Source: Gaiellaceae bacterium
GTDB lineage: Bacteria > Actinomycetota > Thermoleophilia > Gaiellales > Gaiellaceae
Assembly (NCBI GenBank): GCA_035941215.1
Contig: DASZEE010000005.1
Location: forward strand, 1-48,623
Reading direction: 5' to 3'
Length of the DNA: 48,623 nucleotides
The translations under genes were made by a program, and so were the position numbers. Positions 1-48,623 of the stretch are shown one piece after another. The notes beneath the pieces are model-generated. The model was not told where the DNA came from. It searched no databases and saw only the letters and a program-made list of their open reading frames with translations. Numbering within the stretch: position 1 is the first letter of the stretch; the number at the start of each line of letters is the position of its first letter.

Positions 1-399
1 GACGGCCTCCGGAAGGTGCTGCACGAGGTCTCCGCCGCGCGCGACGTTCAGAACCTGAGACCCCCGGCAGATGGCGAGCACGGGCATGTCTCGGTCGAGC
101 GCCGCCTTCAGCATCCGGAGCTCGGCCGCGTCGCGCGCCGCCCTGGGCGCGTCCGTCTCCGGATGCGGCTCCGCGTCGTAGAGCCTGGGGTCGAGATCGC
201 CGCCGCCCGAGAAGATCACGCCGTCGAGCGCGGCGAGAGTCTCGTCGAGGCCGTCCTCGGCGGGAGGAACGACGAGCGCCCGCCCGCCAGCCTTCTCCAC
301 GGCGCGGACGTACGAGAGCGGCACGAGCGCGGCCTCCTCGGTCCAGACGCCCCAGCGGATCTCCTCCGCGTACGACGTGATCCCGATCAGCGGCCTCAT
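1..399 (-). CDS. Class I glutamine amidotransferase / gamma-glutamyl-gamma-aminobutyrate hydrolase-like protein (peptidase C26 type). N-terminal part only; the gene runs off the left edge.
   Basis: Own minus-strand translation from ATG (399-397): MRPLIGITSYAEEIRWGVWTEEAALVPLSYVRAVEKAGGRALVVPP..GVIFSGGGDLDP..MPVLAICRGSQVLNVARGG, with the nucleophile Cys in AICRG. It is absent from the ORF track because there is no stop in the window. The listed + ORF 16..429 is its antisense shadow. ATGA overlap with the stop of the GS-like gene. Confidence 0.8.
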   Translation of the reverse strand, partial: MRPLIGITSYAEEIRWGVWTEEAALVPLSYVRAVEKAGGRALVVPPAEDGLDETLAALDGVIFSGGGDLDPRLYDAEPHPETDAPRAARDAAELRMLKAALDRDMPVLAICRGSQVLNVARGGDLVQHLPEAV

Positions 400-1727
400 C
401 CGCGCTCGAACAGCCGCTCGCGCTCGTAGCAGGTGACGACCTCGTCGAAGAGGCGCTGCTCCGTGCGCGCGTAGTTGAGGTAGTGGTCGACGACCTCGTC
501 GCCGAGCGCCTGCCGCGCGACCGAACCGCCCTCGAGCGCGGCGATCGCCTCGCGCAGCGACTGCGGGAAGCGCTCCGCGTCAGACTCGTACGCGTTGCCC
601 TCGAGCGGAGGAGGCAGCTCGAGCTCGTTCTCGATCCCGTGGAGCCCGGCGGCGAGCAGCGCGGCGAAGGCAAGGTATGGGTTGACGTCGCCGCCCGGGA
701 TCCGCGTCTCGGTCCGCAGGGCCTGCCCCTGACCGACGATCCGGAAGCCGCAGGTCCGGTTGTCGTGGCCCCAGGCGAGCGTCGTCGGTGCCCAGCTGCC
801 CGCCGCGAAGCGCTTGTACGAGTTGATCGTCGGTGCGACGAAGACCGCCATTTCCTTGAGCGCCGCGATCTGGCCGGCCAGGTACTGCTTGAACACGTCG
901 GACTCTCCGGCGAAGGCATTTTCGTCGTCCTTCCAGAGGCTCGAGTGGATGTGGCACGAGCTCCCGATCCACGTGTGATCCGGCTTCGCCATGAACGTGA
1001 CCGAGCAGCCGTTCAGGTGCGCGATCTCCTTGGCGCCGTTCTTGTAGATCACGTGGTTGTCCGCCATCGTCACCGCGTCGGCGTAGCGGAAGTTGATCTC
1101 GTGCTGTCCGGGCCAGGCCTCGCCCTTGGAGGTCTCCACTCGAATCCCGGCGCCGTGCATCCCGTTGCGGATCTGGCGGATCAGAGGCTCGTCGTAGGTC
1201 GAGGCGAGGATGTGGTAGTCGAGGATGTACGGCACCGACGGCGTCAGGTCGCGGTAGTGCTTCGCGTGCGCCTCCTCGTAGCTCTCCTTGAGCAGGAAGA
1301 ACTCGAGCTCGGAGCCGAACTTCGGTGTGTAGCCGAGCGCCTCGGCGCGCGTGACCTGTGCCTTCAGGACCTGTCTCGGCGAGGGCCCGATGTCGTTGCC
1401 GTCGTGAGCGAGCACATCGGAGAGCACGAGCGCGGTCCCTTCGAGCCACGGGATGCGGCGCAGGGTCGCCAGGTCCGGCGTCAGCCGGAAGTCGCCGTAG
1501 CCCTGATCCCAGCTCGCGAGGTCGTAACCCGGGACCGGATCCATTTCCATCTCGAGCGCGAGCAGGTAGTCGCAGCTCTCGATGCCGTGGTCGACCGCCT
1601 CCTCGAGAAAGAACTCCGCGTGCAGGCGCTTCCCCATCAGGCGGCCTTGCATGTCGGTGAAGGCGACGACGACGGTGTCGATCGCGCCGCTCTCGACCTC
1701 CGACCGCAGCTCTTCGAGAGAGATCAC
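396..1727 (-). CDS. Glutamine synthetase family protein (gamma-glutamyl-amine / polyamine synthetase type, GlnA3/PuuA-like)
   Basis: 443 aa. N-terminal beta-grasp (IDTVVVAFTDMQGRLMGKRL) and a GS catalytic domain (GSELEFFL, EINFRY, MAKP..GSSCHIHSSLW, NSYKR, R.E.R.P). Start overlaps the stop of the upstream HAD gene (1724-1727). Confidence 0.85.
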   Translation of the reverse strand: MISLEELRSEVESGAIDTVVVAFTDMQGRLMGKRLHAEFFLEEAVDHGIESCDYLLALEMEMDPVPGYDLASWDQGYGDFRLTPDLATLRRIPWLEGTALVLSDVLAHDGNDIGPSPRQVLKAQVTRAEALGYTPKFGSELEFFLLKESYEEAHAKHYRDLTPSVPYILDYHILASTYDEPLIRQIRNGMHGAGIRVETSKGEAWPGQHEINFRYADAVTMADNHVIYKNGAKEIAHLNGCSVTFMAKPDHTWIGSSCHIHSSLWKDDENAFAGESDVFKQYLAGQIAALKEMAVFVAPTINSYKRFAAGSWAPTTLAWGHDNRTCGFRIVGQGQALRTETRIPGGDVNPYLAFAALLAAGLHGIENELELPPPLEGNAYESDAERFPQSLREAIAALEGGSVARQALGDEVVDHYLNYARTEQRLFDEVVTCYERERLFERG

Positions 1728-2350
1728 GACCGCGAGAGTAGACCGGCGATCAGGTCTCGATCAAACCGGTCGGCGATTTCGTCGGCCTCCGAGAGCCGTT
1801 CCGCCTGGAGGGTCGTCGTCACTGCGGCGCAGTACAGGCCGGCGGCCTTCGCCGCCTTCACGCCGGCCTCGGAGTCCTCGACGGCGGCAGCCTGCGCAGC
1901 CGGGACCCCGAGCAAATGGAGTGCGATCAGGTATCCCTCAGGGTCGGGCTTGCTGCGTCGGATGTCGTCCGAGGCGACGATCGCCGTGACTGATTCCAGG
2001 AGACCGGTCTTGGCGAGTACGGGCTCGATCTCCGCCCGCGCAGAGCCCGAGACGACCGCGACCGAAGCGCGGCCGGCAGCGTACGCGACGGCGTCGCGGG
2101 CCTCTTGGGTCACCGTCGATCCGTCCGCTAGCTCCGTATAGCGCTCCATCTTCCGCTCGACGAGCGCCGGATCGTCCCGCCCAAGCCACACCTGGACGAT
2201 CTCGCGATCCGCCAGCCCGGCGAGCCCCTCGTAGTACTCCTCCTCGGTCAGCGGCTTTCCCTCATCGGCGAAGAGCTCCATGAAAATCCGGCAGAGCAGT
2301 GGCTCGTCGTCAGAAAGCGTCCCGTTGAAGTCAAGGAGGAGCGCCTGCAC
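1724..2350 (-). CDS. HAD-superfamily hydrolase (phosphatase / beta-phosphoglucomutase-like subfamily IA)
   Basis: 208 aa. Motif I LLDFNGTL, motif II VVSGS, motif III/IV KPDPEGY...VEDSEAGVKAAKAAG. Confidence 0.8.
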   Translation of the reverse strand: MQALLLDFNGTLSDDEPLLCRIFMELFADEGKPLTEEEYYEGLAGLADREIVQVWLGRDDPALVERKMERYTELADGSTVTQEARDAVAYAAGRASVAVVSGSARAEIEPVLAKTGLLESVTAIVASDDIRRSKPDPEGYLIALHLLGVPAAQAAAVEDSEAGVKAAKAAGLYCAAVTTTLQAERLSEADEIADRFDRDLIAGLLSRS

Positions 2351-2372
2351 GCGGGCAGCTTAGGATCGCGCG

Positions 2373-3203
2373 ATGCGGGCGGAGCAGATAGCGGCGCGCG
2401 TCTGGCCCGATCGGGAGCTCGAAATCGAGCCGCTCGGCGGCGGCATCACCAACCACAACTTCGTCGTCCGCGTCGACGAGAAGGCGTACGTCCTCCGGAT
2501 CGCGGGCGCCGACACCGGTCTCCTCGGAATCGACCGCGCAGCCGAGCACGAGGCCGCGCGCATCGCGGCGGAGCTCGGCGTCGGGCCCGAGGTCGTCGAC
2601 TTCGTCGAGGGCTCGCTGATCACGTGCTTCGTCGAGGGCGGCATCGTCCCGGTCGAGGAAATCCGCCGGCCGGGATGCCTGCGCGAGGTCGCCGGGCTGC
2701 TTCGGCGCATCCACGACGGCCCGGCGTTCCCCGCCAGATTCGACGCTTTCCGCGTCGTCGAGATCTATCGCGAGACAGCGGCCGCGCACGGCGTCCGCAT
2801 CCCGCCCCAGTTCGCACAGGCCAAGGCCCGCGCCGACGAGATCGAGCGTACCCTCGGCCCGCGGCCGGAGCAGCCGTGCCACAACGACCTGCTGAACGCC
2901 AACTTCATCCGGTCGCGCAACGGGATCCGGATCGTCGACTGGGAGTACGCGGGCATGGGCGACCCCTTCTTCGACCTCGCGAACTTCTCCGTGAACCACG
3001 AGCTGTCGGAGCAGGAGAGCGACGAGCTGCTCGAGGCCTACTTCGGCGAGCTCCGTCTCGAGGACCGCGAGCACCTCCGGCTGATGCGGTTCATGTCCGA
3101 CTTCCGCGAGGCGATGTGGGGCGTCCTCCAGCAGGGGATCTCGAAACTCGATTTCGACTACGAGGACTACGCGAACCGGCACTTCGAGCGGGCGCTCTCG
3201 TGA
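2373..3203 (+). CDS. Choline/ethanolamine kinase family phosphotransferase
   Basis: 276 aa. GGGITNHNF nucleotide loop, Brenner motif CHNDLLNANFI and the choline-kinase motif IVDWEYAGMGDPFFDLANF. Confidence 0.8.
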   Translation: MRAEQIAARVWPDRELEIEPLGGGITNHNFVVRVDEKAYVLRIAGADTGLLGIDRAAEHEAARIAAELGVGPEVVDFVEGSLITCFVEGGIVPVEEIRRPGCLREVAGLLRRIHDGPAFPARFDAFRVVEIYRETAAAHGVRIPPQFAQAKARADEIERTLGPRPEQPCHNDLLNANFIRSRNGIRIVDWEYAGMGDPFFDLANFSVNHELSEQESDELLEAYFGELRLEDREHLRLMRFMSDFREAMWGVLQQGISKLDFDYEDYANRHFERALS

Positions 3204-5602
3204 AGGACCGGGCACAGGTCGTCGTCGTCGGCGGCGGCGTCGGCGGGTGCGCCGTCCTCTACTGGCTGACGAAACTCGGCTGGGACGACGTCGTGCTCGT
3301 GGAGCGCGCCGACCTGACGAGCGGCTCCACTTTCCATTCAGCGGGCCTCGTCGGCCAGCTCCGCGGCTCGCTGAGCCTCACGAAGATGATGATGAGCAGC
3401 GTCGACCTCTACCGGACGCTCGGCGACGAGGTCGGCCTCGAGACCGGTTGGCACGAGGTCGGCTCCCTCCGTCTCGCCTCGTCGGAGGAGCGGATGGAGG
3501 AGCTCGCACGCCAGGCAGGCTGGGCGAAGACCTTCGGCCTCCCGCTGGAGCTGATCTCGGCGGATGAGGCGCAGCGGCTCTTCCCGCCGATGTCCACCGA
3601 CGGCGTTCGCGGCGCCGCCTACCTCCCCACCGACGGCTACATCGACCCCAGCCAGCTCACCTTCGCTCTCGCCGAGGGCGCCAGGCGCGGCGGCGCCGAG
3701 ATCGAGACGAAGACGCGGGTGACGGCGATTGTGGTCGAGCGCGGCCGTGTCCAGGCCGTCGAGACCGACAAGGGCCGCATCGAGACGGAGATCGTCGTCA
3801 ACGCCGGCGGGATGTTCGCCGCCGAGATCGGCGCACTCGCAAGGGTCGTCGTCCCGGTGATCCCGATGGCGCACGAATACCTCGTCACTCGACCGGCCGA
3901 TCTCCCACTCGAGCTGCCGACGATGCGCGATCCGTCGCTGCTCGTCTACTTCCGCGGCGAGTCCGGGGGCCTGGTGATGGGCGGCTACGAGCGGCACCCG
4001 GCGCCGTGGGGCCTCGACGGCATCCCTCCGGACTTCAACGGACGGCTGCTGGAGGAGGACTGGGACCGGTTCCAGGAGCTGATGGAGAACGCGATCGTCC
4101 GGGTTCCGATGCTGGAGGACGCCGAGGTGCTCCGGCTGATCAACGGCCCGGAGGCGTTCACGCCGGACGGCGAGTTCATCCTCGGCCCGACCGACGTGCG
4201 GGGCTTCTGGGTCGCCGCGGGGTTCTGCGCCCATGGTTTGGCCGGCGCCGGCGGGATGGGGAAGCTCGTGGCCGAGTGGATCGTCGAGGGGATCCCTAGC
4301 CTCGACGTCTGGGAGATGGACTCGCGGCGGTTCGGCCGCCACTACCGGAGCCGCGACTACACCCTCGCCCGCACGCTCGAGGTCTATTCGACGTACTACG
4401 ACGTCAAGTACCCCGGCCACGAGCGCAGCGCCGGCAGGCCGCTCCGCCTCTCCCCCGCGTACACGCGGCTCGCCGAGCTCGGCGCGGCCTTCGGCGAGAA
4501 GTCCGGCTGGGAGCGCGCGAACTGGTTCGAGCCGAACGCCGCCGCCGGGAACGAATCTCTCCGGCCGCGAGGCTGGGCGGGTCGCCTGTGGTCGCCCGCC
4601 GTCGGCGCGGAGCACAGAGCGACGCGGGAGTCGGCCGCGATCTTCGACGAGACGTCGTTCGCCAAGATCGAGGTGTCCGGCGAGGGGGCGGCGGACTTCC
4701 TGGAGCGCCTCTGCGACAACAAGGTCGTGCGAGACGTCGGCGCGATCACCTACACGTCGATGCTCAACGAGCGCGGCGGGATCGAGTGCGACTTCACGGT
4801 CACGCGACTCGCCGAGGACCGGTTCCGGATCGTCACCGGCACGGCATTCGGCCGGCACGACCTCGCCTGGATCCAGTCCCACGCGCCAGACGACGGCTCC
4901 GTCCGCGTCGAGGACGTCACCTCCCAGCTCGCCTGTCTGGGGGTCTGGGGGCCGCGATCGCGCGAGATCCTCGAGCCGCTCTCCGGTCCGCTCGACTTCC
5001 CGTACATGCGGTCGCGGGAGCTCGCGGTCGGCCCGGTGCCGTGCCTCGCCCTCCGCGTGACCTACGTCGGCGAGCTCGGCTGGGAGCTCTACTGCCCGAG
5101 CGAGTTCGGGCTCCGGCTTTGGGACGCGATCTGGGAGTCGGGCCGGGAGCATGGTCTCGTCCCAGGCGGCTACAGGGCGATCGACTCCTGCCGGCTCGAA
5201 AAGGGCTACCGGGTCTGGGGAGCGGACATCACCCCGGAGGACACGCCCTGGGAGGCCGGGCTCGGCTTCGCGGTCAAGCTCGACAAGGGCGACTTCCTCG
5301 GCCGCGAAGCGCTCGTGGACAGGAAAGAGCCCGAGCGGCTCCTGGTTTGCATCACGCTCGAGGACCCACGCGCCGTCGCGCTCGGATCGGAGCCGGTACG
5401 CATCGACGGCATCACGATCGGGCGGGTGACGAGCGGCGGGTACGGCTACACGGTCGAGCGCTCGATCGCGTACGCCTATGTCCCGGCCGAGCAGGCCGAG
5501 GTCGGAACGCCGGTCGAGATCGAGATCTTCGGGGACTGGATCGCCGGCGAGATCGCCCGGGAGCCGCTCTTCGATCCGGACGGGGAGCGGGTTCGTGCAT
5601 AG
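3200..5602 (+). CDS. FAD-dependent oxidoreductase fused to a GcvT-type aminomethyltransferase domain (dimethylglycine oxidase / sarcosine dehydrogenase family)
   Basis: Real start taken as GTG 3200, in frame with track ORF 2624..5602 and forming a GTGA overlap with the kinase stop. VVVVGGGVGGCAVLYWL dinucleotide fold at the N-terminus. The C-terminal half carries folate-binding GcvT-like segments (GPRSREILEPL, YVGELGWELY, LRLEKGY). About 800 aa. Confidence 0.85.
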   Translation: MKDRAQVVVVGGGVGGCAVLYWLTKLGWDDVVLVERADLTSGSTFHSAGLVGQLRGSLSLTKMMMSSVDLYRTLGDEVGLETGWHEVGSLRLASSEERMEELARQAGWAKTFGLPLELISADEAQRLFPPMSTDGVRGAAYLPTDGYIDPSQLTFALAEGARRGGAEIETKTRVTAIVVERGRVQAVETDKGRIETEIVVNAGGMFAAEIGALARVVVPVIPMAHEYLVTRPADLPLELPTMRDPSLLVYFRGESGGLVMGGYERHPAPWGLDGIPPDFNGRLLEEDWDRFQELMENAIVRVPMLEDAEVLRLINGPEAFTPDGEFILGPTDVRGFWVAAGFCAHGLAGAGGMGKLVAEWIVEGIPSLDVWEMDSRRFGRHYRSRDYTLARTLEVYSTYYDVKYPGHERSAGRPLRLSPAYTRLAELGAAFGEKSGWERANWFEPNAAAGNESLRPRGWAGRLWSPAVGAEHRATRESAAIFDETSFAKIEVSGEGAADFLERLCDNKVVRDVGAITYTSMLNERGGIECDFTVTRLAEDRFRIVTGTAFGRHDLAWIQSHAPDDGSVRVEDVTSQLACLGVWGPRSREILEPLSGPLDFPYMRSRELAVGPVPCLALRVTYVGELGWELYCPSEFGLRLWDAIWESGREHGLVPGGYRAIDSCRLEKGYRVWGADITPEDTPWEAGLGFAVKLDKGDFLGREALVDRKEPERLLVCITLEDPRAVALGSEPVRIDGITIGRVTSGGYGYTVERSIAYAYVPAEQAEVGTPVEIEIFGDWIAGEIAREPLFDPDGERVRA

Positions 5603-5641
5603 GGCAATTGACACGAACCCCGAAAAGGTGGGTCAATTGCC
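5589..5641 (+). promoter_or_regulatory. Two overlapping, mutually exclusive perfect inverted repeats at the oxidase/permease junction
   Basis: Hairpin A: GGGTTCGTG (5589-5597) pairs with CACGAACCC (5612-5620). Hairpin B: GGCAATTGAC (5603-5612) pairs with GTCAATTGCC (5632-5641). Position 5612 is shared, and the 5' arm of B lies in the loop of A. B ends 1 nt before the GTG at 5642. Confidence 0.4.
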
Positions 5642-7279
5642 GTGCCACGGCAACGACAACGGAGGGCTGCATTGAGTACCGAACCTGCGGCCGGCAGGCC
5701 AAGCGAGTACCTGGACGACGAGCGCCTGCTCCATCGGCTCGGCTACGCCCAGGAGTTGTTCCGCTCCATGGGCGGATTCCAGAACTTCGCGATCTCGTTC
5801 ACGATCATCTCCATCCTGGCGGGGTGCCTGACCTCGTACTTCATCGCGTTCAACAACGGCGGGCCGATCGCGGTTACCTGGGGCTGGCTGCTCGTCGGGG
5901 GGTTCTGCATCATCGTCGCGCTGGCGATGGCGGAGATCGCCTCGACGTTCCCGACCGCCGGCGGCCTCTACTACTGGGCGTCCCGTCTGGGAAGCCCCGC
6001 CTGGGGCTGGTTCACGGGGTGGTTCAACCTCCTCGGGCAGATCGCTGTCACGGCGGCGATCGGCTACGGCTGCGCCATCTTCTCGACCTCGCTCCTGAAT
6101 CTGGTCACGAACGGCAGCTACGGCAACACGCCGCGCTGGATCTTCTTCAGCTACAGCGTCATCCTCGCCGCGGCAGGCCTGATCAACATGATGAAGGTGC
6201 CGATCACGGCGATGCTGAACACGATCTCGGCCTGGTGGCACATGGCCGGCGTCCTCGTGATCGTCGGGATCCTGATCGTCGTCCCCGACAACCACCAGTC
6301 CGTCGGGTACGTGTTCGGCGAGACGATCAACAACTCGGGCTTCTCCGGGAGCAACTTCAACAGCATCGTCTTCTGGTTCGTGTTCGGGATCGGGCTGCTC
6401 ATGGCCCAGTACACGATCACGGGCTACGACGCGTCGGCGCACATGAGCGAGGAGACGCGACAGGCCTCGCGGGCGGCAGCGTGGGGCATCGTGATGTCCG
6501 TCGTCGTCTCCGTGATCTTCGGGTTCATCCTGCTCGTGGCGGTCACCTTCGCGGTACCGGACACCCAGGGCACGCTCGACGCGGTGGCCAACGCGGTGAC
6601 CTACATCTGGACGACGTCGATGTCGGAAGGATGGGCGGAGTTCCTGCTCTTCATCGCCGTCGTCGCGCAGACGTTCTGCACGATCGCCTCGGTCACCTCG
6701 GCGTCACGGATGAACTTCGCGTTCTCGCGCGACCGTGCGGTTCCCGGCCACCAGCTGTGGAGCAAGGTCTCGCGGAAAGAGCGCATCCCGATGTACTCGG
6801 TCTGGTTCATCGTCATCCTCTCGTGGGCGCTGATGCTCCCGACCCTGTCGAACGCGGCGGTCGGGTACCTGGTCGGCACCTCGATCGCGGTGATCGGGCT
6901 CTACATCGCGTTCGCCCTTCCGATCCTGCTGCGCCTGCGGCAGGGCGAGAACTTCGAGAAGGGAGCCTGGAGCCTCGGCAAGCACTACAAGTGGATCGAC
7001 GTCGTGGCACTGCTCTGGATCGCGTTGATCTGCATCCTCTTCCTGATGCCGACGGTCCCGACGGGGATCCCATGGAACGACGGCTTCGACTGGAACGTCG
7101 TCAACTACGCCCCGCTGACCGTGGGCGGATCCCTCCTGTTCTTCGGGGGCTGGTGGCTGATCTCCGCCAACAAGTGGTTCATCGGGCCGCGACGCCAGGG
7201 CACCGAGGAGGAGCTGGCGCGGATCGAGCGGGAGTACGAGCCGGGCCGCACGGCAACGACCGTTTCACCGGCGGAATAA
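5642..7279 (+). CDS. APC-superfamily permease (amino acid / choline-type transporter)
   Basis: 545 aa with about 12 hydrophobic segments. N-terminal signature LHRLGYAQELFRSMGGFQNFAISFTIISILAG is typical of amino acid/choline (ACT-like) permeases. The start (GTG 5642) is uncertain. Confidence 0.85.
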   Translation: MPRQRQRRAALSTEPAAGRPSEYLDDERLLHRLGYAQELFRSMGGFQNFAISFTIISILAGCLTSYFIAFNNGGPIAVTWGWLLVGGFCIIVALAMAEIASTFPTAGGLYYWASRLGSPAWGWFTGWFNLLGQIAVTAAIGYGCAIFSTSLLNLVTNGSYGNTPRWIFFSYSVILAAAGLINMMKVPITAMLNTISAWWHMAGVLVIVGILIVVPDNHQSVGYVFGETINNSGFSGSNFNSIVFWFVFGIGLLMAQYTITGYDASAHMSEETRQASRAAAWGIVMSVVVSVIFGFILLVAVTFAVPDTQGTLDAVANAVTYIWTTSMSEGWAEFLLFIAVVAQTFCTIASVTSASRMNFAFSRDRAVPGHQLWSKVSRKERIPMYSVWFIVILSWALMLPTLSNAAVGYLVGTSIAVIGLYIAFALPILLRLRQGENFEKGAWSLGKHYKWIDVVALLWIALICILFLMPTVPTGIPWNDGFDWNVVNYAPLTVGGSLLFFGGWWLISANKWFIGPRRQGTEEELARIEREYEPGRTATTVSPAE

Positions 7280-7297
7280 GCGCGTCACGACTTGGCG

Positions 7298-7325
7298 AGA
7301 GGGCGGGGCTTCGGCCCCGCTCTTT
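7298..7325. terminator. Bidirectional stem-loop between the convergent permease and small-protein genes
   Basis: Core GCGGGGC (7303-7309), loop TTCG, GCCCCGC (7314-7320). Extendable with G-U pairs. Followed by TCTTTCGTT. Confidence 0.55.
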
Positions 7326-7333
7326 CGTTGTCC

Positions 7334-7657
7334 CTACTCCACCAGGTGCTCGAACGCGTCGCGCTTGTCGACGACGAGGTAACGGTCGGACCGCACGACC
7401 ACGTGCTCGATTTCACCGTTCTCGTGACCGGGCACGACGGCGAAACGATCGCGCTGGCCGCGGACGTGCTCGTACTCCTCGAGCGTCATCAACAGACGGC
7501 TCTCGCACCCGTCGCCCTTCCCGCATTCGCACTGAAACTCGAACTGCTGCCCCGACTCGGCCCAGCCTGTCGCACGCTCGTCGATGGCGGCGATCTCATC
7601 GTTCACCGTGCGCATCAGAGCTTCGTTGCGGGCCTGCCGGTTGAGCCGCTCCTTCAC
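7334..7657 (-). CDS. Small conserved hypothetical protein, CEC..C..PGH family (paralogue 1 of 3 in this window)
   Basis: 107 aa. Shares N-E-x-x-x-R-x-x-N-[DE]-x-I, CEC-x5-C, YE-x-V-R, F-x-V-V-P-G-H-E and Y-x-V-V-x-K with the ORFs at 45586..45915 and 45922..46296. Confidence 0.75.
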   Translation of the reverse strand: MKERLNRQARNEALMRTVNDEIAAIDERATGWAESGQQFEFQCECGKGDGCESRLLMTLEEYEHVRGQRDRFAVVPGHENGEIEHVVVRSDRYLVVDKRDAFEHLVE

Positions 7658-7692
7658 GACCCGAATCTTACGACGCGTGCCGGGGGTTTCGG

Positions 7693-7992
7693 CTAGCCGA
7701 AGCCGAGGATGAATTTGGCGTCGTCGGACATCTTCTCCGGCGACCAGGGCGGATCCCAGGTCAGCTCGGTCTCGACCTCCTCGACGCCAGGGACTTCGGC
7801 GGTGACCTGGTTGATCTGCTCGTCGATCATCGGGCCGACCGGGCAGCCCATCGACGTGAGCGTGTAGATCACCTTCACCTTCGGCCCCTCGACCTCCACG
7901 TCGTACATGAGCCCGAGGTCGACGATGTCCATCCCGAGCTCGGGATCCTCCACTTGGCGGAGAGCCTCGACGACGTCATCTCTCGTTGCCAT
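7693..7992 (-). CDS. DUF59 / MIP18-family Fe-S cluster assembly protein (SufT-like)
   Basis: 99 aa. VEDPELGMDIVDLGLMY..TLTSMGCPVGPMI is the classic DUF59 signature with the conserved Cys. Confidence 0.85.
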   Translation of the reverse strand: MATRDDVVEALRQVEDPELGMDIVDLGLMYDVEVEGPKVKVIYTLTSMGCPVGPMIDEQINQVTAEVPGVEEVETELTWDPPWSPEKMSDDAKFILGFG

Positions 7993-8007
7993 GAGGGCAG
8001 CGTACCC

Positions 8008-9027
8008 CTAGAAGCCGGGTAGCCGAACTTCTTCCCGGCGCTCGCGCTGGAAGAAGTGGATGCCTTCGGTGAAGCGTACCCAGTTGCAGCGCGTGCACAT
8101 GACGAGTGTGTGCGTCCAGGCGCTGTCCGCGCGGAAGCGCACGCCGCGGAGGAGGTCGCTGTTCGAGACCCCCGTGGCGCAGACGATCGCCTCTTTCGGG
8201 GCAAGGTCCTCGGTAGTGAAGACGCGCTCGACGTCCTCGACCCCCTGCTCTCGCGCCTCGTCGATCTCCCGGCGAGACACCGGCCACAGCTGTGCCTGCA
8301 GCTCGCCGCCGAGGCAGCGAAGCGCCGCAGCCGCGAGCACCGCCTGCCGCGTTCCGCCGATGCCGACCGCGAGGTGGTCGTTCGTGCCGCGGATGGCGGC
8401 GGAGACCGACGCGGTGACGTCGCCGTCCTGGATCAGCTTGATGCGGGCGCCGGCAGCGCGAATCTCTTCGATCAGGTCGTGGTGTCGCGGCCGCTCCAGG
8501 ACGATCGTCGTGATGTCGCCGACCCGCCGGCCGAACGCTTCCGCGATCGCCTCGATGTTCGCGCCGACAGGCCGCCGGAGGTCGATGTTCCCCCGCGCGA
8601 CCGGCCCCACGGCCATCTTCCGCATGTACATGTCGGGAAGCGCCTGGAGGGACCCGGGCTCGCCGACCGCGATCATCGACATCGCGCCGTTACCGCCCCG
8701 CGCGACGATGCTGCTGCCCTCGAGTGGGTCCACGGCCAGCGCAACTTCCTCGCCCCCGTGCCCGAGCTGCACGCCGGTCTGGAGCCGCTCGCCTTCGCCG
8801 GCGGCACCGATTACGACGGTGCCGTCGATGGGAAGCTGCTCGAGCGCCTCGAGCATCCCGGACGTCGCAGCCTCCTGGGCCGCCGCCTCGTCGGCCCGCC
8901 CGAGCCACCGGGCGCTCGCCAGCGCCGCACGCTCGGTCCCCCGAGCAAAGCCCTCGCAGAGGCAGTTGCGAAGGGTTCCCTTGCCCTGGGCGGCGTTCTC
9001 CGTACCTCGCGCGGCGACGTCCGTCAT
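8008..9027 (-). CDS. glpX: Class II fructose-1,6-bisphosphatase
   Basis: 339 aa. GlpX-type motifs VDPLEGSS, GGNGAMSMIA, DGDV, GIGGT and a C-terminal ..VMCTRCNWVRF.. segment. ATGA overlap with the upstream gene stop (9024-9027). Confidence 0.9.
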   Translation of the reverse strand: MTDVAARGTENAAQGKGTLRNCLCEGFARGTERAALASARWLGRADEAAAQEAATSGMLEALEQLPIDGTVVIGAAGEGERLQTGVQLGHGGEEVALAVDPLEGSSIVARGGNGAMSMIAVGEPGSLQALPDMYMRKMAVGPVARGNIDLRRPVGANIEAIAEAFGRRVGDITTIVLERPRHHDLIEEIRAAGARIKLIQDGDVTASVSAAIRGTNDHLAVGIGGTRQAVLAAAALRCLGGELQAQLWPVSRREIDEAREQGVEDVERVFTTEDLAPKEAIVCATGVSNSDLLRGVRFRADSAWTHTLVMCTRCNWVRFTEGIHFFQRERREEVRLPGF

Positions 9028-9935
9028 GACGAGACCCTGACCCGATCGGCCGCCGCCAAAACAAGCTCCAGCACGCCGCCGATCGCCTTCTCCCGCTCGG
9101 AGTTCTCGATCACGGGCACATCCTCTACCTGCGCGCGCTCGACGATGTAGTCCTGGAGGTACCGGATGTCGCCGAGGCGTTCGAGGTACTTGTCCAGCGG
9201 CCGGACGCCCTCGGAGGCGATGTCGCGGATCCAGAAGTGCCCGGCGTGCGTCTCTTCGTTCCCGATCGTGATCACACAGTCGACGACGAGCGCGTTCTCG
9301 ACCATGCGCGGGAGCATCCCCGGGACGAGGTGGACGCCTTCGATGACCATCGACCAGCCCTCCTCGAGCGAGCGGTCGATCGCCGCCTGGACGCCGACCA
9401 GGACGTGGCGGGTCTGCTCGAGGAACCCGTGGAGGAGCGGGTCGACCTCCTCCTCCTGTGCCGTCGGCAGCGCCCGGCCGGCGTCGAAGCTCGAGTAGTG
9501 GATCGCCGGCAGAAACTCGGGCGTGAAGAGCGCGCGCATGGTCTGGCGTACGAAGTCCGTCGACGTTACGCGCGTGATCCCGAGCCGGTACGCGACCTCG
9601 GCGGCGACCGTCGACTTGCCTGTGCCTGTGGCCCCGCCGATCAGGATGATGAGCGGCATGTCGAGCTCGTCCAGCTCCTGGTAGCGGCGGAGCCGGCCGA
9701 TCGTGACGCTGCCGTCGGGCTCGCCCAGCACCTCGACTGCGAGCTCTTCGATCCGGTCGAAATCAGCTGTCCGCTTGCCGCTCGCCGCCAGATCCTGCTC
9801 GATGCGGCGCGCGACCTCGTACGCCCCGGCGACGCCGAGCCCGGTGCGCATCAACGCCCTGGCCATCAGGCCCTTCGAGTAGGGATGCTCGTCGGTGCCG
9901 AGGTGGAGCGGATCGAAGCGGCGGCGCTCGGGCAT
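9024..9935 (-). CDS. 2-phosphoglycerate kinase-like protein (archaeal COG2074 type)
   Basis: 303 aa. N-terminal PYSKGLMARALMRTGLGVAGAYEVARRIEQDL. P-loop PLIILIGGATGTGKSTVA followed by RLGITRVTSTDFVRQTMR and SSFDA, the layout I recall for methanogen 2PGK. Confidence 0.8.
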   Translation of the reverse strand: MPERRRFDPLHLGTDEHPYSKGLMARALMRTGLGVAGAYEVARRIEQDLAASGKRTADFDRIEELAVEVLGEPDGSVTIGRLRRYQELDELDMPLIILIGGATGTGKSTVAAEVAYRLGITRVTSTDFVRQTMRALFTPEFLPAIHYSSFDAGRALPTAQEEEVDPLLHGFLEQTRHVLVGVQAAIDRSLEEGWSMVIEGVHLVPGMLPRMVENALVVDCVITIGNEETHAGHFWIRDIASEGVRPLDKYLERLGDIRYLQDYIVERAQVEDVPVIENSEREKAIGGVLELVLAAADRVRVSS

Positions 9936-11200
9936 CAGCTGACCGGCTCTGGTTGAGCCGTCTCCGCAAGCGCGCGCAGCTCGTCGTCGAGGTTCGGCTG
10001 GCCCTCGAGCGGTACTACGTCGTTGTCCGCAAAGACCACCGGAACGCCACGATCGGCCGCGGCCTGCGCCACGACGTCGATTGCGGCGGCCTTGATCTCG
10101 ACGACGAAGACGTCGGCGACCGCCCTCTCCACGTCCTCTCGGAGCTGCTCGCGGCGCGAGAGGTTGCAGGAGACGGTCACGTCGGCGGCACCATGCTCCT
10201 CACGGAGATGCTGCTTGAGGAGCCCGGTCGCTGAAGCGTCGGCGGTGGTGAAGAACGCGACGCGCCTGCCGTCGATCGGCTCGACAGGCCGCGGACGGAG
10301 GACGGTCGCCACGACGGGGACGTTCTTGACCTCGCGGATCGCGTCCGCGACGTCCGAGTGGCGTGTGCCTTCCTCGGCCATGGTCAGGACGACGAGGTCC
10401 GAGACGAGGATGCGGTACGCGTTCAGGTAGCCGACCACGAGCTCCGGCGGCTGGTGGGCGCCGGCGACGAGCACCCGCTTCCGGGTCGCAACCGGCGGGA
10501 TCGCGGCGCCGCTCCCGTCGAAGATCACGAACTCGGGCTCCCGTCCAAGCGCCTTCTGGACGCCGGCGGAGACGTTGCTAGTCCACGGGACGCCGGCCAG
10601 CCCACCGCCGGCGCGCCGGCAGCCGATCGTCGGAACGCCGGAGAGCGCCGCGGTCTCGAGGTAGTCCGACGCGGCATGTGCGCCCGCGCGCGAGAGCTCC
10701 AGGAGATCCTCGACGGTCGGCCGCAGTTCGGCGACCTGGGGCTCCGCGGGGCCTCCCCTTCCCATCGAGACGACCACGAGGTCGCGGTCGCCGGAAAGCA
10801 GGCGCGCCGCGTATCCCGTGACCGCCGTCTTGCCGAGCCGCTTGCCCGTCCCGATCACGGCGAGCGACGGGAGCTCGAACGGTTCGTACTCCGGGACGCG
10901 AAGCGAGAAATCGGCGCCTTCGTAGGCGATGCCGAGCGCAAGGAACTTGCTCGCGAGGCGGAACCGCTCACGCGGGCCGAGCACGGGCTCGTCCGAGACG
11001 TCCACGGCGACCTCCGGCTCGAACAGTGAGATCGCCTCCTCGAGGTCGGCCGCCACCGGAACGCCGTACTCGTCGCCGCCGACAAGCTTCTCCGTCCCGC
11101 CGACGAGCAGCGCGCCGACGACCTCGTGCGGAATCTCGGCCAGCGCGTCGCGCACGACCGGCGCATAGTGCTCACCGTCGATCAGCGCCAGGGCCCTCAC
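9935..11200 (-). CDS. cpgS: Cyclic 2,3-diphosphoglycerate synthetase-like protein
   Basis: Start taken as GTG (11200-11198), which gives a GTGA overlap with the upstream stop. The track ORF extends to 11611, but the extra 137 aa are Arg/Pro-rich junk. N-terminus ALALIDGEHYAPVVRDAL and P-loop IGTGKRLGKTAV match my recollection of archaeal cDPGS. About 421 aa. Confidence 0.7.
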   Translation of the reverse strand: MRALALIDGEHYAPVVRDALAEIPHEVVGALLVGGTEKLVGGDEYGVPVAADLEEAISLFEPEVAVDVSDEPVLGPRERFRLASKFLALGIAYEGADFSLRVPEYEPFELPSLAVIGTGKRLGKTAVTGYAARLLSGDRDLVVVSMGRGGPAEPQVAELRPTVEDLLELSRAGAHAASDYLETAALSGVPTIGCRRAGGGLAGVPWTSNVSAGVQKALGREPEFVIFDGSGAAIPPVATRKRVLVAGAHQPPELVVGYLNAYRILVSDLVVLTMAEEGTRHSDVADAIREVKNVPVVATVLRPRPVEPIDGRRVAFFTTADASATGLLKQHLREEHGAADVTVSCNLSRREQLREDVERAVADVFVVEIKAAAIDVVAQAAADRGVPVVFADNDVVPLEGQPNLDDELRALAETAQPEPVS

Positions 11201-11997
11201 CGGATCGTCACCTCGCCCTCGATCCGGGCCGTGTACTTCTCGAACGCCCGCGTGTCGAGCGAGAACTGGATGATCCGCTCCTGCCCGTGGAACGGGTACT
11301 TGCGCCAAACGTCCACGTGCTTTCCGTGGACCTCGATGACGTTGTAACACGGTCTCGTATTGCCCCTGAGCCGGATGGAGGAGACCGTGCCGGTGTTGAC
11401 GACGAACATGTCCTCGAGGCGCCAGGCGTACGGGACATGTTTGTGACCCGACAGGACGAGATCGACCCGAGCGCCCTGGAGGCACTCGATGACGTCTCCG
11501 GCGTCGTAGACGATGTTGCGCTCCCGGCCCGTCCCCGGCACCGGGAGCAGGTGATGGTGCATTACGAAGATCCGGAAATCTGCCGGCGGCGCGAACTGCT
11601 CCTCGATCCATGAGTAGCGCCCCCGGCCGATCTGGCCGTGGTCGAGATCGGGCTCGCTGGAGTCGACGGCGACGACGGTGATCTCCTCCATCCGCAGGAC
11701 GGAATGGCGGTCGCCGAAGAACTCCTCGAAGTGCAGGTAGCCGACGTTTCGCGAGTCGTGGTTGCCCGGGATGACGACCATCCGGTCGCAGTGGAGGCGA
11801 TCGAGATACTCGCGCGCCATGAGGTACTCCTGCTTGAACCCGAACGTCGTCAGGTCTCCCGAGCAGATGATCAGATCGGGCTCCAGCTCGTTGATCTCGG
11901 CCACAGCGCGCTCCATCAGGCTCGGCACGAAGTCGGGGCCACCGCAGTGGATGTCCGAGATGTGGGCGATCGTCCTCGACCCGTCGCGGCCCGGCAT
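11197..11997 (-). CDS. Calcineurin-like metallophosphoesterase
   Basis: All five MPE motifs: ISDIHCG, SGDLT, IPGNHD, VMHHH, SGHKH. Start taken at ATG 11997 (MPGRDGSRTIAHISD). The track start at 12090 adds 31 non-conserved residues. Confidence 0.8.
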   Translation of the reverse strand: MPGRDGSRTIAHISDIHCGGPDFVPSLMERAVAEINELEPDLIICSGDLTTFGFKQEYLMAREYLDRLHCDRMVVIPGNHDSRNVGYLHFEEFFGDRHSVLRMEEITVVAVDSSEPDLDHGQIGRGRYSWIEEQFAPPADFRIFVMHHHLLPVPGTGRERNIVYDAGDVIECLQGARVDLVLSGHKHVPYAWRLEDMFVVNTGTVSSIRLRGNTRPCYNVIEVHGKHVDVWRKYPFHGQERIIQFSLDTRAFEKYTARIEGEVTIR

Positions 11998-12059
11998 GCT
12001 CGAAGTGTAAGAAGGCCGCGAGGGGCGGTGTCCGAGGCTGTCGGTACTCTCCGGAGCTG

Positions 12060-12428
12060 GTGGCCGAAAAAGTTCCTGATTTCCAGGCATATCGTGGAGA
12101 AGGGCAGCCGTGCTTCGCCCACGAGGTCGAGTTCGAATGCGCGAAGCTGCTCGACTACTACGGGATTCCCTGGATGTACGAGCCGCACACGTTCGTGCTC
12201 GAGAGGGCGCCCGACGGCCGGGTGGTCGAGGCGTTCGCGCCCGACTTCTACCTCCCCGAGCAGGACCTCTACGTCGAGCTGACCGTGATGAAGCAGTCGC
12301 TCGTCACACGGAAGAACCGCAAGCTGCGCAAGCTTCGTGAGCGGTATCCGGATGTGAACGTCAAGCTCTTCTATCGTCGGGACATCGAGAGACTGGCGCA
12401 GCGATACCGACTGGATCTGGCCTCGTAG
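12060..12428 (+). CDS. Hypothetical protein, possible PD-(D/E)xK nuclease-like fold
   Basis: 122 aa with a GTG start. APDFYLPEQDLYVELTVMKQ resembles a D...E-x-K catalytic core. No family recognised. Confidence 0.55.
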   Translation: MAEKVPDFQAYRGEGQPCFAHEVEFECAKLLDYYGIPWMYEPHTFVLERAPDGRVVEAFAPDFYLPEQDLYVELTVMKQSLVTRKNRKLRKLRERYPDVNVKLFYRRDIERLAQRYRLDLAS

Positions 12429-12436
12429 CACCCGAA

Positions 12437-12961
12437 CTGGACGCGAGAATCGGCGAGATCTATCTCTCGGCCGGGGACCTCAGGGCTCGGGTCGGCGAGC
12501 TCGGAGCCGCCATCGCGGCCGACTACGGCGGCCGCGAGCCGATCCTCGTCGCCTCGCTGAAGACGGCCATCGTCTTCCTCTCGGATCTCTCCCGCGCCCT
12601 GCCGATCGTCCACAACCTCGACTTCTTCGCCCTCGCAGGCTACGAGGGGAACGGAGGCGGCGGCGGACGTGTCCGGCTCCTGAAAGACCTGGGTTTGAGC
12701 ATCAAGGGCCGCGACGTGGTGCTCGTCGAGGACGTGGTCGACACCGGGATGACGCTCAACTTCCTCGTCAAGACCCTGGCGCTGCGGGAGCCGCGCTCCC
12801 TCACGGCCGTCGCCCTCCTCGACCGCCCGTACCGGCGTCTCGTCGAGGATCTCCCGGTCCGGTACGTGGGCTTCACGGTGCCGGACGAGTTCTTCGTCGG
12901 CTACGGATTCGACCTCGACGGGCGCTGGCGCAACCTGCCGGACCTGCGACTGCTTCGCTGA
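12437..12961 (+). CDS. hpt: Hypoxanthine-guanine phosphoribosyltransferase; the 5' end has no canonical start codon
   Basis: The frame is open from 12341. The translation ..PELDARIGEIYLSAGDLRARVGELGAAIAADYGGREPILVASLKTAIVFLSDLSRAL..VVLVEDVVDTGMTLNFL..FVGYGFDLDGRWRNLPDL is a full-length Hpt. The ORF track reports only the last 88 aa (TTG 12695). CTG at 12437 is my placeholder start. Confidence 0.8.
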   Translation: MDARIGEIYLSAGDLRARVGELGAAIAADYGGREPILVASLKTAIVFLSDLSRALPIVHNLDFFALAGYEGNGGGGGRVRLLKDLGLSIKGRDVVLVEDVVDTGMTLNFLVKTLALREPRSLTAVALLDRPYRRLVEDLPVRYVGFTVPDEFFVGYGFDLDGRWRNLPDLRLLR

Positions 12962-12967
12962 CAACGA

Positions 12968-12991
12968 CCGGCCGCCCCGGAGGGCGGCCGG
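12968..12991. terminator. Perfect 10-bp GC hairpin just after the hpt stop
   Basis: CCGGCCGCCC, loop CGGA, GGGCGGCCGG. Confidence 0.5.
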
Positions 12992-13096
12992 CGCCGTCGG
13001 GAGACGACAGTGCCGCAAGCCAAGAGCGCGCGAGGCTTGCAGCGCGGAAACTATAAGCGCCTGGCTTCAAAAATGGGGCATTTCTTCCCGGCCGCC

Positions 13097-13227
13097 GCGA
13101 AACGGGCTTTGCCCGTTTCGCTTGAGTACAAGCCGGGTGGGATCGCGAGTGGCGCGCTTTCGCGCCGCGCGGCGCGAAGCGCCGCCCGGCTTCCGGGGGG
13201 TCGCGGAAAGTCGTGAGACTTTCCGCG
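13097..13227. other. Densely structured intergenic segment (candidate ncRNA or compound terminator)
   Basis: Perfect 11-bp hairpins at 13097-13121 (GCGAAACGGGC ttt GCCCGTTTCGC) and 13202-13227 (CGCGGAAAGTC gtga GACTTTCCGCG). A 10-bp long-range pairing joins 13131-13140 to 13182-13191. It encloses GGCGCG cttt CGCGCC and the 14-nt palindrome GCGCCGCGCGGCGC. Confidence 0.35.
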
Positions 13228-13237
13228 AAACGCGGCG

Positions 13238-14419
13238 CTACAGGTAGCCGAGCGGATCCACGGCCGAACCGTTGACGCGCACCTCGAAGTGGAGATGCGC
13301 ACCGAAGCAGTGCCCCGTGCAGCCGACGTAGCCGATCGTCTGTCCCTGGGCCACGGGCCCGCCGCCGACGACGAAGCTCGTCTGGTGGGCGTAGGCGGTC
13401 GCGACGCCGTTGCCGTGGTCGATGATGATCAGGTTTCCGTAGCCACCCATCCAGCCGGCATAGATGACGTTGCCCGACGCCGAAGCCTGAATCGGCGTCC
13501 CGTAGCCGGCGGCGATGTCGATCCCCTCGTGCATCCGCCCCCAGCGCCAGCCGAAGCCGCTGACGACCGGGCCGCCCACGGGCCAGACCATGCCGCTCGC
13601 CGAGACCGTGCCGTCGCCGGTGCTGGAGTAGCTCGGACCGGACTGTGCCGCGTTGATCCGGGCGGCGAGCTGGGCACTGACCTTCAGCAGCTCCTCCGCC
13701 TTGCCCTCGTAATGCTCGGCGGCCTCGTGGGCCTCATCTCTCGCTTCGCGCTTCGCGCTTCGCGCCTGGGCCAGTCCCTTGCGTGAGATCAGCAGCTGGT
13801 CGTAGGCGGCTCGCTGCTGCTGGGTCCGGATCTCGACGACCCGCGTGACCGCCGCAACCCGATCCTTGGTCTTCCCAGTGCGCTCCTTGAGCGCACGCAT
13901 GTGGTCTCGCGCCCCCGTGACGTGCTGCACGACCCGCCGGTCCTGCGCCGCGATTGAGTCCAGATAGTCGATCTGGTCGAGCGCGTCGCTGAAGCTCTGC
14001 GCCTCGAGGACGACGTCGAGCGTCGTCGGATCCTCGCCCTCGTAGATCGCCACGAGGCGGTCGGCAAGCCTCATCTGCGCGACGGTGTACTGCCCGCGGA
14101 GGTACTTGAGGCGCTCGCTCTGCAGGCGGTAGAGCGCCTTCACCGCCTCAAGCTTGCGCTGGTGGAGCGCGAGATCTTCCTCAAGCGCGACCAGTCGGGT
14201 GGAGACGTCGCCGACCTCGGCCTCGAGCTCCTGGATTCGCTCAGAGACCGATGCGATCTCCGCGCGAAGCGACTCCTCGCGCGCTCGGGCTTGGTCCGCC
14301 TTCGACTGCAGAGCCTGCGCCTGGTCGTCGAGCCGCTGCTTGCGGTCGTAGAGGCTGCCCGAAGCAGGAGCCGCGACGAGCAGGACGAGAACGAGGCTGC
14401 AGACGAGTCGTCGAGCCAT
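13238..14419 (-). CDS. M23/LytM-family peptidoglycan DD-metalloendopeptidase with an N-terminal coiled coil (EnvC-like)
   Basis: 393 aa. Signal peptide MARRLVCSLVLVLLVAAPASG, a long heptad-rich region, and a C-terminal LytM domain HEGIDIA..GGYGNLIIIDHG..AHLHFEV. Confidence 0.85.
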   Translation of the reverse strand: MARRLVCSLVLVLLVAAPASGSLYDRKQRLDDQAQALQSKADQARAREESLRAEIASVSERIQELEAEVGDVSTRLVALEEDLALHQRKLEAVKALYRLQSERLKYLRGQYTVAQMRLADRLVAIYEGEDPTTLDVVLEAQSFSDALDQIDYLDSIAAQDRRVVQHVTGARDHMRALKERTGKTKDRVAAVTRVVEIRTQQQRAAYDQLLISRKGLAQARSAKREARDEAHEAAEHYEGKAEELLKVSAQLAARINAAQSGPSYSSTGDGTVSASGMVWPVGGPVVSGFGWRWGRMHEGIDIAAGYGTPIQASASGNVIYAGWMGGYGNLIIIDHGNGVATAYAHQTSFVVGGGPVAQGQTIGYVGCTGHCFGAHLHFEVRVNGSAVDPLGYL

Positions 14420-14476
14420 AGGGACCGTGTTCGCGAGCCGGAGAGACCTCCCTCCCGGGCCCGGAATGCGCGGATC

Positions 14477-14809
14477 CTACCGGTCGGATCGGCTGGATGG
14501 GAGGCTTGGCGGCGAAAACTGCTGCTCCGGGGCGTCTTTTGGAGTCTCTTGTGGCAACAGTGCCGCCGCCTGCCGGCGAAGCGGATAGACCTGCTTTCGG
14601 TAGTCCTCGTCGGTGATCTTCCCCGTGCGGTGGTCGAACTCGAGCTCCTTGAGCTCGGCGAGGACGCGGTCGCGCTCCTCCGCTCCGGCGAGCGCGGCGT
14701 CGGTCGGCGTCGGCGCCGCGGGCGGCTCCTTGGCCCGCAGGAATGGGACCGCCACGAAGATGACCGCGGCCGCCGCCAGCAGCGCGCCGAGCAGGAGCTC
14801 TGGGCTCAC
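14477..14809 (-). CDS. Small single-pass membrane protein coupled to ccmF (CcmI N-terminal-like; not CcmH)
   Basis: 110 aa. N-terminal TM helix LLLGALLAAAAVIFVAVPFL, then LAELKELEFDHRTGKITDEDY. It overlaps the ccmF stop by 4 nt. It has no CxxC motif. Confidence 0.45.
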   Translation of the reverse strand: MSPELLLGALLAAAAVIFVAVPFLRAKEPPAAPTPTDAALAGAEERDRVLAELKELEFDHRTGKITDEDYRKQVYPLRRQAAALLPQETPKDAPEQQFSPPSLPSSRSDR

Positions 14810-16797
14810 GCGCGGGCGAGTGCTTCGCCGCGGCCGTACCGAACCGCCAGCCGGCGTTGCTCGCGGGCATCCGGCCAGAGCGCGATCGCGGCGCCGCCGA
14901 GGAAGACGAAGCCTGCGATCCAGATCAGGTTGACGAGCGGTTTTACCAGCACTTTCAAGAAGAGCGTCTCGCCGTCGATCTGGTCGGCGATCAGGAAGAG
15001 GTCCTCCCCGTTCAGCGGGTCGGACCGAATCGCCGCCTCGTTGGAGACCTGCTGCTCGGCGAAGTAGCGGTTCTTGCCCGGCCGCAGCGTCCCGAGCCGC
15101 TCACCGTCCCGGGAGACATCCACGACGGCGCGGATCTCCTGCGCGTTCGCTCCGCGCGACTCCTCGACTCCCCGGTAGCGCAGGTCGTAGCTCCCGACCG
15201 ACACAGACTCGCCCGGCCGGAGGCGCTGGTCGGCGATCGTGTCGTAGGCACTGGAACCGACGACCCCGATCGCGAGCAGCACGATCGAGGCGTGGACGAC
15301 GTAGCCGCCGTACCGCCGCCGGTTACGGGCGATCAGGGAGCCGAAGGCGCCCGCCCAGGACGAGCTTCCCAGCGCATGCCTCGCCCGGGTCCCGCGCACG
15401 AACTCGAGCACGATGGACGCGAGGACGAAGGCGCAGAACGTGTAGCCGACGAGGCCTGGAATCGAGGAGCCCGCGCCCAATGCGACCAGGATCACGCCGC
15501 AGCCCAGCGCAACTGCGGCGGGCCAGGCGAAGATCCGCCCCAGCCCCCGCAGCGACGCACGGCGCCAGGCGATCAGCGGCCCGATTCCCATCAGCAGGAG
15601 CAGCGGCAGGCCGAAGGCCTTGAGGAAGAAGTTGTAGTACGGCGGCCCGACGGTCACGGGCTCGCCGCGGAGAGCCTCGGTCAGGATCGGGTAGAGGACG
15701 CCCCAGAGGATCGTCAGGCAGAAGGCGACGAGCAGCAGGTTGTTGTAGAGGAAGCTCGCCTCCCGCGACACCGGCGACTCGAGCCGGGTCTTCGAGCGGA
15801 GGAGCGGCAGCCTCGACAGGACGAGCAGGATCGACCCGGCCAACACGATGCCGATGAAACCGAGGAACCACGGCCCGATCGAGCTCTCCGTGAAGGAGTG
15901 GATCGAGCTGATGATCCCGGATCGGGTCAGGAAGGTGCCGAAGAGCGCCAGCGCGAACGCCCCGATTACGAGGACCACGTTCCAGATCTTCAGCATCCCG
16001 CGCTTCTCCTGGATCATCACGGAGTGGAGAAACGCCGTCGCGGCGAGCCACGGCATCAGCGCGGCGTTCTCGACGGGATCCCAGGCGAAGTAGCCGCCCC
16101 ACCCCACTTCGACGTACGCCCAATGTGCGCCGAGGAGCTGGCCGAAGCCGAGAAACGTCCAGGCGACGAGCGTCCACCGGCGGGTGACGACGATCCAGAG
16201 CTCGTCGCTCCGCCGCGCCGCCAGGGCGCCCATCGCGAAGGCGAACGGGATCGTCAAGCCGACGAATCCGAGGTAGAGCATCGGCGGGTGGACGAGCATG
16301 TACGGGTTCTGGAGGCTCGGGTTGAGGCCCGCCCCGTCCGCCGGTGCCGCCTGGGTCGCGAATGGGCTCGAGACGGCGACGAGCATGAACGCGAAGAACG
16401 TGATCACGCCGCCGAGGATTGGCACCGACCACGGGAGGAGGCTCGACGCCGAGCGGCGCGCCAGGAGCACCGCGATCGCCGAGAAGCCGGTGAGGATCAG
16501 GAGCCAGAGGAGCAGCGAGCCTTCCTGACCGCCCCAGAACGCCGAGATCGTGTAGCCGAGCGGCAGCTCCCGGCTGGTGTGGTCGGCGACGTACACGAAG
16601 CTGAAGTCGTTCTGGACGAGAGCAGCGAGCAGGACCGCCGAGCCGACGAGGGCGGCGCCGAACGAGGCCAGGACGGCATTCTGCGCCGACTCCGCGAGCC
16701 GTTGCCGACGCTGCCGGGCAGCAAGCGCACCCGCCACGACGGCGTAGACGGCCAGGCCGAGGCACACGATGAGCGCTGCGCGCCCCAGCTCAGGCAT
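14806..16797 (-). CDS. ccmF: Cytochrome c-type biogenesis protein CcmF (haem lyase component)
   Basis: Start taken at ATG 16797 (MPELGRAALIVCLGL). Many TM helices and the Trp-rich motif WGGYFAWDPVENAALMPWL. Confidence 0.9.
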   Translation of the reverse strand: MPELGRAALIVCLGLAVYAVVAGALAARQRRQRLAESAQNAVLASFGAALVGSAVLLAALVQNDFSFVYVADHTSRELPLGYTISAFWGGQEGSLLLWLLILTGFSAIAVLLARRSASSLLPWSVPILGGVITFFAFMLVAVSSPFATQAAPADGAGLNPSLQNPYMLVHPPMLYLGFVGLTIPFAFAMGALAARRSDELWIVVTRRWTLVAWTFLGFGQLLGAHWAYVEVGWGGYFAWDPVENAALMPWLAATAFLHSVMIQEKRGMLKIWNVVLVIGAFALALFGTFLTRSGIISSIHSFTESSIGPWFLGFIGIVLAGSILLVLSRLPLLRSKTRLESPVSREASFLYNNLLLVAFCLTILWGVLYPILTEALRGEPVTVGPPYYNFFLKAFGLPLLLLMGIGPLIAWRRASLRGLGRIFAWPAAVALGCGVILVALGAGSSIPGLVGYTFCAFVLASIVLEFVRGTRARHALGSSSWAGAFGSLIARNRRRYGGYVVHASIVLLAIGVVGSSAYDTIADQRLRPGESVSVGSYDLRYRGVEESRGANAQEIRAVVDVSRDGERLGTLRPGKNRYFAEQQVSNEAAIRSDPLNGEDLFLIADQIDGETLFLKVLVKPLVNLIWIAGFVFLGGAAIALWPDAREQRRLAVRYGRGEALARA

Positions 16798-16869
16798 CAG
16801 TGCCCCTTCAGGTGACGCTGCCCCGCTTCTGGGTCGCGAGCACCAAGCCAGAGCGCGCACTCCGACGAG

Positions 16870-16889
16870 CCAAGGCTAGACAGCCTTGG
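16870..16889 (-). other. Perfect 8-bp hairpin in the 163-nt ccmE-ccmF spacer
   Basis: CCAAGGCT, loop agac, AGCCTTGG. Confidence 0.3.
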
Positions 16890-16960
16890 TGAGGAGGAGG
16901 GTCGGCTCTGGCGCAGCGTGATCGGGGGCCAGAAGCCGGCGTGTGTCGCCTGGAGGGGCA

Positions 16961-17350
16961 CTAGGTCTCTTTGGAGCTGTACTTCGACGGGCACTTGGTG
17001 ACAAGCGTGCCCGGGGCGCCCACGAAGGTGCTGCCGCGCAGCCGGCCCTTCAGCGAGATATCGCGCCCGACCCTGAACATGTCGGGCACGGAGCCCGTAT
17101 AGCTGACCGGGAGCCGGACGGACGAGCTCCCCTCGATGTCCTTGATCCGAAAGCGGATCGTGCGCCCGCTCCGCTCCACCGGCGCGACGACCTGTCCGAC
17201 GATCGTAATCTCGCCCGTACGGCCGTCCAGCTGGCTCGGCCGGAGCTGCGGCGTCCCGCCGGCGATCGACGTGTAGAGGAGGAAGATCGCCAGCATCGCC
17301 GCCACGGACAGGGCGATGACGAGGCGGGCGGGGCTGGATCGGCGCGCCAC
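16961..17350 (-). CDS. ccmE: Haem chaperone CcmE, variant with CxxxY in place of the HxxxY haem-binding motif
   Basis: 129 aa. N-terminal anchor, an OB-fold-like body (RFRIKD, VSYTGSVPDMFRVGRDISLKGRL) and a C-terminal LVTKCPSKYSSK. Confidence 0.85.
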   Translation of the reverse strand: MARRSSPARLVIALSVAAMLAIFLLYTSIAGGTPQLRPSQLDGRTGEITIVGQVVAPVERSGRTIRFRIKDIEGSSSVRLPVSYTGSVPDMFRVGRDISLKGRLRGSTFVGAPGTLVTKCPSKYSSKET

Positions 17351-17375
17351 GCCGAAAAGTCTAGCCCTGGCGGGA

Positions 17376-17621
17376 TCAGCCTTCGCGGGTGGGTGCCGGG
17401 CGTCGCCGATCCGGGATCCGGTACCCGTGCTCCTCGCACAAGCTGCCCGGCGCGTCCTCGGTCAGCGCGTCGCAGTAGCCCTTCCCGTACGCGGCCCGCA
17501 TGAAGGCGGCGACGATCTCGAGATTCCACTCGCCCACGTCGGCGGCCTCGCGCCACAGGTCGGTGAGGCGAAGGTCGATGTCGAGCTCGAGCAGATCGAT
17601 CCTGGACGGACGCTTGGACAT
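17376..17621 (-). CDS. Hypothetical small acidic protein
   Basis: 81 aa ORF with coding-like composition. No motif recognised. Confidence 0.45.
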   Translation of the reverse strand: MSKRPSRIDLLELDIDLRLTDLWREAADVGEWNLEIVAAFMRAAYGKGYCDALTEDAPGSLCEEHGYRIPDRRRPAPTREG

Positions 17622-17658
17622 GAGCTCAGGGTAGGAACGCCGTCGGACGGCATCACCG

Positions 17659-18582
17659 GTGGGCTACGGTCCCGGCGTGGGCGAGCTCCGATTCGGGCCG
17701 GCGCGAATCCCCTCGCGCGAGTCGCCGGAAGAGGCGGTCGCGATCCTCCAGGAGCGCGGTTACACGGCCTGCGAGATCGATTTCGAGGGGAAGTTCTGGA
17801 TGGACTACCCGTGGGCGGAGCGGCTCGGCGAGCTGGCGCGCGATGCCGGGATCGTCCTTTCCGTCCATGCTCCGATCGCCGGCTTCGTCGGGCATGCAGA
17901 GCGTGGCAAGAAGCTGAACATGGCGATCGGGATGCTCGACCACTCCGCGGGGATCGCCCTCGCCGCCGGCGCCGAGCTCGTCGTCTTCCACCCGGGCTTC
18001 CTCCTCGGGAGAGAGCGCGAGCAGGCGCTCGACGACGTCGTCGAGCAGGCGGGCGAGTTGCGCGAGCGGCTGGAGAAGAAAGACCGAGGCGTGCCGTTCG
18101 GTGTCGAGGTGATGGGCCGCGTGCGAGAGCTCGGGACGATCGACGACGTGCTCGCGATCGCCGAACGCGTGCCCTGGATCCGTCCCGTGCTCGATTTCGC
18201 CCACATGCACGCGACGTCGGACGGAGCGTTCATGGATGTCGACGCTTTCGCGCCCGTTCTCTCGCGCACGGATGCGCTCCTCCCGCCGGAGGCTCCGTTC
18301 CACATCCATTTCTCGGACATCGCCTACGCGAACCGGAACGAGACAAAGCATCTGCCCTACGGCGAGGGCACGCTGCGGGCAGAGCCGCTCGGCGAGGCGT
18401 TGTCGAGGTTCGAGCGACCGGCGACCGTGATCAGCGAGTCGCCTGACGAGGAGTCACACCAGGCGGTCTACGCCGCGCTCTCGGCGACGCTCTCCTCGTC
18501 CATCGTTCCGACCCGCACCTCGGCGAGCCGGTCGGCGAAGACCTCGGCATCGTCGCCGCGGTCGCGCTCCTCCAGGAATTGA
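17659..18582 (+). CDS. Xylose-isomerase-like TIM-barrel protein (sugar phosphate isomerase/epimerase or endonuclease IV-like)
   Basis: 307 aa. ACEIDFE, SVHAP, VVFHPG, VEVMG, DFAHMH and HIHFSD give a metal-ligand pattern typical of the AP-endonuclease-2 / xylose isomerase-like fold. The last ~38 aa are a Ser/Arg-rich tail overlapping the convergent gene. Confidence 0.7.
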   Translation: MGYGPGVGELRFGPARIPSRESPEEAVAILQERGYTACEIDFEGKFWMDYPWAERLGELARDAGIVLSVHAPIAGFVGHAERGKKLNMAIGMLDHSAGIALAAGAELVVFHPGFLLGREREQALDDVVEQAGELRERLEKKDRGVPFGVEVMGRVRELGTIDDVLAIAERVPWIRPVLDFAHMHATSDGAFMDVDAFAPVLSRTDALLPPEAPFHIHFSDIAYANRNETKHLPYGEGTLRAEPLGEALSRFERPATVISESPDEESHQAVYAALSATLSSSIVPTRTSASRSAKTSASSPRSRSSRN

Positions 18583-21422
18583 ACGATTGCGTTGAGCGGC
18601 TCCGAGAGGTAGCGGACGTACTCCGTCCGCTCGAGCGTCTCGACGGCGTCGCGGAACAGCGCCTCCGCCTCGTCGTCCCGCCCCTGAGCGGCACGAACCA
18701 GCGCGAGCGTCTTCTTCGTCGTCGACTGGGAGTGCACGTCTTGGGCCGCCACGGTCTCGACTGCCTTGAGCGCATACATCTCCGCCTCGTCGAGCCGCTC
18801 TTGCTCCAGTAGCGCCTCGGCGAGGCTGCGTTGCACCTCGCACAGCGTCCCTCGGTCCTCGACCGGCTTGAGAATGCGGATCGCCTCGCGGAAGAGTCGT
18901 TCCGCCTCCGCCACGTCGCCCTGCTTCCTCACGATGCGCCCGATCCGCAGGTGCGTCTTGGCGATCTGCGTCGCGGCCCCGACCTCCTCGAAGAGTTCCC
19001 GTGCGCGGTGGAACTTGACGAGCGCGTCCTCGCGGCGGCCGCGCAGGATGTCCAGCTCGCCCGCCTGGCGGTACGCGTGGGCCTTCGCGGTCGGCGAGCC
19101 GCTCTCCTCGGCGAGGGCGTGGGCCCGCGCGATCAGCGTCTCGGCCCGGTCGTCTTCGCGGCGGCTGACGCTGATCGCGGCCAGCGAGAGCAACGCCTCG
19201 CTCTCGACATCCACACGGCCGAGATCGCGGGCGACCTCGAGCTGCTCCTCGATGTAGGACTCGGACTCCGTGAGGCGCCCGCGCCACCAGGCCACGGTCT
19301 CGAGCATGCGGAGGGCGTCGATCCGGCTCTCGCCGTCGTCCTCCGGTGCAACCTCGAGCGCCATGCGCGCGAGCTCCTCGGCGCGCGAAACGTCGGCCTG
19401 GCGGAGCAGCGTGACCTCGGAGAGCGCCGCGAGCGCACGGGCCTCGAGGCCTCGGTCGCCGGCCTCGCGTGCGGCCTCGAGAACTTGGTCCATCTCGGTG
19501 GAGAGGACGGGAAAGTCGGCCATGCGCCAGGCGGCGCGCGCGGCCTCGTAGCGCCGCTCGAGGGTGGGCTCGAGCTCGACTGCGCGAATCAGGAGCTTTC
19601 TCGCGGTGGCGTTCGCTTCGCGCGCGAGCGCCCTGCGGCCGGCCTCTTCCAGCGCCGCGGCGGCCTCGGTCGCGAGCTGCGCCGGCGGCGACCCGTCGAG
19701 CTCCGCGAGGAGCGCGGTCGCATGATCGAGGTGGTACGCGCGGACCTCCAGCAGTTCCTCGCCGGCGTGCTTTCGCAGCCACTCGGCGAAGCGCTGGTGG
19801 TAGCCGGCTCGCGCCGCTTTCGAGAGGCCGCCGTACGCGACCTCGCGGATCAGCACGTGCTTGAACTTGAAGGCTTTCTCGCCGGAGATCGACGAGCGGG
19901 GCTCCGGGTGCACGAACTCGCGCAGGTGGAGGTCCTCGAGCAGCGGATCGATGTCGGTTCCCTCGAGGACGAGCTCGCCGAGCGCGCCCTTCCAGAAGAT
20001 CCTCCCCATGACGGCCGCGCCCTGGAGTAGCTCCTTCTCACCCGGCGGCAGATGGTCGATGCGGGCGGCGATGAGCGCCTGAAGGGTGTCAGGGATTCGC
20101 TCGATGCCGCCTCCGTTCGCCTCCGAGAGCATCCGGACCGTTTCCTCGACGAAGAGCGGGTTGCCTTCGGTCTTGTCGAGCAGCGCCTGGCGGGCGCCGA
20201 ACGCCATGTCGCCGTCGAGCAGCGCCTCCACCAGCGCCTCGCTGTCGACCCGGCCGAGCGGCTCGAGCTCGATCGCCGTCGCACGGACGCGGCCGCCGCT
20301 CCAGCCGGGCCGCAGGTCGAGTAGCTCGGGGCGCGCCAGGCACAGGAGCAGGATCGGGACGTCCCTCACCCAGGTGGCCATGTGCTCGATCAGCTCGAGC
20401 AGGGCGTCCTCCGCCCAGTGGATGTCCTCGAAGACGAGCACGAGCGGCTGCGGCTCCGCCAGCTTCTCCGCCCACTCGCGAGCCGCCCAGGCGATCTCCT
20501 GCTGGTTCCGCTCGCCCTTGACCGCTTCCAGCACACCGGAGGCGAGCGCGAGCAGGTCGGCGACCGCCTCGTCGGGGCAGCAGTCACGCAGCTTCTCCAG
20601 CGCATCGTCGAGCGGATCGTCGTCCGCAATTCCGGCGGCCGTCTTGACCATGTCCGACAGCGCTGAGTAGGTCACGCCTTCCCCGTACGGAAGCGCCCGG
20701 CCGTAGAGCACCGTGGCGGCCTCGAGGCCGCCGACGAACTCGGATGCGAGGCGGCTCTTGCCGACGCCCGCGTCGCCGTAGATCGTGAACAGGTGGGCGC
20801 GTCCGTCGCGAACCGCCCGCTGATACGTGTTCTCGAGGAGGTCGAGCTCGGCGTCGCGGCCGACCAGCGGCGCCCGGCGCACGCCGGCGCGGGCGCTGAC
20901 TCCGGCCAGGCAGATGATCTTCCACGCCCAGACGGGCTCAGCGCGACCCCGAATCTCGACGGGGCCCTCGTCCTCGACCTCGAAGCGGCCGAGCGTGAGT
21001 CGATGCGCGCCGGGGCCGATCAGGATGGCGTTGACCGGTGCGGCCTGCTGGAGCCGCGCCGCGATGTTGACGGCCTCGCCGGTCGCGAACGTGGACTCCG
21101 TCGCATCGTCGACGACCACTTCGCCCGACTCGATCCCGATCCGGACCTCGAGCCCGAGCTCCTTGACGGCGTCGAGGATGCCGAGCGCCGTGCGGACCGC
21201 GCGCTCTGCGTCGTCCTCGTGCGCCTGGGGGATGCCGAACGCCGCCATCACCGCGTCCCCGGCGAACTTCTCGACGAGCCCGCCGTGCGTCACGACGCAA
21301 TGGGAGACCTTGTCGAAGTACTGCTGGACGCGCCGGCGCGCGACCTCCGGATCGGTTCCGGTGACCAGCGCTGTCGAGCCGACGAGATCGACGAACAGGA
21401 CCGTTGCGAGCTTGCGCTCCAC
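18468..21422 (-). CDS. Class III adenylate/guanylate cyclase domain fused to a P-loop (AAA_16 / STAND-like) ATPase and C-terminal TPR repeats
   Basis: 984 aa. Cyclase motifs VLFVDLVGST, FAGDAVMAAFG, GEAVNIAARL. P-loop YGDAGVGKSRL near residues 216-223. The C-terminal ~400 aa are repetitive A/E/R/L-rich TPR-like helices. Confidence 0.85.
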   Translation of the reverse strand: MERKLATVLFVDLVGSTALVTGTDPEVARRRVQQYFDKVSHCVVTHGGLVEKFAGDAVMAAFGIPQAHEDDAERAVRTALGILDAVKELGLEVRIGIESGEVVVDDATESTFATGEAVNIAARLQQAAPVNAILIGPGAHRLTLGRFEVEDEGPVEIRGRAEPVWAWKIICLAGVSARAGVRRAPLVGRDAELDLLENTYQRAVRDGRAHLFTIYGDAGVGKSRLASEFVGGLEAATVLYGRALPYGEGVTYSALSDMVKTAAGIADDDPLDDALEKLRDCCPDEAVADLLALASGVLEAVKGERNQQEIAWAAREWAEKLAEPQPLVLVFEDIHWAEDALLELIEHMATWVRDVPILLLCLARPELLDLRPGWSGGRVRATAIELEPLGRVDSEALVEALLDGDMAFGARQALLDKTEGNPLFVEETVRMLSEANGGGIERIPDTLQALIAARIDHLPPGEKELLQGAAVMGRIFWKGALGELVLEGTDIDPLLEDLHLREFVHPEPRSSISGEKAFKFKHVLIREVAYGGLSKAARAGYHQRFAEWLRKHAGEELLEVRAYHLDHATALLAELDGSPPAQLATEAAAALEEAGRRALAREANATARKLLIRAVELEPTLERRYEAARAAWRMADFPVLSTEMDQVLEAAREAGDRGLEARALAALSEVTLLRQADVSRAEELARMALEVAPEDDGESRIDALRMLETVAWWRGRLTESESYIEEQLEVARDLGRVDVESEALLSLAAISVSRREDDRAETLIARAHALAEESGSPTAKAHAYRQAGELDILRGRREDALVKFHRARELFEEVGAATQIAKTHLRIGRIVRKQGDVAEAERLFREAIRILKPVEDRGTLCEVQRSLAEALLEQERLDEAEMYALKAVETVAAQDVHSQSTTKKTLALVRAAQGRDDEAEALFRDAVETLERTEYVRYLSEPLNAIVQFLEERDRGDDAEVFADRLAEVRVGTMDEESVAESAA

Positions 21423-21479
21423 CCTTCAAGTGTATGAACGAACGGGGAGGCGAGAAAACTCCCGCTCTCGAGGCTTTTT

Positions 21480-22007
21480 TCAGGCTGTTCGCGTCTGTGC
21501 CGGGCGGATTCGGCGCACCAGGACCGGCGCGACGAGGATCACGAGGATTCCTCCGGCCGCCAGCAGGTAGCGGAGCCAGCCTTGCGTGTTCCGGGACGAC
21601 GCCGGACGCGCCTCGACCGCAGCCGGCCATGTCGTGGGGGGCTGGAAAGGCTCCAGCTCGCGGATCGCCGGCGAGAGTTGATCCAGCGCCTCCGTGCGAG
21701 GGACGTACCAGAGGAGCGCCCGCGCGGCACCGACGTTCGACGCGATCAGCGCCGACGACGGGACGAACAGGACCGAGTATCCGTTCCGGTCGCCACCCGC
21801 CTCGAACTCGATGTCCACGCGGTAGAACGAGGCAACCGGGGGAGGCTCGAAGACCGTTTCCGCCGGGCTGAGCAGGTACGCCGCTCGATCCTCGAGCGTG
21901 ACGCACGCCTCCGCTCCACAGACTCGGATGGTCACCATTCCCTTGGCGTTCGCGGTCGCGGGCAGCGCGAGGGTCACAAGGGCGAGAACCGCAGCGAGCC
22001 TCTGCAC
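21480..22007 (-). CDS. Hypothetical secreted protein with a C-terminal membrane anchor
   Basis: Only the last 175 codons of track ORF 21480..23291 look real; the rest is antisense to the PMM gene. GTG 22007 gives a signal peptide (M)QRLAAVLALVTLALPATANA. C-terminal TM helix WLRYLLAAGGILVILVAPVLV. Confidence 0.55.
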   Translation of the reverse strand: MQRLAAVLALVTLALPATANAKGMVTIRVCGAEACVTLEDRAAYLLSPAETVFEPPPVASFYRVDIEFEAGGDRNGYSVLFVPSSALIASNVGAARALLWYVPRTEALDQLSPAIRELEPFQPPTTWPAAVEARPASSRNTQGWLRYLLAAGGILVILVAPVLVRRIRPAQTRTA

Positions 22008-22058
22008 AGCCGATCTACACCGTAATCCAGCGCACGGTTCCGGGGATAGAGTCCGGCC

Positions 22059-23405
22059 GTGCTCGATCCGAAGGTTTTCAAGGCGTACGACATTCGGGGA
22101 ATTCACCCGACCGAGCTTGACGAGGACGGCGCGTACGCGATCGGGCGGGCGTACGTCGAGCAGTTCGAGCCGCGGCGAATCGGCGTCGGGCGGGACATGC
22201 GCGTGTCGTCGCCCTCGATGGCCGCCTCGCTGATCCGCGGTGCGACCGACGCAGGAGCCGACGTCCTCGACCTCGGCCTGGTGGGCACTGAGATGGTCTA
22301 TTTCGCCGTCGGCGAGCTGCAGCTCGACGGCGGCGTCGCCGTCACCGCTTCGCACAACCCGAAGGAATACACGGGGATGAAGATCGTCCGCCGGGGGGCG
22401 CTGCCCGTCGGCGGGGACTCCGGCCTGCTGGACATCCGCGACCGGGCCATGGCCCTCGGGGACACGCCTGGGGGTCAGACCCCAGGACAGGTCCAAGAGC
22501 ACGACGCCTGGCCGGCCTACGTCGAGCGCGTCCTGTCGTTCGTGGACGTGTCGTCGATCGGGCTGCTCCGGGTCGTGATCGATGCCGCGAACGGGATGGC
22601 GGGCGCAATGCTGCCTCCCGTGCTCGAGCGCCTGCCCATCGAGGCGATCCGCTACTACTTCGAGCCGGACGGGACTTTCCCGAACCACGAGCCGAACCCG
22701 CTGCTCCCCGAGAACCGCGAGTTCATCATCGAGCGGACGACGGCGGAGGGAGCCGACTTCGGCGTCGCCTTCGACGGGGACGCCGACCGGTGCTTCTTCG
22801 TCGACGACGAGGGCGAGTTCGTCCCGGGCGACTTCGTGACCGCGCTCCTCGCGCAGTCCGTGCTGGAGAAGAGCCCGGGCGGCAAGATCATCTACGACGT
22901 CCGCGCCAGCTGGGCCGTGCCCGAGACGATCGAGGGCGCCGGCGGGACGCCGCTCGTCAACCGCGTCGGCCACGCATTCATCAAGCATCGGATGCGCGAG
23001 GAAGGTGCCGTCTTCGGCGGCGAGGTCTCGGGCCACTACTACTTCCGCGAGTTCAGCCAGGCGGACTCCGGCGTCGTTCCGTTCCTCCTGATGCTCGAGC
23101 TCGTCTCCCGTCGCGGCAAAAAGCTCTCCGAGATCCTGCGCCCGTACCGCGACCAATACTTCATCACCGGCGAGCTGAACACGCCGGTTCCCGATGTCGC
23201 GAACAAGCTCCAGGAGCTCGAGGAGCGGTTCGGCGCGCAGGGAGAGGTCTCGCACCTCGACGGGGTCTCTGTCGACGCCGACGGGTGGCACTTCAACGTG
23301 CGCCCCTCGAACACGGAGCCGCTGCTGCGGCTGAACCTCGAAGCGCGCTCCGAGGAGCTGATGGAGCAGAAGCGCGACGAGGCGCTCGACGTCATCCGCT
23401 CGTGA
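22059..23405 (+). CDS. Phosphomannomutase/phosphoglucomutase (alpha-D-phosphohexomutase family)
   Basis: 448 aa. KAYDIRG, active-site TASHNPKEYTGMK, metal loop FDGDADR, sugar loop GGEVSGH. Confidence 0.9.
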   Translation: MLDPKVFKAYDIRGIHPTELDEDGAYAIGRAYVEQFEPRRIGVGRDMRVSSPSMAASLIRGATDAGADVLDLGLVGTEMVYFAVGELQLDGGVAVTASHNPKEYTGMKIVRRGALPVGGDSGLLDIRDRAMALGDTPGGQTPGQVQEHDAWPAYVERVLSFVDVSSIGLLRVVIDAANGMAGAMLPPVLERLPIEAIRYYFEPDGTFPNHEPNPLLPENREFIIERTTAEGADFGVAFDGDADRCFFVDDEGEFVPGDFVTALLAQSVLEKSPGGKIIYDVRASWAVPETIEGAGGTPLVNRVGHAFIKHRMREEGAVFGGEVSGHYYFREFSQADSGVVPFLLMLELVSRRGKKLSEILRPYRDQYFITGELNTPVPDVANKLQELEERFGAQGEVSHLDGVSVDADGWHFNVRPSNTEPLLRLNLEARSEELMEQKRDEALDVIRS

Positions 23406-23866
23406 CCGGCCTCGAGCTCGGCCGGGTCACCGACCGCAAGCCGCCGTTCAAGTACGCGGCGCTCACGCGCGTCGGCTTCTCGGACACGGATGCCCAGGGA
23501 ATCGTCTACTACGGCCGGTACCTGCCGTACTTCGACACGGCCCGCGTCGAGTACCACCGTCACCTCGATCTCCTCATGGCCAGTGCCGACGAGGAACAGC
23601 AGCCCGTCATGCGCGCGACGACGATCGAGTACCACGCGCCGGCGCAGTTCGACGACCTGATCGAGGTCTACATCCGCGTTTCCCGGATTGGCCGGACGAG
23701 CGTCACCTTCGAATGTGCCGCGTACCGCGTCGACGACGAGGTCCTGATGGTCACTGCCAGCCAGACGCTGGTGCTGGTCGACCTCGAGGAGCGTCGCCCG
23801 TGCCCAATCCCGGACGCGTACCGCGAGAGGATCGAGGAGTTCGAGGGCGCCGCCCTCGAAAGCTAG
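23402..23866 (+). CDS. Hotdog-fold acyl-CoA thioesterase (YbgC/4HBT type)
   Basis: GTG 23402 forms a GTGA overlap with the PMM stop. VGFSDTDAQGIVYYGRYLPYFDTARVEYHRHL is the typical 4HBT N-terminal motif. Confidence 0.8.
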   Translation: MTGLELGRVTDRKPPFKYAALTRVGFSDTDAQGIVYYGRYLPYFDTARVEYHRHLDLLMASADEEQQPVMRATTIEYHAPAQFDDLIEVYIRVSRIGRTSVTFECAAYRVDDEVLMVTASQTLVLVDLEERRPCPIPDAYRERIEEFEGAALES

Positions 23867-23915
23867 GCGGCGACCCTCTGACTCACGCGGCTCTCACTCG
23901 AGAGACCTAAGCCGC

Positions 23916-23942
23916 GCGCCCATCCGATGGACGGATGGGCGC
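23916..23942 (+). terminator. Perfect 11-bp hairpin downstream of the thioesterase gene
   Basis: GCGCCCATCCG, loop atgga, CGGATGGGCGC. Confidence 0.5.
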
Positions 23943-24123
23943 CGCAGCTGCCCTCTCCCCCTGCACTCGTTGTAGTCCGAGGGCGAACTGCGTCTATCCC
24001 TTGTTCGAGGTACCCCTCCCATTCGGGGGATCATCCCCCGAAAGGGTGATTTGCCCTATTACCTGGGGTTTTTCAGCTGTTGCACCCCTCGTTCGGGCTG
24101 ACGATTCCCTCGAACGAGGGATG

Positions 24124-24179
24124 GGAGGGCTTGGCAAAACGTGGTCAATGCCGTCGGGCGACGTTTCACCAAGCCCTCC
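24124..24179 (-). terminator. Long hairpin abutting the rel stop codon
   Basis: GGAGGGCTTGG (24124-24134) pairs with CCAAGCCCTCC (24169-24179). An inner AAACGT/ACGTTT pairing extends the stem. Confidence 0.45.
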
Positions 24180-26443
24180 TAGCTGGGGGTAACGCGATAG
24201 GCGTCGAAGACCGAATCGACGTTGCGGAGCGAGCCCAGCAGGCCGCGAAGGGCCTTCACGTCGCCCACTTCCGCCGTGTACCAGTTCTTCGCGAGCTGAT
24301 CCTCGACAGTGCCGCCGTACGAGACGATGTTCGAGCCGTGCTCGGCGAACGTCCTTGCGACGTCTTCGAGCAGCCGGGGGCGATCCCACGCGTCGACCGC
24401 GATCTGTACGCGGAAGCTCTTCGTCGAGCCGCCGTCCCAGTTCACCGGGGTGAACCGCTCGGGGTTGCGGCGCAGCGCCTTCACGTTGGGACAGTCCTCG
24501 CGGTGGATCGTGATCCCCTTGCCCAGCGAGATGTAGCCGACGATCTCATCGCTCGGCACCGGCGTGCAGCACTTGGCTAGGCGGACGAGGACGTCCTTGA
24601 TCCCCTCGACGTTGATCCCGAGCTGGTCGCTGCCAACCGTCTCGGCCGACCGCGTCGGCTTGAGCGGGACCGCCTCCTCCTCGGCGACCTCGGTCGTCTT
24701 CAGGCGCTGGAGGACCTTGTTGACGATCTGGTTGGGCGGCAGCTTCCCGGAGCCGAGCGCGAGGTAAAAGTCCTCGGCCTTCTTGAAACCCGCCTCCCGG
24801 ATCACCTGAGCGAGCATGGCCGAGCCCGCGATCTTCCGGTAGGGCAGCTTCTGCTGCTTCAGCGCCTGCTCGAGCGCCTCGCGGCCCTTCTGCTCGGTCT
24901 CCTCGCGCGTCTCGCGGGAGAACCACTGGCGGATCTTGTTCCGCGCGCGGGAGGACTTCGCGAGCGTCAGCCAGTCGCGTGACGGGCCTCGCCCGCTCTT
25001 CGTGGTCAGGACCTCCACGAAGTCACCGCTCTGGAGCGAGTAGTGGAGCGGCACGATCCGGCCGTTGACGCGCGCACCGACGGTCTTGTGGCCGACGTCC
25101 GTGTGCACCGCATAGGCGAAGTCGATCGGGGTCGAGCCGGCGGGCAGCATCTTCACCTCGCCCTTGGGCGTGTAGACGTAGACCTCGTCGACGAACAGGT
25201 CGCCGAGCATCGACTTCTTGTATTCGCGCGGGTCGGTCTCGTCGTTCCAGTCGCGGAGCTGGCGCACCCAGGCGAGCCAGCGCTCGTCGGGCTTGCGGCC
25301 TTTGCCGCCGCGCTTGTAGAGCCAGTGCGCCGCGACGCCGAGCTCGGCGGTCTCGTGCATCGCCTTCGTGCGAACCTGGATCTCGAGCGGCTGGCCCTCC
25401 GGCCCGATCACGGTGGTGTGGAGGGCGCGGTAGCCGTTCAGCTTCGGCATCGCGATGTGATCCTTGAAGCGGCCGGGCATCGGCTTCCAGAGCGAGTGGA
25501 TCAGGCCGAGCGCGCCGTAGCAGTCGCGCGTCCCCTCTTCCGCTGAGCGCTCGACGATGACGCGCATCGCGGTGAGGTCGTAGATCTCGTTGAACTCCTT
25601 GCCCTTCTTGGCCATCTTGTCGTAGATGGAGTAGAAGTGCTTGGCACGGCCAGAGATGTCCGCCGGGATGTCGACCTTGTCCAGCTCGCGCTGGAGGACG
25701 TACGCCGCTTCGCGCACATGCTCTTCCCGGTCGGCGCGCCGCTCGTTGACCATCGCCTTGATCTCGGTGTACTTGCGCGGGTGCAGTGCTTCGAACGCGA
25801 GGTCCTCGAGCTCCCATTTCATCTGGTGGATCCCGAGCCGGTGCGCGAGCGGCGCGTAAACCTCGAGCGCCTCGCGTGCCTTCTGGACCTGCTTCTGCTT
25901 GCCGAGGTACTCGATCGTGCGGAGGTTGTGGAGCCGGTCGGCGAGCTTGATGAAGATGACCCGGAGGTCCTCGGCCATCGCCAGGACCATCTTGCGGTAG
26001 TTCTCCGCCTGGGCCTGCTCGCGGCTCTGGAAGCTGACGCGCGTCAGCTTCGTGACGCCGTCGACGAGCTGCGCGATCTCATCGCCGAACTCGGCCTTGA
26101 CGTCCTCGAGGCTGACGTCGGTGTCCTCGACGACGTCGTGGAGCAGCGCCGCGGCGATCGTCTCGTCGTCCAGCTGGAGCTCGGCGCAGATGCGCGCGAC
26201 CGAGTAAGGGTGATGGATGAAGTCCTCGCCGGAGCGCCGCTGCTGCCCCTCGTGGGCGGCCGCCGCGTAGCGGAAGGCGCGCGCGATCAGGTCGCGATCG
26301 AGGTCCGGGTTGTACTCGGCGACCTCGGCGATGAGCTCGTTGATGAGGTCTTGATGCCGTTCCGGAGCCTCGAGAAGCGTCATACCCGAATGGTACTCCG
26401 CGGGTAGGAGCTGACCTCCCGGGCGCGAAAACACCTGGTCCAT
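24179..26443 (-). CDS. rel: Bifunctional (p)ppGpp synthetase/hydrolase (RelA/SpoT homologue)
   Basis: 754 aa. HD hydrolase (HPYSVA, LLHDVVEDT), synthetase (YRALHTTV), then TGS and C-terminal ACT-like regions. An alternative start lies at ATG 26383. Confidence 0.9.
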   Translation of the reverse strand: MDQVFSRPGGQLLPAEYHSGMTLLEAPERHQDLINELIAEVAEYNPDLDRDLIARAFRYAAAAHEGQQRRSGEDFIHHPYSVARICAELQLDDETIAAALLHDVVEDTDVSLEDVKAEFGDEIAQLVDGVTKLTRVSFQSREQAQAENYRKMVLAMAEDLRVIFIKLADRLHNLRTIEYLGKQKQVQKAREALEVYAPLAHRLGIHQMKWELEDLAFEALHPRKYTEIKAMVNERRADREEHVREAAYVLQRELDKVDIPADISGRAKHFYSIYDKMAKKGKEFNEIYDLTAMRVIVERSAEEGTRDCYGALGLIHSLWKPMPGRFKDHIAMPKLNGYRALHTTVIGPEGQPLEIQVRTKAMHETAELGVAAHWLYKRGGKGRKPDERWLAWVRQLRDWNDETDPREYKKSMLGDLFVDEVYVYTPKGEVKMLPAGSTPIDFAYAVHTDVGHKTVGARVNGRIVPLHYSLQSGDFVEVLTTKSGRGPSRDWLTLAKSSRARNKIRQWFSRETREETEQKGREALEQALKQQKLPYRKIAGSAMLAQVIREAGFKKAEDFYLALGSGKLPPNQIVNKVLQRLKTTEVAEEEAVPLKPTRSAETVGSDQLGINVEGIKDVLVRLAKCCTPVPSDEIVGYISLGKGITIHREDCPNVKALRRNPERFTPVNWDGGSTKSFRVQIAVDAWDRPRLLEDVARTFAEHGSNIVSYGGTVEDQLAKNWYTAEVGDVKALRGLLGSLRNVDSVFDAYRVTPS

Positions 26444-26572
26444 GCCTACTCCCCTCCGTCACCGACGCAGAGTCCTCGCGCTCGCACGGCTGCTTGCGAG
26501 CCTCGACTCCCAGGCGCGCCGCGACCGCCCTTTGGGGTCTCGCAGGGCGTTTCGGACGTCACTCGGGCGCGT

Positions 26573-28453
26573 CTAAGCCGCTTCGGCCACCGCCGCCGGC
26601 TCGTCCTCCAGGAACGCCCGGAAGGCGTCCGACTCGAGCAGCTGCCGCTTGGGACCGCCGGCCTCCAGGCCGAGCTCCTCGAAGATCGCCTGCGCGGTCG
26701 CGTCTCTGGCGTCCGAGTCCTTGCGGAACTCGGCGGCCAGCCACTCGCGCAGGCTCTCGTGGCGCTCAGGCGTCTCGAGGATCTGGCGAACGACGAGCTG
26801 CGGCGCGACCGTGCCGTTCCAGCGGTTCTCCTCGAGGCGGAAGAGGACGTCGTGGCGCACCTCGCGCCGGGCCCGGTCGGCGTGGCGTCCGAGGCCGAAC
26901 GCGATCGCCGAGCCGGCCGGCCGGTCGCGGTGGTGCACACGGAAGCGGAGATGCTTTCCGTCGGCCGTCTGCGCGACATCCGAGAGATCGCACGACGGGA
27001 GGAGCAACGTCACTCCAGGGTTGCCGAGGCCGAACGGCGCGAGGTGACCGAGCTCGGTGGAGAGGCCGAGCGTCAGCTCCTCGCCGGAGACGACCGCGTC
27101 CACCTCGATTCTCGGCTGGAGATCCTCCTCGGGCAATTCGGCATCGACGGCCTCGCCGAAGGCTTCGGCGAAGGCTCCGACCCTGGCGGGGTCGATCGAC
27201 AGACCCGCGGCGGCGCGGTGCCCGCCGAACCGCGAGAGATGCTCGGAGCAGGAGCCCAGGGCGGCGTGGAGGTCGAACGAGGGAATCGACCTGCCCGACC
27301 CCTTCCAGTCCCCGTCCGTGCCGGCAATCAGGACGACGGGCCGGTTGAACCGCTCGACGAGCCGCGACGCGACGATCCCGATCACGCCCTCGTGCCACTC
27401 CTCGTGCGCGACGACGTAGCCGCGGCGCCGCCGGCGGGCCTCGGGCCACGCTTCGACCTGGGCGACTGCCTCGCGGAGGATTCTGTCCTCGACCGCCTGC
27501 CGCTCCCGGTTCAGCTCCTCGAGCCGGCCGGCAAGCTCGGCGGCCTCGGTGTCGTCCTCGGTGAGGAGGAGCTGCAGCGCCGTCTCGGGATGAGACAGCC
27601 GCCCGGCCGCGTTGATCCGCGGCGCCAGCCGGAACCCGACAGCGCCGGCGTCTACGGCGGCCGGGTCGACGCCGGCCGAGCGCATGAGCGCCCGCAGTCC
27701 CGGCTTTTGGGTCCTCGCCAGCGCCTTCAGCCCGTCCCGAGCGAGGTACCGGTTCTCGTCCACGAGCGGGACGACGTCCGAGATCGTCGCGATCGCGACC
27801 AGATCCAGGTGGCGGCGCAGAGCCTCGGATCCCGGCCCGAGCAGGGCCTGGCCGAGCTTGTAGACCACACCGGTGCCGCACAGCTCCGGGAAGGGGTAGT
27901 CGGACGGCCGGGTGGCCACGATCGGGCAGTCAGGCAGCTCCTCGCCCGGCCGGTGGTGGTCGGTGACGACGACGTCGAGCCCGAGTGCCTTTGCGCGTGC
28001 GACCTCGGCGGCAGCGGTGATCCCGCAGTCGACGGTGACGACGAGCCGACACCCGTCCTCGGCGAGTCGGTCAAGAGTCTCGCCCGAGACGCCGTAGCCC
28101 TCCTCGAAGCGACTCGGCAGGTGCCAGGAGACGTCGGCACCGAGCTCCCGCAGGACGAGGACGGCGAGCGCTGTGGCGCAGATCCCGTCCGCGTCGTAGT
28201 CGCCGTGGACGCAGATGCGCTGTCTTGACGCAATGGCGGCGCGAATTCGTTCGCAGGCGGCGTCCATGTCGCCGAGCAGGCGCGGGTCGTGGCCCGGATC
28301 GGCTCCGGCCAGGAACGCCCGCGCCGTGGCGGCGTCGCCGTGCCCGCGCCGGAGGAGCACTCGAGCAGTGGTCTCGCTGATCCCCAGCTCTTGAGCCAGC
28401 TGAGCCGACTCCCGGTGCGGGCACGAGGTGATCGTCCAGGTTGCCTCGTGCAT
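26573..28453 (-). CDS. recJ: Single-stranded-DNA-specific exonuclease RecJ
   Basis: Start taken at ATG 28453 (MHEATWTI). DHH motifs VHGDYDADG, VTVDCG, VVTDHH. The track extension to 28948 is antisense to a plus-strand ORF. Confidence 0.9.
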   Translation of the reverse strand: MHEATWTITSCPHRESAQLAQELGISETTARVLLRRGHGDAATARAFLAGADPGHDPRLLGDMDAACERIRAAIASRQRICVHGDYDADGICATALAVLVLRELGADVSWHLPSRFEEGYGVSGETLDRLAEDGCRLVVTVDCGITAAAEVARAKALGLDVVVTDHHRPGEELPDCPIVATRPSDYPFPELCGTGVVYKLGQALLGPGSEALRRHLDLVAIATISDVVPLVDENRYLARDGLKALARTQKPGLRALMRSAGVDPAAVDAGAVGFRLAPRINAAGRLSHPETALQLLLTEDDTEAAELAGRLEELNRERQAVEDRILREAVAQVEAWPEARRRRRGYVVAHEEWHEGVIGIVASRLVERFNRPVVLIAGTDGDWKGSGRSIPSFDLHAALGSCSEHLSRFGGHRAAAGLSIDPARVGAFAEAFGEAVDAELPEEDLQPRIEVDAVVSGEELTLGLSTELGHLAPFGLGNPGVTLLLPSCDLSDVAQTADGKHLRFRVHHRDRPAGSAIAFGLGRHADRARREVRHDVLFRLEENRWNGTVAPQLVVRQILETPERHESLREWLAAEFRKDSDARDATAQAIFEELGLEAGGPKRQLLESDAFRAFLEDEPAAVAEAA

Positions 28454-28513
28454 CGCGGATGTCCACCGTAGGGAGACCGCCGGACGACATCTGGCCGACG
28501 TATCCTCAGTCAG

Positions 28514-28969
28514 GTGAGCGATGCCAACTACGAGTCCGGCGACGATTACGTCGTCCAGTTCCTGGGCTACCGGTTCGCGTTCAACGCTGAGGACTTCGAG
28601 GAGCGGGTGATCGGCGCCGCCGTCAAGCTCCGACTCGTCGAGAGCAACGACCTGGACGAGGACGAGGCCGCGGACCTGGTCGAGCTGACCGCCGACCAGC
28701 GGATCGAGGAGGCGCGGAGCGAGCTCGGCCGCTACCTCGTCCGTCACTGGGAGGCGCTGGCGGCCGTGGACGGGGAGTCGCTCGTCTACTGGCTCCGCAA
28801 GCTCGTCTTCCGCGGTGCCTGGCTCGATCAGCGCGTCAAGCTGGGGCTGCTCGACGTCGACTGGGACGAGGAGGTCGCGGAGTTCGGCTACCGGGATCCC
28901 CGTGGCGACCGCGCGCTCCTCGAGCTCGCACCCGTGCCCAGCTGGCACGAGCTCCAGTTCCGCCGATAG
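28514..28969 (+). CDS. Hypothetical acidic protein
   Basis: 151 aa with a GTG start, divergent from recJ. No motif recognised. Composition is coding-like. Confidence 0.5.
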   Translation: MSDANYESGDDYVVQFLGYRFAFNAEDFEERVIGAAVKLRLVESNDLDEDEAADLVELTADQRIEEARSELGRYLVRHWEALAAVDGESLVYWLRKLVFRGAWLDQRVKLGLLDVDWDEEVAEFGYRDPRGDRALLELAPVPSWHELQFRR

Positions 28970-28992
28970 CAGAACCTCTCTACGACGGAGGG

Positions 28993-30021
28993 CTAAAAGA
29001 GGCTCGCCGTCCGTACTCTTTCGTCAGGCGAAGCGCCAAGGTGCTCGCGGCCAAGCTTCGTCACGATTCGGCCCCGCGGCGTCCGCTGGATGAAGCCGAG
29101 CTGGAGCAGGTACGGCTCGTAGACGTCCTCGACCGTATCCGGCTCCTCGCCCAGGGCGACGGCCAGCGTCGAAAGGCCGACCGGGCCGCCGTCGAAGCGC
29201 TCGACGACGGCACGGAGGAGCGCTCGGTCGGTTCGCTCCAGCCCGCAGCCGTCGACCTCGAGGAGCTCGAGCGCCTCGCGCGCAATCTCCGGAGTGATGA
29301 CACCCTGATGGCGCACTTCCGCGACATCTCGAACCCTTCTGAGGATCCGGTTCGCGACCCGCGGCGTGCCGCGCGAGCGGCGCGAGATCTCCTCGGCAGC
29401 GTCGTCGCCGATCTCCACGCCGAGGATGCCCGCCGAGCGCCGCACGATCAGCGCCAGCTCCTCGGGCTCGTAGTAGTCGAGCCGGAACGTCATCCCGAAG
29501 CGGTCGCGGAGCGGCGTCGTCAGCAAGCCGGTGCGAGTCGTGGCGCCGACGAGCGTGAAGGGCGGCACGTCCAGCGTGAGCGTGCGGGCCGCGGGGCCCT
29601 GGCCCACGATGATGTCCAGGCGGAAGTCCTCGAGCGCTGGATAGAGCACCTCCTCGACCGCCGAGCTCAGCCGGTGGATCTCGTCCACGAACAGGACGTC
29701 GCGGTTCTCGAGCGCGGTCAGGATCGCCGCCAGATCGCCCTTCCGCTCCAGAGCCGGCCCGGCAACCGTGCGGATCCCGACGCCGAGCTCCTCGCGCACG
29801 ATGTACGCGAGGCTCGTCTTGCCGAGGCCCGGCGGGCCGACGAGGAGGACGTGGTCGAGCGCCTCTCCCCTGGTCCGCGCCGCCTCTAGCGCGATCGCCA
29901 GCTGCTCCTTGACACGGGTCTGGCCGACGAAGTCGTCGAGCGAGCGCGGCCGCAGCGAGCGCTCGAGCTCGTCCTCGTCGGGCCTCACCGTGGGCGCCGT
30001 GAACTGTGGAGCCGTGCTCAC
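28993..30021 (-). CDS. ruvB: Holliday junction branch migration helicase RuvB
   Basis: 342 aa. Walker [12 protein letters not shown], Walker [10 protein letters not shown], sensor and RuvB winged-helix C-terminus. Confidence 0.95.
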
Positions 30022-30575
30022 GCGGCCCTCAGGGCCTGACGCACGCGCTCTTCCGGTTCGGCCTGCGGATCGGTCGAGGCCAGGGCCCGTTCCGCCTCGA
30101 GGACCGAGTAGCCGAGCTCGACGAGCGCATCGCGCGCGACGAGCTCGTGCTCGGGGGCACCGGGCAGCGAGTTGACCGGGCCGATCTTCTCCTTCAGCTC
30201 GAGGACGACGCGCTCGGCCGTCTTCTTGCCGATCCCTGGGATGGCGACGAAGCGCGTCGTGTCCTCGAGCACGATGGCGCGGCGGAGATCCACCGGCGTC
30301 GAGCCTGAGAGGATCGCGAGCGCCACCTTGGGCCCTACGCCGGAGACCGAAAGGAAGTGCTCGAAAAGCTCGCGCTCCGACGGGTCGGCGAACCCGTACA
30401 GCTGGAGCACGTCCTCGCGCACGTGCAGGTAGGTGTCGAGCGTGACCTCGCCCTTCGCCTGCGCCTTACGAAGCGCGCGCAGCGTCGTCTGGACGCGGTA
30501 GCCGACGCCGTTCACGTCGAGGACGACGCCGTCGAGCATCCGCGCGACGACCTTTCCCCGGAGGCTGCTGATCAT
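30018..30575 (-). CDS. ruvA: Holliday junction DNA-binding protein RuvA
   Basis: 185 aa. MISSLRGKV.., HhH motifs [13 protein letters not shown] and [12 protein letters not shown]. 4-nt overlaps on both sides. Confidence 0.95.
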
Positions 30576-31060
30576 CCCGTCGCCCGGAGGAGCTCGGGCG
30601 CCATCGCATGACAGATGGCGACGGCGAGCGCGTCGGCCGCGTGATGCGGGGCCGGAGGAGCGTCGAGCCGCAAGATCGCCTGCACCATCCGCTGAACCTG
30701 GGCCTTCTCCGCGCGGCCGTAGCCGGTGACGGCGAGCTTCACGTGCGACGGGGAGTACTCAGCGCACCCGACGCCGGCGAGCGCGGCCGCGACGACTGCG
30801 GCGCCGCGCGCTTGCCCGACAGAGAGCGCGGTGCGGGCGTCGACGCCGACAAACGACTCTTCGATTGCGACCGCCCTCGGCCTGTACCGGTCGATGAGCT
30901 CCACGACGCCGTCGTGGATCTTCAGCAGGCGCTCTTCCGGCCGCTGGGACGCGGTGGTTTTCCAGCACCCGAAGTCCACCGCCCGTAGACGGCCGCCCTT
31001 TTCGATGACTACGCCGAATCCGCAAGACGCCGTGCCTGGATCGATGCCGAGAACCGTCAC
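30572..31060 (-). CDS. ruvC: Crossover junction endodeoxyribonuclease RuvC
   Basis: 162 aa. VLGIDPGTASCGFGVV, AIEESF, HHAADALAVA. Confidence 0.95.
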   Translation of the reverse strand: MTVLGIDPGTASCGFGVVIEKGGRLRAVDFGCWKTTASQRPEERLLKIHDGVVELIDRYRPRAVAIEESFVGVDARTALSVGQARGAAVVAAALAGVGCAEYSPSHVKLAVTGYGRAEKAQVQRMVQAILRLDAPPAPHHAADALAVAICHAMAPELLRATG

Positions 31061-31136
31061 GAATCGAGGTTAGGCACCGGATCGGACGTTCCTGCCCAGG
31101 TGAATCCACCGGGGCGGTGCGTCCGTAGTTCGAGGC

Positions 31137-31871
31137 GTGAAGGCCCTACTGCTCGGGGCTGCGGCGCTACTCATTCTGCTGCCCGGCGCCGCACGGGGGG
31201 TCGGTGAGCCGCGCCTGATCGGGACGGTTCGGGACGACCTCACGATCACGCTGAAGGACGTGAACGGCAACCCGGTCACCTCCGTCGGGCCCGGCACATA
31301 CGACTTCGAGATCCACGACGAGACCTTTAGCCACAACTTCCACCTGACCGGTCCGGGCGTGGATCGAAGGACAGAGGTCGCCGACGTCGCGACGACGACA
31401 TGGGAAGACGTCGTCGTGCAGCCGGCGTCGACGTATCAGTTCGTGTGCGACCCGCACGCCGATTTCATGAAAGGCAGCTTCACGACGCCTGGGGCGTCTC
31501 CCCCGCCGCCGCCGCCGCCGCCACCACCTCCTCCGCCTCCGCCGCCAGGGCCGCCGCCTCCTCCTCCTCCTCCGCCGCCGCCGGCCGGTCCGCACGCCCA
31601 CCAGTCCGTGTCAGGAGTCCGCATGCGGATCGCCCGGGCAGGCGGACGCCGCTGGCTCGTCGCCCGCGCGCGGGTCACGAGGGCTGCGTCGGCGCGCCTC
31701 CAGCTCCTGCGGCGGAACCGGACCGTGGCGAGTGCGAGGCGGCGCTTCCGCGCGGGACGGAACGAGCTCCGGCTCCGCCTCCCGCGCTCGCTGCCCCGCG
31801 GCACCTACGTCGCCCGCCTGACGATCGGCGGCGCGGCCCGCCCTTACACGGCCCGAATACCGATTGGCTAG
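31137..31871 (+). CDS. Secreted cupredoxin-like (type-1 copper) domain protein with a very long polyproline linker and a basic C-terminal domain
   Basis: 244 aa. Signal peptide MKALLLGAAALLILLPGAARG. Candidate Cu ligands in HNFHL and FVCDPHADFM (C-x2-H-x3-M). A Pro run follows, then a C-terminal Arg-rich beta-like domain ending PRGTYVARLTIGG. Confidence 0.65.
   Translation: MKALLLGAAALLILLPGAARGVGEPRLIGTVRDDLTITLKDVNGNPVTSVGPGTYDFEIHDETFSHNFHLTGPGVDRRTEVADVATTTWEDVVVQPASTYQFVCDPHADFMKGSFTTPGASPPPPPPPPPPPPPPPPGPPPPPPPPPPPAGPHAHQSVSGVRMRIARAGGRRWLVARARVTRAASARLQLLRRNRTVASARRRFRAGRNELRLRLPRSLPRGTYVARLTIGGAARPYTARIPIG
31500..31580 (+). repeat. Low-complexity CCN tract encoding polyproline
   Basis: By my codon count there are 15 consecutive Pro codons (31500-31544), one GGG, then 11 more Pro codons (31548-31580), using mixed CCG/CCA/CCT/CCC. 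Confidence 0.9.
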
Positions 31872-31882
31872 CCTCTTCCGCC

Positions 31883-32770
31883 GTGCGGTGGGCTGCGCTC
31901 GCAACCGTCGCGGCCGGGGTCGGAATAGCGCTCTCGGTCGCTCAGCTGGCGCCCGGCCAGAGCATCGACCGTGTCCGCGTCGCGCCGAATCCTCCCGTGG
32001 CGAGCGTCCCACCGGGGCTCTTCATCGTCGTCGGCTCGCCGGACGCCTACTCGCGGGTCTCCGCCTCCGCCGGCCGCGGCAGCTGGGTGGGTCCGGGCTA
32101 CGCGCCTCGCGGTGCGCCGAATCCGTGGGGGAACGTCGCGATCGACTGGGAGGTCGGCTACGACACGCGGCAGCTCGACACCGAGCGCGTCGCGCTCGCG
32201 AACCTGACCCGCGACTGGCAGGAGGACCAGCGCGCGGGCGCATCGATTCCGCACGTCGTCGGCGGCCGGATCGTCGGTGAGGTTCCGGGCTTCTTCGTCC
32301 TTCAGGTCGTGCGCCAGTCCGCGCCGGCCGAGCTCGTGGTCGCCTTCCCGTTGAGCCGGGACGTCCACGCATACGTGCGCTTCCTCCTCCTGCGGCCGGA
32401 GTCGAACGACTTCTACGTCAACGGCTCGATCATCGCGTCGAGCTGGAACCGCGGCCAGGCGTTCGTCGCGATGTCGCGCGTGCGGCTCGAGGGGAACCTT
32501 CCACCGTCGCTCGTCTCGATCCGCGCCCGGCGTGGCGGCCGGGTGGTTTCGGGGTTCGTGCTCGACTTCGTGCGCCACCCCGTCGTCCGGATCCCCGTCG
32601 TCTTGGAGCGGCAGAGCGGCCGCGGATGGCGCCGTGTCGCGACCGTCCGCACGACGCGGATCGGCGGCTACAAATTCAGGGTCGCGCCCGGGACCTACCG
32701 TGCCCGCGCCCAGCTCGGCGCGCGCTTCTCCGCCACGAGCAGCGTCGTCCGGATTCGCGCTCCGCGCTAG
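31883..32770 (+). CDS. Hypothetical secreted or membrane-anchored protein
   Basis: GTG 31883, in frame with track ORF 31400..32770. N-terminal hydrophobic WAALATVAAGVGIALSVAQLAPG. The C-terminus has a PGTYRARAQL motif that echoes the preceding gene. Confidence 0.55.
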   Translation: MRWAALATVAAGVGIALSVAQLAPGQSIDRVRVAPNPPVASVPPGLFIVVGSPDAYSRVSASAGRGSWVGPGYAPRGAPNPWGNVAIDWEVGYDTRQLDTERVALANLTRDWQEDQRAGASIPHVVGGRIVGEVPGFFVLQVVRQSAPAELVVAFPLSRDVHAYVRFLLLRPESNDFYVNGSIIASSWNRGQAFVAMSRVRLEGNLPPSLVSIRARRGGRVVSGFVLDFVRHPVVRIPVVLERQSGRGWRRVATVRTTRIGGYKFRVAPGTYRARAQLGARFSATSSVVRIRAPR

Positions 32771-33519
32771 GCGGAGACGACCTCGAGCATCCGCTCCGGG
32801 ATGTCGAAGTTCGCGTAGACGTCCTGGACGTCGTCGTTGTCCTCGAGCGCGTCCATGAGTCGCACGACCTTCTTCGCGGCGGATTCGTCGTCCACCTCGA
32901 CGGTCGTCTTCGGCACCATCGTGAGGTCGGCCGACTCCACCGTCATTCCCGCCGCCTCGATCGCATCCCGGACGCTTGTGAGCGCTTCGGGTGCAGCGAC
33001 CACTCGCCAGCTGTCACCCTCGCGCTCGATGTCGTCCGCGCCGCCCTCGGCAGCCGCGAGCATGAGCTCGTCCTCGTCGGCACTCCCGTCGACCAGCACC
33101 ACGCCGCGCCGCTCGAACAGCCACGCTACCGATCCGGACTCGCCGAGGCTGCCGTCGCTCTTCGTGAAGATGTGCCGCACCTCGGCCGCAGTGCGGTTGC
33201 GGTTGTCGGTCACCGCCTCGACGTAGACGGCGATCCCAGACGGCCCGTAGCCCTCGTACGTGACCGTTTCGTACGAGGCGCCGTCGCCGGCGGGACCGGC
33301 GCCCCGCGCGATCGCGCGCTCGATGTTGTCCTTGGGCATGGAGGCTTCCCTCGCCTTCTCGATCGCGTTCTGGAGCGCGAGATTCCCGGCGGGATCGGGC
33401 CCTCCCTCCCGAGCCGCGACGATGATCGCCCGCGCCAGCTTCGAGAAGAGCTGGCCCCGCTTCGCGTCGGTGGCCCCCTTTTTCCGTTTGATCGACGCCC
33501 ACTTAGAGTGACCGGACAC
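32767..33519 (-). CDS. yebC: YebC/PmpR-family DNA-binding regulator
   Basis: 250 aa. MSGHSKWASIKRKKGATDAKRG. Confidence 0.95.
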   Translation of the reverse strand: MSGHSKWASIKRKKGATDAKRGQLFSKLARAIIVAAREGGPDPAGNLALQNAIEKAREASMPKDNIERAIARGAGPAGDGASYETVTYEGYGPSGIAVYVEAVTDNRNRTAAEVRHIFTKSDGSLGESGSVAWLFERRGVVLVDGSADEDELMLAAAEGGADDIEREGDSWRVVAAPEALTSVRDAIEAAGMTVESADLTMVPKTTVEVDDESAAKKVVRLMDALEDNDDVQDVYANFDIPERMLEVVSA

Positions 33520-34066
33520 CGGCGGACACCTCCTCCCGAACCATGTCGAGGAAAAGCTCGTGCACGCGCAGATCGTCGGTCAGCTCAGGGTGGAACGAGG
33601 CGACGAGGAAGCGGCCCTCCCGGAGCAGCACCGGCTCGCCTTCGAGCTCGGCCAGGATCTCCACTCCGGGCCCAGTCGAAGCCACCCGCGGAGCCCGGAT
33701 GAACACGCCGCGGACGGGCTCGGTCTCACCCGCCAGCTCCAGGTCGGACTCGAAACTCGCAACCTGGCGCCCGTAGGCGTTCCGCCGCACCGACAGGTCG
33801 ACCAGCCCGAGGTGGTCACGGTCGAGCAGGATCATCCCGGCGCAGGTGCCGAACACCGGCCGCTCGAAGCGCCGAAGCGCCTCCTCGAGCCCGTAGAGCT
33901 TTGCGAGGCGCATGATCGCCGTCGACTCGCCGCCCGGGATCACCAGGCCGTCGAGGTTGTCGAGCTCGTCTGGCTTGCGGACCTCGACCGGGTGCGCGCC
34001 CAGCCGCCGGAGCATGTCCGCGTGCTCCCGGAAGTCGCCCTGGATCGCCAGCACCCCGATGCGCAT
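33503..34066 (-). CDS. pdxT: Pyridoxal 5'-phosphate synthase glutaminase subunit PdxT
   Basis: Start at ATG 34066 (MRIGVLAIQGDFREH). GTCAG nucleophile and FHPE near the C-terminus. 17-nt overlap with the yebC start. Confidence 0.9.
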   Translation of the reverse strand: MRIGVLAIQGDFREHADMLRRLGAHPVEVRKPDELDNLDGLVIPGGESTAIMRLAKLYGLEEALRRFERPVFGTCAGMILLDRDHLGLVDLSVRRNAYGRQVASFESDLELAGETEPVRGVFIRAPRVASTGPGVEILAELEGEPVLLREGRFLVASFHPELTDDLRVHELFLDMVREEVSAGVRSL

Positions 34067-34080
34067 CGGGGAAATCGTAC

Positions 34081-34959
34081 TCACCGCTGGGTGAGCTTCT
34101 GGGCGAGCCACTCCTGGCGGTCGGTGTCGGCCTCCGGCCCCATGTGGTGCCCGTAGTCGGGGTACCACTTGACCTCGGCGCCGTCGGCGTCCTCGGCCAG
34201 GCGCTCGTACTCCCTGAGGGGCCAGTCGTCGTCGCGCCGCGGATTCTGGATCAGGACGTCGCCGTCGAACGCGCCCAGGAGGCGAACCGGGTCGAAGTCC
34301 CGCAGCAGCTTGTGAAAGCTGTCGAAGGTCTCCTGGGGAACAAACTCCTTCGCCCAGTACCTGCTGGGCTCGGCCGGCACCGCCGACAGCACGAGGGCGT
34401 CGACGCGGTCGTCCACCGCCGCAAGGCCACCGGCCGACAAGGCCCCGTACTCCTGGCCCACGACGGCGATCCGGTCGTCGATGTCGTCTCTCCGCTCCAG
34501 ATAGTCCAGCGCACGGCGGAGGTCGACGAGGTCGTGGCGCACGATCGACCGGAACGAATCCGCTGCGTACACGGGATCCAGGAGATCGACCTGCGGGATG
34601 TCCGGTCGGGTCATCACGCCGTTGACGAGCAGCACCGCGACACCGCGCGCCGCAAGGTCCAACGCCTCGCGGTAGTAGAGCGCGCGCGAGAAGCGGTACG
34701 GGTGGAGGTATACGGCAACGGGGTAGCGCTTCCCTTGCTCCGCGCCGGGCGGGAGGACGACCGTCGCCTCGACGTCGCCGCCGCGTGGGCTCTGGAAGGA
34801 GATGTCGGTCGAGCCCGAGTTCTCTGCCTCGATCTTGGTCCGCAGCGGCTTCTGCTCGTCGTAGGCGCCGAGCTCGGCGACGTGCGAGGCCGAGTCGCTG
34901 CCGCCGCAGCCGGCCAGCGCGAGCGCAACGAGCGTGAGAGCCGCAGTCCGACCGAGCAC
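34081..34959 (-). CDS. Alpha/beta-hydrolase-fold lipoprotein (dienelactone hydrolase / S9-like)
   Basis: GTG 34959 gives (M)LGRTAALTLVALALAGCGG, a lipobox LAGC. Also VAVYLHPY, RIAVVGQEYGALSAGG and a C-terminal YPDYGHHM. An alternative start lies at ATG 35052. Confidence 0.6.
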   Translation of the reverse strand: MLGRTAALTLVALALAGCGGSDSASHVAELGAYDEQKPLRTKIEAENSGSTDISFQSPRGGDVEATVVLPPGAEQGKRYPVAVYLHPYRFSRALYYREALDLAARGVAVLLVNGVMTRPDIPQVDLLDPVYAADSFRSIVRHDLVDLRRALDYLERRDDIDDRIAVVGQEYGALSAGGLAAVDDRVDALVLSAVPAEPSRYWAKEFVPQETFDSFHKLLRDFDPVRLLGAFDGDVLIQNPRRDDDWPLREYERLAEDADGAEVKWYPDYGHHMGPEADTDRQEWLAQKLTQR

Positions 34960-35034
34960 GGCGCCAACTCTAGTCCGCGTGGGTAGACGATCCTCGATCC
35001 AGCGACTACCCTCGGAGACCGCATCGCAACAGAC

Positions 35035-36084
35035 ATGACGAAGGGGGAGCACGTGGGATCAACTGCAGCAAGGGCGACGGTCGTCGCCGCACTCTCCATC
35101 GCGGTCCTGGCCGTTGCCACGGCGGCGTTCGCGGCCAACCCCGGTCCGGGGACCTCGACCGGATCTGGGACCGTCTTCGCACCTAACCCGGTCGCCGACC
35201 TGCAAAACCAGTCGCTGACCGACCAGAAGGACGCCGACTACGCCGCGCTCGCGCGGGCCTATCACCAGGTCGTCCTCACGAACCTCGACGGCAGCGGGTT
35301 CCTCCGCGGCGACTACGCGAACGTCGTCAGCGAGACGGGCGACCCCGCGTACTCGGCGACGAACGAATTCCACTATCGCCGAGACGACGATCGATTCGAG
35401 CAGGTCATGGCGTACTACTGGATCACCGAGGCGCAGAAATACATTCAGGGCCTCGGCTTCGGCACGACCCTGCGGCCCGTGAACATGGAGTCCCAGGACG
35501 TCCGGATCAACCAGTGGGGCGCCGACAACTCCTTCTCCTGGGACAAGAAGGACCTGCTGAAGTTCGGCAAGGGCGGTGTGGACGACGCCGAGGACGCCGA
35601 GGTCATCCTCCACGAGCTGGGTCACGCCATCCAGGACTCCCAGCAGGATCCGTTCGGCTACGGGTTCGGCTTCGAGGCACGCTCGATCGGCGAGGGGTTC
35701 GCCGACTACTGGGCCGTGACGGTGGCAGACGTCCTCGCTCGCACGCCTGACCCGGCGTGCGTCGCCGACTGGGACTCGGTCTCGTACACGAGCACGACCC
35801 CGCACTGCCTGCGCCGGGTCGACCTCAACCTGCACTACCCGGCGAACGTGAATCCGAACAGCGTCCACGCGACCGGCCGAATCTGGTCACGGGCGCTGTG
35901 GGAGATCCGCAAGGCACTGGGCCATGTGCGGGCGGACACGCTGATCCTCGAGGGCCAGTTCGGCCAGCGGGATCCGACGATGAGGACGCTCGCGGAGAGC
36001 ACCGTTGCCGCGGCGAACCGCCTCTACGGCCGGTCGGTCGCGAGAACCGTTCGCGCCAAGTTCGAAGAGCGCGGAATTCTCTAG
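35035..36084 (+). CDS. Secreted zinc metallopeptidase (gluzincin, M4/M36-like)
   Basis: 349 aa. Signal peptide ..AALSIAVLAVATAAFAA, zinc motif ILHELGHAIQD, downstream third-ligand region SIGEGFADYW. Confidence 0.7.
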   Translation: MTKGEHVGSTAARATVVAALSIAVLAVATAAFAANPGPGTSTGSGTVFAPNPVADLQNQSLTDQKDADYAALARAYHQVVLTNLDGSGFLRGDYANVVSETGDPAYSATNEFHYRRDDDRFEQVMAYYWITEAQKYIQGLGFGTTLRPVNMESQDVRINQWGADNSFSWDKKDLLKFGKGGVDDAEDAEVILHELGHAIQDSQQDPFGYGFGFEARSIGEGFADYWAVTVADVLARTPDPACVADWDSVSYTSTTPHCLRRVDLNLHYPANVNPNSVHATGRIWSRALWEIRKALGHVRADTLILEGQFGQRDPTMRTLAESTVAAANRLYGRSVARTVRAKFEERGIL

Positions 36085-36096
36085 CAGCGAGCGGTT

Positions 36097-36124
36097 GAAG
36101 GGGGCGCCTCCGGGCGCCTCCTTC
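36097..36124. terminator. Bidirectional hairpin between the convergent protease and pdxS genes
   Basis: GAAGGGGGCGCC, loop tccg, GGCGCCTCCTTC. 12 bp with one G-U pair. Confidence 0.5.
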
Positions 36125-37017
36125 TACCAGCCGCGGGTCTCGAGCAGCTCTTCGGGCGCGAGAGAGGCCGTGGAGAGCCCGGCCATCGCGTCTCCGAGCC
36201 CGCGCGAGACGCGCGCCAGGATCTCCGCGTCCTTGAAGTGCGTTGTCGCCTCGACGATCGCCTTGGAGACGGCGACGGGGTCGCTCGCCTTGAAGATCCC
36301 GGAGCCGACGAAGACGCCGTCCGCGCCGAGCTGCATGCAGAGCGCCGCGTCGGCGGGCGTCGCGATCCCACCGGCCGTGAAGGTCACGACCGGAAGCCGT
36401 CCGTGCTCGGCAACCCAGCGAACGAGATCCAGCGGCGCCTGGAGATTCTTGGCCTCCGAGTAGAGCTCCTCTTCCGCAAGCGAGCCCAGCCGGCGGATTC
36501 CGCCGAAGACCGCGCGCATGTGCGTGACCGCGTTGACGATGTCGCCGGTCCCCGCCTCGCCCTTCGTCCGGATCATCGCGGCTCCCTCGGAGATCCTGCG
36601 CAGCGCCTCACCGAGGTTCGTACAGCCGCAGACGAACGGGACGGTGAACTTCCACTTGTCGATGTGGTTCGCGGTGTCGGCCGGCGTCAGGACTTCGCTC
36701 TCGTCGATGTAGTCGACCTCGAGCGCCTCGAGGATCTGCGCCTCGACGAAGTGGCCGATGCGCGCCTTCGCCATGACGGGGATCGTCACGGCCTCCTGGA
36801 TTTCGGCGATCTTGTCCGGGTCGGCCATTCGGGCGACGCCGCCCTGCGCGCGGATGTCCGCAGGCACACGCTCGAGCGCCATGACGGCGACCGCGCCCGC
36901 CTCCTCGGCGATCAGGGCCTGCTCCGAGGTCGTGACGTCCATGATCACGCCGCCCTTGAGCATCTCGGCGAGACCGCCCTTGACCCGCATGGTTCCAAGC
37001 TCCGCCATCGGCGTCAT
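36124..37017 (-). CDS. pdxS: Pyridoxal 5'-phosphate synthase lyase subunit PdxS
   Basis: Start at ATG 37017 ([28 protein letters not shown]). Highly conserved PdxS body ([29 protein letters not shown]). Confidence 0.92.
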
Positions 37018-37018
37018 C

Positions 37019-37966
37019 CTAGCCAGCCACGACAAAGTGATCCCGCCTGCGGCCGTCCGGCCGGACGGCCCAGCCGTCGAGGCGGTTCTGGCGGATGGCG
37101 AGGTGCAGGAACCCGTGCTCGGCCTGCCCGCGAGCCCGGTGCGGGTAGCCGGCCGGACAGGCCTCGATCGGGTAGAGCCGCGAGTTTCCGCCGCCGTGGA
37201 CGACATAGCGAACACCGCGCTTCGGGCCGAACCGCTGGTAGTTGTGGTCGTGGCCCGAGAGAGCGAGAACGACGCGGTGTCGCTCGAAGAGCGGCACCCA
37301 GCGGCGCGCGACGTCGGGATGCGACCGGTAGCTGCCGCAGGTGTACGCCGGGTGGTGGAAGACCGCGATCTTCCAGCGGGCCCGTGACCGGGCGAGACTC
37401 CGCGCGAGCCAGGCCGTCTGGGCCGAATCGACGCGGTTCGAATCGAGGAGGAACAGCTCGGCCGGACCGGCGCTGCGCTTGTAGTACCGGCCGCGCATGC
37501 CGAGCGTGGAGAACTCGTACCGGCCTCCCTCGACGCGTGCGTCGTGGTTTCCGATCACGCCGGCGACAGCGAGGCCGCGTCGACGAGCCCAGCCGAAGCT
37601 CTCGGCCCAGTTCGCACGGAACGCCGTGGGGCTTTCGGTGTAGTCGTTGTCCCCGAGCGCGAGGAGCATGTTCGACCGGTTGCGTTCCTCGAACTTGCGC
37701 ACGCCCTCGCCGAAACTCTGCTGGAACTCGCCGCCGACGCCGAAGTCGCCGATCGCGATGATCCGGTAGACGCCGGCCGGTTGCGCCCGGCCCGCTCCCG
37801 GCAGGAGCACAGCCAGGGCCACGAGCACGATCGCGGCGAGGTGCACCTTCGACGGTGTTCCTCGCCGCCCTCCCCCGACTGGGGCGACGACTCGCCTAGC
37901 GAGCCGTCGCGATCCGCTGAAGCAGGCCTGCGACCTGGAAGGTTCGGAGCCTGCGACGGAGGTCAT
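37019..37966 (-). CDS. Secreted metallophosphoesterase (purple-acid-phosphatase-like)
   Basis: Five-motif pattern [25 protein letters not shown]. Hydrophobic signal [19 protein letters not shown]. The start is uncertain: ATG 37966, GTG 37846, or the track start 38044. Confidence 0.75.
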
Positions 37967-38074
37967 CCGCAGCCATGTTTGCCGCCTTTCGTTTCCGCAG
38001 GGGTTACGAGGAACATGGTCGGAGCGATCAGGCAATCGCACCATCCCCCGAACGGACCCTTCTCGTGGGCGCGA

Positions 38075-38908
38075 TCAGGCGCTCGGCGGCGAGAGGCTGA
38101 GCATCACGCCCTGCGTCGGCAGCTGCTCGAACGACGAGCTGAAGAGACGAGTCTCCGTGAGGCGGTTGATCGTGTCCGCCTCGCCGGGAGTCAGGTCTCC
38201 CGTGGCGAACGGCGGCTTCTCCGGCAGAGCTCTTGTGAGCTCTCCGCCGAGGAGGCCCTCCATGTGCCTGCGCTGGAAGTACACCGCGAAGGTCTGAGGC
38301 GGTTGCCCCTCTCCGCGCGGAACCGGCGGGAGCAGCGAGACCACGGTCTGGATCTCCGGCAGGAGCTTGAAGGTGTAGAACGAGAGCTCGACGGCCTCGC
38401 GGCGCAGCAGCATCAGGCGCTCCGGCGTAGCCTGGCCCGGCAGTGCGCAGTTCTGGTCGCCCGACAGGCCGCAGAAGCTGAAGAGCGCGGTCTCGCCAGG
38501 CGTGACGACGGAGACGTCACCCTGGGTGAGCTGCCTGTTTCGCCCGTGGCGAAGCGCGATGTACTGGAGAGGCAAGCCGGAAACCTCACCGGGCTGCGCG
38601 GTGACGGCGACGAGCTGCTCGCCGTTCGCTCCGCGGTACTGGCGGGCCACCTCGGTCGCGATCTCGCGCGCCCTCTGGAAGCCGCCCTCTTCCGTCGTGA
38701 GGCCGCCGACGGCCGTGGCCGAGCTCGAGTCGTCGCGGGTCATGACGCCGAGGGTCACTAGCGCGGCACCGGCCATGACCACGATCACCGCGTAGCCGAT
38801 CATGAAGCGCCCACCGTGAACCGCCTTCTGGCGATCGAAGCGCGGCAGCGACTCCTCCTGCTGGGAGGTCGCCTCGCTCGAACGCTCGGGCATTACAGCT
38901 TCGGCCAT
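38075..38908 (-). CDS. Hypothetical single-pass membrane protein, coupled to the FtsH-like gene
   Basis: 277 aa. TM helix FMIGYAVIVVMAGAALVTLGV. Its start overlaps the 3' end of the FtsH-like gene by 16 nt (38893-38908). No family recognised. Confidence 0.6.
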   Translation of the reverse strand: MAEAVMPERSSEATSQQEESLPRFDRQKAVHGGRFMIGYAVIVVMAGAALVTLGVMTRDDSSSATAVGGLTTEEGGFQRAREIATEVARQYRGANGEQLVAVTAQPGEVSGLPLQYIALRHGRNRQLTQGDVSVVTPGETALFSFCGLSGDQNCALPGQATPERLMLLRREAVELSFYTFKLLPEIQTVVSLLPPVPRGEGQPPQTFAVYFQRRHMEGLLGGELTRALPEKPPFATGDLTPGEADTINRLTETRLFSSSFEQLPTQGVMLSLSPPSA

Positions 38909-41304
38909 GACTCGTCCTCCAGAGGATCGGCAGCCGGGATCTCGAGGTTGACCGACTCGAGGAGACTCAGGATCTCGTCGCCGTGAAGCTCGCGGCGCTC
39001 GACGAGCGTGTCGGCCACCTTGGAGACCCCGTCGCGGTTGTGCTCGATCAGCTGGTGCGCGGCGACGTACGCCTGCCCGAGGAGCTGAGATGCCATCGCA
39101 CGCTTCGTGGGATCGCCGAGCACGCCCGCCAGCGGGTCTCCGTGCGCCCCGTTCCCCGACCGGTTCATGATCTGGTCGCCGATCCGCTGGTACTTCTGCC
39201 GGATCTCCTCGCGCACGTCGTCCTCGGTCTGGCCCTTCGGAGGCTTGAACCCGTCGGCGAACTCGATCCGCTCGGGAGCCATCGCGCAGGCGCCGACCAT
39301 CCAGGCCGAGCGCGCGGTGGCGCTCTGGACGTCGCCCCCGACGCCGGTCGAGTTCTCGCCGTAGAAGACTCGCTCCGCCGCCATCGCGCCGAGCGTCCAG
39401 ATCAGGCGCGCAAGCTCCTCGCTGCGCCAGGAACTGAAGCGCTCCTCCTTCTCGAGGGCCTGATGGTGGCCGAGCGCCTCGCCGCGGCGGCGGATCGACA
39501 GGCGGGTCGACTCAGCGCCCTTCATGTATGCGTGGCCGGCGACCGCATGGCCCGCCTCGTGGACGGCGATCGCCCGCGTCTCCTCCGGAATGTACTCGAT
39601 GTTGATGGCCATCCCGGACTCGATGGTCGTCATCGCCTCGACGATCTCCGTCCAGCCGAAGCGCGGCTTCCCCTCGTGGTGGGCGTAGGTGAGCGCCATC
39701 GAGCAGACCTGCTCGATCATGGCCGGCGAGTACCCGTTCGTGATGCGCGCGATCTCGTCGCGGCGCTTCTCCGAGTCGAGGTCGGGGTCGTGCGAGACCC
39801 GGTTGAGATACAGGTCGAAGATGTCGAGCCGATCCTTCTTCGTCGGCGTGCGCAGCCACACGTAGCGGCCCATCCGGCCCGGCCGCGTGAGAGCCGGGTC
39901 GAGCGCCTCGAGCGGCACATTGGTGGCGCCGATGAAGTAGATCTGCTCCTTGCGCGGCCGCGGCGGCGGCAGCCGGAGAGACCGACCGCGGACCCGGCGC
40001 GGGACGATGTACGTCGCGTCGAGGAAGGTGTTGATCCGGTTCGTCCAGAACCGCTTCATGAACGGCGGGTTGTCGATCCCGTCCATGACGACGAGCAGCT
40101 GGTTCAGCGCCAGCTGGCCCATCCCGCCCATCATCGCCCCCGGAAACGCCTGATTCACGATCGCGCTGATGCGCCCAAAAGCGCTCGGTCGCCGCTCCGG
40201 GGTCCGGGACTCGAACAGCCTGTCGCGCCAGGCGCGGTTCTCGAGGATCAGGTCGCCGGTCGGCGTGAGCGACCCATAGCGGCCGTGGAATGCGAACTCC
40301 TCGAAGTTCATCGGCATCGGCGTCGCGAAGCCCCCCATCCCTCCGTCGCCGAGCGCCGACCGCCGCCTGCCGACGGCGTCGATCTCGTCGATGAAGACGA
40401 TGCACTGGCCGCCCCACTTCCGGGCGAGCTTCTTCGCCTTCCACGCGAGATAGCGGACGATGATCACGTCCATCCCCATGAAGGTCTGGGCGAAGCCGGA
40501 CCCCGGCATCGACACGAATGGGCAGTTGAAGCCGGTCGCGATCGCCTTCGAGAGCATCGTCTTCCCGGTTCCCGGAGCACCAAGGAACAGCAGCCCGCGC
40601 TCGCGCTTTCCGCCGGCTGCCTCGAACGCCTCGCCGGACTGCCAGATGGAGACGACGCGGCGAACCTCTTCCTTCGCCTCGGCCTGACCGCGGACGTCGT
40701 CCAGCTTGACGCCCCACTCCGCGTCGCCCGGCTCGAAGCCCTGCATCTGCGTGATGCCCATCAGCATCATCGGGCCGAGCAAGATCACGAAGTTCATGAC
40801 GAAGAAGAGCGGGAAGATGATCGCGTAGAGCAGCATCGACGGATTCGTGAGGATCGGCTTCAGCGCCCCCCACGGATCGGTGATCGTCGAGATCCAGCTC
40901 GTGTCTCCGCCCGGGATCAGGAGCCGGATGATCCAGAACACCGTGATCGTTCCCACGATCCAGACCAACCAGCGATACCGCTTGGCCCAGTACCAGGCGC
41001 GGCGCCGGTTGACGACGTCGTCCTCGCGCACCTCGGGCTCGTCCGTCCCGAACAGGCTCGGCCACGGAATGAACCGGCGCACGACGATGTCCATCAGCCC
41101 GCGGAAGGCGATGACGGCGAAGAAGGTCCAGAAGAGCGCCCAGCCCCAGCTCACCTCGACCTCTTCGCGGAAGAAGAAAAAGACGACCGGGCTGGTGAGG
41201 ACGGCGACGGCGGTGGCGGTCCGGATCAGTCGCCGCCACTGGAGCGTGAGTTCCTTCGTTGCCTCTCCGGACGGCAGCCCGACGAGGCCCTCGCTCGATG
41301 CCAT
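38893..41304 (-). CDS. Atypical FtsH-like membrane AAA+ / M41 zinc protease
   Basis: 803 aa. About four N-terminal TM helices. Walker A GAPGTGKT, Walker B IVFIDEIDA, SRH ATNVPLEALDPALTRPGRMGR, zinc site AVHEAGHAV. There is a large insertion between Walker B and the SRH. Confidence 0.85.
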   Translation of the reverse strand: MASSEGLVGLPSGEATKELTLQWRRLIRTATAVAVLTSPVVFFFFREEVEVSWGWALFWTFFAVIAFRGLMDIVVRRFIPWPSLFGTDEPEVREDDVVNRRRAWYWAKRYRWLVWIVGTITVFWIIRLLIPGGDTSWISTITDPWGALKPILTNPSMLLYAIIFPLFFVMNFVILLGPMMLMGITQMQGFEPGDAEWGVKLDDVRGQAEAKEEVRRVVSIWQSGEAFEAAGGKRERGLLFLGAPGTGKTMLSKAIATGFNCPFVSMPGSGFAQTFMGMDVIIVRYLAWKAKKLARKWGGQCIVFIDEIDAVGRRRSALGDGGMGGFATPMPMNFEEFAFHGRYGSLTPTGDLILENRAWRDRLFESRTPERRPSAFGRISAIVNQAFPGAMMGGMGQLALNQLLVVMDGIDNPPFMKRFWTNRINTFLDATYIVPRRVRGRSLRLPPPRPRKEQIYFIGATNVPLEALDPALTRPGRMGRYVWLRTPTKKDRLDIFDLYLNRVSHDPDLDSEKRRDEIARITNGYSPAMIEQVCSMALTYAHHEGKPRFGWTEIVEAMTTIESGMAINIEYIPEETRAIAVHEAGHAVAGHAYMKGAESTRLSIRRRGEALGHHQALEKEERFSSWRSEELARLIWTLGAMAAERVFYGENSTGVGGDVQSATARSAWMVGACAMAPERIEFADGFKPPKGQTEDDVREEIRQKYQRIGDQIMNRSGNGAHGDPLAGVLGDPTKRAMASQLLGQAYVAAHQLIEHNRDGVSKVADTLVERRELHGDEILSLLESVNLEIPAADPLEDESWPKL

Positions 41305-41310
41305 CGTCAG

Positions 41311-41316
41311 AATTTA
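41311..41316 (-). promoter_or_regulatory. Candidate -10 box (TAAATT on the minus strand) for a leaderless FtsH-like transcript
   Basis: A TANNNT hexamer lies 6 nt upstream of the ATG at 41304. It sits in the most AT-rich stretch of the 31-34 bp divergent spacer. Confidence 0.25.
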
Positions 41317-41338
41317 GACGTGCGAATGTTCACGTTTG

Positions 41339-42490
41339 ATGGACAGTACGTTAAGTAGCGGCCGTCAGATCTTCGATTCGGGACAGATCGAACGGGCCCG
41401 GCGGTACCACCGTCCCGCGTACCTGGCCCGCGTTCTTGGGATCGCGCTCGGCCTCATCGTCCTCGCATTCCTGAGCTTCGGCGGCCTCGGCGATTGGCTC
41501 TTCGGGCTCGTGGACGGGCTTCCGTGGTGGGGTGAGGCGATCGCGTTCTCGGCCCTTGTCGCGCTGGTCGGCTCGCTCGTCGCAACCCCGATCGCGTTCT
41601 GGCGCGGCTACCTCCACGAACGGCGCTGGGGGTTCTCGACGCAGACCCTCGGCGGCTGGGTGACGGATCGGGTGAAGGGCGTCGCAGTCGGTGTCGCGCT
41701 GACCGTCATCCCGATGGTCGGGCTGATCGCGTCCGTGCACGTCTTTCCGTCGTGGTGGCCTGCGGTTGCGGCGCTGGGCGGCGCGGCGATCGTCTTCGTC
41801 ATGACGTTTCTCGCGCCGGTCCTGCTGGAGCCGGTGTTCAACCGCTTCGCGCCGCTGGCAGATGCGACCCTCGCCGGAGAGCTCCGCTCCCTGGCCGACC
41901 GTGCCGCAGTGCCGGTGAGGGACGTGCTCGTCGCGGACGCGAGCCGGCGGACGACCAAGCACAACGCCTATGTCTCCGGAATCGGCAAGACCCGCCGCGT
42001 CGTCGTCTGGGACACGCTGCTCGACCGGGGCGAGCCGGGCGAGGTGCGGCTCGTCGTCGCCCACGAGCTCGGCCATCGCCGGTTCCGGCATGTCGCGCTC
42101 GGGACGGCGATCGCGATGGCCGGCACGGCGCTGTTCGTCCTGGGGCTGTGGCTGGTGCTTCGGTGGGACGGCCTGCTCGCCGCGATCGGGGCGGATGGGC
42201 CGGGCGACCCGCGCGTCATCCCCTTCGTCCTCCTCGCCGGCGTGGTGGTCGAGCTCGCGATCCGGCCGTTCGGGCTTGCGCTCTCACGCCGGTGGGAGCG
42301 CGACGCCGACCGATTCTCGCTCGAGCTGACCGGCGACCCTGAGGCGTATGAGGCCACGCACCGCAATCTCGCGCTCTCGAATCTCGGCGACCTCGACCCG
42401 CCGAAGGCCGCGTACCTCTTCTTCTTCAGCCACCCGTCGGCACCGGAGCGGGTCGCCGCCGGACGGGCTTGGTCGCGGGCGCGAGGCTAG
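41339..42490 (+). CDS. M48-family (Ste24/HtpX-like) membrane zinc metalloprotease
   Basis: About 383 aa and multi-TM. HELGHRRFRH zinc motif, with a downstream glutamate ligand region ERDADRFS. ATG 41339 is taken as the start; TTG 41336 is the track start. Confidence 0.85.
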   Translation: MDSTLSSGRQIFDSGQIERARRYHRPAYLARVLGIALGLIVLAFLSFGGLGDWLFGLVDGLPWWGEAIAFSALVALVGSLVATPIAFWRGYLHERRWGFSTQTLGGWVTDRVKGVAVGVALTVIPMVGLIASVHVFPSWWPAVAALGGAAIVFVMTFLAPVLLEPVFNRFAPLADATLAGELRSLADRAAVPVRDVLVADASRRTTKHNAYVSGIGKTRRVVVWDTLLDRGEPGEVRLVVAHELGHRRFRHVALGTAIAMAGTALFVLGLWLVLRWDGLLAAIGADGPGDPRVIPFVLLAGVVVELAIRPFGLALSRRWERDADRFSLELTGDPEAYEATHRNLALSNLGDLDPPKAAYLFFFSHPSAPERVAAGRAWSRARG

Positions 42491-42840
42491 TTGTCGATCC
42501 GCCCGCAGGTGCGCTCACCCACGGTCCGCGTCGTCGGATCGACGGTGATGATGCAGACGCGGCCGTCGTCGCCGCCGCCTGTCGGGAAGACCTCGCAGCG
42601 CCATTCCTGGACGCCGTCACCCTTCACGCACTGGATCGACTTGGGCGAGGTGTCGTCCAGGTTGACCACTCCCCCGCCAGCGACCTCGGCGCGGAACGCC
42701 TGCTCGACGTCGGCGGGCGTGAGCGGCGTCGAACTTGCTGAGGTCGTGACGGCCGTGGTCGCCGGCGGAGTGGCGGAGTCGTCGGAGCCGCAACCCGCCA
42801 GAATCGCGAGCAGGACAACGAACGCGAGCACCGACCTCAT
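42487..42840 (-). CDS. Small lipoprotein, hypothetical
   Basis: ATG 42840 gives MRSVLAFVVLLAILAGCGSDD with a lipobox. The mature part has four Cys. Its stop overlaps the M48 stop within the palindrome CTAG. Confidence 0.6.
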   Translation of the reverse strand: MRSVLAFVVLLAILAGCGSDDSATPPATTAVTTSASSTPLTPADVEQAFRAEVAGGGVVNLDDTSPKSIQCVKGDGVQEWRCEVFPTGGGDDGRVCIITVDPTTRTVGERTCGRIDN

Positions 42841-43001
42841 CAGGCGGTCGTTGTACCCGATCGGCCGGGATGAGACACGACAACAGAGGCCCGCCTGGGT
42901 TTCAGACAAGGTGCATCGTCGGCCTCGGCAATTTCAGCCAAGCCCTCGTATGCGAAGCGGCGAATAGTTAGGAGCTAAGGGGCGGAACGACCCTTGCGTC
43001 G

Positions 43002-43601
43002 CTACGGCTCCCCGACCCGGTTCGGTGGCCAATATGTTACTTCTGCCCTGCCGATGATGTTGTCCCGAGGGACGACGCCCCAACGGCGCGAGTCGCAGGA
43101 CATCGTGCGATTGTCACCAAGGACGAAGTAGCCCTCGTCGGTGATACGCGCCCAGTCTCCGCTCTCGCGACCGCGATAGCCGGGGCGCAGATAGGACTCT
43201 ACGAGCGGGACGCCGTTGACCAAGACGAATCCGTTCCGCATCGACAACGTCTCGCCGGGTAGTCCGACAATCCGTTTGATGAAGGTGCCACTCGCGTTGC
43301 AAGCGGCATCGACCCGGGCAGTTGCCTTGAAGACGATGATGTCGCCGCGCCGGGGCTGGTGGAAGCGGTACACGAGCCGGTTCGCGATGACTCGATCCGA
43401 CACCCGCGAGAGGCAGCCGCGGGCAGGTTTCGCGCAGTGCAGAGTTGGCTCCATCGACGGCGAGGGAATGCGGTAGGGCTTCGCAACCTCCGCTTGGATA
43501 ACGAGCACCGCGACGACAGCCAGGGTGATCGTCAGTGCCCAGTCCATCAAGGTTCGGAGCGGCTTCGGAAGCCGCGACCGAGACCGATCAAGAATGCGCA
43601 C
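43002..43601 (-). CDS. lepB: Signal peptidase I
   Basis: 199 aa with a GTG start. Box B IPSPSMEPTL, box D FIKRIVGLPGE, box E VLGDNRTMSCDSR. GC is lower than in the neighbouring genes. Confidence 0.85.
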   Translation of the reverse strand: MRILDRSRSRLPKPLRTLMDWALTITLAVVAVLVIQAEVAKPYRIPSPSMEPTLHCAKPARGCLSRVSDRVIANRLVYRFHQPRRGDIIVFKATARVDAACNASGTFIKRIVGLPGETLSMRNGFVLVNGVPLVESYLRPGYRGRESGDWARITDEGYFVLGDNRTMSCDSRRWGVVPRDNIIGRAEVTYWPPNRVGEP

Positions 43602-43658
43602 GCGACTCAGAATGCCAGCAATGTGCTCTCAGCACTGCCTCGTTGGCCCGACGGACTC

Positions 43659-43673
43659 AGTAGCACAGACCAA
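43659..43673 (+). repeat. Left copy of a 15-bp perfect direct repeat AGTAGCACAGACCAA
   Basis: Identical 15-mer at 44128-44142. The two copies bracket ORF 43730..44128. Confidence 0.85.
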
Positions 43674-43729
43674 GGGGACAGAACGCCCTGGCTGAAGTTA
43701 AGGGGAACGGGGAATAGCAAGGGGAAACC

Positions 43730-44128
43730 GTGCGAGCGCTTCTGAACGTTCTGTGGCTTCTTGTCCTAGAAGGCCTGTTCTTCCTAGCATTCGCACGGCC
43801 GTTAGACCTGCCACTCATTGGCGGCTTCCTCGTCTTCGGATTCCTCTTCAGCCTGCCGGGCGCGCTCGCGTATCTCGTACTACTTGAGGCGCTTCCAAGC
43901 AACTGGCGCCACCGGACGCGCCGCGCGACGGCCGTTCTTCTCAGCCCGCTCGTCCTGGTCGTGATTTGGTGGTTCTTCTACCCCGCCGGCGCCGGAGTCT
44001 TGGTCTTCCTGATCGGGACGACCGCTTACGGCATGACGGTGGCGCTCCCCGGCGAGCAAACTCCATTCGGGAAGATGGGGCGGGGCGTAAGCCGGATGTT
44101 TCGACCGAGATCGTCGGCAACCACCTGA
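43730..44128 (+). CDS. Hypothetical 4-TM membrane protein
   Basis: 132 aa with a GTG start preceded by AAGGGGA (43719-43725). Four hydrophobic helices. Lowest GC sampled in the window (32 of 60 at 43741-43800). Confidence 0.55.
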   Translation: MRALLNVLWLLVLEGLFFLAFARPLDLPLIGGFLVFGFLFSLPGALAYLVLLEALPSNWRHRTRRATAVLLSPLVLVVIWWFFYPAGAGVLVFLIGTTAYGMTVALPGEQTPFGKMGRGVSRMFRPRSSATT

Positions 44129-44142
44129 GTAGCACAGACCAA
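44128..44142 (+). repeat. Right copy of the 15-bp direct repeat AGTAGCACAGACCAA
   Basis: Begins at the last base (44128) of the TGA stop codon (44126-44128) of ORF 43730..44128. Confidence 0.85.
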
Positions 44143-44290
44143 TAGGCCAACGAACCCGGCTACGAGTTCTGTGACATCGACCCTCGGGAACTTTCCGGGT
44201 CGGCGTGGTCTACGCGCTGGTCGCATCAGAGTACGCCCACGCACCGGTTCGCGGCCGGCCCGCGACCTCGGAGACCCGAGTGACGATGAA

Positions 44291-44992
44291 TCAGTCGTCG
44301 TCAATGCGAGACACGGCGGGTGTCGCGAACGGCGTCTCGTCGAGTCGTTCGAGAAGGGTTCGCGGCGAGTCGAAGACCGCAGCGGCGCCGGCCTCCCGAA
44401 GCTCGGACTCCGAATAGCCACCCGTGAGCACGCAGATCGTTGCGATGCCGGCGCGGCGTGCTGCTTCGCAGTCCCAGGGCGTGTCGCCGATCATGATCGC
44501 ATTCGCGGTGCGTGCCCTGGCCAGGGCAGCTCGGACGAGGTCGGGATCGGGCTTCGACGCTTCGACGTCGTCCTTGGTCGTCCAGGCGTCCGCGAGTTCC
44601 CGGGCGTCGAGCTTGTCGTCGACGAAAGCGTCGAAGTGAGACTCGATCGCGGAGCTCGCGAGGACGATCGGATGCCCGACGTCCTTCAGCTGCGCCATCA
44701 ACTCGTACGCGCCGTCGAGGGGCTCGATCTCCGGCAGCAACTGGTCGAACAGCCGCTCCCAGCGCGCGCGGAGCTCGTCGCCTAGCTCCCGTTCGACAAC
44801 GTCGCCGGCAACGGCGGCGACGTACTTCTCGCCGCCCATGCCGACATGCCGGTGCAGGCGCCAGAGGGGCACGACGATGTCGTGTTCGCGAAAGGCGCGA
44901 TACCAGGCGAGCGCATGGTGGTAGTTGGAGTCGACGAGGGTGCCGTCGACGTCGAGAATTGCAGCGTGGCGCCTCGTCGTCACAGACGACAT
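44291..44992 (-). CDS. HAD-superfamily hydrolase (phosphatase, subfamily IA)
   Basis: ATG 44992 (MSSVTTRRHAAILDVDGTLVDS). Motif I DVDGT, motif II LASS, motif III/IV KPDPD..IGDTPWD. Confidence 0.8.
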   Translation of the reverse strand: MSSVTTRRHAAILDVDGTLVDSNYHHALAWYRAFREHDIVVPLWRLHRHVGMGGEKYVAAVAGDVVERELGDELRARWERLFDQLLPEIEPLDGAYELMAQLKDVGHPIVLASSAIESHFDAFVDDKLDARELADAWTTKDDVEASKPDPDLVRAALARARTANAIMIGDTPWDCEAARRAGIATICVLTGGYSESELREAGAAAVFDSPRTLLERLDETPFATPAVSRIDDD

Positions 44993-45050
44993 CGAGTGGT
45001 GACTGGCCAACCCGATCTGTGAAGCCTCGGGAACCCAGAGCGCGGCCTGG

Positions 45051-45575
45051 TCAAGACGTCGCTCCCGACCTTGCCCCACTGACCCCTCCGGCGAATGCCT
45101 GATGGACAGCCTCGGCGCGAAGTTCCTCCACCTCTTCGCGCTGCCGTAGAGCTCGCTCGATTAAGTGGTTCGGCTCGAATGCCCGGAGACGCCGGCCGGG
45201 ATCCGGTACCCGCTTCAAGGTCTCCCAGAGCGCCAGCTTGCCTGCGATGCCAACCGACAGCGCCTCGAGCTCGAGCACGCGACTAAGCGGTGAGTAACCA
45301 CGCAGCTGGCCGTTCAGTTTCAGGCGCCCCACCTTCTCGGCAGCCCACGCGACGAGCTCCTTGGGCTTGGAGCCGGTAAAGCCGAGATCGGCCACCAGCC
45401 GGCGAAGAGTGTCCCTGTCCTCGTCGATCTCGGCAGTCAAGCGTCGCAGAGTGTCACCTGTGCGAGTGCCCGTATTGCTGCGTGCCGCCCGGCGCACGAG
45501 CGCTAACCCTGCGGCCGCAGCAGCGAGGTGGTCAGCGAGATAGATCTCGAGAAACCGATCCGGTGGACGGGCCAT
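45051..45575 (-). CDS. Hypothetical helical protein (YLADHLAAAAAG motif)
   Basis: ATG 45575 lies 10 nt after the stop of the upstream small gene. The track start 45644 would overlap that gene by 59 nt. The sequence is predicted to be mostly helical. No family recognised. Confidence 0.6.
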   Translation of the reverse strand: MARPPDRFLEIYLADHLAAAAAGLALVRRAARSNTGTRTGDTLRRLTAEIDEDRDTLRRLVADLGFTGSKPKELVAWAAEKVGRLKLNGQLRGYSPLSRVLELEALSVGIAGKLALWETLKRVPDPGRRLRAFEPNHLIERALRQREEVEELRAEAVHQAFAGGVSGARSGATS

Positions 45576-45585
45576 CGCCTCCCCT

Positions 45586-45915
45586 TCACCGGGGGTCGGT
45601 CGCCTCGGCGACGCGCCGTGGGATGCCTTCGTTTTTTCTGACAATCGCGTATTCCTCGCCTCGAGAGATGACCTCTTCTACGTCGGGTATCTCGTGGCCC
45701 GGCACGATCGCGAAATCCGCAGGCTCGGCGCGGAGCGCCTCATAATCGCCCGGCTTCATCGAAATTTGTTCGGCGCACGTGCTGTGACCGCACTCGCAGA
45801 CCAACCTGAGCTCATCGGTCAGCGTGGCGAACGTCTCGTTGACCTCCCGAATCCGCTCGTTCGCTTCACGGAAGACCGCTTCGTTTAGCCCAATACGTCG
45901 CTCGCGTTCCTCCAT
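45586..45915 (-). CDS. Small conserved hypothetical protein, CEC..C..PGH family (paralogue 2)
   Basis: 109 aa. NEAVFREANERI, VCECGHSTC, YEALR, FAIVPGHE, YAIVRK. Confidence 0.75.
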   Translation of the reverse strand: MEERERRIGLNEAVFREANERIREVNETFATLTDELRLVCECGHSTCAEQISMKPGDYEALRAEPADFAIVPGHEIPDVEEVISRGEEYAIVRKNEGIPRRVAEATDPR

Positions 45916-45921
45916 AGGGCG

Positions 45922-46296
45922 TCACCTATCCTCGGAAGCAGCCTGGTCAAGGTCTTCAGCTGCGTCTCTCTCGTCGAGCGCCTCTGCGACCTCGCCGGCA
46001 TGGCCGATCTTCTCCACAATGACGTAGCCGTTCCGCTCTTCCACTACGACGCTCACCCCCTGCGCTGCCGTCTGGTGACCGGGCACATTCAAGAAGCGAC
46101 GGGAATCCGAGCGAATCTCCTCGTACTGATCGAGCTCTAGGCGTACAACCTCAGAGCAGGTGGGATCGGCGCACTCGCAGATGAACGGCACTGGCGTGGC
46201 GACGTCGTAGACGCCCGCCGCCGCGCCTATACGCTCATTGGCCGTGCGGAAGGTCGCCTGGTTCCGGGCGATCCGCTCCTCCATCAACCGCTCCAT
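45922..46296 (-). CDS. Small conserved hypothetical protein, CEC..C..PGH family (paralogue 3)
   Basis: 124 aa. NQATFRTANERI, ICECADPTC, YEEIR, FLNVPGHQ, YVIVEK, plus an acidic C-terminal tail. 6-nt gap to paralogue 2. Confidence 0.75.
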   Translation of the reverse strand: MERLMEERIARNQATFRTANERIGAAAGVYDVATPVPFICECADPTCSEVVRLELDQYEEIRSDSRRFLNVPGHQTAAQGVSVVVEERNGYVIVEKIGHAGEVAEALDERDAAEDLDQAASEDR

Positions 46297-46868
46297 TTCC
46301 TGGGCATCTCCCTCCGTGATTCGGCCTAAACCGCCGCCAGCCCCTCTGCACAGATCCCCACTCCCCGCGCGAAACGCCCTAGTCCGTGGGCGGCCTGCTG
46401 GGGGTGCGGCAAGGACTCACGGACCCCAACCTCGGTCGGTGCCGACCCCGCCGCACCGCCGCCGTTCCCCCAGCACAGGCAGTTCTATACGACTGGTTGT
46501 GAGCGGACCGTCCGTCAGCGTATGGATCCCCAAACACGAGAATCGAGCGCCGTTCGCTCCCAGCCGTACAAAGGGCCGAGCTACCACCGGAGCAGAGCTC
46601 CGCGCGGCGTAACGGATAGACGGTTGAGCGCGTTACTCGGTCGGGGCGAGGTGCTGGGCTGCGGTGTGCGGCCGCCTGCGGAAGTACGTCGCCCCCTAAC
46701 CTTTCCCGCATGCCTACCCCGGAGACACTGGCTGACGAGTTCACGTGCGGCGAATGCGGCCGGCGCCCGCTTCTCGGCGAGCGCTGGCACCACACGCGCT
46801 TTCCCGGCATCCCCGTCACCCCTGTCCCGCCAGTTCAAGCCGTTTCCGTATAGCCATACGGGTGGTGA

Positions 46869-46942
46869 TGGGCCCGCCTGGACTCGAACCAGGGACCAAC
46901 CGATTATGAGTCGGCTGCTCTAACCAGCTGAGCTACGGGCCC
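46869..46942 (-). tRNA. tRNA with a CAU anticodon (Met by anticodon; elongator type, tRNA-Ile2/lysidine type possible). No encoded CCA.
   Basis: Reverse complement: GGGCCCGTAGCTCAGCTGGTTAGAGCAGCCGACTCATAATCGGTTGGTCCCTGGTTCGAGTCCAGGCGGGCCCA. Perfect 7-bp acceptor stem, D stem GCTC/GAGC, anticodon stem GCCGA/TCGGT with loop CTCATAA, T arm CCTGG-TTCGAGT-CCAGG. 74 nt. Confidence 0.92.
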
Positions 46943-46963
46943 TCGGCGGACAGCGTAACCGGG

Positions 46964-47878
46964 CTAGGCCAGCGCCTTCTCGTAGGTCGCGTAGCGACGG
47001 GTGACCGCCATGCCCGCTCGCTCGTAGAGCCGCGTCGCGCCCGTCTCGTTCTCCGAGTCGACCTCGAGCCCGACCCGCGTGTGTCCCCGCCGCCGCAGCG
47101 CGACAAAGCCGGACTGGAGCAGCAGGAGCCCGAGACCGGCCCGCCGTGAGGCCGGCCGGACCGCGAGATCGAGCACCCAGCCGAATCCGTCCTTGCCGAA
47201 GCACAGGGCCGCACCCGCGATCTCACCGTTTTCCTCCGCGATCCGCCAGAGCGCGGGGTGGTAGTCGCCGCGCCGGTGACGCCACTTCAGCCAGTCCTCG
47301 AGCGGGCTCGGCGTGAACTCCCAATGCACCGAAAAGGCTTCCTGCTGCATCGCATGGAGGGCCTCGTCGTCCTCGCCGGGCCGGTAGTCCCGGATCGTTA
47401 CTCCCGCCGGCGGGTCGGGCAGGCGAGGCGCCTCGGTCAGCTCGATCTCCATCCGCCAGGAAAACCGGATGGACTCGTGCCCCCGCCGCTCCACCAGCCG
47501 CCGGCCGTCCTCGTTGACGACGTGCACGTGGAGCCGGGGCAGGCCGTGCTCCCGGCCCCAGTGCTCCGCCTGGTCGAGCAGGTGCGACCCGATTCCCAGG
47601 CCGCGGGCTTCGGGATGGACGCAGGACTCGTCGGCGAGGTCAGCGACGTCTCCCTCTCGCCGCGCCGACGCATAGCCGACGATCTCGCCGTCGCGGAGCG
47701 CGATCCACACGTCGGTCTCGAGCCGGGGCTCCTCCATCGCCCACCACTCGCGAAGCTCGTCGCCCGTGAACTCCATCGGGTCGTCCTCGCCGAAGTCGGC
47801 GCGGTCCCTGGCGACGATCAGCGAGGCCACGCCTCCGGCGTCGTCCAGGGTCGGTCGGTGTACGACGACGTCCTCCAC
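46964..47878 (-). CDS. Tandem-GNAT N-acetyltransferase (MshD-like architecture)
   Basis: 304 aa with two GNAT halves, each carrying an acetyl-CoA loop (HPEARGLGIGSHLL and RPASRRAGLGLLLL). Confidence 0.75.
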   Translation of the reverse strand: MEDVVVHRPTLDDAGGVASLIVARDRADFGEDDPMEFTGDELREWWAMEEPRLETDVWIALRDGEIVGYASARREGDVADLADESCVHPEARGLGIGSHLLDQAEHWGREHGLPRLHVHVVNEDGRRLVERRGHESIRFSWRMEIELTEAPRLPDPPAGVTIRDYRPGEDDEALHAMQQEAFSVHWEFTPSPLEDWLKWRHRRGDYHPALWRIAEENGEIAGAALCFGKDGFGWVLDLAVRPASRRAGLGLLLLQSGFVALRRRGHTRVGLEVDSENETGATRLYERAGMAVTRRYATYEKALA

Positions 47879-47937
47879 CTTCGGTGGGCCAGCGTACTCC
47901 CGAGCGCTCCTCGGACCCGTGGATAGGATTGCCGCCC

Positions 47938-48390
47938 ATGAAGGCGTTCCAGGGGGAACGGCGACTGCGCACCGAGGGTGGGCTGTCCGTTCGGGACATC
48001 ACGGACGAGGTGATGGAAGCGGTTCGCGAAAGCGGCGTGCGGAACGGAATCGTCTGCGTCTACTCGCCCCACACGACCTGCTGCGTGCGGGTCAACGAGT
48101 TCGAGAACGGCTTCCTGGAGGACTTCGCGACCCTGCTCCGCCGGCTCGTCCCGAGCGAGGGCTATTACGCCCACGACGACTGGGACCGGCGCACCGAGAA
48201 CATCTGCGAGGAGGACATGGAGCTCGGCAACGGCCACTCGCACTGCATGTCGATGCTGCTCGGCTCGGCGGGCGAGTCGATCCCGGTGCGCGACGGCGAG
48301 CTCCTGCTCGGCACTTGGCAGCGTGTGCTCTTCATCGAGCTCGACCGCGAGCGCGATCGGCGCTGGCTCGTCCAGGTCGTCGGTTCGTAG
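47938..48390 (+). CDS. yjbQ: YjbQ/UPF0047 family protein (secondary thiamine-phosphate synthase enzyme)
   Basis: ATG 47938 (MKAFQGERRL). SPHTTCCVRVNEFE, NGHSHCMSMLLG, LLLGTWQRVLFIELD. Confidence 0.85.
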   Translation: MKAFQGERRLRTEGGLSVRDITDEVMEAVRESGVRNGIVCVYSPHTTCCVRVNEFENGFLEDFATLLRRLVPSEGYYAHDDWDRRTENICEEDMELGNGHSHCMSMLLGSAGESIPVRDGELLLGTWQRVLFIELDRERDRRWLVQVVGS

Positions 48391-48400
48391 ATTCCAGCCC

Positions 48401-48419
48401 GGCATCGGCTTCGCCGATG
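48401..48419 (+). terminator. 8-bp hairpin downstream of yjbQ
   Basis: GCATCGGC, loop ttc, GCCGATGC. Confidence 0.4.
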
Positions 48420-48559
48420 CGCTGGCGACTCGATCTACTCCTGCTGCCAACGGATATGACGCGAGCCGGGTGCCGATTACAAAACCACTGAGCCGGAGCT
48501 AGTGTCTCGTGCGTCGCGACACATGCGCGACGGAGACCACTTCCTAAGGAGGTGCCAGC

Positions 48560-48623
48560 ATGGCGAAGATCCTCATCCTCGCCGGAGACGCGGCGGAGTC
48601 TCTGGAGGTGATGTATCCGTACC
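48560..48623 (+). CDS. DJ-1/PfpI-family protein, first 21 codons only (runs off the right edge)
   Basis: AAGGAGG Shine-Dalgarno 6 nt upstream of the start. MAKILILAGDAAESLEVMYPY matches the usual PfpI N-terminus. Confidence 0.65.
   Translation, partial: MAKILILAGDAAESLEVMYPY

Follow-up and report, generated by a model that had tools for sequence, protein, structure and literature searches.

A probable bacterial operon for cyclic 2,3-diphosphoglycerate synthesis and turnover in Gaiellaceae

Of the enzymes for cyclic 2,3-diphosphoglycerate (cDPG) synthesis, the 2-phosphoglycerate kinase (2PGK) of Methanothermus fervidus was reportedly described by Lehmacher & Hensel in 1994 and the cDPG synthetase (cDPGS) of the same organism reportedly by Matussek et al. 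in 1998. The pathway was discovered in, and has been described as exclusive to, hyperthermophilic methanogens (PMC10690619, PMC12136491); the same exclusiveness has been stated for cDPG itself, and structures of the M. fervidus cDPGS are available (8ORK/8ORU; PMC10690619). Synthesis of cDPG draws 2-phosphoglycerate (2-PG) off gluconeogenesis and hydrolysis gives it back, and for Methanothermobacter thermautotrophicus a carbon and phosphate storage role has been argued (Roberts 2005, PMC1224877). According to earlier studies as they are cited in PMC1224877, this organism has a membrane-bound cDPG hydrolase activity (van Alebeek 1994; Sastry 1992), which is inhibited by K+ and Pi. Such an activity favours the view of cDPG as a carbon and phosphate reserve whose pools undergo turnover. 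In Pyrococcus yayanosii, an adjacent cDPGS-2PGK pair (PYCH_14390-400) has already been read as cDPG synthesis genes (PMC4890121). In the literature searched we found neither a paper that links cDPGS to bacteria nor a report of cDPG from any bacterium, in line with the earlier note on this DNA, which knew of no characterised bacterial system with this operon architecture. Public JGI and NCBI annotation already labels these bacterial genes as cDPG synthetase; as the databases name the genes, the novelty lies in the biology rather than in the gene call.

Layout of the operon

The window, a 48,623-nucleotide stretch of a Gaiellaceae genome, contains on its minus strand four consecutive genes at 8008-11997, in the order metallophosphoesterase (MPE), cDPGS-like, 2PGK-like and GlpX. 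All four open reading frames were recovered at the coordinates given in the earlier note:

11998..12059, no strand: 62 bp separating gene 1 from the conserved divergent orf122, putative promoter region for both directions
11197..11997, minus strand: gene 1, MPE, 266 aa, ATG at 11997, first gene of the operon
9935..11200, minus strand: gene 2, cDPGS homologue, 421 aa, GTG at 11200
9024..9935, minus strand: gene 3, 2PGK-family P-loop kinase, 303 aa
8008..9027, minus strand: gene 4, class II fructose-1,6-bisphosphatase (GlpX), 339 aa
7693..7992, minus strand: DUF59/SufT-like Fe-S assembly protein gene, 15 nt past GlpX (Pfam PF01883, 6.7e-20)

Read from the sequence, the start/stop overlaps are exactly those claimed before. 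GTGA at 11197-11200 combines the GTG start of gene 2 with the TGA that ends gene 1. At 9933-9937, TGATG has one base common to the stop of the cDPGS gene and the start of the 2PGK gene, and ATGA at 9024-9027 joins 2PGK to GlpX. Across 80 related loci, with starts set by a heuristic, the corresponding genes overlapped at 70/78 MPE/cDPGS, 69/76 cDPGS/2PGK and 37/40 2PGK/GlpX junctions. The overlaps are therefore no local accident, and the proposal of a translationally coupled bacterial operon was borne out by the junctions here and in the related loci. The motifs named before (LIDGEHYAPV, GTGKRLGKTAV, PYSKGLMARAL and GGATGTGKST) were all present in the translations. Of the chromosomal backbone that had been proposed, Rel, RecJ, RuvB, RuvA, RuvC and PdxT were confirmed, but YebC and PdxS were not, because the open reading frames tried for them (31868-32578 and 34081-35052, respectively) gave no Pfam match.

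The list of open reading frames also offers longer versions of gene 1 (start at 12090) and gene 2 (start at 11611), which were disfavoured. Homologue lengths of 266-270 aa and about 421 aa, respectively, favour the starts at 11997 and 11200, and the shorter gene 1 is further favoured by the divergent gene, which starts at 12060, and by a conserved, -10-like TAnnnT box (TACACT, 12004-12009, minus strand) that ends 6 nt before the ATG. In a comparison of this intergenic region among about 70 related loci, TA(C/G)ACT or TATGCT was kept just upstream of the MPE start and GGTA(G/C)C...CGGAC beside orf122. A sigma-70 consensus scan found nothing, and an Rfam search of 7000-13200 returned no RNA family. 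The operon mRNA, with gene 1 first, is probably leaderless. Downstream, the DUF59/SufT-like gene, whose product stayed under the TIGR02945 cut-off (101.7 bits), is present in most loci at variable spacing and without an overlapping junction (median 116 nt past GlpX, or about 38 nt past 2PGK where GlpX is missing). It is possibly co-transcribed, though outside the coupled core.

The four gene products

The synthetase-like character of gene 2 was confirmed over the full length of the protein. It matched the M. fervidus cDPGS (PDB 8oru/8ork) with E=5.3e-88, query residues 3-414 aligning to chain residues 6-450, and the Thermococcales-type enzyme (9sxb) with 1.7e-73, and it is listed in the precomputed Pfam family PF27272 (CpgS_N). 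In M. fervidus, the published ATP, Mg and 2,3-diphosphoglycerate (2,3-DPG) ligands are E45, K46, K145, R146, K149, T150, D208, E305, T353, E404 and K406 (PMC10690619). Gene 2 keeps all of them, and among 54 diverse family members most were invariant and the rest nearly so. The Walker A motif GTGKRxGKT is likewise identical, although overall identity to characterised cDPGS is only about 40%. Judged by its sequence, gene 2 genuinely belongs to the cDPG synthetase family.

For gene 3, the 2PGK-like claim held in part. The best match, covering the full length, was the NCBIfam 2PGK model NF003259 (262 bits, 6.5e-78; positions 14-290 of the 306 in the profile), and the next functional model, mevalonate-3-phosphate 5-kinase (NF008996), reached only 85 bits; the curated equivalog cut-off of NF003259, however, is 343 bits. 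Formally, gene 3 thus falls on the side that the earlier note had named as speaking against it, a score below the family threshold. Seven other lineages have 2PGK-family genes abutting cDPGS, two of which pass the cut-off (Thermococcus, 401 bits; L092, 344 bits), and the remaining five (L083, L084, L085, L090 and L091) scored 283-317 bits. By its best-match coverage and conserved synteny with cDPGS, gene 3 is assigned to the 2PGK family, for which we found neither a solved structure nor a residue-level test for comparison.

Gene 1 matched Pfam PF00149 (8.9e-21) and carries all five MPE metal-ligand motifs (DIH, GDL, GNHD, HHH and GHKH). Its nearest solved structures by sequence (3e-10), and also the nearest folds of its predicted model (pLDDT 84.5), were the class III enzymes Rv0805, a cNMP phosphodiesterase of Mycobacterium tuberculosis, and GpdQ, a glycerophosphodiesterase of Enterobacter. 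The dinuclear metal-site motifs are common to all three, but the sequences are just 20-23% identical, with a TM of about 0.65, and gene 1 represents a distinct subfamily (motif HHHLLPVPGTGRERN) with invariant motifs of its own (PVPGTGRERN, DSSEPDLDxGxIGR and LRLRG). Against the CpdA equivalog it scored 40 bits, far under the 225-bit cut-off.

Gene 4 proved to be a class II fructose-1,6-bisphosphatase, as had been claimed. It matched PF03320 (2.9e-102), marginally passed TIGR00330 (263.5 bits versus a cut-off of 259.3) and aligned full-length with the GlpX enzymes of M. tuberculosis (6AYU, 2e-65) and Escherichia coli (1NI9). Unlike these, it is coupled to a 2PGK-family gene and has a 25-residue N-terminal extension beyond the Pfam match.

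Conservation and gene neighbourhoods

At least 80 Gaiellales species genomes carry the operon with conserved flanks. In the 80 that were retrieved, the order MPE-cDPGS-2PGK was kept in 80/80, with the MPE gene directly upstream of cDPGS in each, at 53-98% protein identity. GlpX followed 2PGK in 61/77 informative loci and was missing in 16. The linkage to GlpX put forward earlier applies here and in these 61 loci, but the invariant and tightest partner of the module is the MPE. In a reverse search from the MPE, cDPGS lay immediately downstream in 60/64 informative metagenome loci of several lineages and within the locus in 3 more (GC range 0.36-0.73). The MPE is also better conserved than its partners, with 53% identity to its counterpart in locus L083, compared to 43% for cDPGS and 38% for 2PGK.

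The cDPGS family spans bacterial Gaiellales, Solirubrobacterales, Acidimicrobiales, Bipolaricaulota and Cloacimonadota, and the mesophilic archaea Methanobacterium and Methanobrevibacter have cDPGS too. In other lineages, cDPGS and 2PGK are found alongside phosphoglycerate mutase, transaldolase/F6P aldolase (TAL/FSA) or PPDK. Phosphoglycerate mutase, which makes 2-PG, adjoins the pair in L081, L083, L090, L091 and L092 and in many metagenome loci.

The archaeal arrangements differ. M. fervidus shares both protein families with the Gaiellaceae bacterium, which comes from a soil and sediment lineage and has the genes combined with MPE and GlpX in a single translationally coupled operon. Where cDPG is proven, in M. 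fervidus and Methanothermobacter, cDPGS has no adjoining 2PGK or MPE and is followed by a RimB-like gene. In the Thermococcales (P. yayanosii; Thermococcus paralvinellae, L086), cDPGS is immediately followed by an overlapping or abutting 2PGK-family gene; however, their cassette lacks GlpX and a member of the MPE subfamily, and an ATP-cone can be recognised in the 2PGK of Thermococcus.

Proposed pathway and alternatives

We consider it likely that the region is a bacterial operon whose products make and turn over cDPG on the gluconeogenic trunk. Transcription would start from the putative promoter at about 12004-12009 and yield a leaderless mRNA, translation of which would be coupled via the start/stop overlaps. 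The 2PGK-family kinase would convert 2-PG and ATP to 2,3-DPG, which gene 2 would cyclize to cDPG by the mechanism that has been put forward for the M. fervidus synthetase; we infer the same substrates and product as for the archaeal enzymes. The MPE may act on the phosphorylated compounds of the pathway, most likely either opening the phosphoanhydride of cDPG or dephosphorylating 2,3-DPG, and would thereby return carbon and phosphate to 3-PG/2-PG. GlpX, which may simply be the housekeeping fructose-1,6-bisphosphatase of the organism, would couple the cDPG pool to gluconeogenic flux, a linking role that transaldolase/F6P aldolase, phosphoglycerate mutase or PPDK could take in other lineages.

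As a candidate cDPG hydrolase, the MPE would catalyze the reaction of the M. thermautotrophicus activity, cDPG to 2,3-DPG; 2,3-DPG phosphatase is the other candidate function. We know of no gene assigned to the archaeal activity. Either role would be without archaeal precedent, since cDPGS has no adjoining MPE in the organisms with proven cDPG. Two points speak against a hydrolase: the described archaeal enzyme is membrane-bound, whereas nothing seen in the MPE points to a membrane location, and co-expression with the synthetase would be futile unless there is post-translational control.

Both P-loop enzymes might instead use another phosphorylated hydroxy-acid or sugar acid and form a different (cyclic) pyrophosphate or bisphosphate. 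The sub-threshold score of gene 3, the modest identity of gene 2, the existence of at least one 2PGK family member with another substrate (mevalonate-3-phosphate 5-kinase) and the extra conserved MPE, which is missing from the proven archaeal systems and could mean different chemistry, would fit this explanation. We nevertheless regard it as unlikely, as all residues with reported contacts to 2,3-DPG, Mg and ADP are kept in gene 2, the 2PGK models score threefold over the mevalonate-phosphate kinase model, and the neighbouring genes across lineages encode phosphoglycerate mutases and enzymes of gluconeogenesis rather than isoprenoid or sugar-acid functions. Somewhat less probable still is that the MPE is an ordinary CpdA/Icc-type cyclic-nucleotide phosphodiesterase and, like GlpX, an unrelated transcript-mate of a two-gene cDPG cassette. 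JGI does label MPE homologues '3',5'-cyclic-AMP phosphodiesterase CpdA' or 'Icc protein', Rv0805 and GpdQ are the nearest structures, and GlpX is dispensable; yet the low CpdA score, the near-restriction of the subfamily to positions directly upstream of cDPGS, the overlapping junction and the higher conservation of the MPE all argue otherwise.

That the cassette was recently acquired from a hyperthermophilic archaeon for thermoprotection, as in methanogens, is suggested by the history of the pathway, but we consider it highly improbable. The GC content of the operon (0.68-0.70) equals that of its surroundings, and the closest relatives are other Actinomycetota. In neighbour-joining (NJ) analysis, labelled archaea were monophyletic in 0/200 bootstraps, and the smallest clade with both Gaiellaceae and Methanobacteriales held at least 28/51 taxa in all 200. 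The label 'archaeal-type' in the earlier note is thus historical and not phylogenetic, and the phylogeny it called for gave no sign of a recent archaeal transfer. Close relatives are metagenome-assembled genomes (MAGs) with isolate labels that indicate soil, sediment, fen and Antarctic sources. Given this lineage and a phylogeny without signs of recent transfer, a purely thermoprotective role is unlikely; a role as anionic osmolyte, desiccation or oxidative-stress protectant, or carbon and phosphate reserve is more likely, as the soil and sediment labels suggest. Among the archaeal loci, that of Thermococcus (L086) has a mannosylglycerate-synthase-like gene near its cDPGS-2PGK pair.

Organization of the operon and identity of its core enzymes

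Four consecutive minus-strand reading frames, which an earlier note had placed at 8008-11997, were all found as described:

11197-11997, minus strand: gene 1, metallophosphoesterase (MPE), 266 aa, ATG at 11997
9935-11200, minus strand: gene 2, cyclic 2,3-diphosphoglycerate (cDPG) synthetase (cDPGS) family, 421 aa, start codon GTG
9024-9935, minus strand: gene 3, 2-phosphoglycerate kinase (2PGK) family, 303 aa
8008-9027, minus strand: gene 4, class II fructose-1,6-bisphosphatase (GlpX), 339 aa

The claimed junctions are likewise present on the reverse strand, namely GTGA at 11197-11200, TGATG at 9933-9937, where one base belongs to both the stop and the start codon, and ATGA at 9024-9027, and every peptide motif quoted by the earlier note was recovered from the ORFs. 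Alternative, longer starts occur in the ORF list at 12090 and 11611. The shorter coordinates are favored by the lengths of the homologues (266-270 aa and about 421 aa), by a conserved divergent gene starting at 12060, and by a conserved TAnnnT box (TACACT, 12004-12009), which ends 6 nt before the ATG at 11997. The position of this box next to the start codon suggests that the operon may give rise to a leaderless transcript. GC content is even over the operon and its flanks (0.68-0.70). No promoter was detected by a sigma-70 consensus scan, only two terminator-like matches, both within coding sequence, were returned by a terminator scan, and Rfam gave no RNA family in 7000-13200. The aligned upstream regions of related loci exhibited no evident PHO-box-like repeat.

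The gene 2 product aligned end to end (residues 3-414 of 421; E=5.3e-88) with the crystallized cDPGS of Methanothermus fervidus (8oru/8ork), and also with the Thermococcales-type cDPGS structure 9sxb (1.7e-73). It returned no family in the local Pfam or NCBIfam copies, the family-specific N-terminal domain PF27272 (CpgS_N) being newer than that Pfam copy; its identity was established via the PDB sequences and the precomputed Pfam assignment of the protein to PF27272. Homology to the cDPGS family (CpgS; PF27272, KEGG K05716) thus spans the full length, including the N-terminal domain. In the M. fervidus enzyme, 2,3-diphosphoglycerate (2,3-DPG), Mg2+ and ADP are bound by E45, K46, K145, R146, K149, T150, D208, E305, T353, E404 and K406, with K145/R146/K149/T150 forming the Walker A motif, E45/K46 acting in trans from the other subunit, D208 serving Mg, and E305, T353, E404 and K406 contributing to nucleotide and charge shielding (PMC10690619). 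All 11 ligand residues are kept in gene 2, within the motifs GGTEKL, GTGKRLGKT, HAASD, MAEE, FFTTA and EIKAAA. Among 54 diverse full-length homologues, K38, K120, R121, K124, T125, E368 and K370 (gene 2 numbering) are invariant, and E37, D179 and T319 are at least 90% conserved. The earlier assignment of gene 2 to the cDPGS family is therefore borne out by a full-length match to a solved enzyme with intact ligand residues.

The assignment of gene 3 as a 2PGK (COG2074) held in part. Its best match is the NCBIfam 2PGK model NF003259 (E=6.5e-78, profile positions 14-290 of 306), which makes it a full-length match, but the score lies below the equivalog cut-off both for this model (262.2 vs 343 bits) and for NF008994 (257.3 vs 603). 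The next functional model, mevalonate-3-phosphate 5-kinase, reached only 85 bits, and the GGATGTGKST P-loop is intact. Gene 3 is similar to the genes abutting cDPGS in the comparison loci L083-L086 (tblastn E 2e-49 to 2e-58), and the cDPGS-adjoining homologues in L083-L086 and L090-L092 scored 283-401 bits against NF003259, the Thermococcus (401) and L092 (344) members passing the cut-off. Orthology of gene 3 to 2PGK is accordingly indicated by conserved adjacency to cDPGS, which includes members above the cut-off. A PDB search returned no solved structure of the 2PGK family.

A phosphoesterase as the main partner of cDPGS

Gene 1 matched PF00149 with 75.6 bits (cut-off 21.5). The five metal-ligand motifs of this family (DxH, GD, GNHD/E, H, GHxH) are present as DIH, GDL, GNHD, HHH and GHKH and are conserved in the orthologues; judged by these motifs, the enzyme is predicted to be catalytically intact. 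The nearest known proteins, both by sequence and by fold, are Rv0805 and GpdQ. The identity as a CpdA/Icc 3',5'-cAMP phosphodiesterase implied by the JGI name for the homologues is not supported by the equivalog model NF008359, for which gene 1 scored far below the cut-off (40.1 vs 225 bits); the SpdA model gave 43.3 bits against a cut-off of 400.

A profile built from a 14-sequence subset of the 54-sequence cDPGS alignment detected relatives of cDPGS in at least 478 stretches of species-representative genomes. Gene neighborhoods were counted for the best 80 of these loci, all of which belong to Gaiellales/Actinomycetota and are thus biased toward close relatives of the query. Within this set, the order MPE-cDPGS-2PGK is kept in all genomes wherever the contig allows, and, with starts placed heuristically, start/stop overlaps occur at 70/78 MPE/cDPGS, 69/76 cDPGS/2PGK and 37/40 2PGK/GlpX junctions. 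Other lineages showed the following arrangements:

L083 and L091 (bacteria encoding Rho; L083 with 44% GC): apgM, MPE, cDPGS, 2PGK, transaldolase/F6P aldolase (TAL/FSA), rho
L085 (Cloacimonadota): cDPGS, 2PGK, CBS, tandem MPE
L084 (Acidimicrobiales): cDPGS, 2PGK
L090 and L092: 2PGK, cDPGS, apgM, CBS; PPDK upstream in L092
L081 and L082 (Bipolaricaulota): cDPGS, iPGM
L086 (Thermococcus): cDPGS, 2PGK

Recurrent neighbors across lineages are phosphoglycerate mutase, which produces 2-phosphoglycerate (2-PG), and gluconeogenic or pentose-phosphate enzymes; this recurrence provides independent evidence for phosphoglycerate as the substrate.

Vice versa, metagenome contigs were searched with a non-Gaiellales MPE as query. 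At 60 of the 64 informative loci, a sample of best matches that leans to close relatives of the query, cDPGS lay directly downstream of the MPE; it was found elsewhere in the locus in three cases and was absent in one. The GC content of these loci ranged from 0.36 to 0.73. TAL/FSA occupied the fourth position at 14 of them, and GlpX did so at many others. The MPE is also the best conserved of the three proteins, both between the window and L083 (53% identity, compared to 43% for cDPGS and 38% for 2PGK) and within Gaiellales, and the cDPGS-linked MPEs share the specific motifs HHHLLPVPGTGRERN, DSSEPDLDxGxIGR and LRLRG. This linkage and conservation identify MPE-cDPGS-2PGK as a conserved functional unit.

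The earlier note had regarded GlpX as hard-wired to the cDPG genes. Gene 4 is a genuine member of its family (TIGR00330, 263.5 vs cut-off 259.3; PF03320, 342 bits; Mycobacterium tuberculosis class II FBPase 6ayu, 2e-65), its coupling in the window stands, and GlpX directly follows 2PGK at 61 of the 77 informative loci from the best 80 genomes. However, the linkage is not invariant: GlpX is missing at the other 16 loci, where a DUF59/SufT-like gene comes directly after 2PGK, and GlpX was rejected as the key partner on these grounds. The main partner of cDPGS is instead the phosphoesterase, and the MPE-cDPGS-2PGK unit is extended by an enzyme of fructose-phosphate metabolism that varies.

Several single loci deviate from the common pattern. 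The sole informative locus of the reverse search without cDPGS, L170 (Ga0190271_10038274), carries an MPE-subfamily member of 67% identity with no cDPGS within 2.9 kb downstream, and may represent a paralogue or a rearranged locus. In the Cloacimonadota cassette (L085 8733-10232), a 499-aa protein comprises two tandem MPE domains. The catalytic motifs are intact in the first domain but lost from the second (GD to GG, GNHD to AGRD, GHKH to GTSS), which looks like a degenerate pseudo-enzyme domain. In Bipolaricaulota, cDPGS is coupled to a 2,3-BPG-independent phosphoglycerate mutase, and next comes a 304-aa protein with no family match (L081 11321-12235; L082 7299-8213). Using the window 2PGK-like protein as query, tblastn found no 2PGK homologue within about 8 kb at either locus, and the L081 304-aa neighbor was rejected as a 2PGK, since it has no similarity to the window protein or to 2PGK models.

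Phyletic spread, origin and possible role

A search of 50%-identity cluster representatives gave 1123 matches to the cDPGS family, and 278 of these reached E<=1e-30. As read from cluster source names and individual contigs, bacterial carriers include Gaiellales, Solirubrobacterales, Acidimicrobiales, other Actinomycetota, Bipolaricaulota and Cloacimonadota, and archaeal carriers are Thermococcus and all Methanobacteriales genera sampled, among them the mesophilic Methanobacterium and Methanobrevibacter. Bacterial members already bear the JGI/NCBI name '(cyclic) 2,3-diphosphoglycerate synthetase'. cDPG has been stated to occur exclusively in hyperthermophilic methanogens (PMC10690619, PMC12136491), and an adjacent cDPGS-2PGK pair was noted in Pyrococcus yayanosii (PMC4890121). 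Searches of the literature for the enzyme together with bacterial groups or MAGs returned archaeal studies only, in agreement with the earlier view of the bacterial system as uncharacterized: it is annotated but unstudied. Both core enzyme families are already known, with the 2PGK assignment qualified by the missed cut-off, and their identification here is ordinary; new with respect to the searched literature are the dedicated MPE subfamily in a three-gene core and the near-universal presence of the cassette among the Gaiellales genomes retrieved.

In Methanothermobacter and M. fervidus, for which cDPG has been demonstrated, cDPGS occurs without MPE, 2PGK or the other listed neighbors. At the loci from these two archaea, L087 and L088, cDPGS is followed by a small RimB-like (PF05618) gene (L087 7405-7935; L088 5914-6492), possibly a partner that is conserved among archaea.

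The earlier note had proposed a phylogeny as a check for archaeal origin. The closest homologues of all operon genes stem from Gaiellaceae, Gaiellales and Thermoleophilia MAGs (up to 93-98% identity), which places the host among the Gaiellaceae. A distance-based tree (Kimura-distance neighbor joining in numpy, 200 bootstraps) gave 100% support both to the Gaiellaceae clade and to the Methanobacteriales clade, with deep nodes unresolved; the labeled archaea were monophyletic in 0 of the 200 bootstraps, and the two clades were never near each other. Nothing in these results points to an archaeal donor in the recent past, and recent horizontal transfer of the cassette from archaea was rejected. 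A thermoprotective role here also appears unlikely, since the MAG isolate labels of the relatives name soil, fen, Antarctic and mud samples and mesophilic methanogens keep cDPGS. Protection against osmotic stress, desiccation or oxidation, or a buffer function for carbon and phosphate, is more likely. The habitats were read from the isolate labels and from the ecology of Gaiellales.

Family membership, active-site conservation, operon structure, its conservation and its phyletic spread are the observed basis on which a pathway can be proposed. By analogy to the characterized archaeal enzymes, gene 3 would phosphorylate 2-PG with ATP to yield 2,3-DPG and ADP, and gene 2 would then convert 2,3-DPG and ATP into cDPG, ADP and Pi via a 2-pyrophosphate intermediate (PMC10690619). 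Judging from its linkage and chemistry, the MPE may act on cDPG or 2,3-DPG. Opening of the cyclic pyrophosphate ring is plausible for a metallophosphoesterase, a class of enzymes that hydrolyze phosphodiester and pyrophosphate bonds. No gene is known to encode the cDPG hydrolase activity, and the tight linkage makes the MPE a concrete candidate. Synthesis of cDPG diverts 2-PG away from gluconeogenesis, its hydrolysis gives carbon and phosphate back, and the hydrolase of M. thermautotrophicus is regulated, which fits a role in carbon/phosphate storage (Roberts 2005, PMC1224877). The appended GlpX, TAL/FSA, phosphoglycerate mutase and PPDK fit such diversion and return of 2-PG carbon and phosphate.

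That gene 1 is the missing cDPG hydrolase or an obligatory third enzyme, and that at the same time cDPG is a widespread bacterial reserve or anionic solute in essentially all Gaiellales and several phyla, is a combined reading we put forward tentatively and consider rather doubtful as a whole. Gaiellales are an order of Actinomycetota that is abundant and widely found in soils. If the operon works as proposed above, mesophilic soil bacteria of several phyla would make cDPG, and the view of its function would shift away from thermoprotection and toward the buffering of stress, carbon and phosphate, with possible, if speculative, relevance to soil organic phosphorus pools. cDPG is under development as an industrial extremolyte, and its production could then also draw on bacterial enzymes from high-GC hosts and on three-gene cassettes that occur in nature.

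Further reading frames of the window

The chromosomal backbone named in the earlier note was confirmed for Rel, RecJ, RuvB, RuvA, RuvC and PdxT, but the candidate YebC (31868-32578) and PdxS (34081-35052) ORFs returned no Pfam family; neither did two further long ORFs, 3338-5614 and 21480-23291 (all four on the minus strand). Several of these four may be spurious, as opposite-strand or wrong-frame ORFs in sequence of 68-70% GC. An FtsH-like ORF of 803 aa (38893-41304, minus strand) has a split AAA match: residues 238-315 cover profile positions 1-73 of 131, and the lid of the AAA domain does not follow until 516-547, which implies that about 200 aa are inserted within the ATPase domain. The M41 peptidase domain is matched in part (residues 574-677 against profile positions 6-109 of 191), and no intein or Hint family matched at E<=0.1.

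Downstream of the operon, a DUF59/SufT-like Fe-S assembly gene (7693-7992, minus strand) lies 15 nt past GlpX, a position kept in most relatives; overlap at the GlpX/SufT junction is not conserved, the median gap being 116 nt with starts placed heuristically. A 107-aa ORF at 7334-7657 (minus strand) has no family match and is conserved in the closest relatives only. The divergent plus-strand ORF at 12060-12428 encodes 122 aa with no Pfam or NCBIfam family, and is kept at 77 of the 80 Gaiellales loci with 58-97% identity, in most of them in the same divergent position. Its FAPDFYLPEQDLYVELTVMKQ stretch, read by eye, resembles a PD-(D/E)xK nuclease motif, and a conserved element, GGTA(G/C)C...CGGAC, abuts its start.
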